Shown here one piece after another: positions 1-64,000 of a stretch of DNA of 64,000 nt. The stretch is from Oopsacas minuta (lineage: Eukaryota > Animalia > Porifera), in contig JAKMXF010000303.1 in NCBI GenBank assembly GCA_024704765.1, forward strand, positions 412,570 through 476,569, read 5' to 3'. The stretch's first letter is position 1. Each line of letters begins with the position of its first letter. The notes beneath the pieces are model-generated. The model was not told the origin of the DNA. It ran no database searches and saw only the letters and a list, made by a program, of their open reading frames with translations. A program made the translations under genes and the position numbers.

Positions 1-739
1 ATACATCAATTAACATTACCAATACTGTGAGAATTACTATAAGGTAATGATCCAGGAACAGATCTACTGTTAATAATTTCAAAATAAATTTCAATGTTCC
101 GTAAGATAAAACATCTTCACATTCTCGGTTTTTAAGGAATATTCTCCATTTTTGATTGTGGTAAGACAAATTATGTCCTGAAAAGCGAAAGTTTGTATTC
201 GAGTCAGATTTATAGAACTGATTAAGCAGATTATTTATACCACGAGTACCAGAAGTTGTGAAGACATAGTTCATAAATGTAAACCCAACAGTATTGTAAA
301 GAGCTAGCTCCTTGTCTCCCTCAGGAGGGGTGAGATGATCTAAGAAATCAATAGATTCCTCCTGCTGTAATAGAGATTGTATAGCTTCTATGTCAAAACA
401 GGATTCCTCTCCTACCTCAACACACACGTGATTGTATATCATAAGGAATAGACCATCAACAAACAGATTATCTGATGCTATTTGTGGGTAGAATCGTCGT
501 AGCTCGCATAGAAAGATAGATTTGAAATACTCCTCAGGGCTGGTACCTTGTTTAAGATAATCTACAAATACTTGTGTGGTAACTGCCTTCTTTTTGTCAG
601 CTCCACTCGTAGGTAAGTCTAGAGTATTCTGAAGTTTGTATCTGAATAAAAAATCTTTTCTATCCAATTCCATCTTCTGTACTAGACTTAAGTCTCCATT
701 ATTTGAATCAAGCTCTATGGATAGTTCCTCCGCCATCAT
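1..739 (-). CDS. Uncharacterised protein, 5' part (at least 246 aa, runs off the window start); degenerate peptidase-MA/gluzincin-like region followed by a hydrophobic segment
   Basis: Hand translation from ATG at 739 is open to position 2 with no stop: MMAEELSIELD...FLCELRRF...LFVDGL...YNTVGFTFMNYVFTTSGTRGINNLLNQF...QKWRIFLK...HYLIVILTVLVMLIDV. It is absent from the ORF track, probably because there is no stop in the window. The reading frame is well supported; the family call is weak. Confidence 0.6.
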   Translation of the reverse strand, partial: MMAEELSIELDSNNGDLSLVQKMELDRKDFLFRYKLQNTLDLPTSGADKKKAVTTQVFVDYLKQGTSPEEYFKSIFLCELRRFYPQIASDNLFVDGLFLMIYNHVCVEVGEESCFDIEAIQSLLQQEESIDFLDHLTPPEGDKELALYNTVGFTFMNYVFTTSGTRGINNLLNQFYKSDSNTNFRFSGHNLSYHNQKWRIFLKNRECEDVLSYGTLKFILKLLTVDLFLDHYLIVILTVLVMLIDV

Positions 740-1194
740 TAACAATAATATTACATTAAATAAATATCAATATTTTAAAATATATTTAGAGCTAAACGAA
801 CTTTTGAATTGAGCATTCAATGCATTGAAAGGCTATTGAATGAGAACATATTTCCCGAAATAGAATATAAAGTCAATTTGAATAGTATATAGGGAAATTT
901 TAGTTTAATTCAGTGGTTCTCAACTTTTTATAGCCTCGTTCTCCCTATATGACCGCTTCAGTTGCTATCTTCCCTTCCAAACTTTAGCATAATTTTGGAT
1001 TCTTTGCAGCAATTTAGTAGGGTAAGACTTAGTAAGTAACAAGTGCAATCAGTGCGAAGCTTGTGCTCGCATATTTGATACGATCATACGAGCTCAGTAA
1101 TGTTTACTTCTTTATTAGATAGTAAAAATATATTCCTCCTCGATATATGCATGAATTCCTCACCTGTTAAGAACGACAGGTATAAAGTACTAAC

Positions 1195-4100
1195 CTTGTA
1201 TTATCAGTAGACCATTGATAAAGTGTAGACGGAGTATCTGATGTCTGTTGAGCTGTATCATAGCTGTTTGCTATGATTAGATATAACGAATTATCACTTT
1301 CAAATGTGAGTGCTTGTTCAGCTCCTCGTGTCACGATTTGTTGTACATTCTGTTCAGAGAAGAGGCCAGTAGCACTGTCCCATACATACAGTATACTGCT
1401 TGTATCTGTATCTCCTGACACATCTGAGAAAATACAAGCAAACAAGTAGAGTAGTCCGTCAGTAGAGAATGTATGTAAATGAGATACTCTAGCTTGAGAA
1501 ATAGACTGTATGGACGAGTAGGAGAGAGATGTGGAGTTGTATTGGAATAGTTCTATTGAATTGGTATAGGAAGAAACCACTAGATAGTCTTTGTTACTCC
1601 ATGGAAAACTGTGCCAAGATGTTGCCTATAAAAATGAATTCATAGGATCTTGTCATCTTGTAATTACAATAAATGACAAGCATAAATATTAGCACTTGTT
1701 AATGATATATAGAATATGGATTCATTCCTGGAAACGTGGATAACTCAATAACCGGTGACCCAATTTGGCGATATCGACCATGTTTCGAACACCAGCTTAA
1801 ACTAGACAAAGCTTCAAAGAGCTTCACAATATATTTTCTATAACTCCATTCATTCGACCTGGTTATGAGAATTCATGCGCTTTACAAGCTTAGTATAGGT
1901 TATATAGCTATCATACCGTCAAGACATTGAATGTCTGTGTATGCTCATATATTCCCCTCCAGCTGTACAGTCTTGAGGTATCTCCATCCACTGAAATAGC
2001 ATACTCATTACCAGCCTCATTCCCGAAGAAAGATAACCATTCAGAGCTGCTAGACAGACGTTGTGTTGTAGATAGAGTATATTGATCTCCTGGATAGTTA
2101 GAAGTTGCGGTATCAGGAAATAATTCCCAATCTACACTCACTGCAGCATTAAGACCATCTTTCCTATCAATAACTATCTGAATTAAATCTGAATCTTCTT
2201 CAACTAAGCCATAATTCAAGCTAATCTGACCATCTGGTTGCAGCAAGTATGCCTGAAATCTACCGTAAGGATTGTCACTCTCACTTACATGTACTTCTAC
2301 ACTTGTTCTATTTCCAAGAAGAGTTCCCTCCGGAGAGACAGGAGGTAGAATCTCTACAACAAACTGCTCCACTAACTCAGCTATTCCATCTGCTACTATA
2401 TCCAGTACAAGATTACCAGTAGTCTGTCCGTCCTGGAATAATACCTGTCCTACAGCTGGAGCTAGATCAGCTGGTAATATCGTGGGTAACACGCGGTACT
2501 GTAGCATTACTTCTCCAAGAGACGAGAAGGTCCTGAGTATTGGTATCTGCAAGATAGTACCCTCAAGTAGTAGGGATACCTCTGGGAATGTTGGGTCAAT
2601 CGAGAATACACCCCTCCCTAAATCAGATCCGAGGATAATTATAGTGAGAGTAGAATTCTCCCCCCGGATAACTCCAGAAGGAAGTTCCTCAGTCAATCCA
2701 ATGTTTATAACCTCTCTGCTCTCTGCTAATTCATCTTCTAGAATCTCAACCTCAATCTCTCTGCTACCCAGCTCACCATCACTCCATGACAAAGACACAG
2801 ATTGAAATAGATAGTCTATGTCTCTGGTAGCAAGAGGAAGACTGTTCGGCATGCCTGTGATCTCAACACGACAGCTGGCAGGCCCGAAGCTACCCCCAAC
2901 CCGTGCTACCGTAACATTGAGTACCCCGGCATTCTCTTGTACTTCTAAACTTCCGAATAAGAATTGTAGGATTCCTTGTGGTCCGTCGTTCTGAGGAATA
3001 TATATCTCAGCGAGATTTTTCTCCCCTAAAGTGGGTGGCTTCAGGGCTGCAGGATCGGTATTAGGAGGATCTGTCAGTTCTACGCTTACTAATTTCAAAA
3101 TAAACACTTCCGCGAATTCTGGTACATTATCATCAACAACAGTTAGAGGGAGTATGAGTGAGGTAACACCATCAGGGATAATTAGTGATTGAACTCCGGC
3201 TGTTATATCGGATTGAGAGGACAGAGATCTCTGTTCAGGTCCCACTACCGGATTCAGAGATGTCAGATTTCCTATTTCTGATTCATAATATAACCTGAGA
3301 TCACCAAGTACACCAAACATCCTTGATACGAGTATTGTAGAAGTAGTCCCTTCACCTAGTGTATATACTACCTGACTAGAAGTCAGCTCCACGACTCCAT
3401 GAGGCATATCAGATTCCGCTAGCGTAATGACAGCAGACAGGAGAGAGGTGTCAGGATCTAGGATAGCTCCTCCTGTCTGTGCTATATCAACAGAAGTAAC
3501 CCCTGTAATATTGAGAATATATACTTGTGGAGTCTCAGGTAGTGCGTCATCTCTAGGTAACAAGTAAATAAAGGTGTAAGCTAGACCATCTTCAAACAGG
3601 GCAGTCCCACTCGTATTCGTAAATTCCTCCTCAACTCTGTACCCTGTGAGTACCCATGTGACCAATGCTTGTCCAGCTGATCCAACTTTCCGTATAATCT
3701 GAATAGGATTAGATCTGTCTTCCTCTACTACTGAGTTCAGTGATTCTATAGCAAAGCTTATTATACCTCCTCCGTTATCATTAGCATCTATCTGAACAGT
3801 CACACTAGAACCTATTCCCTTTATTATCTCTGCTCCCCCTGTCGGTTCATCCAACTGGATTATTATAGTCTCATCTCCCTCAGCTGTTAGAATGGATAGT
3901 ATGAAATATGTATAGTGCATTCAAATTAAGAAATTCTTATACAGTACGTCCTCGCTAATCCGAACAGCACTGTTCTAATTGCAAAATGCATTGAAACAAT
4001 CCTATAGGATCTAGGAGTACAATTTTTCGAAAATTGTATAAATGATGATAAGGCTGACAAAATGTGTAATATAGTGTATTAAGTATTTCTCCGCAGTAGA

Positions 4101-7100
4101 ATTGGATATAATTTTGTTTTTTTTATTTTAGAACATTTCCAAAGGTTGTATAACCTGTTGGGATTAGCGAGGGCCTACTGTATAATTATTTACTAACCAA
4201 TATTATCTTCTTCAATAAAGAAAGATAACGGTTTCTGGTCTTCTCCAGGATTGAAGACGAATGTAGCTTCTGCTAGAGCAAAGTCTAGCACGGAGGTAGC
4301 ACTACCAACTAAACTGTAGTGAACGGATACAGTCCCAAATGTCCCATGATCTCTGTATATCGTCCCTATAATAAGATCTGTATAATTCTCCTTGATAACC
4401 AGTGAGTGTATGTCGCCAGCAAGAGATACTCTGAATAATCCATTAGGATAGTCAGAGCGAGCAATCTCAATGCTAGCTTCCACCACATCTCCAAAGCTAG
4501 GGATATTCATAGGATTTGTTACAGACATGTTCAGTAGAGATAGACCAGTGAGGGTAACTCTGAACAGCTCTCCTAGCTCAGGTACATTATCTGCGACAAT
4601 TTGTACCTATAGAACATAGTATAATATGATAGATGAAGTACAGTAGAACTCGGATAAGATGTACTAAATTTTATTTGCTAAGGAGGTACAGCTTATCCGT
4701 GTTAAACTGTAAAATAAAGATTTACATTAATTAAGTACTTGTACACCGTATAAAATCAACAACAAATAATATGGTAGATAGGGGAATATCTTCTCGGTTT
4801 CAAAATATATTAAGATAGGATTGGAATAAACTATAAAAACATACGTATACAGTGGCTAGTTTAACATGGCTAAACCCCTTTTTAAATGATTACATTTTGC
4901 AAATAGTTCAAATGCAAACAAAGAGCCACTGCAACAAAACAAATTGTAAGCTACATACTCTGGGACAACACTCTGTATTTAATAATATAAGCAAGTGCTC
5001 TTCTAAATAAATGGTCATTCTACAGACATGGACCTAAGGCTTGATATTTAAGAATACAGCTACAATCAAACTACGGCTACCGATACGACTGGCGAAAAGC
5101 GGCCGCTATGTGCAGGATGACCATTACACATAGGTAGCCGTTAAGCAGTGCGACTGTAGCAATGTATATTGTCTTATTCTCGACTTTAGTTTTATCTACT
5201 ACAGCCTCAGTACTGCTTTGAATGAATAATGACAACAGTGTATGCATGGTGGTATAGCATACTGTAGTATTAGTAGTCTTTAATAAGCTACCAAAATAGT
5301 AGCATGAAGTGGACTACTATCCAGAATACGGCACTGAGTACGGTTCTCTTACAACGTACATTATAAACGTATAAACATGAGAATAATTGTGAGACTTTTG
5401 TATACAATGCTCTTTCCTATGAAAAGTCAATATTATTAGTAAATTATTCATGAGTACTATACTATATTGCAAAAGAAAGTGTGTATGAAATGAAATATAC
5501 TTATAAGATGTATTTGCTAGGTTCCTAAAAATAGTTATAATAAATAGTAATTGTGTCATACAAACGAATAGAATTGTATGTAGAAAGATGGGAATACTTG
5601 AGAAGATCAAGGAAATAGAGCAGGAAATTGCTCGAACACAGAAAAATAAAGCTACAGAATATCATCTGGGATTACTGAAAGCTAAACTCGCAAAATACCG
5701 TGCTCAGCTGTTGGAACCACAAGGGGGTAAGGGTGCTGGAAAGGGGGAGGGATTCGATGTTATGAAATCAGGAGACGCAAGAGTAGCTCTCATCGGATTC
5801 CCTTCTGTAGGCAAGAGTACTCTACTGAGCATGATAACACAGACTAGCAGTGAGGCTGGTTCTTACGACTTCACAACACTAACATGTATTCCAGGTGTTA
5901 TCAGGTGAATAATACTACTGAGTATACTGTAATCGTACATTCCATGTACCCCACTGACTATATAATGATGTGGTAACATCTCAGTTTAGTAAATATTTTT
6001 ATCTATATTTGGCAAGGCAATTTTTAGGTTCTATTAACTAAATTTTTACAAAGAATATAATCCGCGATATTAATAAAATCGATTCTAAAGATATTTTAAC
6101 GATCCTTTCGAAATAGCTTTGTTAATTTAACAGTGGTTATCATCTCACATATGGCAAATGAACATGTTGAATAGAGTATAAGACATTTCACTAATATGCT
6201 ATGTATATTCCTGTTAATACTGTATGCGTATTTGAGTGCAATCAACTTGTTTGTAGATACAACGAAGCGAATATCCAGTTGCTAGATCTCCCTGGTATTA
6301 TTGAGGGGGCAGCACAGGGGAAGGGTCGTGGCAGACAAGTGATAGCAGTAGCTCGTACAGCTGATCTAGTCCTAATGATGTTAGATTCAGGCAAAGGAGA
6401 GATTCAGAAAGAACTGTTAACAGCTGAGTTAGAACAGGTAGGGATCAGGCTGAACAAGGGACCACCTAACATATATTTCAAGAGGAAGAAGGCAGGGGGA
6501 CTGGGATTCACTGCTACTTGTCCTCTTACACATCTAAGTGAGAAGTTGGTACAGCTCATACTTCATGAGTATAAGATATTCAATGCTGAGGTATGTAATA
6601 GAAATACTACGCCAAAAGGGAACATAGGCCTGAAAATAGGGCTCTTCAAACACTGGTCTAGGAGACCATAAATTGCATAATTTCTATGGAAATTGATCCT
6701 AGGCTAAAAATTTTGGGCATATTAGGAGCCAATATTCCATACTGCAGTGAGTTTCGACAGATTTTTATAGATTAGTGTTTGATCAATTTTTTGTGCCTCA
6801 GAACAGATTTCCATTAACAATTGGTCCGCTGACCAAAATTCAGAGGACCTTTTCGTGAATTATTAAATTGAATAATCTACTAGTAGTAAGTAGTAACATA
6901 ATCATAAATACACAAGTAACATGAGTGTACTTATGTGTCAGGTATTAGTGAGAGATGATTGTACAGCAGATGACCTAATAGACGTAATACAGGGTAACAG
7001 AGTATACATGAAGTGTCTATACGTATTCAACAAGATAGACACCATCTGTCTAGAAGACGTAGACAGACTGGCTAGACAACAAGAGAGCGTGGTGATAAGT

Positions 7101-10100
7101 TGTGGACTACAACTCAACATGGATTATCTATTAGAGCTGCTATGGGATAAACTCTCACTCATGCGGATATACACTAAGAAACGTGGTCAGCCACCTGATT
7201 TCACTGACCCTCTGATCCTGAGGAGTGGAGCTACAGTAGAGCACGTGTGTCATGCTATTCATAGGACAATAGCAGATACCTTCAGATACGCATTGGTGTG
7301 GGGTATATCTACTAAGTATAGCCCGCAGAGGGTGGGGAAAGCACATGTAGTCAGTGATGAAGATGTTCTGCAAATTGTTAAGAAGTGAACAAGTTGGTTA
7401 TAAGCGAGATCTTATGTGAGCAAATATATTAATTAGTTTATATTATCAATCTTTTAAGTAAATAAATAGTATAGTGTATATGAATATCATAGGTAAAGGA
7501 ATTAGAAATGAATTACTTCGCAAACAAATGAATACAATTTGTAAATTAGAATAACATACATGCAGCGAAGATAAAACAGTAGACTCCGCTTAATAGTAAA
7601 GGTGTTGGCCCGATTAACCGACATACTTTATTCCACTCAATAGGGTCAAATAGCCTGGTCCCGATGTGACCCTTTTAAACGGAGTCTACTGTATCCAAAT
7701 TGCATAGATTTCCACTACACGATTATAATTATTAAAAATCTCAATTGTTGTTTGTTTGTTTGTTTGTTTGTCTGTTGACAAGGAAAGGATTTACGGTATG
7801 CAATTTTGAAATTGTCACATAACTATGTATTATCGTGTTTATCAAAGAAGTGAATAGAATTCAATAAAACTTCACTAAATATATCAAACATACGAATCCG
7901 ATTTTCACACTTTTGGATTAATCATATGTAAATTTATTGTTGTTTTTATGAAAATAAAACAAATTTCAAAATTGAGGTAGAATCACACTTTCAAAGGCTA
8001 TACAGGAGTAATCGAGTATGCCGAGTCCGAATATAGTATTGTAAACAATATATTGTGAATATTTGTTTACTTTTAGGTACATAAAATAAACAAATTTCAA
8101 TATTGTTGTAGAATCATACTTTCAACGATTGTACCGGCATACTTGAGTATGCTGAGTCTGAATATTGTAAACAACATCAATATCATTAAATCTCAATTGT
8201 TGTTTGTCTGTTTGTTGACCGTTGAAAACCTCGAGGCGCAATGTGCCGAGTTCATCGCGAAGCGACGAGCCAAAGACTCGTATTTATAAAAATTGGTTCT
8301 GATTATCTATTATTATGCGAATATAATTTTTATAGGAAGAATGGGAAAGCAGTGCAAGTAGAGCTAAACTATTTAATTAATTATAAATAAACATTTAATT
8401 GTTAAATAAAACATCATTCGAGATAATTTGATTTGTTTCAAATAAAAGGCATTCTAGCAACTCCTACCCTACAGCATGGAACAAAGCGAAAGTGAAGCTA
8501 AACTAACAGAAGCTAAGTCTATAATAGGAATAGTTATAGAAGCAGCTAGAGAGAGACTCAGAGAGGTTAGCAATAAGATATGGGAGAACCCAGAAATAGC
8601 AATGGAGGAAGTAAAGGCACATTTTCTTTTAACAAATTTCTTAGAAAAAGAAGGATTTGAAGTAGAGAGATCATTTGTATTGAAGACAGCATTCAGAGCT
8701 ACATTCTACACTCCAGCTAGTAAGACTGATGCTACAGCTGTCAACGCTTGTATAGTGTGTGAGTATGATGCATTACCCGAAATAGGACATGCTTGTGGAC
8801 ACAATCTCATAGCAGAAGCAGGACTAGCTGCTGCTATTGGTATCAAAGCAGTGATGGAGAAGTATCCAGATCTCAAACTCAAGTTAACTGTCATGGGTAT
8901 GTAGACGTTTATACTATAATGAGCAAATTATACTTTAGTAAAGTGGCCCAGTGCTAAATTGACTGCGTTCGTAACTAGCAATGCGGATAACCAATGTATA
9001 GCTTAACATACTTAATATTCGTGAGGTGGCGGGCAAATACTGATTAATTAATAAGCTATTCACTCTTTACAAAGGTACCCCAGCTGAAGAAGGTGGAGGC
9101 GGCAAGATCCACTTGATAAGAGGAGGAGCATTCAAAGGTGTTGACTTTGCTATGATGGTTCATCCGTTTCCATTCAATGCAATATACCCTAATGTGCTAA
9201 GTGTAGTCCGGATTAATATCGTGTACAAAGGTAAATCAGCTCATGCAGCAGCATTCCCATGGGAGGGAGTGAATGCTTTGGATGCAGCAGTGAGTGGATA
9301 CACATCTGTGTCTCATATGCGACAGCAATTGAAGCCTGCATGGCGAGTTCATGGTATTATTACCAATGGAGGAATAAAACCGAATATAATACCGGAAATA
9401 GCAGCAATGAACTATTATTTGCGAGCACCGAACAACCTGGAGGTGGAAGAGCTCAGGCATAAAATTTGTGGGTGTCTTCAGGTAAATATACTCTCGTTTA
9501 TGATACGTAATTCCGAGTACATCTGATTAGAGGACAAGTACTATGTGAAATATCAATTGCATACATGGACTAATAATTTTTAGTAAATACATAAGGAAAT
9601 AAGGATAGAAGTATGAACATAGACCGTTCCTGATCATAGAACTTCAACTTTACCAAAGAAATGACATAATATCACTGTAGTAACATTGTGGCCAAGTTTG
9701 ATCATATGACCATAAGTTGAGAAACCCTTCTATCTATTATATAACCGTTGAGAGCTAATCTTTCACTAAGATAAAAATAAATTTTACAAATAGTTACCAG
9801 TACTGGTTACGTGAAAATACTTAATTAGTACACAAGGATAAACGTAATGATTATCTAAACTAGGCAGGAGCTACAGCTACAGGATGCACAGTAGAGATTT
9901 TGGAAAATGATATTCCTTATTCTAATATGAAGTCTAATTCAATCCTGGGAGAGTTATACCGTAGTAATGTAATGCCGGGGATAAAGTACGGAGACATAGA
10001 GTCAGATAGGAATACACCTAGCTTCTCTACAGACATGGGGGATCTGTCTTATCAAGTTCCTAGCATACATCCTACCTATTCTATCAATACTAACTATCCT

Positions 10101-13100
10101 AATCACACCAGTGGATTCACTGATGATGCCAACACGTCTGAATCTCACGAGCTTACTCTGAAAGCAGGTGTGTGTATGGCTCGTACAGCTGTTGAGGTAG
10201 TGTTCAAGCCAGGAGTATTAGAGCAGATTAAACAAGAGTTCAGTAAACAGTAATTAGATAATACGTACAAATATTATTAATTGATTAGTCATTATACTTA
10301 TATACTCGTATAACTGTTAATAATGTCTAGTGGTAATAACCAGGCGGAAGTTCCTATTGGAAGGGTGAGTAAGGATAATCAGACAATTGAGCTATGTAAA
10401 TGTATTGTCATGAAACAGGATCGGGAACACACAATGCAAAACCAAGTATTTGATCGGGTATTCAAATTTAGACAAAATAAGAGCAATTAGAGCTCGGTAC
10501 ATTGTTCGAGGAGCGTGGAGCAAGGGCATAAAACAATTTCCTACAGAAATAAATAATTAGCAACTCCTACAGCATGGAACAAAGCGAAAGTGAAGCTAAA
10601 CTAACAGAAGCTAAGTCTATAATAGGAATAGTTATAGAAGCAGCTAGAGAGAGACTCAGAGAGGTTAGCAATAAGATATGGGAGAACCCAGAAATAGCAA
10701 TGGAGGAAGTAAAGGCACATTTTCTTTTAACAAATTTCTTAGAAAAAGAAGGATTTGAAGTAGAGAGATCATTTGTATTGAAGACAGCATTCAGAGCTAC
10801 ATTCTACACTCCAGCTAGTAAGACTGATGCTACAGCTGTCAACGCTTGTATAGTGTGTGAGTATGATGCATTACCCGAAATAGGACATGCTTGTGGACAC
10901 AATCTCATAGCAGAAGCAGGACTAGCTGCTGCTATTGGTATCAAAGCAGTGATGGAGAAGTATCCAGATCTCAAACTCAAGTTAACTGTCATGGGTATGT
11001 ATTCTCCATATTTAATTTGTGCACAGTACATTTCTTTCGCTAGTTGCTTGGTGATGTGAAGCAACTGAACAACAACCACTCAGCGGATTCGTTTTAAAAT
11101 GACCAGAATGTATCCCATCGTTCTGCGGGCAGAATTTGTGATATATATTAATTTATTCGATTTCACTTACAAGACAGGGTCCAGGGAGAATTAGGTTCCC
11201 AGTGTTGAAACTAGAGGATAACTAGTGGACTGATCTTCAGAGAGAGAGAGAGGATCGATCCACCAGTTATCCTCTAATGATATTCACTTCTTACTAAATA
11301 TAGGTACTCCAGCTGAAGAAGAAGGATCAGGCAAGATCCACTTGATAAGAGGAGGAGCATTCAAGGGTGTTGACTTTGCTATGATGGTCCATCCGTTTCC
11401 ATTCAATGCAATATACCCTAATGTATTGAGTATAGTACAAATAGATATCGTGTACAAAGGTAAATCAGCTCATGCAGCAGCATTCCCATGGGAGGGAGTG
11501 AATGCTTTGGATGCAGCAGTGAGTGGATACACATCTGTGTCTCATATGCGACAGCAATTGAAGCCTGCATGGCGAGTTCATGGTATTATTACCAACGGAG
11601 GAATAAAACCTAATATAATACCGGAAAAGGCAGAACTCACCTATGATCTACGAGCACCAAACAATTTAGAAATGGAAGAGCTCAGGAATAAAATTCATGG
11701 ATGTCTTCAGGTAAATGTAAAAGATCTCTCGTTATATGCCAGGAATAATATACGTACATCTTCGGATTCAAACAACTTTAATTTGGATGATAATTTTCTG
11801 AGAAACAGACAGACAACAAATGAGATTTAATAATAAAAATTAGATACGGATTAAGTACTCTACGCTTATGATACCGAATATGCGAGGCAAATTAATATTT
11901 TCGAAAAAAATTCATTTATTCGATCTTTTAAACTGTTGTTCCTAACCTTTTTGCTCCGTTAACCCTCTATTGATTCTTCCTTTTGTAATCTCCAATTAAA
12001 AGCCCGAAATTGGGAAACACGACCTTAGAGTATAAACGTAATGATTATCTAAACTAGGCAGGAGCTACAGCTACAGGATGTACTGTAGAGATTTTGGAAA
12101 AAGAGATTCCTTGCTCAAATATGAAGTCTAATTCAATCCTGGGAGAGTTATACCGTAGTAATGTAATGCCGGGGATAAAGTACGGAGACATAGAGTCAGA
12201 TAGGAATACACCTAGCTTCTCTACAGACATGGGGGATCTGTCTTATCAAGTTCCTAGCATACATCCTACCTATTCTATCAATACTAACTATCCTAATCAC
12301 ACCAGTGGATTCACTGATGATGCCAACACGTCTGAATCTCACGAGCTTACTCTGAAAGCAGGTGTGTGTATGGCTCGTACAGCTGTTGAGGTAGTGTTCA
12401 AGCCAGGAGTATTAGAGCAGATTAAACAAGAGTTCAGTAAACAGTAATTAGATAAACTTGACTATATTAGATTAGTTATTATACTTATACGTTATATGTG
12501 CTTAATAATATTATACCTCTATATATCCAGTATCTTCACCATCCTGAATAATAATATCAGCCCCTGTAGTACCAACATAATCTCCCCCATCAGAAGCAAT
12601 AGATAACATTAGTGGATCTGTCAGCTCTCTGATCTTCTCGTAATAACTACGTGAACTAGGTAAGGTTGTGGTTTGTGAGCTAATTACGTTGTAGAGGATA
12701 CAGCTGGTAGTTGAGTGAGACAGAGCTGCACAACTGTATGACGCTATACAGAGACGAGCACACTCTCTGAATGGCATAGAACTTCCACTGATGTCACTCT
12801 CCTGCAAAACATCCTGTGACCCTGTCAGCACTAGGGACTGAGGGCCTGTGAAGTAGTAGCTCTCTGTAATACTGAGATCTGCAAATGCTAGGTCGATAAT
12901 GTTCAGTTGTGTAGTGTTGTAAGTAATCTATAAGATTAATACAAATTAGGTGGTGTTTTATTATTAGCAATAATTTGTGCAAACGAATGCTTTTATTCCA
13001 ATTAATGTTATTCATCAAACCTAAGTTACAATATTTAACGAATAAAGTAAATATACATACCTGTAGGTCTCCAAGATTCCCAAATTCTCGCTTAAGTGCA

Positions 13101-16100
13101 ATCCTAGCAAGATAAGGCTGTTCTTCTTCTGGAATAATAAAATGAGTAGAGTTAAGAGACACGATTCCATGAGGTGCATCATTAGGAAGAATATTGATAG
13201 TAGCAATGCTAGCATCTCCTGCTCTAGCTCCTCCCGTTACGCTAGCAATCATTACCTCTACTGCTTCTAAGCCTTCTGGGATTGTGTCTGGTAATATCTA
13301 TTGGGATATGAATGTATATAATTTATATACAACATCACTATCAATCCAGTTATTAATCTGGAAAGTTTGAATACAAATCCATTCTAATAGCTAACGTAAG
13401 ATATAAGATTAGTTCTACCTGAATTGAGAAGGTATTTGTTCTCTCCTGGGTCTGAAATAGCTCCTCTCCACTAGTAATAGATATGTCAGCAGCAGCTGAC
13501 AAGCCCCCTCTTATCATTGCTTCCCAGGTAATACGTACAACTCCTTCAGCCCCTTCATATCTCTCCAGCACCAGGGATACGGATAGGGGGATGGACTGAG
13601 GCTCTTCAACTTCAATGGACCTAGTCTCAATAGAGAACCCGAACACACCATGAATGTCATCATTTTCAGAAATAGTCACAACAGTAGAGAAGTTAGTACT
13701 AGCTATACTAGCTCCGCCTGTGAGGGAGTAAAGCATAAAGTTATGTATATTTAACTGTTAAGAAATACAGTGAACTCAGATAAGATGTATCCCTTGTGAA
13801 AACAAATATTAATACGTTCAATCCCTATAGGGATTGAATTAAAATGAATGGAACTACATTTTTGGTTTGAAAAAAGTAATTATACGTCTTCTCCGAGTTC
13901 TACTGTACGTGTACACATACCACTGGGAGAAGTGAGTGAGACAGTAAACGTCTCATCAAACTCAGGATTGAGATCATCTGCTACAGTGAGTGGGAGTGCT
14001 GCTAGACTTGTTCCTTCTGTGAATGTCACCTGTCCGTTGAGTGATGAGAGATCGTTGAGAGCAGCTGTCACAAGAGTGACAGTATATCTGACAGCAACTG
14101 TACCAAATAACCCAGCACTTCTCCGTACGAATAAGAAGTTGCTAGCAGGCTCAGGCACTGTAAACTGGGTGGAAGTGAATGAGAATATTCCTCTCGCGTC
14201 ATCATTTTCTGAAATAGTTATCTCACTTATTGAAGCAGCTCCACTGTCGATCTGTAATCAAATAACAATTATTAAATCCTTGTACTCGTGAATATGATAA
14301 TAAATCTCCAGTACAGTTATTGGTTATTACCGTAGGTATAGCCATTCCTGGCTGTGGAGCAGATAGGAGCTCAGCTGATATCAGCAATACATCAAACCTT
14401 TCATCAGCTTCAGGGACTGTGTCATGTAGTACTGTTATATCTATCATGCGAGTTGTAATTCCACTCGTAAAGTCAACATAAGCTGTATCAATTTGAGTAT
14501 AGTCCTGATCAGGAGTAGCAGGATTTAGAGTAGGTATTGAGGTAGAGTAGTTTACACGGATATCTCCAGTAGTACCGAACTGTCTGTTAATCGTAAGTGA
14601 AAAAGTATTTCCTTCTTCTACTGTCACACTTCTCTGTCCAAGAGGGAAATTGAACAATCCATGAGGATAGTCACTAGCCTAGGTGAAGGCAATGAGAGAT
14701 TTATAGGAATCAAAATACACTACCCATGCAGTAGATACATCATATCCATAGGTATAAGAACATTAGGACAGAATATATAATTACTATTTGTAATACGTAA
14801 TTAATATTTCGTGACGTAATTTAATCCCATCTGAGGTGAGAGGGTTGTAAGCCCCAAGTGTGGTCAGAGGATATGCCTGGAAGCCTGGAGCAATTTGTGA
14901 TATAATATAATCAGCCTAGAATAGTCTTATTATAGTAGACTCCGCTTAATAGAGCCATCGGTTAATCGGGTCACTTCACTAAAAACAGAACCATACAAAT
15001 AATAGTGTTGAATTACTCCGCCGCTTAATCGGGTCAAAATAGCCTGGTGCCAATGCGACTGTATCTGTTTTTTCTTGTTAGTTAGGGCCGTCACCCCATC
15101 ACCTCACGTATTACTGCAGGGGAGGATGCTCGACACCACTACTACCATAACTAATCAGCTGTTCTTACCTGTATACTAATCATAACTTGTGTGTCTCCTA
15201 GAGAAGAGAGTCTAGCACCACCTGTCACATTGATAATCTCTACTTTAAACATCTCTAAGAACTCAGATATTTGATCTTGAATAATACTGAAATCTATTTC
15301 TCCATTATCAACACCGTCTGCGAAATACACAATGCCACTAGACGGAGATATGTCAGTGGGTCCATTAGACCCAGTCAGTGACCAATACAATGTAACGTCA
15401 CCCAGTAATCCCCCTGTCCGCTGTAGATATAAAGTAGTACTCACATCATCCTCACTAACCACTCTACTCAGAGAATCAGACCTGAAGGAGAACACTCCGA
15501 ATGCATCATCACTTGTTGCTATCGTAACATTTATGATATATCCTATCCCGAGAGAGGGTTTACCAGAGAGTCCCGTGGGATTAGATAGTATTACTTGGAA
15601 GGATTCTTCTAGCTCAGGAATAGCATCATCTACTAGTGTAATGGTGAGATATTGACTACGTTGTCCTTGTGAGAATGTTAGTGATCCTGCTGTGTTGATG
15701 TAGTCTCTGTCTGACCCGATTCCAAACGCGTCCAAACTACTGGTGAAGTATTCTACGCTAACCTGACCAACTGTACCCTGGAGAGTATACAATATATAAT
15801 GAGTTAGGTTGTGGATAATCGTGTACCCTATGTTTATATGTTATTCGTTTTTGCAAAAATTGGATGAGAAAATATACTACACATAAATCCGATATAAACT
15901 GATTAAGTACGCGAATGGTGCGGAATGTGCGGAAAAGTAAAATCTTGAATATCACCAACTAATTTCTATCATAGCTACCAGATTAAATAAAGTTTAGGGC
16001 AACCTACCTGTGCTCGTACAACTTGTAGAGAGATATTGACAGTCTCCTCACTAACAGTTATGACAGGTTGCTCTGTAGCAGCTTCTATGAACTGATTATC

Positions 16101-19100
16101 TTGTGCAGGAACTCCTGATGTATCAAACTGAAACAGACCGTATGGAGAATCATTCTCCTCTATCCTCAGACTAATGTTCTGTTCTGGAGGTGTGTTGATG
16201 TAGTAAGCAGATATAGGAGTGCTGGGGGTGGTTCCATCCTCTCCGGACAAACCTGTGATACAATGAACATTTCAATAAACTTATCAACCTCAGCATATAT
16301 TTGGCTGTGTTAGTTTAATGGACTTTTAGCCATAAGTATTACTTATCAAGGTATAGCCTATGACCAAGGCTAATCTGAAGTACCAATGTAATTAGATAAC
16401 GAAGATTTGTGGATTCAATTATTTTTTGAAAAATCAAACAGTTGGCATAAGCGAAGTCAATAAGGCTCGGATAAAGTCCAGGACGGCGGAGAACCATATA
16501 TTGAGTATGAGCTGAGAGTATGAGATATAGAGAAATAAGTATAGTAGACACATAATTCAATGTATTCAGAAACCTGTTAGCGTAACAACAAAGATCTCAG
16601 CAAGTTCAGGCAGCTCATCATCTACTGGAGTGAGTATAAGATTAGCTAAGGACTCTCCATCTGATAGAAGTACACGTCCAGTAGCTTCAGTGAAGTCTAG
16701 TGTGGCTAGAGTTAAGCCGTCAGATTGGTAAACTGACCAGTGGACATACACACCTCCCTGACTAGAGAAGGAGCGTGAGATTACTATAGAAGCTGTATTT
16801 GACTCGTCTTCTAAGCTAACGGGCTGGAGAGATTGGAACTCGAAAATTCCTACCAAATAAGTTGAATAGTAATAATTGCTAAATACATAGTTTTATAAAT
16901 ATCAAAGGTTGATATATGTAACTAACCATTGCCTGTGTCACTGGCTAGAATGTTAAAATTAGCAGATCTTTCTATTGGTAGGAATCTACCAAATCCCTTC
17001 AGATTGAGAATAGTGGGGTGTGTCACTTCGGTAGGTTCTACTATGTCATCTTCTCTAACACTAAATACCGGAGTAGATGCGTTGTTTTGGCCAATAGAGA
17101 AATTAGCATACCCAGATATAGGGGTCACATCTTGTGAAGGTGAGCTGATAGAAATGCTTTGAATCTATCGAGAGATTAGAATTGATAAACTATAATAGAC
17201 TACTTAATACATATCAGGGCTATAGGATTCATTAAAATAATGAATAGTTTATGAGTCAGTTCACAGAATAGCCTTGGATTCTTTAGAAGTGTTACTATAG
17301 GTAACATCAGTGGCGTAGCATGAGTGGGGCTGGTGGCTCGAAATTGTGGCGTATGATGTCATTACCTGGCGCAACGTGCCTGCGGAACTCTAACTCATTG
17401 GGTAGAAGCATGACCCAGAGGCCCGAGCTGCACTCCCAGTGTGTAGGCTGGAAATTTTATTATTCGTATGATATACGTAGTGAACATATCTACGTATTAA
17501 ATATGAATTAGTATATAAGCCCAGAAAGTCGGTTAATTAGGATAATAACGTGTAATTCAAGGCGATGAAGTAGTTCATCACGAAGTGACGAGCCTTCTGA
17601 CTTGTATACAATATTACATACAAATAACTGAAATACCTGAGCTAGAGATAGAGCAGCATAATATACTCTAACATCTTGGAGAGCTAGAGATACACCCTCA
17701 TTACCAGCTCCATCAGCTCCTATACTCATAACAGCATTACTGTCAGCTACTATACCCCCAGACATGAGACTGGTACTGACTAGCAGTACACCCCTAAAGT
17801 ATAACTTTGCCTCACGTGTTGGAGATGTCTGATGGACTACTGCTATATGAGACCAAGTGTCATTGAATGTGTCAACTGGTAATTCTGCCTCCACCGTATT
17901 AGTAGTAGTACTAGATGACGTCACAGTATATTCATACTGCAGATAACTGGTAGATCCTGATACTCGCATCTTAATACCATAATATACTACAGATACGTCA
18001 GTACTATGTCTAGCCATGATGAAACCTGAAGTAGCACTACCTTTGATGAAAGCACTGAGCGTAAATCCTCCCATTATGTCTGCTGGAGAGGGTTGGTATT
18101 GAGAAGGTACCGTTAGGAGTGAGTCAGATTGTCCAGAGAACAGATAAGCTAAGGTACCTGTATCAGACCTACTGGCGTATTGTGATACACCTGGACCTGT
18201 AATCCCGTAGAAGAACAGGTCTAGGAGAGGGGTTCCTCTCAACAGAGAGGGAGTCATCTCCCACACCAGCTCGGCAGCAGCTAGAGTACCTCCGTATTGA
18301 GACAAGTAGAGGACACGATCTCGTGAGGTGAGAGGAGCTCCGGGCAATAGGTCTTCCGGAATGTAAACATCCAAACTTTCCTCTGACCAGCCGTAAGCTC
18401 CATATGGATCATCATTCTCTGGGACTGTGAGTATACTCGTGAGATTATCAGCAGCACAGGAGGGCCCTGGATTGATGGGCGGGAACACAAATACCGGACA
18501 GTTAATAGAAATGTAGTACAAGTCCTCTAGCTCAGGGATACCATCATCTGATATAACAACAGTTACTGTAGTATTAGCACTACCATCTTGTATTATGACG
18601 TCACTAGAGAAAGACAAGTCCCCCATACTAGCAGGCAGATCTGGGTGGTTTGTGGATACGAGTACTAAGCTAAGTGTAATAATCAGCTGACCGAATGTAC
18701 CTCTTGTCCTTCTGATAACCAGATCTATACTCTCCCCCTCATCTCCAGTCACGATAAGGGATTGTGGATGGAAGGATACTATACCGTTAGGATCATCATT
18801 AGGAGCTATATACACAGATACATTGTAGGGTCTATCCACTACACTATCCCCGGTAGCATCGTATAATACAAAATAGAATCGTTCCTCTATTTCAGGAGCG
18901 TTATCATCTTGAATACCAGTTGATACTGTCTTCTCTCTATCACCCGATTCAAACACAATCAAGAAATCGTTGTAAGGAATATAGTCCTGATTCTCCAAGG
19001 CTGAATCCTGAATAGTACTAAGTTTAACAGTAGCCCTGTCCACTGCTTGACCTCCACGAGTAATAGTTACTTCAGCAGTAGAACCTTGTAACTCAGCTAC

Positions 19101-22100
19101 ATCCAGAGTTCTAGTAGTAAAAGTGATCGGGTCATCATTAGCTGATATTAACAGCTGTGCCTATAAAAGTGTAAATATTATAACAGATAGATTGACTCAT
19201 GCAGAGGGGGGGGGGGTAGGAAGCAAATTATGAGTGGTGGAGGCACTATAGCTGACAATGTTAATATATTGAAATTATCAATGCCCCATTCGAGATATAA
19301 ACATGAATATGTACCGTATTTCCCTGAATAAGCGCAAGGGCGCTTATTCTTCTCATGGCCATTTTTTCTTATAATTTTTTACAATTTTTGAAAATACGAA
19401 TGATTTGGGAATCTAATTATCCTAATTTGAAAGTGGTGGGTCATGTACCACCTCCTACAACTGTCATGATATATTCTCCAAAGCCAATTAATCCATAGTA
19501 TCATTGTATAACATTATCGTAAACATACTTGAGCCCTGTCTAGCTGGATGTCTGCTCCCCCTGTGGGAGAGGACAGCTGGAGAATCAGAACCTCTACATC
19601 TTCAGGTATATCATCTGGTAGGATAAATACACTAAAATCAGCATAATCCTCTCCCTCAGAGAACTGTAGTGTACCAAAAGTAGGAGTGACGTCATTACCA
19701 GCATTGAAAGAAGAGAAACTCCAATAAACACTCACATTACCAAATGTGCCTCTATCTCTGTTAACGCGAAACTGCACTGTATTATACTGAGAATTGTCAG
19801 TGACACTGGGATCTGTCTCAGAAGCAGATACAGTTATATCTTCGAATTGGAATACACCATAAGGATAGTCATTCTCAAGTATCGTGATAGCTGCCTGTGT
19901 AGGTTCAACAAGGATTGCATTCTGTGTTACCTGGAATAGTTAAAGGATATTATCAATAGTTAAATATTACCAACTTGTAGTTATGTTGCATACAGTCAAA
20001 TCCTGTTATTAACCGAGTACATATGTGACTACAGGTTCCGTATTATGAACTTTCAGGGGACCAAGAATTGTGTTCATAATCCAAATACTTCATAATAAGT
20101 GCACTCACCAAAATACGAATCCTAAGTGAATTGTTTCTAAAGGGTCATAGGGTTATTCACAATGAAAAAATGGTAATAATAATCAGGCCTGACTGTATCC
20201 AGTAGAATAATGAAAGATGAATGAACTTACTTGAGATATCGTGAGATTGAAATATTCCTCCAGTTCTGATAAATCGTCATCAAATGGAGTAATGATAAAC
20301 TCTTTAGTAGCCTCGTTAGCACTGATAATCTCAAACCCAGAATAATAGAAATCTCTAGGACCATTAGATGTTATCATATAGCTAACAATTTCATTGGTGA
20401 GCAGTGCTCCTGTCCTCATAAGGGTGAGTATAATGACGTCATTAGTTGTTTCAGAGACAACATAAGGTCCCACTGAATCAGGAGATAGACTTATAGTGCC
20501 TCCGGGTGTATCACTAGCTATTATTGTTACGAAACTACTAGAGCTAGCTCCGTTAATCTGCTGGTTCTGTTCACCAGATGCTATCAGGGTTACTACAAAT
20601 GTTTCTTCTAACTCAGGAATATCATCAGCTGTTACTAGAATCGTAAGATTTGTACTATTCTCTCCTTCAGCTAATATTATCGTATCAAACAGGTTCTGTG
20701 ATAAATCATCTTCACTGAAGGTGTCAGCAGCTGTAGCTTTAACTATGACATAGGATATGGTAGCCTGTCCAGCTGATCCGTCTCTCTCAATTGTCAGGTT
20801 TACCTACATAATACAACATATAGAATCATAGCATAGACAGTAACCCTGCTTGTGAGTATAGAGAAACAAGAGCTAGTCTGGAACAGTCGTTGCAGGTGTT
20901 GCAGTAATTCCATATTGCGCAACACTAGAATATCATTCTATATTTCCAAAAGTTCATTATTGTAAACCGCCTTAAGTAGATTTACTATTGTTAGAAATTC
21001 CCTCTAATGGGAATTCTTCATGTTATTAACGACTTAAAATTATTACACTACACTACTCAATATTTGATTATTTAATTATCTAAATATTCATAAATATTCA
21101 TAAATGTGTTCCTTCATTCCTTTGTGTCCTTATATCGTGCATATCAATAAACACAATAATTAAGGAAGAGATTCCATCTATAACCCAGGTGTTAACATTA
21201 ATATCCACAGCATAATAAATAGTAAATTTAGCTTATCTAAACTTCTTTAGAGGATTCTACACTGAGTTGTTCAGATAACAAACTGCATTAGTATCCCATT
21301 AAGTTGACAGTTAACAAAGTATTAAATTCTTATAATAGTGCAGATAGGTAAGTATGTAAAATTTGAATGACTCTTAATAACAGGAGAATTAAGGTGCCCA
21401 AACCTGTATATAATATACCGTATTTGTTTGAATGCTCCTAGCGCTTGGCAAACAAGGCTCCAATACTTGTAAACAAAGATTGAGACAAAATTTATCACCA
21501 CATTCTAGAAAAATTTTCTTGAAGAAATTTACGTCTCATCTGGCTATGCACCAAATCAGGGTAATAAGTTTCCCAAAATCACTTGTAATTCAATAATTGT
21601 AAAAATACAATTTTGAACATACAAATTATATTGAGCGTATGCCCAATATAATTCGGAAAATAAAGAATAAATTTCACTTCTGAATGGACACTGAATATAT
21701 TTATACAACACACACAGTAAAATACGATTCAAAAATTTATAGATCCGAGGGCCCCAGATTTCCTACCACTGGTGTAGAAGAATGCGATGACGAAAACTAG
21801 AATTAATTCTTAAAATGCAAGGAGGATCTATGATACTTACGGTGAGTAATTTAAATCTACTTAATTAACTATAATACACTGGTACAAATATTTAATCAAG
21901 ATGCTGGTATGCTACGTGATAGTACAATTACACACCAGTTAAAAGCTGGGTAGGGACGTCCCTGTAATACTACTTATCAATGCAAATTAATTTAAAATAA
22001 ATCACTTACAGTGGTGGGCTGGGTAGAAGTTCCCTCATCTATTGATAAAAGTCTTGATGCCTCTGTGAATCCGATCCTACCGTTGATAGCCTCCTCAGGT

Positions 22101-25100
22101 ATTGGGATCAATAGTTTATCTCGTGGCCCGATGGATGGGCTAGAGGGAGGCTCAATTAGCAACGGGATAGCACTAGTTCTAACAATATCGACAGATTGTA
22201 TAGTAGCATAGAATCTTCCTAGAGCTTCTAAAAATGCGTTGTCAGCAATGGTGAGATCGATGCTAGTCATGTTAACCCCTTCCTAAAGCAAGATATCATA
22301 TTATTAGCTGGTAGAGATATGGGAATAGTACAACCAGCTACCCATCAGACCTGATACAGATATGATAGCCAGATTATACATTAGTACTTAACTCACTTGA
22401 ATGACAGTGAATCCAGGTGAAGTGACGTAATCAAGTAACTGATTGCCTATATCACCACCAGCTGGTACATACGTCACGTTATAGTTTATAATAATGTTGA
22501 ACTCTAACCCCTGGGTCCTAATCAACTGTAGAGTAAGAGTCCGTGGGTTCAGAGTTATAGTGTGTCCTACTTCTCCCCATTCAAACAAACCATATGCATT
22601 GTCACTATCCCGTACTATGAAATTCTCAGATAATTCAGTATCAGCTAATCTACCGATGTTAGAAGTAACAGAGATTAGCTGTACTGTGAAATACTCTGCT
22701 GATTCAGGAATACCGTCTGCTACTACTGGTATAAGTAGATCTCCTTGCGTCTGTCCGTCTGAGATAGAGCTTGTTCCAGGAGTGTATATATCGTCTACTG
22801 CTGAGGAGGAGTTACTGAGTCGATGTGTTACCTGAGGAATATAAGAGTATTTATAGATATTAACGTAAGCAATAAATAATATAACGTATGCTACATGTCA
22901 TTGCTAAGACAGCGTTAAATGCATCAATTATTTTCACGAGTCTTGTAATTCCATGGCAAGACATTGTGAATGATAGAATTATAGTTTATAGAGTAATGCA
23001 ATGCTTAGCTTAACTGTGAAATAATATACAATTTGAAGTCATTACCTAATTTGAGCAAATAGCTAATTAGCAAACAGAGGGAGGCACTTTAGTGATGAGA
23101 TATTTGTGTGTACAGAGAATGTGTATGAATCTATACGTATACATGTAAGATTATCTCGGATTAGCCTTGAGCTCCGCCCAAAGATATGATGAATAAAGAT
23201 TGCCTGGGGGGGGTGTTTACAGATATCATACTTTTTTCTTTTCTCTTTACAAAATTCTATACACAAGTGTCCTATTTCAGCAAAATTTGGCTACAGAAGA
23301 GGCTTTGTTTTGCCTGATATGTATTATCAATTAAATGTAGGCAGTAAAAGATTTCACTAATTGATTTAGAAATATTTTGAGGAATCAATCCCTATTTGAT
23401 TTTTGTGTATTCATAGAGTTAATTATCTATAGTAATGTGAATATTTAAAAAATATTCTAACTAATAATAATACATAGCAAAAAGCATCCACAAAGCAATA
23501 TTGATCCAATGAATTGTGTGGCTTATCGTGAATAATCTTTCTGTTAATTTAAGGCCAAGGTGTTCAGTATCAGGAATATACAGTGAAATGTTTGTATTAC
23601 TGAGGATATAACAGTATTACAGGTTACCTATTCATAGGAGAACATGCAGGATCCCTAAATGGACTGTACGGAAAATTATAATTAATTCATAATTAATCAA
23701 TTGAAGATTATCAGTTAATGCAATATTTAAGGTTAATATATTCAGATCAATAAGGTAACTAATGAACAGATAACAAGACAGAATCTATCACTGATATAAT
23801 TGACGTTCGTCTACCGATGATTTAATTCCATTCAATAAGAAGGTTTCTGATCTCACATAATCGTAGGATACAGAATTAAACGGCCATTTATTGTGTTATG
23901 AATTATTAAATTTACTTTCTTATTGAATTCTTTGAAGCTAGAAAAATACAGAAATAAGCAATGCTTATGATGGGTTTCCAATCGGTCACTGGTATTGGGA
24001 TAGATTGGTGTTGCTAAGAACTATATGTCAACAAAGCATGTAAATAGATAATAACAACAAACAAATCAGGGAAAGATTAATCGATAACAAGAGATATCGA
24101 GGTCTCACATTCAAAGCTAGTAAATAAACTTAATTACTCCATTTCGGATGGGCATCAGCCCGGAAACACATATAAAAGATAGAAATTTGTATGTTCACTA
24201 ATGACTAAAAATTTACTTAGATGTCTTACAAATATACTGATATATCGTAAAAAATTCACAGTAAGAAAAGTGTCTGGATTTTTGCTGTAGGAAACACGAA
24301 ATATAGAGATAATATTAGAAATTATTTTGATTCCTAGAAATTTCAATTTACTAAATTAGTTAATTTAGTCGAAGTATTTCTGTTATTAATTAGATTAATT
24401 AGCTAAATATTAAACAAAAAATAAGTTAGAATTGCAAACTAATATTTCAAATTGAAAATAATAAATTGTTTATTAAAAGCAATCGATGTAATTGCAAGGA
24501 ATAACAAAGAAACTGATATGCAACGAATGTGTATGCTGATGCATAAAACTAATTCAAATAAATAGTAAATTTCATGCTTGAAGCGACAAAAAATTCATAT
24601 TCTCATTTACAGTAGACCCTCACTAATCTGAACCTCGTTAATCCAAAACCTCGATAATTCGAACAGGAAATTCAAGGGAATTTCGGATAAGATTTTATAA
24701 AAAAAAGTTAATGAGGAAGTTGATCAATATAATCCTAATCTCAACCTCAGATAGGAATAATATTTTCCTCCTATCTCATTCTCAAAAAGGTGTCAATATC
24801 TTTCCTAAGATTTGGTTTCGACTTTTATACATCGTTCAAAAATTGATTTGAACCTACAATAAGGTGCTTCATACCGGGCGGCTGCGAAAAGAGGGAAACA
24901 CATTCGATCATATAGTGTTCATACAAAGGCACCCTAGCTTGTGACAAACAATAATCTAATATGGAATATACAGTCTTCAGGAGGACAAGAAACTTTCGGG
25001 ATATTTAAACAGAATTTAGGGGTTCTTCCAAAATTAAAAATTTGTCTTGTCTCTAACATTATTCAAATATCTACTAGCATTTACATTAAATTTGACAGCG

Positions 25101-28100
25101 CCAATGAATATACGGTCGATATACAGTATTCAAGATTTAGGTGGAATTTCCTTCTGCCACTTTTAGAAATAAATATAGTGATCATAACTTTTAGACTCAT
25201 TTCGTTGCTATTACTGCTGCATCCAAGTAGAAAAGGCTTTGGGCTTTGACAACAGAAACAGATGTATCAGTATATTCGTATTCAGAATACTTATAACTTA
25301 TATTATCACAACCAATCAATCATTTTATATCGAGAAAGATCTAGCATCTCTCTAGTTGATATTAACAGGGACATAATTAAAACACATGGATAGTGCATGT
25401 AAATTAATCAAGGTACAGTACAGGTGCGATTTCAGTGCTAGTGTACTTAGACTTGTCTCTACTTCACTGGACTTTTGATAGCAATTAATCAGAAATTGAA
25501 TAAGTCCATTAAAGAAGAATGTGTTAAAGCCAGAATAGCAGACTAGACAGTAAACTATACACATAAGTCAACTAGAGATTGTTACAATATACTACAAAGT
25601 AGGTGAAGCCACACGGATGGATATATCGTAATTTTGAGCAGACTGTATTTGTCTCCTCATAGAAATAGAACAGGTGGGACATATTTAGGAGAAGGAAGTT
25701 ATCCATCCTGACGACAAATTAGATCACACATATGTTATTAATTATTGACGCGGTTGCAAATATTAGCGTATTAGTTGGAACACATATGCAGATAATAAAG
25801 TACTTGAATAATATAACTATTCATCTGTTTGCAATTACTATGGCTACTTCAAGCAGAATACATATCAATTTTTATGAGGAGGATCATATGGCATGAAGAT
25901 AATATTAAATCATACAAAATCTCACCTCCCAGTCTACAGTGACAACACCAACAGTGCTCTCTGACCGAGTTAGAGTAAGACGAACATTCTCTCCTTCCAT
26001 CGCTATAACATCTTCAGTATCTATGATACTGACAACACCACCCGCTCCATCATTGCCTAATATGGTAATATCTACTGTAGAGGAGAACAGATGGATATCA
26101 GAACTAGGATTGCTTAGTGTTAATTGAAATATCTCATCATCTTCTGGGATAGTATCTTCGAGTATAGTTACCTCTATGTTGCATGAGTTGGTGTTCTCTT
26201 GGAGAGTTTTTGAAGAGCCTATTTAGCAGTGATGTAATTAAATAATCATAGAGACCCAATATTCACACAAAGGCAATGGCAATAACTTTTTTCTTAGACC
26301 AGGGATTGGTTAAACGAGTTTGGGATTGTTATGCTGGAGTGTATATCTCAAAAACAATGCACTTTGGGACGTATTACATACTTCTAGAAATACATGTCAT
26401 CATTCCATAAAAGCAAAATATTTGTCAAAATGTGACAAATTATATATTTTGTAATCAATAATTCAACGAATTATCAAAAATGCTCCATTTTTAAAGCATG
26501 TAAAACGTTAAATATTGATATTTGATTAAAATGTTGAAATACAAAATGTTCTAAAATCGTTTTTACACAAAAGTTGAAAATTTTGTCATGATAAAGTTTG
26601 CAAGTTTATGAGTTATAGCACATACCATGGATAGTAAACGTTTTGCCAATATCCATTTATAACTCGATAATCATGGAAATTATTGTAAAATCAGGATAGC
26701 TATTATATAGAATACATCTGACGTCCCATACCCTGATAATACATTTTGACATGATATCTCTGAAGATTATTGCGAAATGTTGAAAATGACTATATATGGG
26801 CATATTCAGGATTACGTCCATTGGTATGAGTTATCATATCAAAACCAAAAATTCAGCATTGACATCAGAATGTGGAAATAAAATTATCAAAAGGAAATGT
26901 GTATATCAGGTCAGGCACTACGGTGGGTGTCCTGGGCATCCGGACACCCACAAGCTTTAATAAGCGGCGTATTATTGAACACTTATGCAATTTTTCATAA
27001 GAATAATACAAATACTTGTTCAGGATTTAATATCTCTTTGGCAAAATTTAACAATTGTGCTCACTAAATCCGTCACTGTCTAAGTTAGGGGTGGATCAGA
27101 ATTACCAGGAAAAGTATCCCGAGGGGCAGGAGTTGACTGAATTTGTAAATAGGATAAATAAATCGAAGTAGGGATTTAGGATTAATGGAGGTAATCAGTT
27201 AATTGAAGTTCTATTAGAACAGACAGACAGATACAAGCAAGTTAATCAGATTTGTATAATAATTACTACTAAATTAACTCAGTTAAATGACCAAGACTGG
27301 TGACTTATGGAATAAATAGATTAGCAGACAATACTAAAATTGCTGTTGTACAACTTTATTATTACATCTTCCTCATAGGCAGATTAGTTACACAGAATAG
27401 CTGAGCTTTTTGGCTTTCGAAGCAGCTTTTTGATGATTAGTATAATGTCATAAGCAATAATGAAAGACAAAATAAGCACACTATTATCAAAGCTCAGTAT
27501 ATAATCTAATTAGTGAAAATGGCTTAGAATTAGTATAGGGCAGATGGTGCTACATAATTGTTGACCTCCTGTCTTCATATTTTAAACAGCGCGGGGGAAG
27601 TTCCATTTAATGAAGCAACAGTTGCTACGTTCGTCCTATTGAAGGATGGACTATAAGCATGAATTGAAGATATACTTACAACGGCTGCATCTTATTTCTA
27701 ATTACATGCATATCTACACCTGGGAATGAAGAGCAATTAGCTCAGTCATAGCACTTGAGCTCCAAAAGATACCAGACATACTTACAAGATAATGCAGCCA
27801 TTACAAATGTGAACGACTATATTCTAAGTAAGTTTTGAGCAGAGTAATGTACTTAGTATTACAGATGTCCCAGCAGTATATCAGTATATAGAGATGGTGT
27901 GAAAAAGTAAAGACGAGTAATGAAGATATAATAGATATGACTATACGTAATTAACTGTCAAATAATCTGTAAGATTGCAAGTGTCAATTTATAAGACAAA
28001 CCTAATAGAGAACAATTATATGATTTCAGCAAACAGACGTTGTCAGGTAATATCAACATTATTGGAATTCTCCCTGAAGCACCAAGAAAGGTAATTGTTC

Positions 28101-31100
28101 TATGCATTCGTGTGTGTTTAAACCAGGATACTGGATTAACATTTCAAGAGCACATTGGATGACGTCATTAGCTACATAGAGCTGCAGCCAGTACTATAAA
28201 TAAAGGCTACTAACCAGAGACAAACAAAAAAGAATCAGTAAATTTGATAATAATCAATAATGGAATTGCAAGAAAGGACAAAAGTAAATATACGGCTTGG
28301 GAAATTAAATCTAAAGCAGAATCCTGCAAGAATTAGGATTCGCACAAAAAGGAGGTTATTACGAGACGCATACCAATCTCTAAGAGAAGCGCTAGACATT
28401 TCACAAGATGCACACCATCTATCCAACACAGAAATACTCTATCTAGCTATGGACAGGATAAAACTACTCAATCTCTGTTTACAGATTTCATATCAGAACA
28501 GCAATCACATGCTAGAGAACTTCGGTTCAGGCTGAGGGGGGAGGAGGAAATCAATCCAACACTCAAGTGCATAGTGGATAGAGCAGAGCAGAAGTGGTCA
28601 GTTGAATAGCAGATTGTGTTTAAGAGATTCTATCAATGCTCATGCTTCCTACTATCATTGTTTTACCATTATATGTATATTAAATAATTTAATATTACAA
28701 ACATGAACATCCGAAATAGTAGCAAATATTTAGACAGAGAGATAGAATTATATTTTAAGGAAAAAGTATATTCAGTAGACCTTCGCTCGCAAATCCGAAT
28801 AGGGCATACAGCTGATACAATTTGGAAAAGGTCAAATGTTCAAGAAGACGTAATTGCATCCAATTTTTACTGCCGATTAATATAATGCTATATTTGACAA
28901 GATTACAGCATTTTCATCGTATACGTATAAAACATGCGGAAATATGACTCACAGATCCTGTAAATATAATAAATTCTATTCAATACACCAAACGATATTG
29001 TATTTAATTTGTACCGGGTTGTTCGGATATCAGCGAGGGTCTAAAAAAACGGATTCTGCTAATATAATTAATATAAATTTATGAATAATTTGGGAGTTTA
29101 AATGTATAGTAAATTTATATAATCATCAAATTGTCAACCAGCTGGTCAGTTGCTAGATACCTATTATATAGTTACAATTTAGTAAATAAGTCAGAGATTC
29201 TCTTCTCAAAATATCAATAATGTGTCAAAGGGAAGGTGAATAAAGTACTCCCAAATGCGACCAATGTAGCTGCACACATGATAGGATATCTGGCCTAATA
29301 GTTTAGAACGAATATGTACACACCTAAAATAATTACATATAAGCACACCATATATAGATTATGATCGCATTAAAAGAGATTATTTCACTAATTGGGAACT
29401 GTTTCTTTTGTGTCCGGCTATTAATACGTATGTCAATGTCAGTACTCAGTATCTCTCACAGGATTAGTAAATACACCTAGAATAATCTTCATGGAAAGCT
29501 CAGGAGTTTAACACGTTTGAATAGTTTAAAATGGTAAGCGCATATTAAGACGTTACACGAGTTACGAAGAACACTGCATATTCGGAATAAAGGACAAAAT
29601 GAATGAAACATTTGTGATTACTTCCCATATTATTAGGTAATAAGTGGAGGGAATCTAACCAATACCCATGAACCAGATGCTGTACAGGTTCTTTACCTAC
29701 TGATAGGACCTAGCAAGTGAAGCGTTCGCATACCACCCTCTACTCTTGTAGCGTTAAGTAAAGTTTGAACGGCACTGAAGTAGGAATCTTAACTAATTTG
29801 ATAAAATTTACCCCCTACTAGAATATCGCTTCAAAATACATCATCCAAAAACAAGGAATAACAGAAAGCTCCCGGAAAAAGCCCAAGAATTATAGACACT
29901 AATCCGTAGGTAGAATGTCACTCTCTATTATAATAGTGTAAAAATCCACAAATACAACACGCAACGCCATGCTATTAACTAATTCGATAGAATTCCTTCG
30001 CCCATCACAATATCGCGTTAAAATATTGAGTCAATTCCTTCTTAGGTTTTGGGTTAAATTTCGAAATTATATTAAATACCTTTGATTATAAAGAGCCAGG
30101 AATCCAATCTTGAGGTCATTTGTTATGATCTTGTAAATGCATTTCTATTTGCCATGTTTTTGTTGGATATTCATCAAATGATCCAGTTGTTATAATGGCT
30201 GCTAGAATGCGAGAAAGCCATTTCTTGCATTCTAACAGCGATTGTTTGTCAATGCGATGCTAATTAGTTAACAATATAATTTTTTCCTTGTATGAGTAGT
30301 TAGACATACGGTAACATATATTTTATTGAATCATGCTTATCCTAACGCTTGTTGAGGTGGTACACATTGGAAACATTGTGTGAAGATATGATTTATGGTT
30401 TAAACTTTAAAGTAAATTTATTGTATGTAAGATTCAATCATAGGCTCCTAGGATCCATATGCAACCAAGATTAACAAAACTGGAAGAAACCTAGTTAAAG
30501 TGTCCAGCAGATTGTCAAGATTAAGGATTATGTAAACACAATTAGTAAAGAGATTCTCAGAATAATGTATCACAGACACAGAATGTAGTTATTCAAGATT
30601 GAAATGCTTTTAGATTCATCAATTATTGTGTAATCTAAGCCTTCCTAAAGTACCTCTAACAATTGCTAATAGCTTTAGCAGATAATGGATTAGTTAGCTG
30701 CTTAATTGTTATAATTATATTTATCATATAAGTTTATGAAAACATATCTATGGATGTGTGAGATGACAATAATACCTAATTAAACAATAGGTAATTTTAA
30801 TTATAAATTATAATATATTAGCGCTAAAACTTATCCATCTGGTTGCAATCTTCTGGAATATTCCTTTAGAAACCCCCAGCAGGAAAAATACGCACCTATT
30901 GGTAGATTATTCTAATGCTCTAATAAAAATATTAAAAATAGGGTAATAAATTGAGTTTGTAAAGCATCGCGTACAGTTAGAAGTAGGGCAGATGCCTCCC
31001 AGAAATTTCATTTAGTACGCTCAGTCATCCCTTAAATTCTTCTGTACAGGAAAATAATTACTCTGGATGATAATATTAGAAACTCAAATTCAAAATGACG

Positions 31101-34100
31101 TATTTCAACCTAGAGAAAATAAGTATTTACAAATATATCTTCATATTCACAAATTTCGTAAATAAATTCTAATCTCTGGAGTCTATATCAAAAATATAAT
31201 ATTAAATATATTAAGAAGCTTGACGTCAATAATTAGCCGTTGAACGTACAGTAGAGTACACCCTCGATTATCCGAATAACAGGAAGTATATGTAGTTTAT
31301 GAAAATAGTCCAAATTTCATTTGAGATCAGAGCTTCAAACTACTTTAGTACTTTTGGTTTTCGAACGATGTGGCGATGTTAGGCTCATATTGGTATACAT
31401 ATGCAGTAAATATTCAAAATTAAACAAATCCCATTTTTCGTATATCCCCAAGCAGTGAATTTCATACATAGAAATACACAAATAAGTTATTCTAATAATT
31501 TCACTTATCCAAACACCATACATGAAATTCAAAGAGGAAAGTGTTCGGATAATCGAGGGAAAATTGTACTAATAATAACTACAGGGTGGACCAAAAAACA
31601 GAACCCTAACGTTTAGATTCGAATGTGGATAATATTTAGAAGAGATAAACAAAAACTTTATAGAGCTTAAATAGTATACAAGACGAATACAAGCCATTAT
31701 TATCCTATATGTTGAAAGTCTACGAGGATTAGAGCTGATGTTCGAGATGACCACTATAATGATTTTTCCATTAAAAATATTTTTTAGTGCAGAATTTTAG
31801 GAAGAATAGTATATTCTTCAGGATTAAGAATAGTATATTCTTCAGGATTAAGAATAGTATATTCTTCAGGATTAAGAATAGTATATTCTTCAGGATTAAG
31901 AATAGTATATTCTTCAGGATTATTGCTCCCTAAATGACTTGTACGGTCTTCAGACTTACTATTTGGATTTTTAACAGTCCTCTCAGTATGAAATTCTGAA
32001 TTGACTTTGTTTCCCAAGTATCGCTTGGGAAACAAAGTCAATAAATCACCCAAATTTCAATCTAAATGGCTTCTTTTAATAATAAAAAACAACCAACAAT
32101 ACAGCGTCACATGTTCTAGAGATAAATATCACATTAAATAACATTAAATTTCTCTGATAAAATTAAAACATTAATAAGAACTCATAATAGTCAGATAATT
32201 GATAATAGGGTAAGTTCAAGGTGTAAGACAGATGGAACAACGAGCTACGTTTTCTAGTTTGAGAGTGCCAAGAGTGTCAGTATGTCAAAAAGCTTTTCAG
32301 AAGATATGATGTCAACTATACTTTATCAATAGCAGTATCTAGTATAACCTCTATACTTTGTAGGAAAGAAGTCATATTCAATGCAAAAATTTAGTCGATA
32401 AGATTGAGAAATTGAGAGTAAATTTTAAACAAATTAATAAAAAATAGTTTGAGGAAGATTACATAAATTTTCGTAAAACTAGTATGATTTAATTATGATA
32501 TGATCAACACTGATAAATGAGGATAGCAAAATGTTGGTGACAATAGATAGAGTATTCCAAAACAGTAGAGGTTACGTTTACCAACTATTCAAACACTAAA
32601 ATTCTAGATCACTGGAATCCTGTGCGTGTTGCAGACCATACGAATGATATGTGTTGCTGTTAGAAATAGTATTTGTAAAGGATTGGATCTATTCAGAAAT
32701 TAGTAAAGAGATCCTATACATATATATTCTCGGAAAAGGACTAATGAAGAAATGATGGGACCAAATTTGGGAGAGAAATCTCTATCCAGATGTCTGTGTT
32801 TTGCTTCTAAGAATTAGAACACATTTAATGATGGTGTATCCTGCTGACCTTAACAATACAAAGAAGTCAAATCAAGCTAGTTAACTCCAATCATACACTA
32901 CGTATATTGATGAATCAAGCCAAATAGTGTATTTCTGAAACGAAATTCTATAGTCGTGGCTAAAGTTAATTCGATTAAGAATGGATTAGTTACTAGTACG
33001 AATTATATTTCTTTATGAACAACATGAGTTATCAGATAATGTAAGTACTCCGACGAACAGGCTAGATTGTACAAATAAAGATAAGCAGTACCAGTTTATA
33101 TATTAATTAAACACAATTCCACCGTATGCATCATGCTGTACCTGCAAGGAAATTAATCAAATAATTATTGTATCAAATAACTCACTGATAGCTAGGAAAT
33201 CAGACTGGCTTGCAGCTGAAATAGCTTGTGTAGAGATAGTGAGAGTAGATTCGTGGGAAAATATACCGACTGAGCTTCCATTTGAGTCCAATCCGCGTGT
33301 GAACTCACAGAAAAACGACCCCACACTCTCCGATACACTGTTTTGCAGGCAGGACAGGTATACAGGAATATCATTCAATGTAATAGTAAGGTTAGCAATT
33401 GTATTAGTAGATGATAGCCTAGCACCTCCATCCACAGACACTAGTTCTATCTAATGGGAACATACAAATGATTAAAATTAATGAATAGTCATTAGTTATC
33501 TTCAGGTTAGCAAGATTATTAGGCCTTTTAAAATTGCATAGTGAATATTATCCTGATGTCCATGTTCCTATTTATTAAATTAAAACTAGAGGATGAAAAT
33601 AAAAATTTCTATGTAATTAATTCGCTTTAATTACATACAAATAAATAAAGCAGAGATAGATTAGAGATATATTTTGTGAATTTGTGATACACGTATGTTA
33701 ATGTAAGATGTTTGATATAAGTGAAGAAGGTATTCTTCTAATTCTGAACTTTACTTAATAAAATAAACTAAAATGCGACACAACTATTTCCTAAAATTAA
33801 AAGGTGAATGAAAAACAAGTAGTATATTTTAGATGGCCAAGACCACCAACTAGAAGAAAGTTTTGTAGTTTTTTCAAGAAATTATATCCTAGTCAAATTA
33901 CAGAGTAATTCACATCTGCATTTCAATTTGTATGTCGTATCACATAAATTTCGAAGTGCTAATTAGTAGGAATACACTACAAATGTTCTAATTAATCCTA
34001 CGCATAACTCCATATTACAACAAGCTGTTAGTTACATCTGTGTATTAGTGTGTAAATGGTAATAATAGTATTCTCAGAATATGGGACGGGATATAAAACT

Positions 34101-35773
34101 AGAAATATGAATAAAACCACAGTTTAGACTGAAGGCAAAAGTATAATGTACGTATACAATATCGTAATATATAGTAAAGTATAGCTATAATAAATCCCTT
34201 ACGTACACAATAATCCAGCAAAATTTATCTTTTATCGTGCCATAAAGAATCAAGTAATAAATTACCCAACTATGTAGTATGTAAGTAATGATAAAATGGT
34301 CTAACCTGAAAAACTTCATCTTGCTCTAGAACTTCGTCCTGAACAATTGGTAGCTCTAGAGATACAGAATCGACTTGATCAAGAAAGGTAATTACACCTT
34401 CTGCCTGAGTAAAGTCTTCGCTAATATCTCCAATAAATCTCCACCCAACGTTAACCACTCCAAATGTTCCAACCCTCCTAATAGTTAGGGTGGGGTTCGT
34501 ATCAGTACCATATGAAGGCTCAGGACTGAACACATCGAGGGAACTTTGATCGAAACTAACTACGCCATAGGGCTCATCACTGAGGAGAATAGTAATATTC
34601 CGTGTGCGCTGTGAACCGAAGCTACTTCCCTGTGAAGATCTACAGATCAATAGTATAACATGCTTAATCAAGTCTAAATAGTTAATTAAACAGAATTCAC
34701 TAAAATTAATAAATTTAAAAAGTGTTTGCAATTTACTGCTGCAGTTACCTATGAAAACTTACAGAATTTTAGTGTGCTTCCTATAGTAAAATATGTCATG
34801 TAACCATATTACACTTTATACTATAGGAATGCACAATATACTAAATTCGTTTACTATTAAATTGTCTGTATGCTTGTCGTTAAGTCGATCTAGCAGGCTA
34901 GCCAAAGAAAATAGAATCTATACAAAATGTTTGGCTTATAGCTACAACTTGGATACGATACGATCGTGTTTAAAATACTTCGGATTTTGTCCTACAGTTC
35001 GAATGACATATGGCATCCTATGTGTAGGTTCCTATCGATGTGCTGAGGAAATCAGAAACAGAGACCTATGGAATATTCATGACATTTGGAAACAACGTGT
35101 TGCAGGCTTCCTCCTCAAAAATCTCATAAAATGTACTATTAATCGCAATATATTATTCAATTGATAAATTATTAGAATATCAATTCATTGTGAAAATACT
35201 ATTTGAAGTGTAAATAAATAACTTGTGGGAAATCTTCATTATTAGGAATTAAATTAAATGTTTGGTGTTTACTTCAAGGTTGTAATATTTTGATAATTTG
35301 GGTACTAAGGATTTCAAAGCTTCCCCCCCAAATTTAACATCCTAGATAGAACCCTGTGTTGGTATGGTACAAGTACTTCTACAACAAAATCTAGTGCATT
35401 TCACAAGCTAAATATGGTCAGGCTAGAGCATTATCACATCATATTGATGAACGACTGGTTATACACAGCCACCTGGGGCTTAATATGAAATGATGGCAAT
35501 AAAGCATGAAATTCAGGTGATTTATACGTATACTACACTTGTGCAATAATTTCCTGAAAACAGCATAATACAAACTGTATAATGATAAACTATAATATTA
35601 TGTATTGCGCGGACGCTTCACGACAGATTAAATTAACTTGCTGTCAACCTATTGTTACAAATGTAACCAATACCTGCAAAAATATGAAATGTAAGTACGT
35701 ATATGCTACAAGTGTGTCACCTGCAATCTCCATGATTACTAATTTTCAAAATAAATGCAATCAATGTATCTTA

Positions 35774-35834
<61 letters not shown>

Positions 35835-38800
35835 TAACAATCCAAATGTAAAATTAGTTTATAAAAAACTGAAAATACGTAGAGAGAATAATCTATTAAT
35901 AAATAAGTAAAATAATCATTATAATATAATTATTGTATAGAAGCTTTAATAAGAAAGCTAGTGGGTTGTAAAGGACCCAGAGTAGATTTGTTAAAACTAA
36001 ATATCTGAATTCCTCTGTTGTGAGTGGAGCAGAGGACATCACTATGTCCGGGCATTCTGTGAATACTATAAATAGGACCAGAGTAGTACTTTTTCTCAAA
36101 TAACAACACCCCCTTCTCCACATCCCAGAAATACAGACTCCCACCGTTAGAAGCAGTTATTAGACAATTGAGCTCGTTACAGAGATGACAAGTATTCAAG
36201 TTGTCAGAGAGATGAGGATATTCACGCAGAACAGCACCCGTATACCTGTCCCAGCGAGTAGCAGTAGCCGAATTCTCCACGGGACCTCGACTGGAAGTGT
36301 AGAAACTGCGTCCATCCTGAGAAACATCACAAGCAGTGAGAAGACATTGAGGATGCAGGAGATTCTGCACAACATCCATGGTCCTGGTATCCCATACTCG
36401 CAAATGCTTATCTTCACTAGATTGTAAGACACACCTCTCACCAGGTATCCACTTAACGCATGTTACCAGATTCCGAGGAATAGAGCATCTGTTTAGACAT
36501 GAACCAGTGTTCAAATCCCAGAGACATACTGTGTTATCACGTGAACCAGAAAACAACTGGCTTTGATCGATCGCAAGAGCAGTGACTGTCAATTCGTGAC
36601 CATGAAGATTGTTGATCGGATAGCTACGATGCTTTGTCTTATCCTCAGCAATTTTAGAAACATCCCAGAGGCAGATGTATTCATCTCTTGATCCGCTAGC
36701 TACCAAACTGAGAGAAGAATCGAATGCAAGGGATGTTATGTCATTGGTGTGTCCATTTAATCTGCAAACATTAGGAGGATTTTGTGAATAGTAAAATAGA
36801 TTCCCATCCGTACCCCCTAAGACTAGACTGTCCGAATTCTGCACGAATATGGATGAAAAGTAAGGCCCCGAATAGTCTAGCATAGACACAGACTTAGGTT
36901 TCGGAGTAGGGTCTAACTCTACAGGTGAGGAAGTAGTTTCTTTGTCAGGATTGAGGAAAGGATCGTCTTGATTAGATGGAAATTTAGAGGATGCATTCTG
37001 ACCCATTCTTAGGGTGGATGTTTAAAATCTGAATCGTGTACAATTCACAATTATTTTATGGTTGGTTGATTAAAATGTATTTGATGACAAATGCGAATTT
37101 CTCATGTGAATTAGCTAAGTCTCAAAACACATACCATAACTGTGGGTTGAAGGTAGAATGATTAAATACAAATGAGTTATGCGACTGGTAAGTTTGCATT
37201 GTTAAATAATAAGAGAGAATAATAGAAAAATTGGTATTTCAATACTAATAAACTTGAGATAATTTCAATTATTCCAAGACAAATCACAAATTACAGTATA
37301 ATGCCGGTAGAATCTTTAGAAATGGTCTAAAGTTTCAAAGAGACCTAATTGTATCCAATCTTATTGCGGATTAATGTACGTACTATACAAGTTTGATATT
37401 CTACAGCTGATTTCTGATAATAATTAATTTGAAGGATAATCATGTATTAGCTATTTCTGGTATAACATTGATATGGGTTTTGAATCATTAGATTATATAT
37501 CTATGGTTTGAGCTGGGATTCTAGAAACCGTGATTCAGATATTCCGAATAAGAAAGCCTTATTCTTGATCTCTTGACATCTAAACACATATGAGTTGTTA
37601 TGCTCGTTAACCTGAATCACACTTATCAACTTCTTATACTATACTATATTCCCTAGGAGCTAGGAGGATATACCAAATCGCAGGATATCCAGGATTACAG
37701 GGGGTTTTCAAGTATGCTGAATTAGATCGAAATATGAATTCAAAATAAATAATACTCTATGAATTATCAAAACCAGAATCAGTAGAAGAAATGAATACAT
37801 TTCTTTTATTGATTACACACAATAAATATTAACATTATGTAATTCTCGCAAAATAATTAAACTCTTTAATTATTACTTGAGTATGTAATACGTATGTATC
37901 TCAATTATATTCGTATTTTTTTATCATGGATAGTTGACGTTCCCTACGCCTATATCTCGAGAATTCGAAATAGCGGATGCAACTAACTACAGTCAACTTT
38001 TCTATAACGGCTACCGAAGGGACTGGCCAAAAGTGCCCTTTATATACAGGTGACGGTTGTAGAGAGGTTGACCGTTATACACTAGTTTGGTAGTAACTGT
38101 ATGTTAATGGTGGTGATATAGAGAAGTTGACCTTTAAGACGAGTAACCGATATTTAAGATAATGTAGTGGAAGTAGTGAATGATGTCCACCCAAGGGACT
38201 TGTCAAAGGTAGACTTTATAGGAGGCGACTACCATATAAAGTGGCCGTTATATAGAGGTAGTGGCTGTTAAAGACAGGTCTACCACCAGTAAGGGACCAA
38301 AAATGGTGGCCGATATGTGCAGGCGACTGTTAAGCAGGCTTGACTTTATTATGCTTAACAAATCTCTTGTATCATGATCCCGGGAATAGCGATGTAATCA
38401 TATTCATACACACTTCTATCTTGAATGAACTACAGGAAGCATTAGTATATGTATGTATTAAGTTGGAAGTACGTATACGCTTTAATTTCTGAAAAAAAGA
38501 CGAGCACGTATTCAAATGATAAAACAGGATTACAATAATTTGCTCTGCCAAATCAAAATTCCAAACTAGAAATAAAAACTACAAACGAATCACAGACCAA
38601 CTTTAGCTACTAAGAAGTAGTCAGGATAAAACGGACAATACTTACACATTTACTTGTGGCTTAACGCATAAACAATGCCTGCAACAACAGATATGTGAGG
38701 CTGCCCGTTAAAATACCAGACGCAGACTAATTACCCCACAGGAGTATCCATACCACTATATATTAACTACTCGATCCTCCGGATGATGTGATACACTGAG

Positions 38801-41800
38801 TCTCTTCACCAACCCAATGAGAAAGATGTCCAGCCGACAGACTGGTAGTGCAGTTCGGGGTTATTCGTTTGTGTCCTCAAAATCGGACTCTAGAATACTT
38901 TTGAATTTAATATAGAAAGGTGTGAAAAATTCACTTAAGAAAATTCATACCCGAGGTGCAAATCTCCGACCCAAAAATGTATATGTATGCCAATTTTCAT
39001 GTTAATGGGACTGCTAGATTTCGCACGGCCGCGCGGATATCAAACATCGTCCTTATCATTAGGGAACCTCCCTATAGGAACTGCACTAAAAGTGTAAACT
39101 AATCAATAAAGTATTCAAGTAATACTTATTGTGGTAAATATTCGAGGCAAGCACTAGTTGAACATAGGAGAACCGCGTTTGAGGTGTCGCTGCACTGTAG
39201 GGTCTAAAATATCGCCATTAAAAACATCTACAGTCGACGATAATGACAATCTTTCCCAAGTTCGAAGCATGTATTCCTGAGGGCGCCAACAACAACTGCC
39301 AAGCTGACTGGACATGGCCACTTCTAATCGAAAGCGACCTAGTAAGCGAAGCGCGGTAGTTATACAGCTGATTAATTCATGATTATTAGTCATTTTCCGA
39401 TGAATTAGTATTAATAGTCTTCGATTAGCGTTAAACTTATTAAGTAGATAAAATAATGAACTTAGAATAGAACTGAAGACAAACAAAGGAAATTTCGGAA
39501 AAACTGTGCAGACTTTTGTAAATAAGAGGAAATAAATATAAACAATATTTAAACATATTTGAAGAATAAGTCAATAGAAACTGAATAAAGTAAGTATCGT
39601 AAATACAACACAGATCAATTATCTGAGAATACACATTTTATCTTGAAAAGTCAACTTTAACACATAACAGATGCTAGGACAAGTTTCTTGGAAAATTCTC
39701 GACTTCTTGTTACTTAAACAGCTGACCTAGATCGATGATTGGCTAAATTATAATCTCAATTAATAATATGGATACATGCTTATGATATGATGTAGCAGTA
39801 GCATTTATGTACTAATATGGTCATGTTATAACTGAGCATATTCACATATGTACTCACTAAAGTCTTAACAATGGAATAGCACGGGATATACAGCCTGGCT
39901 TAATATGGTAGTACTCAGTGTTTAGACTGATGATAAAATCGTAATATGAATTTAGTAAACTAGTATTGGATAATAGAAAATCATAAGAGTAACAATAATT
40001 AAAAGATAACTCTAGAGGTGCTGTGATTAGAGGAGATTAATTCTAATGCCACAACCCCCAATTTACAAGTGGGATCATTCGTAATACAAATCTTGATAAT
40101 CTCTAGCAGAGTTAATTCTAAGGTATAAAAAATAATTATTACTAGGAATTTGAATCTCAAAATATTCAAATGCTAAAAAATGTTAAAATTGGTGTGTACA
40201 CATGAAAAATTAGGTGATTATGTGTACGTGTGGATAGACATCTACATTAATCCAGCAAAGTGTACTTTTGGTTGTATTTTGTCGAGCACTACTCAGTTCA
40301 GTCAACTAATATTAACTCTTGCCATCTACACAAGAAAAATATCGCATTACGCATTACAGACAATTTTACTCTGACAGATAACAAAGTGACTTTATATGGC
40401 GATTAACAAAAAATTCTCTAACATTAAGAATGTAAAAGATTGAATAAATAATTCTTTTAATTTACTTTTATCTCTAAGTGCTATTGCAGATTAGCGGTCT
40501 AATTCTAGGTGTTTGTAAATTTACTTATGTGAAAGTTTGGGTCTTAAAGCTCAGTTGTAAAGATATATGTACAATCAGAAACGATAAAATGAGTAAAAGT
40601 ATTAAATTTACAAATAGTAACTAACTGAAGCACAAAGCTAAATTGCTCATCAATCTCAGGAATAGTATCTTGTACTGCAGCTATAATAACAGTTATTTCT
40701 GTGTTACCATCGTTAAAGAAACCTCCTAGGATAGCTGAAGTGAAGTCTTCAGAGGCTCCCTCTCCTGTTATTGCTATGAGTACAGTGGACGGCGATAGGA
40801 GCTCAGTTGAAGTCCCTGAACGTACCAATGTGATGGCCACCTGAAAAAAGTAATAGTGTTAATCAAAGTAGAGAGATTAGGGAAATATGTACGCATATGA
40901 CATTGGGGCATTTAGTAACATAATTAAGTCGATAATAAATAGTATGGTACATATCTACAACTGTATACATATTTTCAAGAGAGTTACCAACAGGCTTGTA
41001 CTTTAGTTCAAAACTTTCCTGGGCGGAAAAGAGATTACAACTCAAGAGCTATGAACCATCAAAATATTACACAGCTGTATAACAATTATGAATTAATTAT
41101 ATTCAATGAAATCTGTTTAGGTATTGTTGGAAATTTGAGAATCTTTAATTAATAGAAACACACTTCACTTATGGCATGTATCCACTTAAAATACACCCAC
41201 TAATTGATAAACGGTGATTAATTAGCTATTCAATAATCTGTGATCTAATAGCTGTAAATATCTACAGCCCCTTTCTGGTATATTCTAAGCACCTGAACTT
41301 ATTAGCTGTAAACTTCAGAATACCACAGGTGGTAAAGGAGGTATACTAAATATGTACAAAGATGTATACACAAGGAAGTACAAAGCATACTGAATGGAAA
41401 GTTTAACATGGATCACTCCCATTACTTGTCACAGACTTACTAGGGAATAACATAAAATATCTGTTACGCATTTCAATAGCTATCTCTAATGAATTCATTG
41501 TCAATGTATTATGGCAAAGAATCCAGTACTTCATTGGCAGGTGTTGTATGTGGTTATAACTGTGTTTTGTAAAAAAGAATGGGAAATTAGTCTAAACGTT
41601 ATGTAATGCTACCTAGGGTGTGGTGTGTAAAGTTCAAAACGCATGACACAGAGGAGGGGCCAAATATTCGAGAATTTTCCATTATTAATGTTTGAACGAA
41701 TGTAATTGGGCAAGGGTTCAGCATTCGAGATGCAATATTTAGTCAACTTTGATGAAATTTTATTCTTTTACGTGAAAACACGAAAAATACATATATATTT

Positions 41801-42757
41801 ATCGTGCTTATCACGATAGAGAGATTCGAATTCAAATGTATTCCGTAGATCCTTAACCTTGACAAAAGACAAACAGACACTGACGACGAGCAACAATTGA
41901 GATTTGATAAAATAGATTACAGTATATATGTACGTCATACTAGATAAATATACATAAAATTTGTGTTAAATAAGTGAATTCATTCCCTGTTTCTACCTAA
42001 ATCGGCACAATATTCCCACAAAAATTGAATATACACCGCTGTATGAGTAACACAATGTTAAACTCTATAGACGTATTCATTATAGACATTGCACAGGTGT
42101 AAGGCTGTACAATTTTTGTCCTAAACTCAATTTACTGCATCACATATATATGAGAAACAAATCAGCCTCCATCTTGATATAATCAACGTAGTTTAAGCAC
42201 GAACATGCTAAACAGATACACACAGTTGAGTTAGGTATTTCAAATGTATATATCAATACATTTGAAATACCTAACTCAACTGTGTGCATCTATGACTATC
42301 TAATAATTTGATTTTCAAGAGGATGAATATCCTAAAGTTTTAAATCCCACTACATGCCGTCCTGACTAAACTAACACATTTAGGATGTTCCTATTAGATG
42401 GAACGGAACATCTATATTGAATTTTGTTGTATAGATGTTATCCTATAGTATTAGTATTATTTGGGAAAGGATAGATTATATCACGATTTAATGAAATAAT
42501 ATATTTATTAGAATACTCACTTGATCTCCTTCCTGGATAATAATTGGTTCTGTAGAGGCTAAGTTTATTTCACTGACTGCATGAGTATAACTAATACAGT
42601 AGATTAACACTAATGAGAATAGTAGCAGTCTGAGGTAGCCGAGACATGACGTAGATTGAAGCTTTGTAATTAGGTTGGATGGTCGTGATAAATGATTCCT
42701 GCTTCTGGAACGAGAAGTGTAAGATCTGTAAGAAGTAAGGGAGTCAGGTTGGTCCAT
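1195..42757 (-). CDS. ADGRV1: Adhesion GPCR V1 (VLGR1/GPR98)-like giant receptor, N-terminal ~3450 aa; 3' end probably beyond the window start
   Basis: Exons with GT-AG ends, in transcript order: 42757-42521, 40840-~40612, 34639-34306, 33450-33186, 26218-25926, 22831-22397, 22282-22010, 20803-20231, 19930-19529, 19160-17637, 17164-16927, 16849-16574, 16252-16008, 15777-15169, 14678-14331, 14251-13921, 13717-13419, 13297-13061, 12927-12517, 4606-4198, 3883-1917, 1625-1195. Phases match at all junctions except exon 2/3, which is unresolved. The product has a signal-like [17 protein letters not shown], many Calx-beta motifs (DDxIPExxExFxVxL...NDxPxG), a LamG/pentraxin segment (FTLSAFIK...WSHIAVVH...LQDVRVY) in exon 10, and EAR/EPTP-like repeats in the last two exons. 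The start codon is uncertain (in-frame ATGs at 42802 and 42874). Confidence 0.9.
5588..7388 (+). CDS. DRG2: Developmentally regulated GTP-binding protein 2 (3 exons, 365 aa), nested antisense in an ADGRV1 intron
   Basis: Exons 5588-5904, 6257-6590, 6942-7388 have compatible phases. The N-terminus [38 protein letters not shown] is typical of DRG2. P-loop [20 protein letters not shown] and a C-terminal TGS domain are present. Confidence 0.96.
7577..7691. mobile_element. MITE (Tc1/mariner-pogo-like), 115 bp
   Basis: 17-bp TIRs CAGTAGACTCCGCTTAA / TTAAACGGAGTCTACTG (16/17 match), with TA on the right flank. Relatives lie at 14933 and 58151. Confidence 0.7.
7738..8283. repeat. Dispersed repeat element with an internal ~100-bp tandem duplication and TTTG/TCTG microsatellite
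   Basis: Two diverged copies at ~7951-8050 and ~8083-8177. The motif TCTCAATTGTTGTTTG occurs at ~7740 and ~8191, with variants near 11815, 41895 and 59472. The element class is not determined. Confidence 0.45.
8476..10253 (+). CDS. PM20D2: Peptidase M20 domain-containing protein 2-like, copy A (3 exons, 405 aa)
   Basis: Exons 8476-8896, 9075-9481, 9864-10253 are in phase. Motifs CEYDALP[11 protein letters not shown], [39 protein letters not shown] and HT-x-GF are present. Confidence 0.92.
10574..12447 (+). CDS. PM20D2: Peptidase M20 domain-containing protein 2-like, copy B (3 exons, 405 aa)
   Basis: Exons 10574-10994, 11304-11710, 12058-12447 have the same lengths and motifs as copy A, with [11 protein letters not shown] in place of [11 protein letters not shown]. 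Confidence 0.92.
14933..15062. mobile_element. Degenerate MITE of the same family as 7577-7691
   Basis: Starts TAGTAGACTCCGCTTAAT after a TA, shares GGGTCAAA(A)TAGCCTGGT, and ends GACTG-TA. Confidence 0.55.
28154..28200 (+). promoter_or_regulatory. Putative Pol II promoter: inverted CCAAT, CRE palindrome and TATA box upstream of the bHLH ORF
   Basis: ATTGG at 28154-28158, TGACGTCA at 28160-28167 and TATAAA at 28195-28200, about 60 bp upstream of the ATG at 28260. Confidence 0.45.
28260..28535 (+). CDS. Small divergent bHLH protein (91 aa, intronless), nested antisense in an ADGRV1 intron
   Basis: [22 protein letters not shown][21 protein letters not shown] fits helix 1 (AF/Y-x-x-LR) and helix 2 (LS-x-x-EIL-x-x-A-x-x-x-I-x-x-L) of the bHLH fold. 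Confidence 0.65.
   Translation: MELQERTKVNIRLGKLNLKQNPARIRIRTKRRLLRDAYQSLREALDISQDAHHLSNTEILYLAMDRIKLLNLCLQISYQNSNHMLENFGSG
31249..31570. mobile_element. MITE (pogo/Tigger-like ends)
   Basis: Left end TA|CAGTAGAG. A perfect 16-bp inverted pair, CCCTCGATTATCCGAA (31261-31276) / TTCGGATAATCGAGGG (31544-31559), brackets the element. Confidence 0.6.
31802..31921. repeat. Minisatellite, 5 exact copies of a 24-bp unit
   Basis: Unit AAGAATAGTATATTCTTCAGGATT, repeated head to tail with no spacers. Confidence 0.95.
35775..35832. repeat. (CAGA)n microsatellite, ~14.5 units
   Basis: Read directly from the sequence. Confidence 0.95.
35930..37006 (-). CDS. WDR31: WD repeat-containing protein 31-like (358 aa, intronless), nested on the same strand in an ADGRV1 intron
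   Basis: WD40 repeats. [29 protein letters not shown]...[33 protein letters not shown] closely follows the WDR31 pattern as I recall it. The N-terminal MGQNAS fits MGxxxS. Confidence 0.85.
   Translation of the reverse strand: MGQNASSKFPSNQDDPFLNPDKETTSSPVELDPTPKPKSVSMLDYSGPYFSSIFVQNSDSLVLGGTDGNLFYYSQNPPNVCRLNGHTNDITSLAFDSSLSLVASGSRDEYICLWDVSKIAEDKTKHRSYPINNLHGHELTVTALAIDQSQLFSGSRDNTVCLWDLNTGSCLNRCSIPRNLVTCVKWIPGERCVLQSSEDKHLRVWDTRTMDVVQNLLHPQCLLTACDVSQDGRSFYTSSRGPVENSATATRWDRYTGAVLREYPHLSDNLNTCHLCNELNCLITASNGGSLYFWDVEKGVLLFEKKYYSGPIYSIHRMPGHSDVLCSTHNRGIQIFSFNKSTLGPLQPTSFLIKASIQ
37990..38074. mobile_element. Short degenerate MITE
   Basis: Left end TA|CAGTCAACTTTTCTATAAC; right end GTTGTAGAGAGGTTGACCG; 15/19 inverted match. 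Confidence 0.5.
42214..42291. repeat. Near-perfect 36-bp inverted repeat (hairpin) in ADGRV1 intron 1
   Basis: Arms 42214-42249 and 42256-42291 are complementary at 35/36 positions; 6-nt loop. Confidence 0.95.
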
Positions 42758-44064
42758 TTGAGAAGACTCGTGAGATATGCCTTTTGATAAAGTAATAGTC
42801 ATTGTTGTGAATATATTCAATATCACAACAGTATAGAAGTAATGAGAATGTCCACCCCAGACAGGATATACCAAGGTGCTGAAGGGGTAATAATAGAACA
42901 GATATTTCTAAGAGCAAATAATATGTGTCATAAAGAATGATGATACAAATAAACAACATATAGTATTATGAAGGGGCTGTTCAACCGTTACGTAAGGCTA
43001 CTAAGGGGAGAGGACAGGGCTCTCAAAAGTGGTATCTGAGGCAGTACAATCTATAAATAATTCGTCCTGATAAGGTGATAAACTACCTCATTTGTACATA
43101 TATAATATTGAATGATCTTCAACTTGAGTGTGACAGCCTAATTAATTAGTGCAACTGGTATGGTGCTATAGCTATTATTATGTCAGCTGATTTAAAATAT
43201 GAATGACAGTAGCAAGGTAGAGATCTCTTACTATTGTAATAATGAATTAATGCTAAACAGTAATATTCTTATATATCCAGATGTATTTGCATATTTTGTT
43301 TGATTTCTGTCACTATTATAATGAATTTAAACTGAAGTAGCAATTTTAATGTTTGTAGCATATAAGTGCGTAACTTTGATTATGTAAAGTAGAAGTGGGT
43401 AAAGAAACAAAGATTTCCATATTGATTAATTCCTTGAAGCAGACATGTACGAAAAGGCCACCTACTGAGTAATATATGTTCTATAATTGTTGGTAACAAT
43501 GAAAGGAAAGGTTTATACCATGGATAAGATAAGTAGAGTTATAGTAGAGTGATATAAACAGTTGCTGAAGGAAATAATTATATGGCAGAGGCTAGCTGTA
43601 TATAACAATAAACGTAAAATTGTTTCAGGAAAGAGCAATCTAATTATACAATAACTATGGTTACGTTACACCTGCTGCTACTGTGGTGCATATGTTGTTA
43701 AGAGGCTTTACTGACATGTTCCTAGGTCACGGGATGTGATCTAGGCTTCTAGGGGCATGTCAGTAATGATCTCAGCTTTTGATTTGTATTAAGTTGTATG
43801 AAAGTATTGGCAAGTTCAATTATAATTTATTAATTGTAAAAGCGGGGCAAATCTTAACATAAATTCCACATTACTGATTATAACCCACATACTTAGATAA
43901 ATTGTCTATTGCCATGTGTGTGTGCAGAGTGAAAATGATATATAAATAATTGGGATATTTCTCGAATTCTGAGCTGGAGACTGACATTTTGTTCCAGACT
44001 AATGTTGAATCAGGATTGAGGCATTCATCTAGTTATTGGAGCGGTAATCTACTATGGATTAATG

Positions 44065-44445
44065 CAGTGTTTCCCAACCTTTTTTTATTAGCGCCACACT
44101 CTTTTCATCCCTAATTATTCTCAAGGGTGAATTCAACTTTAATTCAACCGCCATAGGACGTGAACTTCAAGGGTACCGGTGGTGCCTGGCACCCCCACGA
44201 TCATCTCCAAGTTTACGTCCCTATCAATTGCAGTGTCAAAATTAACATAGTTATGCCATTGATGTAATATTCGTCTTTAGTTCTAGTCCTTCTTGACACT
44301 TAGCAATTCATCTCTAGAGGTACAGAAAATAAGCCTCTGAAAGCATTAGAAACAGATTAGTTTATGCAAGTGAAATTTCGTTGGCACAGCAAACAATGTT
44401 CTGAGGCACACAAGTGTGCTGCGTCACACCGGTTGAGAACCATTG
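44065..44445. mobile_element. hAT-type non-autonomous element
   Basis: Ends CAGTGTTTCCCAACC / GGTTGAGAACCATTG. The 8-bp flanks GATTAATG / GATTAACG (7/8) are consistent with an hAT TSD. A similar left end, CAGTGGTTCTCAAC, occurs at 911. Confidence 0.65.
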
Positions 44446-44654
44446 GATTAACGGAATGGCTTGGAGCGAAATGTCGGACGTTCGTTCTGGGCAAAAAATC
44501 TATAAAATCTATCTAACATGTATTGTATCACTCTCAAAATGGTCTCGGTCCACCGTCCCCTTACAGGCAGAGTAGTTTAGTTTAATTATAATACAATACC
44601 ATATAATGAACAACAATTATAATTATTATTTACACAATTGGTAAGTCATCTCAG

Positions 44655-45257
44655 TTAAACTGTCTCTAGAATGTGAACCATATCTCTAATCTGCTTAGCA
44701 AAGTTGTGGAACTCAGGTAGCGACAGAGAGAACGAGTGTGTGGTTACCTGTCCGTCTGGGTTTGAAACCTTAAGTCTTACATCAACTCTAGCACTAGTCA
44801 GGTTCTTACAGCTGCTGCTACTAATAGCAACAGATAGCTTCCAATCAAAAGCAACAAGTTTACCAATACTCAGATCTGTAGGAGTTTGTAAACTTTCAAT
44901 AAGTGTACTGCCCTCACTCTCCCAGACCTCCTGGAACACCTGCAACTTATCTTGACTCAGGAGTAGCACTTGTTTCAGATCACTCACTAAATGAGCAGAG
45001 GTAGCTTTAACTTTCGCTCCACACTCAAATATAAACTGAATACTATCCATTACAGCTGATATTGTTTGTCCTACTGGTTCCACATAGTAGAAACACATTT
45101 CTTGATAGTATTCAGTATTCAGGAAGGTAGCAGAATGAGTTATCCAAGCTATTACATCTTGACACATCTCTAACAACAGACCTGAAGGAATGGCATTTAT
45201 AGCCTCTCCCGTTTCAACTAGTCCACGAGGGATATCTTTCAATACTTTGAGTGGCAT
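44655..45257 (-). CDS. COMMD6: COMM domain-containing protein, COMMD6-like C-terminus with a full N-terminal helical domain (200 aa, intronless)
   Basis: LVAFDWKLSVAISSSSCKNL...LKVSNPDGQVTTHSFSLSLPEFHNFAKQIRDMVHILETV matches the COMMD6 COMM domain, including the terminal ETV. Confidence 0.8.
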   Translation of the reverse strand: MPLKVLKDIPRGLVETGEAINAIPSGLLLEMCQDVIAWITHSATFLNTEYYQEMCFYYVEPVGQTISAVMDSIQFIFECGAKVKATSAHLVSDLKQVLLLSQDKLQVFQEVWESEGSTLIESLQTPTDLSIGKLVAFDWKLSVAISSSSCKNLTSARVDVRLKVSNPDGQVTTHSFSLSLPEFHNFAKQIRDMVHILETV

Positions 45258-45689
45258 ATTTATCGAATATATCCTGTTATCTAATTCACTAGATTAATTA
45301 GAGATTAAGATAAGTTATATAGCGTATGTATCAACGGATGTGATAAATAAGAATATATTTGGAGAAGTTCATACAAAAATATCAAAATATAATTAATACC
45401 AAATAAAGTGCCTCTACTATCTGTATCATAAGTTTGAGCTATTTTTAAGCTGATTATAAAAAATTGCATTTTCTGTGTTGAATTCTCAAAAATTGAAGAT
45501 AGCCCCAAAAGTCAAAACTCACAATCCTAGTCACTTACTCATTACTCATAAGTCATAACTTGCTTGAATGATTGTTATCAACAAATACAAATTCAACCAT
45601 TTTGAGGCAAATAATGAGAACATCAGAAATTTCAATGTAAATATCATTTGGCACTCAGCCATTAGTGTATTTTAGGAGCATAAATGTAA

Positions 45690-46110
45690 ATCCGCATGCG
45701 GAATCTAAGAGATATTAAATAAATATATCCGCATGCGGAATCTAAGAGATATTAAATAAGTATATCCGCATGCGGAATCTAAGAGATATTAAATAAGTAT
45801 ATCCGCATGCGGAGTCTAAGAGATATTAAATAAGTATATCCGCATGCGGAATCTAAGAGATATTAAATAAGTATATCCGCATGCGGAGTCTAAGAGATAT
45901 TAAATAAGTATATCCGCATGCGGAATCTAAGAGATATTAAATAAGTATATCCGCATGCGGAGTCTAAGAGATATTAAATAAGTATATCCGCATGCGGAAT
46001 CTAAGAGATATTAAATAAGTATATCCGCATGCGGAATCTAAGAGATATTAAATAAGTATATCCGCATGCGGAGTCTAAGAGATATTAAATAAGTATATCC
46101 GCATGCGGAA
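45690..46110. repeat. Minisatellite, 11 full units plus 1 partial unit of 37 bp, each carrying the 12-bp palindrome TCCGCATGCGGA
   Basis: Unit ATCCGCATGCGGA(A/G)TCTAAGAGATATTAAATAAGTAT starts at 45690, 45727, 45764 ... 46097. There are no spacers. Confidence 0.95.
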
Positions 46111-46332
46111 CTTTCGAAAATTTAACCCTTTCCAATATAAAAAATTTTGTAAATCAAGACCAACTCCCCTCCCAATGGAATAGGTTTTGTGGAACTTGAA
46201 ACGTTTAATTATACAATTTTAATTACGCTTAAGCAATCAATATTAAAGTGGTATTTGACTTGTTTAGTTTAATCTTGATTCTACATAGAAGATATAAATA
46301 AGTGAATTTATCGAATAAATATAAGTATAAAT

Positions 46333-47805
46333 CTATAGAATTTCATCAGTACGAGAATACTTTACGAGAAGTTCGTAATTCTTCTCAACTAACTGAACCG
46401 CTTCTTCTACAGTATCAAAGTATTCAACATATTTCAGCTGGCGTCGATCGGAAGAACCCTTCATTAGCTCCCAAGAGGTCTCTAGCACAACCTGCCAAGG
46501 ATCCCTACACGCGATTATAGCTCTAGGAAATCCTGGGACAGAATATAGAGCATCTACTGTTGTCATCCCCAATCCTACTAAGAGCTCTGCGAGAGTACCC
46601 ACTCCACCTGGCATTGCTATTAAGATGGATGAATCCTCCACCAATTTATCCGTCCTTTGGTTGAGACCATGAGTTATATACCTCTTTGACATACTCTTGT
46701 TTCCTTTAATATTTCGGAAGAATAGAGTTGGTGATAGTATTCCTTCTGACATGTACTCGCCACTGCATTTCTTTTCTCCTATAATTGCGCCAGAATTAGC
46801 AGCTTCCATTATCCCAACATAGGCTCCTGTTATTACTTTAAATCCCTTAGAAGCAATTGACAATGCTATCTCGTGAGCTATCTTATAAGCATGTACATCC
46901 GGTTTGGTGTCTCTACCCCCGAATATAGCTACTCGTTTAGGAGGAGTCCTTACAGCATATCTCATGTCTGTTAGACGTAGTATATCCAGAAAGCGACTCT
47001 CCTCATATACACTGAGAGATCCTATCTTGTAAGCATTGTGTATGAGCTGACTAGCTTCATTGAGATTTATAGATAATGTTCTCATAATGTCTGAGAGAGG
47101 TTCTGTGTCAGTAGATTCTCTGCTCAAGCAGAAACAGATCCCTCTTCCAAAGAGCAAATGTAATATATTACTAACTACTTCTAACTCATTCTGTTTGACT
47201 GATAATGTGAGTTTGTAATGAGATGGAAGTTCATTGAAAATGTCTTCCAATTCCGCCTGACTAACTGTAGATAAATCTTGTAATAAGATTCTGTTAGTTG
47301 GGAGAATAGGAAAATCATTTGTAGACAGTTTTACCAACTGTTCAGCTCTAATCACTATACATGATATTTGAGCACCACTTCCTTGTAACTCCTCAATAAT
47401 TTCATTGGAATGTTGTATAGTTTCAAAATCTACACAAAACCCTGCGAATAGGTCACGCCAGAGCTTAGAGATAGACAAGTTTAATTTCAAATTGAGTGAA
47501 TTTGGGTATTTACAAACGAATCTACATCCTGTAGTGAGTGAGCTCATTTTCTGAGAACATATTTGACGTATTTTGCTAAACGTTCTATCCAACTCCCCTT
47601 CTGACGTCAGGAGACTAAGATCTTTGAGTAGGAATTCAGTATACAATAGTTTGTGATAAGGACATTCTTCTAGGTATTCTTGTAACCAAGTTGAGAATGC
47701 TTTGTCACTCTGGACGAATGCGGGTGAGATGTATAACTCTAATTTTGGAGCAGTCCACAGATAGAAGTTTACTCTATCTTCTATCTTAATGGGTTTGATA
47801 GCCAT
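46333..47805 (-). CDS. Two-domain protein (490 aa, intronless): degenerate adenosine-deaminase-like barrel plus LOG/SLOG nucleotide phosphoribohydrolase domain
   Basis: The C-terminal aa ~289-480 has the LOG hallmarks VAIFGG, VITGAYVGIMEAANSGA, LNQR and PGGVGTLAE. The N-terminal aa ~12-280 aligns by eye with ADA/cog1816 landmarks: PKLELYIS, LEVVSN, GICFCLSRES, NAYKIGSLSVYEESRFLDIL. Confidence 0.8.
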   Translation of the reverse strand: MAIKPIKIEDRVNFYLWTAPKLELYISPAFVQSDKAFSTWLQEYLEECPYHKLLYTEFLLKDLSLLTSEGELDRTFSKIRQICSQKMSSLTTGCRFVCKYPNSLNLKLNLSISKLWRDLFAGFCVDFETIQHSNEIIEELQGSGAQISCIVIRAEQLVKLSTNDFPILPTNRILLQDLSTVSQAELEDIFNELPSHYKLTLSVKQNELEVVSNILHLLFGRGICFCLSRESTDTEPLSDIMRTLSINLNEASQLIHNAYKIGSLSVYEESRFLDILRLTDMRYAVRTPPKRVAIFGGRDTKPDVHAYKIAHEIALSIASKGFKVITGAYVGIMEAANSGAIIGEKKCSGEYMSEGILSPTLFFRNIKGNKSMSKRYITHGLNQRTDKLVEDSSILIAMPGGVGTLAELLVGLGMTTVDALYSVPGFPRAIIACRDPWQVVLETSWELMKGSSDRRQLKYVEYFDTVEEAVQLVEKNYELLVKYSRTDEIL

Positions 47806-48534
47806 TTGTTGAATACGAAACTTGGTTAATTTCGTAGAGCTAATGTATGATTGTTAGTTACAAACTTACAATACGCAAAATACATGTAGCTGAAGTTATG
47901 CTGTAATTCGTATTAGAACTATACAATGCTGTCAGCGAGTGGGATGTAGTGGTGTGTTAGGCTAACCGGAGTAGGTATTAACCAGAGAATTGAAAAACCA
48001 TTGTAACCTGATTTTGCGTAAATATTTGTGCAAATAATGCTATTCTGTCAGTACAGATTCTATATTTTTAGTGTAGCTCCTATGGGGAGATGCCCTAATT
48101 AGTATCATGGACGGTGTACGAGTACTATCTCTGTCCGCTTCGCCGTGGCGAAATCTAGTAGTCCGATATCTATTGATTTTTTCACACCTTTTGGTGATTA
48201 ATCATATTTTCACACATTTCTATGCATAATTTAAAAGCATGCTGGAGATTATGTTTCAACTTGTCAGGGGTAATTATTCAGTGCGTAAAGTTCAACTTTG
48301 AATTTTCAAAGCCTAAAAAAATACATGAAAATGCGATATCTAGGAATTACGAAATTCGATTTCAAAATAGCAGACAAAATCCTTTGGTTGACAACGAACA
48401 TACTGACAGACAAAGATTATAATTTAATAATATAGATATACGTATAGGAGCTAAGATATTCAACCTGACTGTACAGTATGTATTTCCTGGAAGTTGACAC
48501 TTGTACCATACGATACGTAACTGGGCAATTTCTG

Positions 48535-49333
48535 GAAAAGAAGTGAATGTGCATAAATTCTCTTTCATGAAGATCTGTATCTCTACTCTCGATCCATGGT
48601 CCCAATAAGTACACTGTACTTTTTGTAGAGGACACTCATCAGTTAAATGGAAAGGGACATCTCTCCACTTCACCTGTTTGGTCCCTTCCTCTCTTTCTAG
48701 CACATATACATTCGGACAAGGAACTGGATACTCACAGTCCTCCAAATGATGATTCATCTCACATGCCTTCACTTTTTCGAGACAGAATTCACAGATCAGT
48801 TCTCTCAAGGAACACGAGTCTCTAATCAGTCTCTAATCAGTCTCTTCTCCAGGTTCATAACTTTCCCTTTCCCCTCTCCTTCTAGACAGACACACCCCAG
48901 AGGACACGGTACAGGAAAGAACTCACATTCCTCCAAGTGGTGTAGTGTTGTACTGACTGTGTCTCTCCATTCACATGCTCTGCTCTTTAGGGGGGACTTA
49001 ATCTATAAAATAACTCAATTGTAAATACAAACAAACATTTGTAACTAACAACTAATAATCTACTATTTTATTGTTGACAATTACACGATTCATTTTTACA
49101 GGTTGCCATGGTATACCCTCAGGAATGTAGACGCCACATCTCAATTCTCCTTGATAGAGACAAGCTTCCCTCAGTAATCCTTTACAGCAGTTAAGTAGTA
49201 ATAATTGTTCTTCCACTTTACTGGATAAGTTTTCTACCAACAATTCTACCCTCCAGCCTCTATAGCTACCATTCTCTGTCTTTACGTAGACCAACTCCTC
49301 TCTTCCTTCTGAGTCATCTAACATATCTGCCAT
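48535..49333 (-). pseudogene. TRAF-type zinc-finger gene fragment, disabled
   Basis: Exon 49333-49064, 61-bp intron, then an exon from 49002 with TRAF-ZF-like Cys/His motifs (HHLEECEFFPVPCPLGC, HHLEDCEYPVPCPN, HLTDECPLQKVQC). An 11-bp duplication at 48818-48839 shifts the frame into a TGA, and there is a second frameshift near 48590. Confidence 0.7.
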
Positions 49334-49400
49334 TCTACAATCTATAATGTATTATTTGCTATGACAAAAGACAATTTCTAAGTAGTTACACAAACAAATA

Positions 49401-49721
49401 CAGTCAACATCCGCTATCTCGAATGCCGGTTATCCCGAACTCTTTTCTTAGGATAGACTTATAAGTTGCAATAGAGTACAATAGTGTTCAGTTGAATATT
49501 TGTAATTTATAGTATAATTTGAAAGATAATATAGTAATATGCAATTTAGTACATGGTTAATTAGAGGCATGTCATTTCATAGCTCATCCAGGGATAAAGA
49601 AGGTAGGCAGCCCTAAATGATCCAGAACCACTGCATTAAATGGAAGCCATCCGTTAACTTGAACATCGCCATCCCGAACAGATTTTGATTTCCCCTCAGG
49701 GTTTGTTGACTCACTTGACTG
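49401..49721. mobile_element. MITE flanked by TA
   Basis: TA|CAGTCAACATCCG ... TTGACTG|TA; related to 63336-63494. Confidence 0.55.
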
Positions 49722-50019
49722 TAAATAAATCACATACGTAGTTCACATTTTCTTAGTAATAATAATTTTCTGTTCTTCCCAAACTTCCCTCCCTGTTATG
49801 CTGGTTACGTTGTTAAATTTCTCAAAAAATCTGAACAAAACTAAACAAGTTGAATTACTAAAAAAATTGATTTTTTGAATATATAAGTTATCGAGTACTT
49901 CTTGCTTATTAATCAATAAAAACATAACAAGTGTACTTGATAATAAATATGAACAATTCTGTTTAGCTATACATGCGTCAATAGAGAGAGTCAGCAAGTG
50001 ATTCAACTGGCATATGCGA

Positions 50020-51312
50020 CTAAAAGAATGTTTTGAGTTTATGCACAACGTTCTTAGTGATCTTTGTTGGCAATCGGAATGGGTCATGAAATACACGTGA
50101 TGACGTAAGCGTATCAAAAATAGACTCAGTAAATGGACCTATACACACTTCGTTACTGTATACGCGTATGAATAGAGGTAATTTGAGGTATTGTTGAATA
50201 CCAGGGTATATATCAGCTAGAGGAGGGAGGTATATACTCATACTCACGTGGGTAGTGTTCAGGTCTCGTAGTAAGGTTCGTAGTACAGCAAATGTTAACT
50301 CTTGAGTCTCTTGATCGAGGGACTCACTGAGTATCCATACCTCATGAAGTTTGCTAGGAGTTATGTATGAGAGAGCAAATGCATTTCCATGTTTTACAAC
50401 CAGTCCCATCATGTTGTGTATCTTAAGTAAGTCTACGAAGTAATTGCTCTTAGAAGGACGTCTGATTTCGTATTTTATAGCTGTGGTAGTGAGCAGGTTC
50501 ATGAACCCGTAATACTTCTGACTACTCTGTACCAATCGTGCAACAGGTGGCTGATCACTAGTAGTGCTCAGGTCTATGAGGATGTGTGGGAAGCAATAGG
50601 TAGGGTCCTTATGGTACCCAGATCTGAACCAATCATTGGCCTTGATGAGTACACCTGAGAAGTCAGAACGGGAGAGGGTAGCAATATTGTTAGGGAAGCT
50701 CAATCTACCGTACATAGTACCCCCGTATATGTAATGATAGGTAGATTCTGATTCAGACAGAGCTGAGAGAGGTTTTTGGTATCCTGAGTAGCATTGGAAC
50801 ATTGGATAAGCCATCTTAGAGAAGTATATAGTATTCTCCTTAGTGAATTTGTTCTCTAATGATACAATAGCAAGGGTCTTTGATGTAGAAGCAGTCTCCG
50901 CGTGCTGAATAAGAGTTATAAGCTCTGATGCATCTACCTCTCCATCTAGTGAGTAGAAGCTACTGAAATCCTGATACATACCCTGACATAGTACGTGTGT
51001 ACTAGACTTCCATGTAGACATGTGGGAACTGATGTTAAGTATAGATAGTATCATAGGGTCGTCCAGCTGTAGACACCGGGTAGTGAACCATACAGGGTTC
51101 ATGTTCCCTAATTGTACCCTGTAGGGACGTATACGTGGAATCCTTGCAGAGGAGTAGTAGAAAGATACCAGTAGGTAAGTACAAGTGATAAGGAAAATGT
51201 ATGTAATGACATTCTTACGGAATGAAGGTTGACGTAATATCTCCGTTATAGTAGAGCAGTCACACTGACACTCACAACACGGACAGTCATCGTCTGATTC
51301 TATTTGAGCCAT
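50020..51312 (-). CDS. Uncharacterised type II membrane protein (430 aa, intronless), possibly a degenerate GalT/HIT-like fold
   Basis: Long intact ORF with a Cys-rich N-terminus (CPCCECQCDC) and one hydrophobic helix (VITYIFLITCTYLLVSFYY). The C-terminal motifs NYFVDLLKIHNMMGL, SYITPSKLHEVWIL and DPF recall an uncharacterised GalT/HIT-related family. The family call is from memory and tentative. Confidence 0.7.
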   Translation of the reverse strand: MAQIESDDDCPCCECQCDCSTITEILRQPSFRKNVITYIFLITCTYLLVSFYYSSARIPRIRPYRVQLGNMNPVWFTTRCLQLDDPMILSILNISSHMSTWKSSTHVLCQGMYQDFSSFYSLDGEVDASELITLIQHAETASTSKTLAIVSLENKFTKENTIYFSKMAYPMFQCYSGYQKPLSALSESESTYHYIYGGTMYGRLSFPNNIATLSRSDFSGVLIKANDWFRSGYHKDPTYCFPHILIDLSTTSDQPPVARLVQSSQKYYGFMNLLTTTAIKYEIRRPSKSNYFVDLLKIHNMMGLVVKHGNAFALSYITPSKLHEVWILSESLDQETQELTFAVLRTLLRDLNTTHVSMSIYLPPLADIYPGIQQYLKLPLFIRVYSNEVCIGPFTESIFDTLTSSRVFHDPFRLPTKITKNVVHKLKTFF

Positions 51313-52604
51313 TATCTAAGTGTCTTCTTACGGATATACTGGTGTCAGACTGTAGAACTAGCTATGGGAGATTCTATACATTATCCTATCAGTCAAATAG
51401 TAATTATAATACATTTAGAATAGATATATGCATAACTAAAGTACAATTGGGTTGGATGAAGGGTTGGCTTCTAATTACAAATGTAATAGCTGAAATCTGG
51501 GAGATCAATAGGTTTCTCTTGCTAACCGCTTGAACTTACATTAATTACAGATTAATTTTAAGCTATTACACTATACGGAAATTAGTCCAATGAGACCATA
51601 TATGTCTAGACAGGATCACTTCCAGGTAAGCGATCCATTTAACAGGTAATAAGTATTGTGTATCATATTCATACTATGAACTTCTTAGGGTTCAATTCAT
51701 ACGAAGTGTGTCAGCAGGAAAATAAGGTATGTATCGATGGAAATTAGAGTTCAGGGTCCCTAAAATTCACCGATCTGCTCTACTACGTTTCCGGTGCGGT
51801 AAATCTATTTAATTTTCTTGGGCCCTCTTGATTTGGTCATTCAGTATTAGAGAACCAACTCTGCTATCAGTGGATCCGAAGCGGAGCTGTTGTAGATAAT
51901 AATCTGCAATTTTAGGTTATGTAAATAAATAAACAAATTTTGAAAATAAGATTTGAGAATTTCGGAACAAAAGATAGCTAATGATTAATTCTTTCTCGTT
52001 AGCTAAAGGAAAGTATAACTTTCCTAATGTTGAATTTCATGAAAAAGGGAGACAGGGCATGTCAAATGTTTATACCTCAATGACAAGATTCACAAGAATA
52101 AGATTATCCTTAATTCTACAAAGTCAGACTCCATTTGTTAGTTCAGCTGTAGGGTGCTGAACTAACAACAGGAGTCGGCTTGATGTGTTTGTAAATTGTT
52201 TGCTCTTTGCGTAGTTTCCACTTTGTTGATTGTACGTATATCATTAGCAAGGAAGTATTGTATGAATAACGAGATGTTGTTTGGTAGTATAATGCTCAGT
52301 TATCGAAAAAAATTATCCTTCTCACATCCATATGGTTAGTTAATAGTTATGATCAGTTTGTGGTATAATGGTAAATTTCAAGAAATAGAGTATCATTCCT
52401 ACTTGTATGGGAGCTACCATGGGAGTATAATACCTGTACATTGGGCCCTCTCTAATTGTCCATCAGTGGGCATTGACGTCAGAAGAGGACAATTAGAGAG
52501 GACACACTGAAGATGTATCAGATTAAATTATGACGTCATATTCTTGTAGGTATCTTTTTTCGTGTTTCATCGTTGAACCTTGCTATGGTAGTCTCTATAA
52601 ATTT

Positions 52605-52822
52605 GATACCCTTGACATCGAGTCAGCTAGATCTGAAATAGAAGCCCCGATTTTAAGAAGCTAGTCAATCAGTTAGAAGAGAAAAAGACAGAAATACTAA
52701 ATCATCTGGATGAAATAGAAAATAAAAATTTGAAGGAACAACAAGAAACAGGTGACATGATTCGTATTTTAGAAAATGGACTTGAATATTCCAGCAATAT
52801 TTATGGAGAAAGTCTCATGTAA
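52605..52822 (+). pseudogene. Possible frameshifted coiled-coil gene fragment (TRIM/NHL-type coiled coil)
   Basis: DTLDIESARSEIEA / frameshift / DFKKLVNQLEEKKTEILNHLDEIENKNLKEQQE reads as heptad-like; no start or flanking domain is seen. Confidence 0.3.
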
Positions 52823-54012
52823 CTCTTCAGTTTGATGAAAGAATTTGTATATATCAGATTGTCATATGCTGCCAACTCAAGATCACCATATACGATGCAA
52901 CTTTGTTGCATGGGATTAGGGATATGTTCTATTTTCCTGTAACAATGTTGCGTGAAATATATTCTTTCATGCAACAGTTGCATCGTGTATTGTGGGCTTT
53001 AAGCTATACGCACTACGCTTAATAGAAACAACCACGAATGCATTTCAAGATTGAGAAATGAAATCTCATAATTCTACAATCTACACTGAATCTCAAAATA
53101 CTACAATACTTTAGTACTCCTAGTTTTTAGTAATATCATCATCATCAGAATGGGAAACTGCCCTAATGGATACTCCCATATAATGCAGATAAGTTTATCG
53201 GTTTGATGCATATTCGATAAATGCACAATATACAAACAATTAATATACTGTCAAATCCAGTAGAATCATATATATAGTATGAAATAATATTAAATTCAAT
53301 TAATCTTCAAAAATGTAAAAAATTAGATGTGTATACAAAATATACAAATAAAAAATCAGAAGCTACAAAATTTTGTATACAAAATATTTTCAAGCTTGCA
53401 TTTGTTTCGAGTATTCAATCAATATATTCCAGGTGCTCACTGTGTGGCAAACTAAAAAACTTTCAGGAATTACTATTTTGATGTACTGATCGTCTTGAGG
53501 TAGAATCAGATTCCATTTAGAAAACTCACATAGACTCCTTTGCAAACTAAATTATAACACACATGATAAGTACAAATTATAAGAAAATAAGTAAATACCT
53601 GAGAATTTCCCTGAATTAGCGCCCGACTTATGTTTTTAAGTCAAATAAGGCGTAAATTTCATCAAAAGAATTCTTCTAGAATATTTATTCACAAGTCTTG
53701 GAGCCCTTTTCTTGCCCCCGGCGCATATTCAGGGAAATAAAGTATGCAATTTATTCCATCCAGAAGCTGAAAGTTTACAAATAATAAAGTGGAAGTGGCA
53801 AACAAATATACGTAATTAATAAATAAAGATGGATGGTAGTAGCATTACACTGCCTGAAAATCGAGTATAGGAAAGATCAATTGGAGATTAGATTATTGGC
53901 AGAAAAGGTTATGGTTTTGTAACATTGAGATGATATGTCATAATGACACAGACAGGAATAAGGATATTTCAGATTAGTGTCAGTCAATAGACCGAAAGTG
54001 TATATTCCTGTA

Positions 54013-55314
54013 CAGGGTGGCTCCAAAGTTCTGATACAAAATCACAATTAGTATACAACCTTTATCAGGAAGTATTCTCAATGCTTTGCTCTTCCTTATA
54101 CGCTTCCTAACAAATAATATTTCAATTTAGTGTATACTGTTTCGAAAAAAAATTGTGATTGACCATGGAATCTGAGAGGTCAGCAATTATTGAGTTGCAT
54201 ATGGCGGAGAAAAGTCCCCCAGAAATTTTGAAACTGCTGAATATTGCAAAAGGACGTAGGGCATTTATCTACAGGACGATATCTCGATATAAGGAAACTG
54301 GGGACACTGTAGACAAGCAGAGATCTGGTTGTCCATGCTTTGTAACGACCCAGCTCTCAAGAAAGTGGTGCGAGAACGGATTCGGCGGAACCCACACCGT
54401 TCGATGAGGAAAATGGCCTTGGAGCTCAATATTCTCGCTGAGGAATACAAAAGGTTGTTAAAAGGGACCTAGGAATGCGCTCTTTTAAACGCAAAAAGGT
54501 ACAATTCCTATCTGGGTCGGTGAAAGAAAAGAGAGTGTCCCGGAGCAAGAGCCTACTTGCACTACACGCTATTGGGGTTCTCAAAAATACCCTTTTCTCA
54601 GATGAGAAAATTTTCACCATAGAAGAGGCTACAAATAGCCAAAACGACAGAGTCATCTCGACCTCAGTTTCAGCGATCCCTGATAAGTTCAGATATATCA
54701 GTCGGATGAAGAAACCGCTGTCGGTGATGGTTTGGGCTGGGGTCTCTGCTGTTGGCCGGACACCACTGATTTTCATTACCCAGAAGTGAAAATCAATGCC
54801 AAAACATACAAAGAGCTTGTATTAGTGCCTGTGGTAAAGGTCTGAGCCAGACCATGTTTTCTGGACAGCCATTTGTCTTCCAACAAGATAAGATGGTGCT
54901 CCCACCCATACGGCCAATACGACCCAAGATTGGCCGAAGCACAATATTCCCAATTTAATACACAAGGATGAATGGCCACCATACAGTCCCGATTTAATCC
55001 CATGGACTATTTTGTATGGTCTATCTTGGAAAACAAGGCTTGTTCTGTGTCACACAACACAGTTAGCTTTCTAAAGATTCCTTGTGTCGAGAATGCGAGA
55101 AGATACCCCAAGAAACTCTGCGTGCCGCAGTAGGAGGATTCCCGAACAGACTCAGGGCTGTCATTTCCAAAAAGGGTGGTTATATTGAATGAATAACTAG
55201 GCAATCTCTTCCTAATAGTATGTATTAATTATATATAGAAGTTCAATGATGTAGGTCATGCTGAAAAAATATTATAGACAAAATGGTTTGTATCAGAACT
55301 TTGGAGCCACCCTG
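54013..55314 (+). mobile_element. Tc1/mariner superfamily DD37D (maT-like) transposon, 1302 bp, transposase disabled
   Basis: Perfect 28-bp TIRs CAGGGTGGCTCCAAAGTTCTGATACAAA (54013-54040; 55287-55314) with TA on both flanks. The transposase remnant at 54165-55192 has FSDEK, FQQD-GAPTH and SPDL(N)PMDY. After frameshift repair, 37 residues separate the second and third Asp. Confidence 0.93.
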
Positions 55315-58150
55315 TAGAATCATATTGAATTACACCTCAAAGGTCTGACATATTCACCTTCAGAAAATACGTCAAAATGTATTGAAATTACGAGTCGAGT
55401 TTTAGATTAGCCACAATGAATGGGATAGATGGAAGTACGGACTACGTACACTGTCTTGTCATAAATTTCCCAATATGTGAGACAATTATTGGAAATGAAT
55501 GAGATAATGGAATAAACACAAATATACTACTATAATAATACTTTTCATTGTGTGTAGGAGGAGTGGCAACTTCTGTCTGACTATGCAAATTAAATTTGAT
55601 AAAACAATACAACAGATCGAGAATATCGTTGATGTATTTAGTTTCTAATCCATTCTTTAAGGTTTTGCATTGACTTGTATCCAATTCTGTTGAATAGCAA
55701 TTGGGTAAGTGTGAAAACTAGAGAGATAATATATTCATAGAGTGGATATAAAAGAATCAGAAACAATTTCGGGTTTAGGTGAAAGCAGAAAAAGTCGTGG
55801 AAAATGTGTAAAAGTTTGAGAAGAGAACGGTATCTGAATTCAGGAATTCCAATATAAACCTGACAATATATTAAAATCTCATCATACATAGGTGTAGAGG
55901 ACTGGTGCAGTGATGTTAAGTAGATTTACTAAACTAATTATTTGTAGAATTTATATTTATTATTCTAATAATTATTATTTTTGAGTGGAAAAGTCAACCT
56001 TCATATCAATATATGACAAATTATTCAATCAGCCAATAAAAATTAATGGAAGAATTTACAGCTTTAATTCTCTTTCAGCACTTCAACTGCACACCTTAAC
56101 AGGAACGTTGGCGCAGAGGGGCATAGGGGGCAATGGTAATTAATGTGGTAACAATTATAGCTTGTGTCAAGGGGCTACGCCCTGACTCCACTGGAAATCT
56201 TGCAGCGGCCCAAACCCCAATATTCCTCGAGCTCCCACATCATATTCATTAAACCAAGGGACCAGAAAAATGTCAACTACCTGGGCCAATTGTAAACCAA
56301 ACGTTACTTCTTGCGATAAGTTTCGTTCCTGGATCTTACTGATTGTTTACAGGGCCCATATAACCCCACCTAGAACTGGGAGCCCACCAGATTGAATGTG
56401 TTCCCCCAGATTTCAAAGACACACGACGCCACTGCCCAGCTGGATAGTTATACTCAACTATACATTCAATAGATCCGCCACTTGGCACGCCCCCTGATAA
56501 ACGTGGGAAAACACTTTGCCCTTCGTCCTGCTCCCCTAGGTAAAAAATATTAGAGATGTCCCTGCACCTTAGAATTTTAGCTACGTCTATGCATGAAGTA
56601 AGCGTTTTCGAGTTCCACACTTCATTTCCTGATATCTTATCCAATATTAATAGAGAATTGATGCTACTTACCTTATAGAATCTGGGAAGAAGTTTAGCTC
56701 TAAAAACGGATAATTTCTGCCAGAGAGATAAAAGGTGTTTAGGATAACATTGATCATCTACCTAACAACACATAAATTATATTATACGTAGACGTATAGT
56801 TAATTATACATTTGTGTCGGTTCAATTATTTTGCCAATTGGAACCTGATTAATAAGGATACAGGTTTGGGGTTTACCCCTTACTGGCTTACTCCCTTAGA
56901 TACGGTCATCCCTCCGATCAGGGGCGCCGAAATTTATGACAACTTGAATGAACCAGAGGGCTCAAACCCTGCCCCCGGAGTCGGTGCTATTAATCCCGAT
57001 ATGGTAAGGATACAACAGCCTGAGAATATTTATCCTCATATGCTACACTACCCTGTAATTAGGATAGCTCTCTAATAAGGTCACTCGTAGCGAATTTACC
57101 AAATTGTATTTTTGCAATAACAGTATTTCCTTATTAAGGTCTCTACTCTATAGTACTTGGTTAACTTTGCAGAGCTCAATTGAATACAATAGCATAAATA
57201 TTAAGTAATAACTCACATCAGGACCAATAAGACATTTGTTGTTAGGGTACTTGAGTACTTCATGCATATACTGTGTGATCGTTTGAAGAGATTTCTGTTT
57301 ACCAAATGAAACAAAACTAATGACTAACTCAATGAGAGATATTATTCCTGAAATATCAGCTGATCCATTTAGTTCTGCTTTAATAGAATTCCAAATGTAT
57401 TCTGAAACTTCTTCCTATATGGAATCAAATAAAATTTATGTTACAGTGATGTTAACCAGTCAGGAAACATGCAAAATATAGAAAGGTTTTATACAAATAC
57501 CGGAAAAAATCTTCCGACAGCCGATAACAGACCCAAATAAAATTAAATTCTGTAAATTCTCAATAATTCGGATCCGAGCTATCAGATGAATTCTTAATAA
57601 TTAAAAGATCGGTGAACAGATTCCATCCTTCACGCTATTCTAAATAGCTTGACCGCGCTAATAATATCATGCTAGTATTTTATGAAAATTCAAAAGACTG
57701 ATCACACTAGGTATCCTTCATGGCTGCTAAACTGACACTGTTAAACCAAGCACCTAGATAAACTCTGATCCTGATGAGGCTAGATCCGCTCTCTTCTTAA
57801 TTATTCAGAAAAATATTAACACACCTGTTGAATGTTAATCTGTATTAATTTCAAATTATCAAAAAGTCTCAATTGAGTCAATTCTGTCAATCCCAAGTCC
57901 AAATCATTCTCAATAGAAGGCTTGTTAAACATGAAACGATCACAAAACTCTCTCTGAATACCAATAAAGTCATACTTAACCAATCGTCCTTCTCCAACTC
58001 GAAACGAATGTGTAGCATTAGAAAGAATTAAATTATCTAACTGATCTGTATAATTGATGAGTTGATGAGGAGTAACAAGACTGAGAGGAATACTTCTTTC
58101 AGGTCTGTGAAGTAAAAGTATACAAATTAAAATTCGTATAACAAATAACT

Positions 58151-58262
58151 CAATAGACTCCGCTTAATGGGGCCAGATCGGGGCCAATCCATTTTGATCC
58201 AATTAACTGGACACTATTTTTATGGTTCCATATTGGCTAAGTGACCCGATTATTCGGTGGCT
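58151..58262. mobile_element. Degenerate MITE of the 7577/14933 family, opposite orientation to the 14933 copy
   Basis: CAATAGACTCCGCTTAAT start; internal ACACTATTTTTATGGTTC and GTGACCCGATTA match the reverse complement of motifs in 14933-15062. The right boundary is approximate. Confidence 0.5.
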
Positions 58263-60132
58263 CTATGAAGGGGAGTCCCCTGTATATAATATTTGGTGTA
58301 CCTTGACTCTGGATAGGATTCTGTATATTTGCTAATAAAGGAGTTATGTATGTTAACAAGCAGATTGATGAGTGACGTCAGAATACCTTTCTGATGTGAT
58401 GTAGATAACAACTGGCCAATTCGTGTATTATTATTGGTGATATAATGTATAACACCCATACCAGGGTAGTATGCATCTATTATGTGTCTTTCTTCTAACA
58501 GCTGAGTACATGTAATTGTTAAGCTCGTTAAATGATTAATATAATCATTGTAGCTGTCCCTCTTCTCTAAAACAATGTAAACATATATACTACGGACTAT
58601 CTTGACATTTGGAACATGTTAATAACTACACAGGGAACATGAAGGCATCTATCGCGGTAGATGTTGAAACCAAATACCGCATTACTCTGAATAGGCACAG
58701 AGAGGCCTATTCAGGGAAATATGGTATCACAAATTGACAAACTATAATAGTAAATACTACCTTCGAGAATGAACTGGATAAAATCTGAAATAAACATATC
58801 TTGTACTTTCTTGTTATTATTAGAAACAGCAGTTCTCATATGAGTTAAATTCTTTAGTAATTTCACAAATTCAGGAATGTATTTGGTAGCAGCTAAGAGA
58901 GGTTGTTCTTTCAAGAATTTCTCCAAAATTGGGTACTTTTTCGATTCATAGAGATTCTGACAAGTGAAAACTTGTAGAAGATGATCATAACTAATTATAT
59001 TTCTATGTCTCCAGAGCTTGGAACTGAAATCTTTTCCTTCTTCTTCAAAAAATATACTAGAAATATATATATTAGAAAATTATTTTGATGTTGGATTAAT
59101 AGAATCTCCATATCCATCCAATTTTCCTAAGATTTCCACAATACATTAATTAATCATTGATGATTAATTAATGTATCTATCTCTGATAGTCAGAAAAGGA
59201 TCCTGATCGCGTGATCCTAATGCCCTGGTGATTTATAATCGGTACAATTGAATATAACAACACTAACCGTAATAGCTTTGTGTCACAATCCTTTGATTGA
59301 TTAAATATAGTTAGCATCTTCTCTCTTAATACATTATCATTATTAAATACATCGAGCTTAGACACAAAAGTATCTTCGAACATTTCTTCCCATCTGATAA
59401 GATCACATTCTGTCTGCAGAACTGGAAGAGCCGAATTATCTAAATAAGATATGCGTATATTGGTAAATTTCAATTGTTGTCTGTCTGTCTGTTTGTTCGT
59501 TGTCAAAGAAATGATTTATTGAATGAATATTCTAATTATACATACATTTAGTTTCTGTCCTATCCTCAACATATAGCACTACAGGTAAACCTCTAAAGCG
59601 GATCCTCTGAAATACGACACTTCCGAGATACGACACAAACCAATTCTCCTGATTTAACTTCATACAATGTATTGCTATATGGGGGCAACTTCCCAAATAC
59701 TACAATCTCTGAAGATCAGACACATGCACAGCTCCCAAAATTGCCGCATTTCGGAGGTTTACCTGTATATGGTATTTGTATTGGTATAGGATTAGTTTCT
59801 GTATATGGAATTAGGTTTGGATATGGGACTAGATTTATACATAATTTAACCGGTTCCCAATTTTTTCACCCGTGGACCCCATATACCAATTTCAATACTT
59901 TCTGTGGACCCCCCTCCCGTAGACTGCAATAGATTCTGTGAACCCCAGGGTGTGAACCGCTGCACTAGTTGGTGAGAGGCATTTGACTGTAACAACAGTT
60001 ATAGCAATTGTAGTGATTGTACTTTTCTGATCTATCTTCACTTATATGGGAGGAACGCTTACATTTGGTTTATTCTCTCTATTCATAATTTGCATTACAT
60101 GAGATTAATAATTAATTCATTCCATTTGCTGC

Positions 60133-60190
60133 TTGTATATTTTGTATATATTGTATATATTGTATATATTGTATATATTGTATATTTTGT
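60133..60190. repeat. Short tandem repeat of a 9-bp unit (TTGTATATA), ~6 copies
   Basis: Read directly; it explains the VYI repeats in ORF 60090-60344. Confidence 0.8.
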
Positions 60191-60440
60191 GTACACTATA
60201 ATCTCTATACAATTAGGTAATCGATATACAAATTGTTTAGCTACCCAGTTTTCAATAAAGCCGAAGCTTGAGGAACCTCAGTTTACGTGGCACATGTCTT
60301 TAAGAATCCCAGCATACACGATGCAACTTCTTGCATGCAAGTGATGGAATATGAAGCATGAAAGTAGAGCAGTGTGTCATAAATTTTAACATACAACATA
60401 CACATAATAGAACATATATACGAGCAGGAAATACAATGAA

Positions 60441-61748
60441 TTAATGATTAATCATATAGTATTCGAAAGGAAGAGCAGAAATAACGAATATAGAGAATAA
60501 ACCAAATGTAAGCGTTCCTCCCAAATCAGTGAATATATATTGGAATAGCATTATCACTACAATTGCTATAACTGTTCCTACCGTGTGTAAAATGCAGACT
60601 GAGAGTTCTCTGTTGTTACAGTCAAATGCCTCACCAACTAGTGTATAAATAACATAATCTAGTCCCATACCAAAACTAATACCATATAGTGCTATGTTGA
60701 GGATAGGCCAGAAACTAAAGGTATAACAGAAAGAACTGCCATCATCATTGACAGAATAATGCATTAAGTACTCAGCTATTGTAAAGTATATTGTCATTGA
60801 TAAATGAGATAATATGAGTAATACAGTTGTAGATATGAGTATTTTCTTAAGATTGTAACGAGAAACAATCTGCTGACCTAAATATTCCCGAACAGAATCA
60901 TAACTGGAAGGAAGAGAGCTGCAATGTTAGGAGGGAGTCCTCGTTACTTTGAGAGAATTAGAGATGGAACGAAATGATAAATGAGTAGCCACTCAGTGGT
61001 ATGAACATATTGAGCGTAGAAATGATGAGAATAAGTTTAACTACTCTCCATTTAGATAATTGAGCTATTTTCCCTCTTATAGTTAGTTTCCTAATGTTGT
61101 GTTTCATATTGAAAATTTCACTGTCAGAATCGAAAGAATTTCCGTTGATATAGAGTAGAGATTTCTTGGCTCTGTCCACCAATCCTTGTTGCACCAACCA
61201 GTTGGCTGATACAGGGTTTAACAACAGCATACATATAAAGATAAATTCCAGGATGATAGCCGTCACTGCCAGCCAACGAAATGACACCCATATGCCAAGT
61301 GCATATATCAGAACTGTACCGAATCGCGTAGACAGAGCTACTCCACTACAATAGAATCTGTGTCTGTTAGGTGGAGAACACTCTCCAAGGTAAACACTAG
61401 TAAAGAACAGAATAGAAGACTGTATACCCAACAGGAATCTTCCTAACATTATTGTATACACGTCATTGCTTAAAACAGCTGTGAACTAACCTATACAACC
61501 GGGTACTGATGACACTATCAGCAGGGCCTTAATGTTGATTGTCTGAGATGCGAAACTCAGTAGGGGCAACATTACTAAGGAACCTAGGAATATTAATCCA
61601 GCAAAAATGGGTAGAATATTCATTGTTAAGAGGGTGTATTGCATGAGAGAGAGCTAGCTGTAGGAGAGACATAACCTCCCTCAAATCCAATGAGCAGAAC
61701 ACCAATATAACAAGTCAGAGCTAGGAATAGAATAGGAAATTCTCTCAT
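60441..61748 (-). pseudogene. MFS sugar porter (GLUT6/8, Tret1-like) pseudogene, intronless, inside an RNF213-like intron
   Basis: Motifs GFEGGYVSP, LGRFLLGI, VYLGECSPP-x-x-R-x-FY and FGMGLDYVIYTLVGEAF. There is a frameshift in a CT run near 61650, an in-frame TAG near 61488 and a TAA at 60958-60960. The ATG is at 61748. Confidence 0.8.
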
Positions 61749-62106
61749 GTTATTGTTGTGAAGTACAATTTGTATTTAATATAGACTCTTAAGCTAAATT
61801 TGATAATTAATTGCAATAACTTTGTATTAATGGCTTCGTATAGTAATCAAATACAAATTATACACACCTTCTGTATTCATCTTTGTATCCAAGAAGTCGA
61901 GCAAGAGAATATTGAAATATCTTTTCTTTGTTTACTACTAATATTATGAGAGAGTATATGTTAATGAGAATAATGCATATTACATCATCGGGAATACCAA
62001 TCCCGCAATTGGTTTTGTTATAAGTGCTATCACTGCTATAGTATGCTACCTGTTGGGGTGGAATCATATGCTTCTATATTATCTAGAAACGCACTCCGGT
62101 CATTTT

Positions 62107-62335
62107 AGAGCCAAGAAATCTCTACGATACATTCAATGATTTCACACCACTGAGTGGTTACTCATTTATCATTTCGTTCCATCTCTAATTCTCTCAAAGT
62201 AACGAGGACTCCCTCCTAACATTGCAGCTCTCTTCCTTCCAGTTATGAATCTGTTCCGGAATATTTAGGTCAGCAGATTGTTACTCGTTACAATCTTAAG
62301 AAATACTCATATCTACAACTGTATTACTCATATTA
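62107..62335 (+). repeat. Inverted partial duplicate of the sugar-porter pseudogene
   Basis: 62141-62335 is the reverse complement of 60810-61005 with about 6 differences. 62107-62124 matches the reverse complement of 61156-61173. Confidence 0.9.
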
Positions 62336-63335
62336 ATTATGACGTCATTGACACCTATTCGATTTTTCGTTATTAAAATTCATAAGGACTGATATTTCAG
62401 TTGGCTAGATAGGTAGAAAATGTCAAATAAATACATACGTTTATCCGGGATTATTGTAAATAATCGGTCTATTAAAATATGAACAATAAGCACTGCTTCT
62501 TCAAAAGTTGTGTTAGTGATGGAGGTGACATCTCTGATATCCTGGATTAGATGAAGGAAGAAGTATTTTGAACAAGTACGAGGTTCAGTACACTCAACTA
62601 ATTGTGTAATATTAGAAGGACATCCTCTATTTAGAGTTTGCAATGTGTATGTAAATATAGAGTGTATGATAACCCGGAGAAGAGCTACTGAAATAGCAGA
62701 AATGTTTCTAGAGAGAAAAGCATCAGCGAAACATTGAATTAATCCCAATCAAATTGCATGCAACTTATGTTGCTATATACAAATATCCCAGAAACCTCAT
62801 GATACAGGTCACTAAATAGGTTCCTGGAGGATATCTAGTAATCTAGCTTGCTGCGAACTTTGTATATAGCAACCGAGATTGGTTCTTAGAACAACCGTAA
62901 TTTGAAATCTTAACAAAATCGGTGGAACGAGCTAATGAAGGTAAGAAAATTTTTACATCACAGCATGCTCCTTCATAAGGAATGTTCTGTGGTGCTCTTA
63001 TAGTGAAATGCTTATTGGCATTCAGACAAGTATGGTGATGTGATGAATGCCGCACCATAGGCTATAACCGTAACAATAATTAATGCTATCTACATCCCTG
63101 TTTAAATATTACCAGTAGAAACAATATAAAAGGATTATTAGATAATATCAAAATGGAATAGTTACCTTATTCCTGTGGGAAGGATATCTGATCGTTCTAA
63201 CGGGTCTCCTAGAGCGTGTAAAACTCTTTTAGATCGAGTATTATGAGTTGGAGTGGAATGAGAAGAATAGTGAGGATGAGCCTTCAATTACAAAAATAAA
63301 CTCATTTGCAGTTCCAATATATACAATTATAAGTA

Positions 63336-63494
63336 CAGTCAACATTCGTAACTCGAAATAATGTTCAATTCCCGGTTTATATAGAAATTGAGTTCGATAT
63401 TTCGAATGCCGATTACTTGGAACATTCGTTATCCCTAACATTAGATTTTCGATCAGATTTTCCGGGTTTGAGCTACCAGACCGGATGTTAGCTG
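63336..63494. mobile_element. MITE flanked by TA, related to 49401-49721
   Basis: TA|CAGTCAACATT ... GGATGTTAGCTG|TA. Confidence 0.5.
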
Positions 63495-64000
63495 TATACA
63501 GTACATAACGGATATAGTGATATACGAGCCTTTAAGAAATATTTTAACTTACTTTTGAGGGTGAAACATTCTGATTCATTTCAATAGTTAATGGCTCAAT
63601 AGTAGTGGATATAGTAGGTAAGAATGTCTCTAGAAGAGCTGATGGGTTGTAATGGATTGAGGTAAGAGGATTAAAGAATGTGTTATCCTTTGCATGAAAA
63701 AGAAATATAGCAATATGACAAAGTAAACCAGCAATGAAGATTGTGTTTAGGTTAGTATATTTTGTGAAGACAAAGCAAGACATATTAAGGAATCTGTTTT
63801 TGAGGATATCAAAAGCTAATTCTTGTAATTCGTCAGGGAGAGATCGACTAAGTTTCTCCAGGCTAGGCCCCAACTACAGGAATGTGTATTTATCTAAATT
63901 CCACACAAAACATAATCAATATTATAACTAATACACTAAACTTCAGTTATACCCAAGTAGGATAAATGAACAGTGTTCCCTATAAGGAATCAATGGAGAG

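What the first reader, a model, noticed from the sequence alone, without database searches (positions are those of the whole stretch)
46333..47805. Fusion of a catalytically dead adenosine/adenine-deaminase barrel with an apparently active LOG phosphoribohydrolase in an animal genome
Seen: the C-terminal domain keeps the LOG catalytic pair, Arg384 (LNQR) and the Glu of PGGVGTLAE (aa 399-407). The N-terminal domain tracks ADA landmarks in order, but every catalytic group is substituted: PKxELHxH to PKLELYIS, HAGE to SVKQ, LEVCPxSN to LEVVSN (with the preceding strand apparently deleted), SDD to RES. The terminal NAxxxSFLxxEEKxxL pattern is kept. Established: LOG enzymes cleave AMP or N6-substituted AMP to base plus ribose-5-phosphate (cytokinin activation in plants) and are typical of bacteria, archaea, plants and fungi rather than animals. 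ADA-family relatives deaminate N6-methyl-AMP (ADAL/MAPDA) and cytokinins. Inference: the dead barrel may act as a purine-sensing or channelling module controlling release of modified adenine bases, an undescribed purine salvage or signalling unit, possibly horizontally acquired (intronless) and now flanked by host genes.
Basis: partly seen in the sequence, partly recalled or inferred. Interest (0 to 1): 0.85.

Follow-up and report, generated by a model that had tools for sequence, protein, structure and literature searches.

The report
Dead deaminase barrel fused to LOG
A glass-sponge gene encodes a two-part protein, found almost only in glass sponges, that joins a zinc-less adenosine-deaminase-like barrel to a LOG-type nucleotide-cleaving domain whose catalytic core is intact but whose base pocket is altered; what it does is untested.

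Summary
The observation largely holds. Window 46333-47805 (-) is an intact, intronless 490-aa ORF in Oopsacas minuta, a glass sponge.

LOG domain (residues 286-490): it passes the Pfam cut-offs and matches type-II LOG structures. The catalytic Arg384, the phosphate-binding Thr404 and Glu407 are invariant in the family. Two adenine-contact residues that are essential in CgLOGII are replaced, and a Tyr sits in the GGGPG loop. The substrate is therefore probably not plain AMP or a cytokinin nucleotide.

N-terminal domain (residues 1-285): it has no sequence hit in Pfam, PDB or 1.84 billion proteins. AlphaFold models it at modest confidence as an eight-stranded barrel. In four structure libraries that model is closest to adenosine/adenine deaminases. 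All zinc and catalytic positions are replaced in all seven full-length members.

Selection and origin: both domains are under purifying selection (dN/dS about 0.1-0.2). Only eight family members were found, and they share gene order with eukaryotic neighbours. There is no bacterial donor and no compositional anomaly, so horizontal transfer is unsupported. Expression could not be tested.

Prior records: the 490-aa protein and a truncated 404-aa model named "Deaminase" are already public. This scan also noted the same fusion on other pieces of this genome (s1-290536, s1-211809), one with a reported frame break (s1-290605).

Verdict: a new domain architecture built from known parts; moderate interest.

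The parts
46333..47805 (-). Complete intronless CDS, 490 aa plus stop: the ADA-like/LOG fusion protein
   Evidence: ORF listing. It aligns full-length to six orthologs without frame breaks. dN/dS is 0.07-0.21 among the hexactinellid-type orthologs, rising to about 0.3 against the divergent P0008 where synonymous sites are saturated.
46951..47805 (-). N-terminal domain, aa 1-285: a (beta/alpha)8 barrel, closest to the adenosine/adenine-deaminase branch of the amidohydrolase fold, with no metal ligands
47545..47805 (-). Codons 1-87. Residues 1-86 are absent from the public 404-aa gene model, which starts at M87, yet they are conserved and code for barrel strands beta1 and beta2
   Evidence: P0001 starts at MSSLTT, which is M87. 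dN/dS for residues 1-86 is 0.11-0.17. P20, K21, E23, L24, E57, L59 and D62 are invariant.
47725..47748 (-). PKLELYIS (aa 20-27): remnant of the ADA beta1 motif PKxELHxH, with both zinc histidines replaced (Y/F/L and S/A across the family)
   Evidence: The ADA profile consensus is LPKxELHxH.
47116..47142 (-). GICFCLSRE (aa 222-230): strand beta8. S228 and R229 are invariant where ADA has NTDD
   Evidence: hhalign pairs ADA "VTxNTDD" with "FYLSRx". Residue table.
46951..47064 (-). Two conserved helices (aa 248-285) between barrel and LOG core. They carry the ADA-like C-terminal pattern N257..S263..E268..L273, but structural matches to type-II LOGs also claim them, so the domain boundary is ambiguous
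   Evidence: Secondary structure. hhalign runs to residue 280. LOG-type AFDB hits start at query residue 235-263.
46336..46950 (-). LOG / SLOG domain, aa 286-490
   Evidence: Pfam PF18306 and PF03641 above their cut-offs. PDB type-II LOGs 5zi9, 5wq3 and 9us2. Foldseek TM by target 0.54-0.73 to the standalone LOG structures.
46813..46827 (-). GAYVG (aa 327-331): a derived version of the LOG GGGPG loop. Tyr329 is invariant in the fusion family but Gly in 116 of 117 standalone LOGs
46651..46656 (-). R384-T385: the catalytic Arg (Arg155 of CgLOGII) is kept; the neighbouring Lys156 equivalent is replaced by Thr (Cys in P0008)
   Evidence: Alignment to 5wq3. Mutagenesis data in PMC5379747. Family table.
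46585..46611 (-). PGGVGTLAE (aa 399-407): the nucleotide-phosphate-binding and catalytic motif. P, G400, G403, T404 and E407 are invariant, G401 is S/T in most members, and the Asp177 equivalent is A/T/L

Best explanation
This is a vertically inherited sponge gene for a two-domain cytosolic protein, apparently confined to glass sponges.

The C-terminal domain is a divergent member of the LOG family of nucleoside 5'-monophosphate N-glycosidases. It keeps the phosphate-binding loop and the Arg/Glu catalytic pair. It most likely still cleaves a nucleoside monophosphate into a base and ribose 5-phosphate. Its base pocket is remodelled (Tyr in the glycine loop, Lys to Thr, Asp to Ala/Thr, Phe to an aliphatic residue). 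The preferred substrate is therefore probably not AMP or a classical cytokinin nucleotide.

The N-terminal domain is a shortened (beta/alpha)8 barrel that most probably descends from an adenosine-deaminase-type amidohydrolase. It has lost every zinc ligand and catalytic residue, so it cannot deaminate. It is nevertheless under the same purifying selection as the LOG domain. It therefore acts as a non-catalytic module: a scaffold or oligomerisation unit, or a ligand-binding regulator of the LOG domain. Known parallels are the flanking regulatory domains of the LOG-family enzyme PpnN and the inactive dihydroorotase-like domains that other enzymes keep as structural partners.

Shown here: the ORF, the domain identities, the residue states, the selective constraint, the restricted distribution and the synteny. 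Inferred: retained hydrolase activity, ADA ancestry of the barrel, and the regulatory or scaffold role.
For: LOG domain:
- Pfam and PDB sequence hits and fold matches.
- R384, T404 and E407 are invariant across seven full-length members down to 39% LOG-domain identity. The corresponding CgLOGII residues are essential (PMC5379747).

Barrel:
- Alternating strand/helix units in two AF2 models.
- ADA-family proteins recur or dominate in Foldseek PDB (TM by query 0.42-0.53, mostly 9-16% identity) and AFDB clusters (about 8 of the top 30).
- The top two Atlas rows are PF00962 clusters with 256-259 of 285 residues aligned.
- In the VIA re-ranking about 35 of the top 50 entries are ADA-family.
- ADA entries give the longest alignments in the Foldseek-independent VIA search.
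- hhalign against a 13-sequence ADA profile is collinear over 238 columns. No shuffle out of 300 gives 200 or more columns.
- 9 of 13 single ADA sequences align in the same register, against a maximum of 7 in 40 shuffles.
- Motif remnants are invariant: PKxEL on beta1, YxE on beta2, and the C-terminal N..S..E pattern.

Loss of catalysis: residue table.

Constraint: dN/dS is 0.12-0.21 for the barrel and 0.10-0.12 for LOG in the least saturated pairs.

Vertical inheritance: one clade with 100/98 support, conserved synteny, and host-like GC3.
Against: - The AF2 models are of modest confidence (pLDDT 62-67, from 7-8 sequences). Strand beta1 and the last 25 residues score below 50.
- The ESM Atlas's own model of the same residues instead matched phosphate-binding barrels (ThiE/TenI, Rpe, TrpA) at TM 0.50-0.59.
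- The hhalign score is marginal (P 0.023, probability 2%). Shuffles reach it in 2 of 150 and 5 of 150 trials.
- Single ADA sequences, apart from E. coli Add, score no better than non-TIM controls.
- The register test is partly circular.
- Two residues needed for CgLOGII activity are replaced, and TIGR00730's curated cut-off is not reached (46 against 96 bits). The LOG domain could therefore be a binder rather than an enzyme.
- No expression evidence was obtained.
Confidence: 0.6

Rival explanations
1. The N-terminal barrel is not ADA-derived. It is a divergent phosphate-binding TIM barrel (ThiE/TenI, ribulose-phosphate epimerase, TrpA or HisA type) that binds or processes a phosphorylated sugar, for example the ribose 5-phosphate released by the LOG domain. 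That would make the protein a two-step enzyme.
For: - The ESM Atlas model of residues 1-285 matched TMP-TENI, Ribul_P_3_epim, Trp_syntA, PRAI and DHquinase clusters at TM 0.50-0.59.
- Full-length Foldseek hits included THI6 and TrpC.
- His_biosynth clusters also appear in the AF2-model Atlas search at TM about 0.50.
- S228 and R229 are invariant at the C-terminal end of beta8, a position that could bind phosphate.
- The domain is 285 aa, closer in size to these small barrels than to ADA (330-360 aa).
Against: - With the AF2 model, ADA-family matches have higher TM (0.62-0.63 against 0.50) and align 256-259 residues against about 200.
- They dominate the VIA re-ranking and recur in AFDB clusters.
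- E. coli TrpA, TrpC, HisA and HisF gave only 8-15-column hhalign matches.
- The PKxEL, YxE and C-terminal motifs are ADA-type.
Confidence: 0.17
2. The LOG domain is a non-catalytic SLOG-type ligand sensor, as in Thoeris ThsA or the TRPM N-terminus. The whole protein would then be a signalling or immune-type receptor built from two pseudoenzymes.
For: - The best Pfam hit is a SLOG family, PF18306.
- The full-length model aligns to ThsA, although only at TM 0.24.
- Cad1, a CARF-adenosine-deaminase immune effector, tops the VIA re-ranking for the barrel.
- The Lys156 and Asp177 equivalents, needed for CgLOGII activity, are replaced, and the glycine loop carries a Tyr.
- TIGR00730 scores far below its cut-off.
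Against: - The Arg, Thr and Glu of the catalytic and phosphate motif are invariant across members as divergent as 39% identity. That is what a retained enzyme would show.
- About half of the nearest standalone LOGs also lack Lys/Asp (an L/L/Y class), so those positions define subfamilies rather than activity.
- PADLOC gave nothing meaningful: best hit PsyrA at E 0.0026, and nothing for P0008.
- It is a single-copy, syntenic, slowly evolving gene, unlike typical fast-evolving immune families.
Confidence: 0.15
3. The gene was recently acquired by horizontal transfer from a bacterium or archaeon, or it is symbiont contamination in the assembly.
For: - It is intronless.
- The nearest LOG domains are prokaryotic (CPR and DPANN types) at 30-36% identity.
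- The literature read here records LOG activity in bacteria, archaea, algae, fungi and plants, and does not mention animals (PMC11228631).
Against: - No prokaryote nests with or beside the fusion clade, and the stem length is 2.57 substitutions per site.
- No prokaryotic protein carries the N-terminal domain.
- GC 0.387 and GC3 0.334 match the neighbouring COMMD gene (0.406 and 0.348).
- The flanking genes are eukaryotic: COMM domain, and in the orthologous loci EAP30, choline kinase, F-box and Arf.
- Genomic read depth is even with the flanks.
Confidence: 0.05

Closest known systems
Type-II (hexameric) LOG phosphoribohydrolases: CgLOGII/Cg1261 (5WQ3), TtLOGII/TT1465 (1WEK), S. coelicolor 5ZI9
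   Same: They are the best sequence and fold matches of aa 284-476. They share the Rossmann-like fold, the PGGxGTxxE motif, the catalytic Arg and Glu and the phosphate-binding Thr, and have a helix preceding the core.
   Different: - Identity is only 20-26% (Foldseek alignments to type-II LOG structures).
- The Lys156, Asp177 and Phe152 equivalents are replaced.
- The GGGPG loop has become G[GA]Y[VF]G.
- There is a poorly modelled segment of about 35 residues (350-386) in the beta3-beta4 region.
- It is fused to a 285-aa barrel, whereas known LOGs stand alone.
- Activity is untested.
PpnN / YgdH (pyrimidine/purine nucleotide 5'-monophosphate nucleosidase; 6GFL, 9HS1)
   Same: A LOG-family catalytic core embedded in a larger protein. 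Its extra domains regulate it allosterically by (p)ppGpp binding, according to the PDB titles and my own knowledge of the 2019 Mol Cell study. This is a working analogy for "LOG core plus regulatory module".
   Different: The flanking domains of PpnN (DUF4478, DUF3412) are unrelated to a TIM barrel. NF038390 scores 32 bits against a cut-off of 450. The sponge protein is not a PpnN ortholog.
Adenosine/adenine deaminase family (PF00962): ADA1, ADA2/ADGF, ADAL/MAPDA, bacterial Add, Cad1
   Same: They are the best structural neighbours of aa 1-285 in four libraries. The sponge domain has the same strand order and keeps remnants of the beta1 PKxEL, beta2 YxE, beta4 G..(D)..E and C-terminal N..[AS]S[FL]...E motifs.
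   Different: - There is no Pfam hit.
- All four zinc ligands and the catalytic Glu and Asp are replaced in every member.
- The domain is 45-75 residues shorter, mainly after beta1.
- It cannot be a metal-dependent deaminase.
Catalytically inactive amidohydrolase-fold domains kept as structural partners (fungal CAD dihydroorotase-like domain, Pseudomonas PyrC', CRMP/DPYSL proteins)
   Same: Conceptually the same outcome: an amidohydrolase barrel that has lost its metal site but is conserved as a scaffold or regulator. This comparison comes from my own knowledge and was not tested here.
   Different: They come from a different branch of the superfamily (dihydroorotase/dihydropyrimidinase), have different partners, and have no LOG domain.

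Membership tests
LOG family (PF03641 / IPR031100) | Profile HMM match above the curated threshold | tested here: met
   PF03641 scores 34.6 bits against a cut-off of 27, and PF18306 scores 39.4 against 26.3. The stricter NCBIfam TIGR00730 subfamily model is not reached (46 against 96.35 bits).
LOG family (PF03641 / IPR031100) | PGGxGTxxE nucleotide-binding motif | tested here: met
   PGGVGTLAE at 399-407. P, G400, G403, T404 and E407 are invariant in the family. The second Gly is S/T in 5 of 7 members.
LOG family (PF03641 / IPR031100) | Catalytic Arg and Glu (Arg155 and Glu178 of CgLOGII) | tested here: met
   R384 and E407 align to Arg155 and Glu178 and are invariant in all members. Their essential role is reported in PMC5379747.
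LOG family (PF03641 / IPR031100) | Adenine-contact residues Lys156 and Asp177 (Glu in type I), required for AMP hydrolysis in CgLOGII | tested here: not met
   T385 (C in P0008) and A406 (T or L in the others). About half of the nearest standalone LOGs also lack them (L/L class), so this bears on substrate class rather than family membership.
LOG family (PF03641 / IPR031100) | Phosphoribohydrolase activity (nucleoside 5'-monophosphate to base plus ribose 5-phosphate) | not testable with these tools
   Needs an enzyme assay.
Type-II LOG | N-terminal alpha1 helix that mediates hexamer formation | tested here: inconclusive
   A conserved helix at 266-283 precedes the LOG core, and LOG-type AFDB hits start at query residue 235-263. 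The same helices also align to the ADA C-terminus. The oligomeric state is unknown.
Adenosine/AMP deaminase family (PF00962) | Profile HMM or sequence-profile match | tested here: not met
   No PF00962 hit at E up to 1. The family profile found nothing in PDB at E up to 10. hhalign against a 13-sequence ADA profile gave P 0.023 and probability 2%.
Adenosine/AMP deaminase family (PF00962) | (beta/alpha)8 amidohydrolase barrel with ADA-type topology | tested here: met
Adenosine/AMP deaminase family (PF00962) | Zinc ligands: HxH on beta1, His on beta5, Asp on beta8 | tested here: not met
   The positions are Y/F/L25, S/A27, I/V150 and E/D/Q/R/H/A230 across the seven full-length members (mapping).
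Adenosine/AMP deaminase family (PF00962) | Catalytic Glu of HAGE and His of the beta6 motif (ERIGHG) | tested here: not met
   R/K/N/Q153 and Q/R/D176. The residue-level mapping rests on a low-confidence hhalign alignment, but no His, Glu or Asp is conserved anywhere near the ends of these strands.
Prokaryotic defence SLOG proteins (ThsA-like, PADLOC models) | Match to a defence-system profile | tested here: not met
   The only hits are PsyrA at E 0.0026 over 50 residues and a chance hit to a Type I specificity subunit; P0008 has none.

The most novel reading that the evidence does not exclude
The zinc-less ADA-like barrel still binds a modified purine nucleoside or nucleotide through a rebuilt pocket (invariant D62, D118, S228, R229). 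It would gate or feed the remodelled LOG active site. Glass sponges would then have a dedicated enzyme that releases a modified free base, in effect a cytokinin-like or other base-type signal or salvage product, from its nucleotide. That would be a purine-derived signalling or detoxification unit with no counterpart described in animals.
Probability: 0.12. Interest if true: 0.8.

Novelty: new variant of a known kind. Interest (0 to 1): 0.5.

Why it matters
- LOG-family nucleotide N-glycosidases have been characterised in plants, fungi, amoebae and prokaryotes. An animal lineage that keeps a conserved, probably active LOG domain is uncommon, and I found no description of one in sponges (0 papers).
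- Neither exhaustive protein search found the pairing with a pseudo-deaminase barrel anywhere else.
- It adds a clean example of a metabolic enzyme fold being kept as a non-catalytic partner.
- If the remodelled base pocket turns out to select a modified nucleotide, it would point to an unknown piece of purine metabolism or signalling in one of the earliest-branching animal groups.
- On a practical level, the public 404-aa gene model lacks the first two strands of the barrel, and the name "Deaminase" is misleading.

Tried and rejected
1. Building an ADA profile from the search for homologous proteins with E. coli Add and from the search for related loci on genome contigs. I replaced them with 12 diverse ADA genes fetched from plasmid records.

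2. A fold search with the full-length model. It was dominated by the LOG domain and said nothing about the barrel, so I re-folded the barrel alone.

3. Expression. Both sequencing-run runs returned only unlabelled runs. Their contigs cover genes and intergenic DNA at even depth, so they are genomic DNA. There is no RNA evidence either way.

4. Identifying the organism behind P0008 (Logan SRR2064712). A paper search found nothing. The contig is 2.2 kb with no poly(A) tail, so the organism remains unidentified.

5. Single-sequence hhalign controls. ADA sequences other than E. coli Add did not beat the non-TIM controls, so I do not claim sequence-level significance.

6. A defence-system reading: PADLOC was negative.

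Full report
**1. What is in the sequence**

Window 46333-47805 on the minus strand is an uninterrupted ORF of 490 codons. The same 490-aa sequence is on record in NCBI and UniRef on a 476,569-bp contig. A shorter 404-aa model that starts at M87, KAI6662006.1, is named "Deaminase [Oopsacas minuta]". The source is therefore the hexactinellid (glass) sponge Oopsacas minuta.

The flanks are eukaryotic. An intronless COMM-domain gene lies at 44655-45257 (PF07258, E 9.5e-16). A weak TRAF-type zinc-finger ORF lies upstream in repeat-rich DNA. GC and GC3 of the ORF (0.387, 0.334) match the COMMD neighbour (0.406, 0.348). Genomic read depth is even across the gene and its flanks.

**2. The C-terminal domain**

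Residues 291-476 match PF18306 (SLOG cluster 4, E 5.8e-10) and PF03641 (E 2.5e-8), both above their gathering thresholds. They also match TIGR00730, well below its curated cut-off. The best PDB sequence hits are the type-II LOGs 5zi9 (E 1e-8) and 5wq3, N. meningitidis YgdH (9us2) and PpnN. The fold search agrees.

The alignment to CgLOGII (5wq3) pairs residues as follows:
- R384 with Arg155;
- P399-E407 with 170-PGGFGTLDE-178;
- T404 with Thr175;
- E407 with Glu178.

In CgLOGII, alanine substitution of Arg155, Lys156, Thr175 or Glu178 abolishes activity, and D177A nearly does (PMC5379747).

Across the seven full-length family members, R384, T404 and E407 are invariant. The Lys156 equivalent is T (C in P0008) and the Asp177 equivalent is A, T or L.

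I compared the family with the 117 nearest standalone LOGs. Three further positions set it apart:
- an invariant Tyr329 where 116 of 117 have the third Gly of GGGPG;
- an aliphatic residue where 116 of 117 have Phe152;
- Ser or Thr at the second Gly of PGG in five of seven members.

The standalone proteins themselves split into a K/D/E class and an L/L/Y class. These base-side positions therefore define subfamilies rather than activity.

My reading is that the ribose-phosphate-binding and catalytic core is intact and the base pocket is rebuilt. An active N-glycosidase is likely, but with a substrate that differs from AMP or cytokinin nucleotides. This is inference; no assay exists.

**3. The N-terminal domain**

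By sequence, residues 1-285 hit nothing:
- no Pfam family at E up to 1;
- no PDB chain with a family profile at E up to 10;
- only the domain's own family in an exhaustive phmmer scan of 1.84 billion representative proteins.

AlphaFold2 with the small family alignment gives alternating strand/helix units that form a (beta/alpha)8 barrel. The full-length model has pLDDT 62. The domain-alone model has pLDDT 67 and pTM 0.67, with residues 1-31 and 261-285 poorly modelled.

With the domain-alone model:
- Foldseek on PDB returns adenosine/adenine deaminases (3lgd, 1uip, 3rys, 3iar, 3ou8, 4gxw, Plasmodium ADAs) at TM by query 0.42-0.53 and mostly 9-16% identity. They are interleaved with DAHP synthases at TM about 0.40 and 8% identity.
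- AFDB clusters give ADA or adenine-deaminase domains in about 8 of the top 30.
- The Atlas shape search puts two PF00962 clusters first (TM 0.62-0.63, 256-259 of 285 residues aligned).

Against this, the ESM Atlas's own model of the same residues matched small phosphate-binding barrels at TM 0.50-0.59. The fold is therefore robust, and the family assignment is probable rather than certain.

**4. Sequence-level test of the ADA link**

I built a diverse ADA profile from E. coli Add plus 12 plasmid-borne ADA genes at 21-36% identity. Its consensus shows LPKxELHxH, HAGE, ERIGHG, CPTSN, NTDDP and NxxEASF.

hhalign of the family profile against it gives one collinear alignment of 238 columns (family 33-280 against ADA 77-337). 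The score is only 23.8 (P 0.023, probability 2%). Column shuffles reach that score in 2 of 150 trials and block shuffles in 5 of 150. None of the 300 shuffles gives 200 or more aligned columns.

As single sequences, only E. coli Add ranks above the controls. Those controls were TrpA, TrpC, HisA, HisF, three other amidohydrolases and six non-TIM proteins.

However, 9 of the 13 ADA sequences place their best local alignment within about 3 residues of the same register. These alignments fall in four different parts of the barrel. In 40 block-shuffled queries the mean was 1.3 and the maximum 7. The reference register came from the same data, so this test is partly circular.

The invariant motif remnants fit ADA:
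- P20-K21-x-E23-L24 before beta1;
- Y-x-E57 on beta2;
- G122..E128 on beta4;
- S228-R229 at the end of beta8, where ADA has NTDD;
- N257..S263..E268..L273 in the last helices.

I put ADA ancestry at about 70%.

**5.

Right: beta1 (PKLELYIS), beta8 (about RES) and the C-terminal pattern.

Wrong:
- HAGE does not map to SVKQ at 203-206. In both the model and hhalign, ADA beta5 corresponds to residues 147-153, and SVKQ follows beta7.
- LEVVSN lies in a helix, and ADA's CPTSN aligns near 193-199.
- No strand is deleted. The shortening relative to ADA is roughly 40-55 residues after beta1.

Whichever register is used, no His, Glu or Asp is conserved at the ends of strands 1, 5, 6 or 8. The positions read Y/F/L, S/A, I/V, R/K/N/Q, Q/R/D and E/D/Q/R/H/A. 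As a zinc deaminase the barrel is dead in every member.

**6. Constraint, distribution and origin**

In the least saturated ortholog pairs, dN/dS is 0.12-0.21 for the barrel and 0.10-0.12 for the LOG domain. For residues 1-86, which the 404-aa public model omits, it is 0.11-0.17. The barrel is therefore functional, and the full 490-aa reading is the correct gene model.

The family has only eight members in 5.8 billion clustered proteins:
- O. minuta itself.
- Six sequences at 56-70% identity on contigs of 13 kb to 1.5 Mb.
- One at 30% identity on a 2.2-kb contig of unknown origin (P0008).

Five of the six related assemblies share parts of the order EAP30, choline kinase, two small genes, the fusion, F-box, Arf. 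None of these neighbours lies in the O. minuta window, so the locus has been rearranged in that species. That the related assemblies are other glass sponges is my inference from identity and gene content.

A maximum-likelihood tree of the eight LOG domains with 117 nearest standalone LOGs puts the fusions in one clade (support 100/98). The clade sits on a stem of 2.57 substitutions per site and has no prokaryotic sister. The nearest named sequences are CPR bacteria and DPANN archaea at 30-36% identity.

So there was a single origin of the fusion, no identifiable donor and nothing that suggests a recent transfer. A very old transfer cannot be excluded, because eukaryotic LOGs were not available for the tree.

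**7. Mechanism**

- Most likely (about 0.6): a LOG-type nucleoside-monophosphate N-glycosidase with an altered base pocket. It is permanently attached to a pseudo-deaminase barrel that scaffolds or regulates it.
- Rival (0.17): the barrel is a phosphate-binding TIM barrel acting on a sugar phosphate.
- Rival (0.15): the LOG domain is a non-catalytic SLOG sensor.
- Rival (0.05): recent horizontal transfer or contamination.

**8. What could not be done**

- Expression. The runs found are genomic DNA.
- A residue-level structural superposition, because model coordinates are not exposed.
- Identification of the P0008 organism.
- Examination of the second copy. Other notes of this scan report the same fusion on other pieces of this genome as a 1474-nt version with a frame break at a UGA (s1-290536, s1-211809, s1-290605).

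On that last point, the contigs of runs X2 and X3 that span 47477/47572-47965 each carry one gap relative to the window. A GGGG run and an out-of-frame TGA lie at about codons 66-70. An indel there would explain why the older public model starts at M87. I did not verify this.

**9. Verdict**

It is a new domain architecture made of known parts, restricted to a small animal lineage, with a plausible but untested biochemical role. Interest 0.5.

Noticed in passing
window 45686-46110: A tandem array of 11.5 copies of a 37-bp unit (97% matches). Each unit contains the palindrome CCGCATGCGG. The array lies between the fusion gene's stop codon and the COMMD gene. A contig from the roughly 4-5% diverged relative (run X5) skips 45711-46084, so the array is absent or collapsed there.
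   Followed up: partly
window 48017-48370 and 48548-49432: Genomic contig depth jumps from about 190 to 2,000-19,000 in runs X1-X3, with many loose ends at 48066, 48099, 48180 and 48219. These are high-copy repeats or transposon fragments. The weak TRAF-type zinc-finger ORF (48362-48808) and the 93-aa ORF at 49052-49333 largely overlap them, so they may belong to a multi-copy family rather than being a single host gene.
   Followed up: no
window 47545-47805 (and the public protein KAI6662006.1): The public 404-aa model named "Deaminase" starts at M87 and omits 86 conserved residues (dN/dS 0.11-0.17). Other scan notes report a 1474-nt copy with a frame break at a UGA on another piece of this genome. 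A GGGG run and an out-of-frame TGA lie at about codons 66-70, and the X2 and X3 contigs over 47477/47572-47965 each carry one gap relative to the window.
   Followed up: partly
L101:6001-7092 (P0007) and upstream L101:1-5323: In one related assembly the ortholog lacks roughly the first 134 residues. tblastn finds only residues 135-170 of the N-terminal query. Upstream lie large ORFs of 852 and 810 aa without Pfam hits. This could be an insertion that truncated the gene, or an assembly-edge effect, since the locus is at the start of a 1.5-Mb contig.
   Followed up: partly
L002:14854-17466 and 21160-21470: Next to the ortholog in one related assembly there are duplicated GH18/EndoS-like TIM-barrel genes (97% identical over 131 aa, in inverted orientation) and a Tc3-type transposase fragment.
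   Followed up: no
P0009-P0125 (standalone LOG proteins): The nearest standalone LOGs fall into two active-site classes. About 62 have K/D/E at the Lys156, Asp177 and Glu181 positions of CgLOGII. About 54 have L/L/Y, and these include many of the CPR- and DPANN-named sequences. The second class lacks residues that are required for AMP hydrolysis in CgLOGII, so it may have a different substrate.
   Followed up: partly
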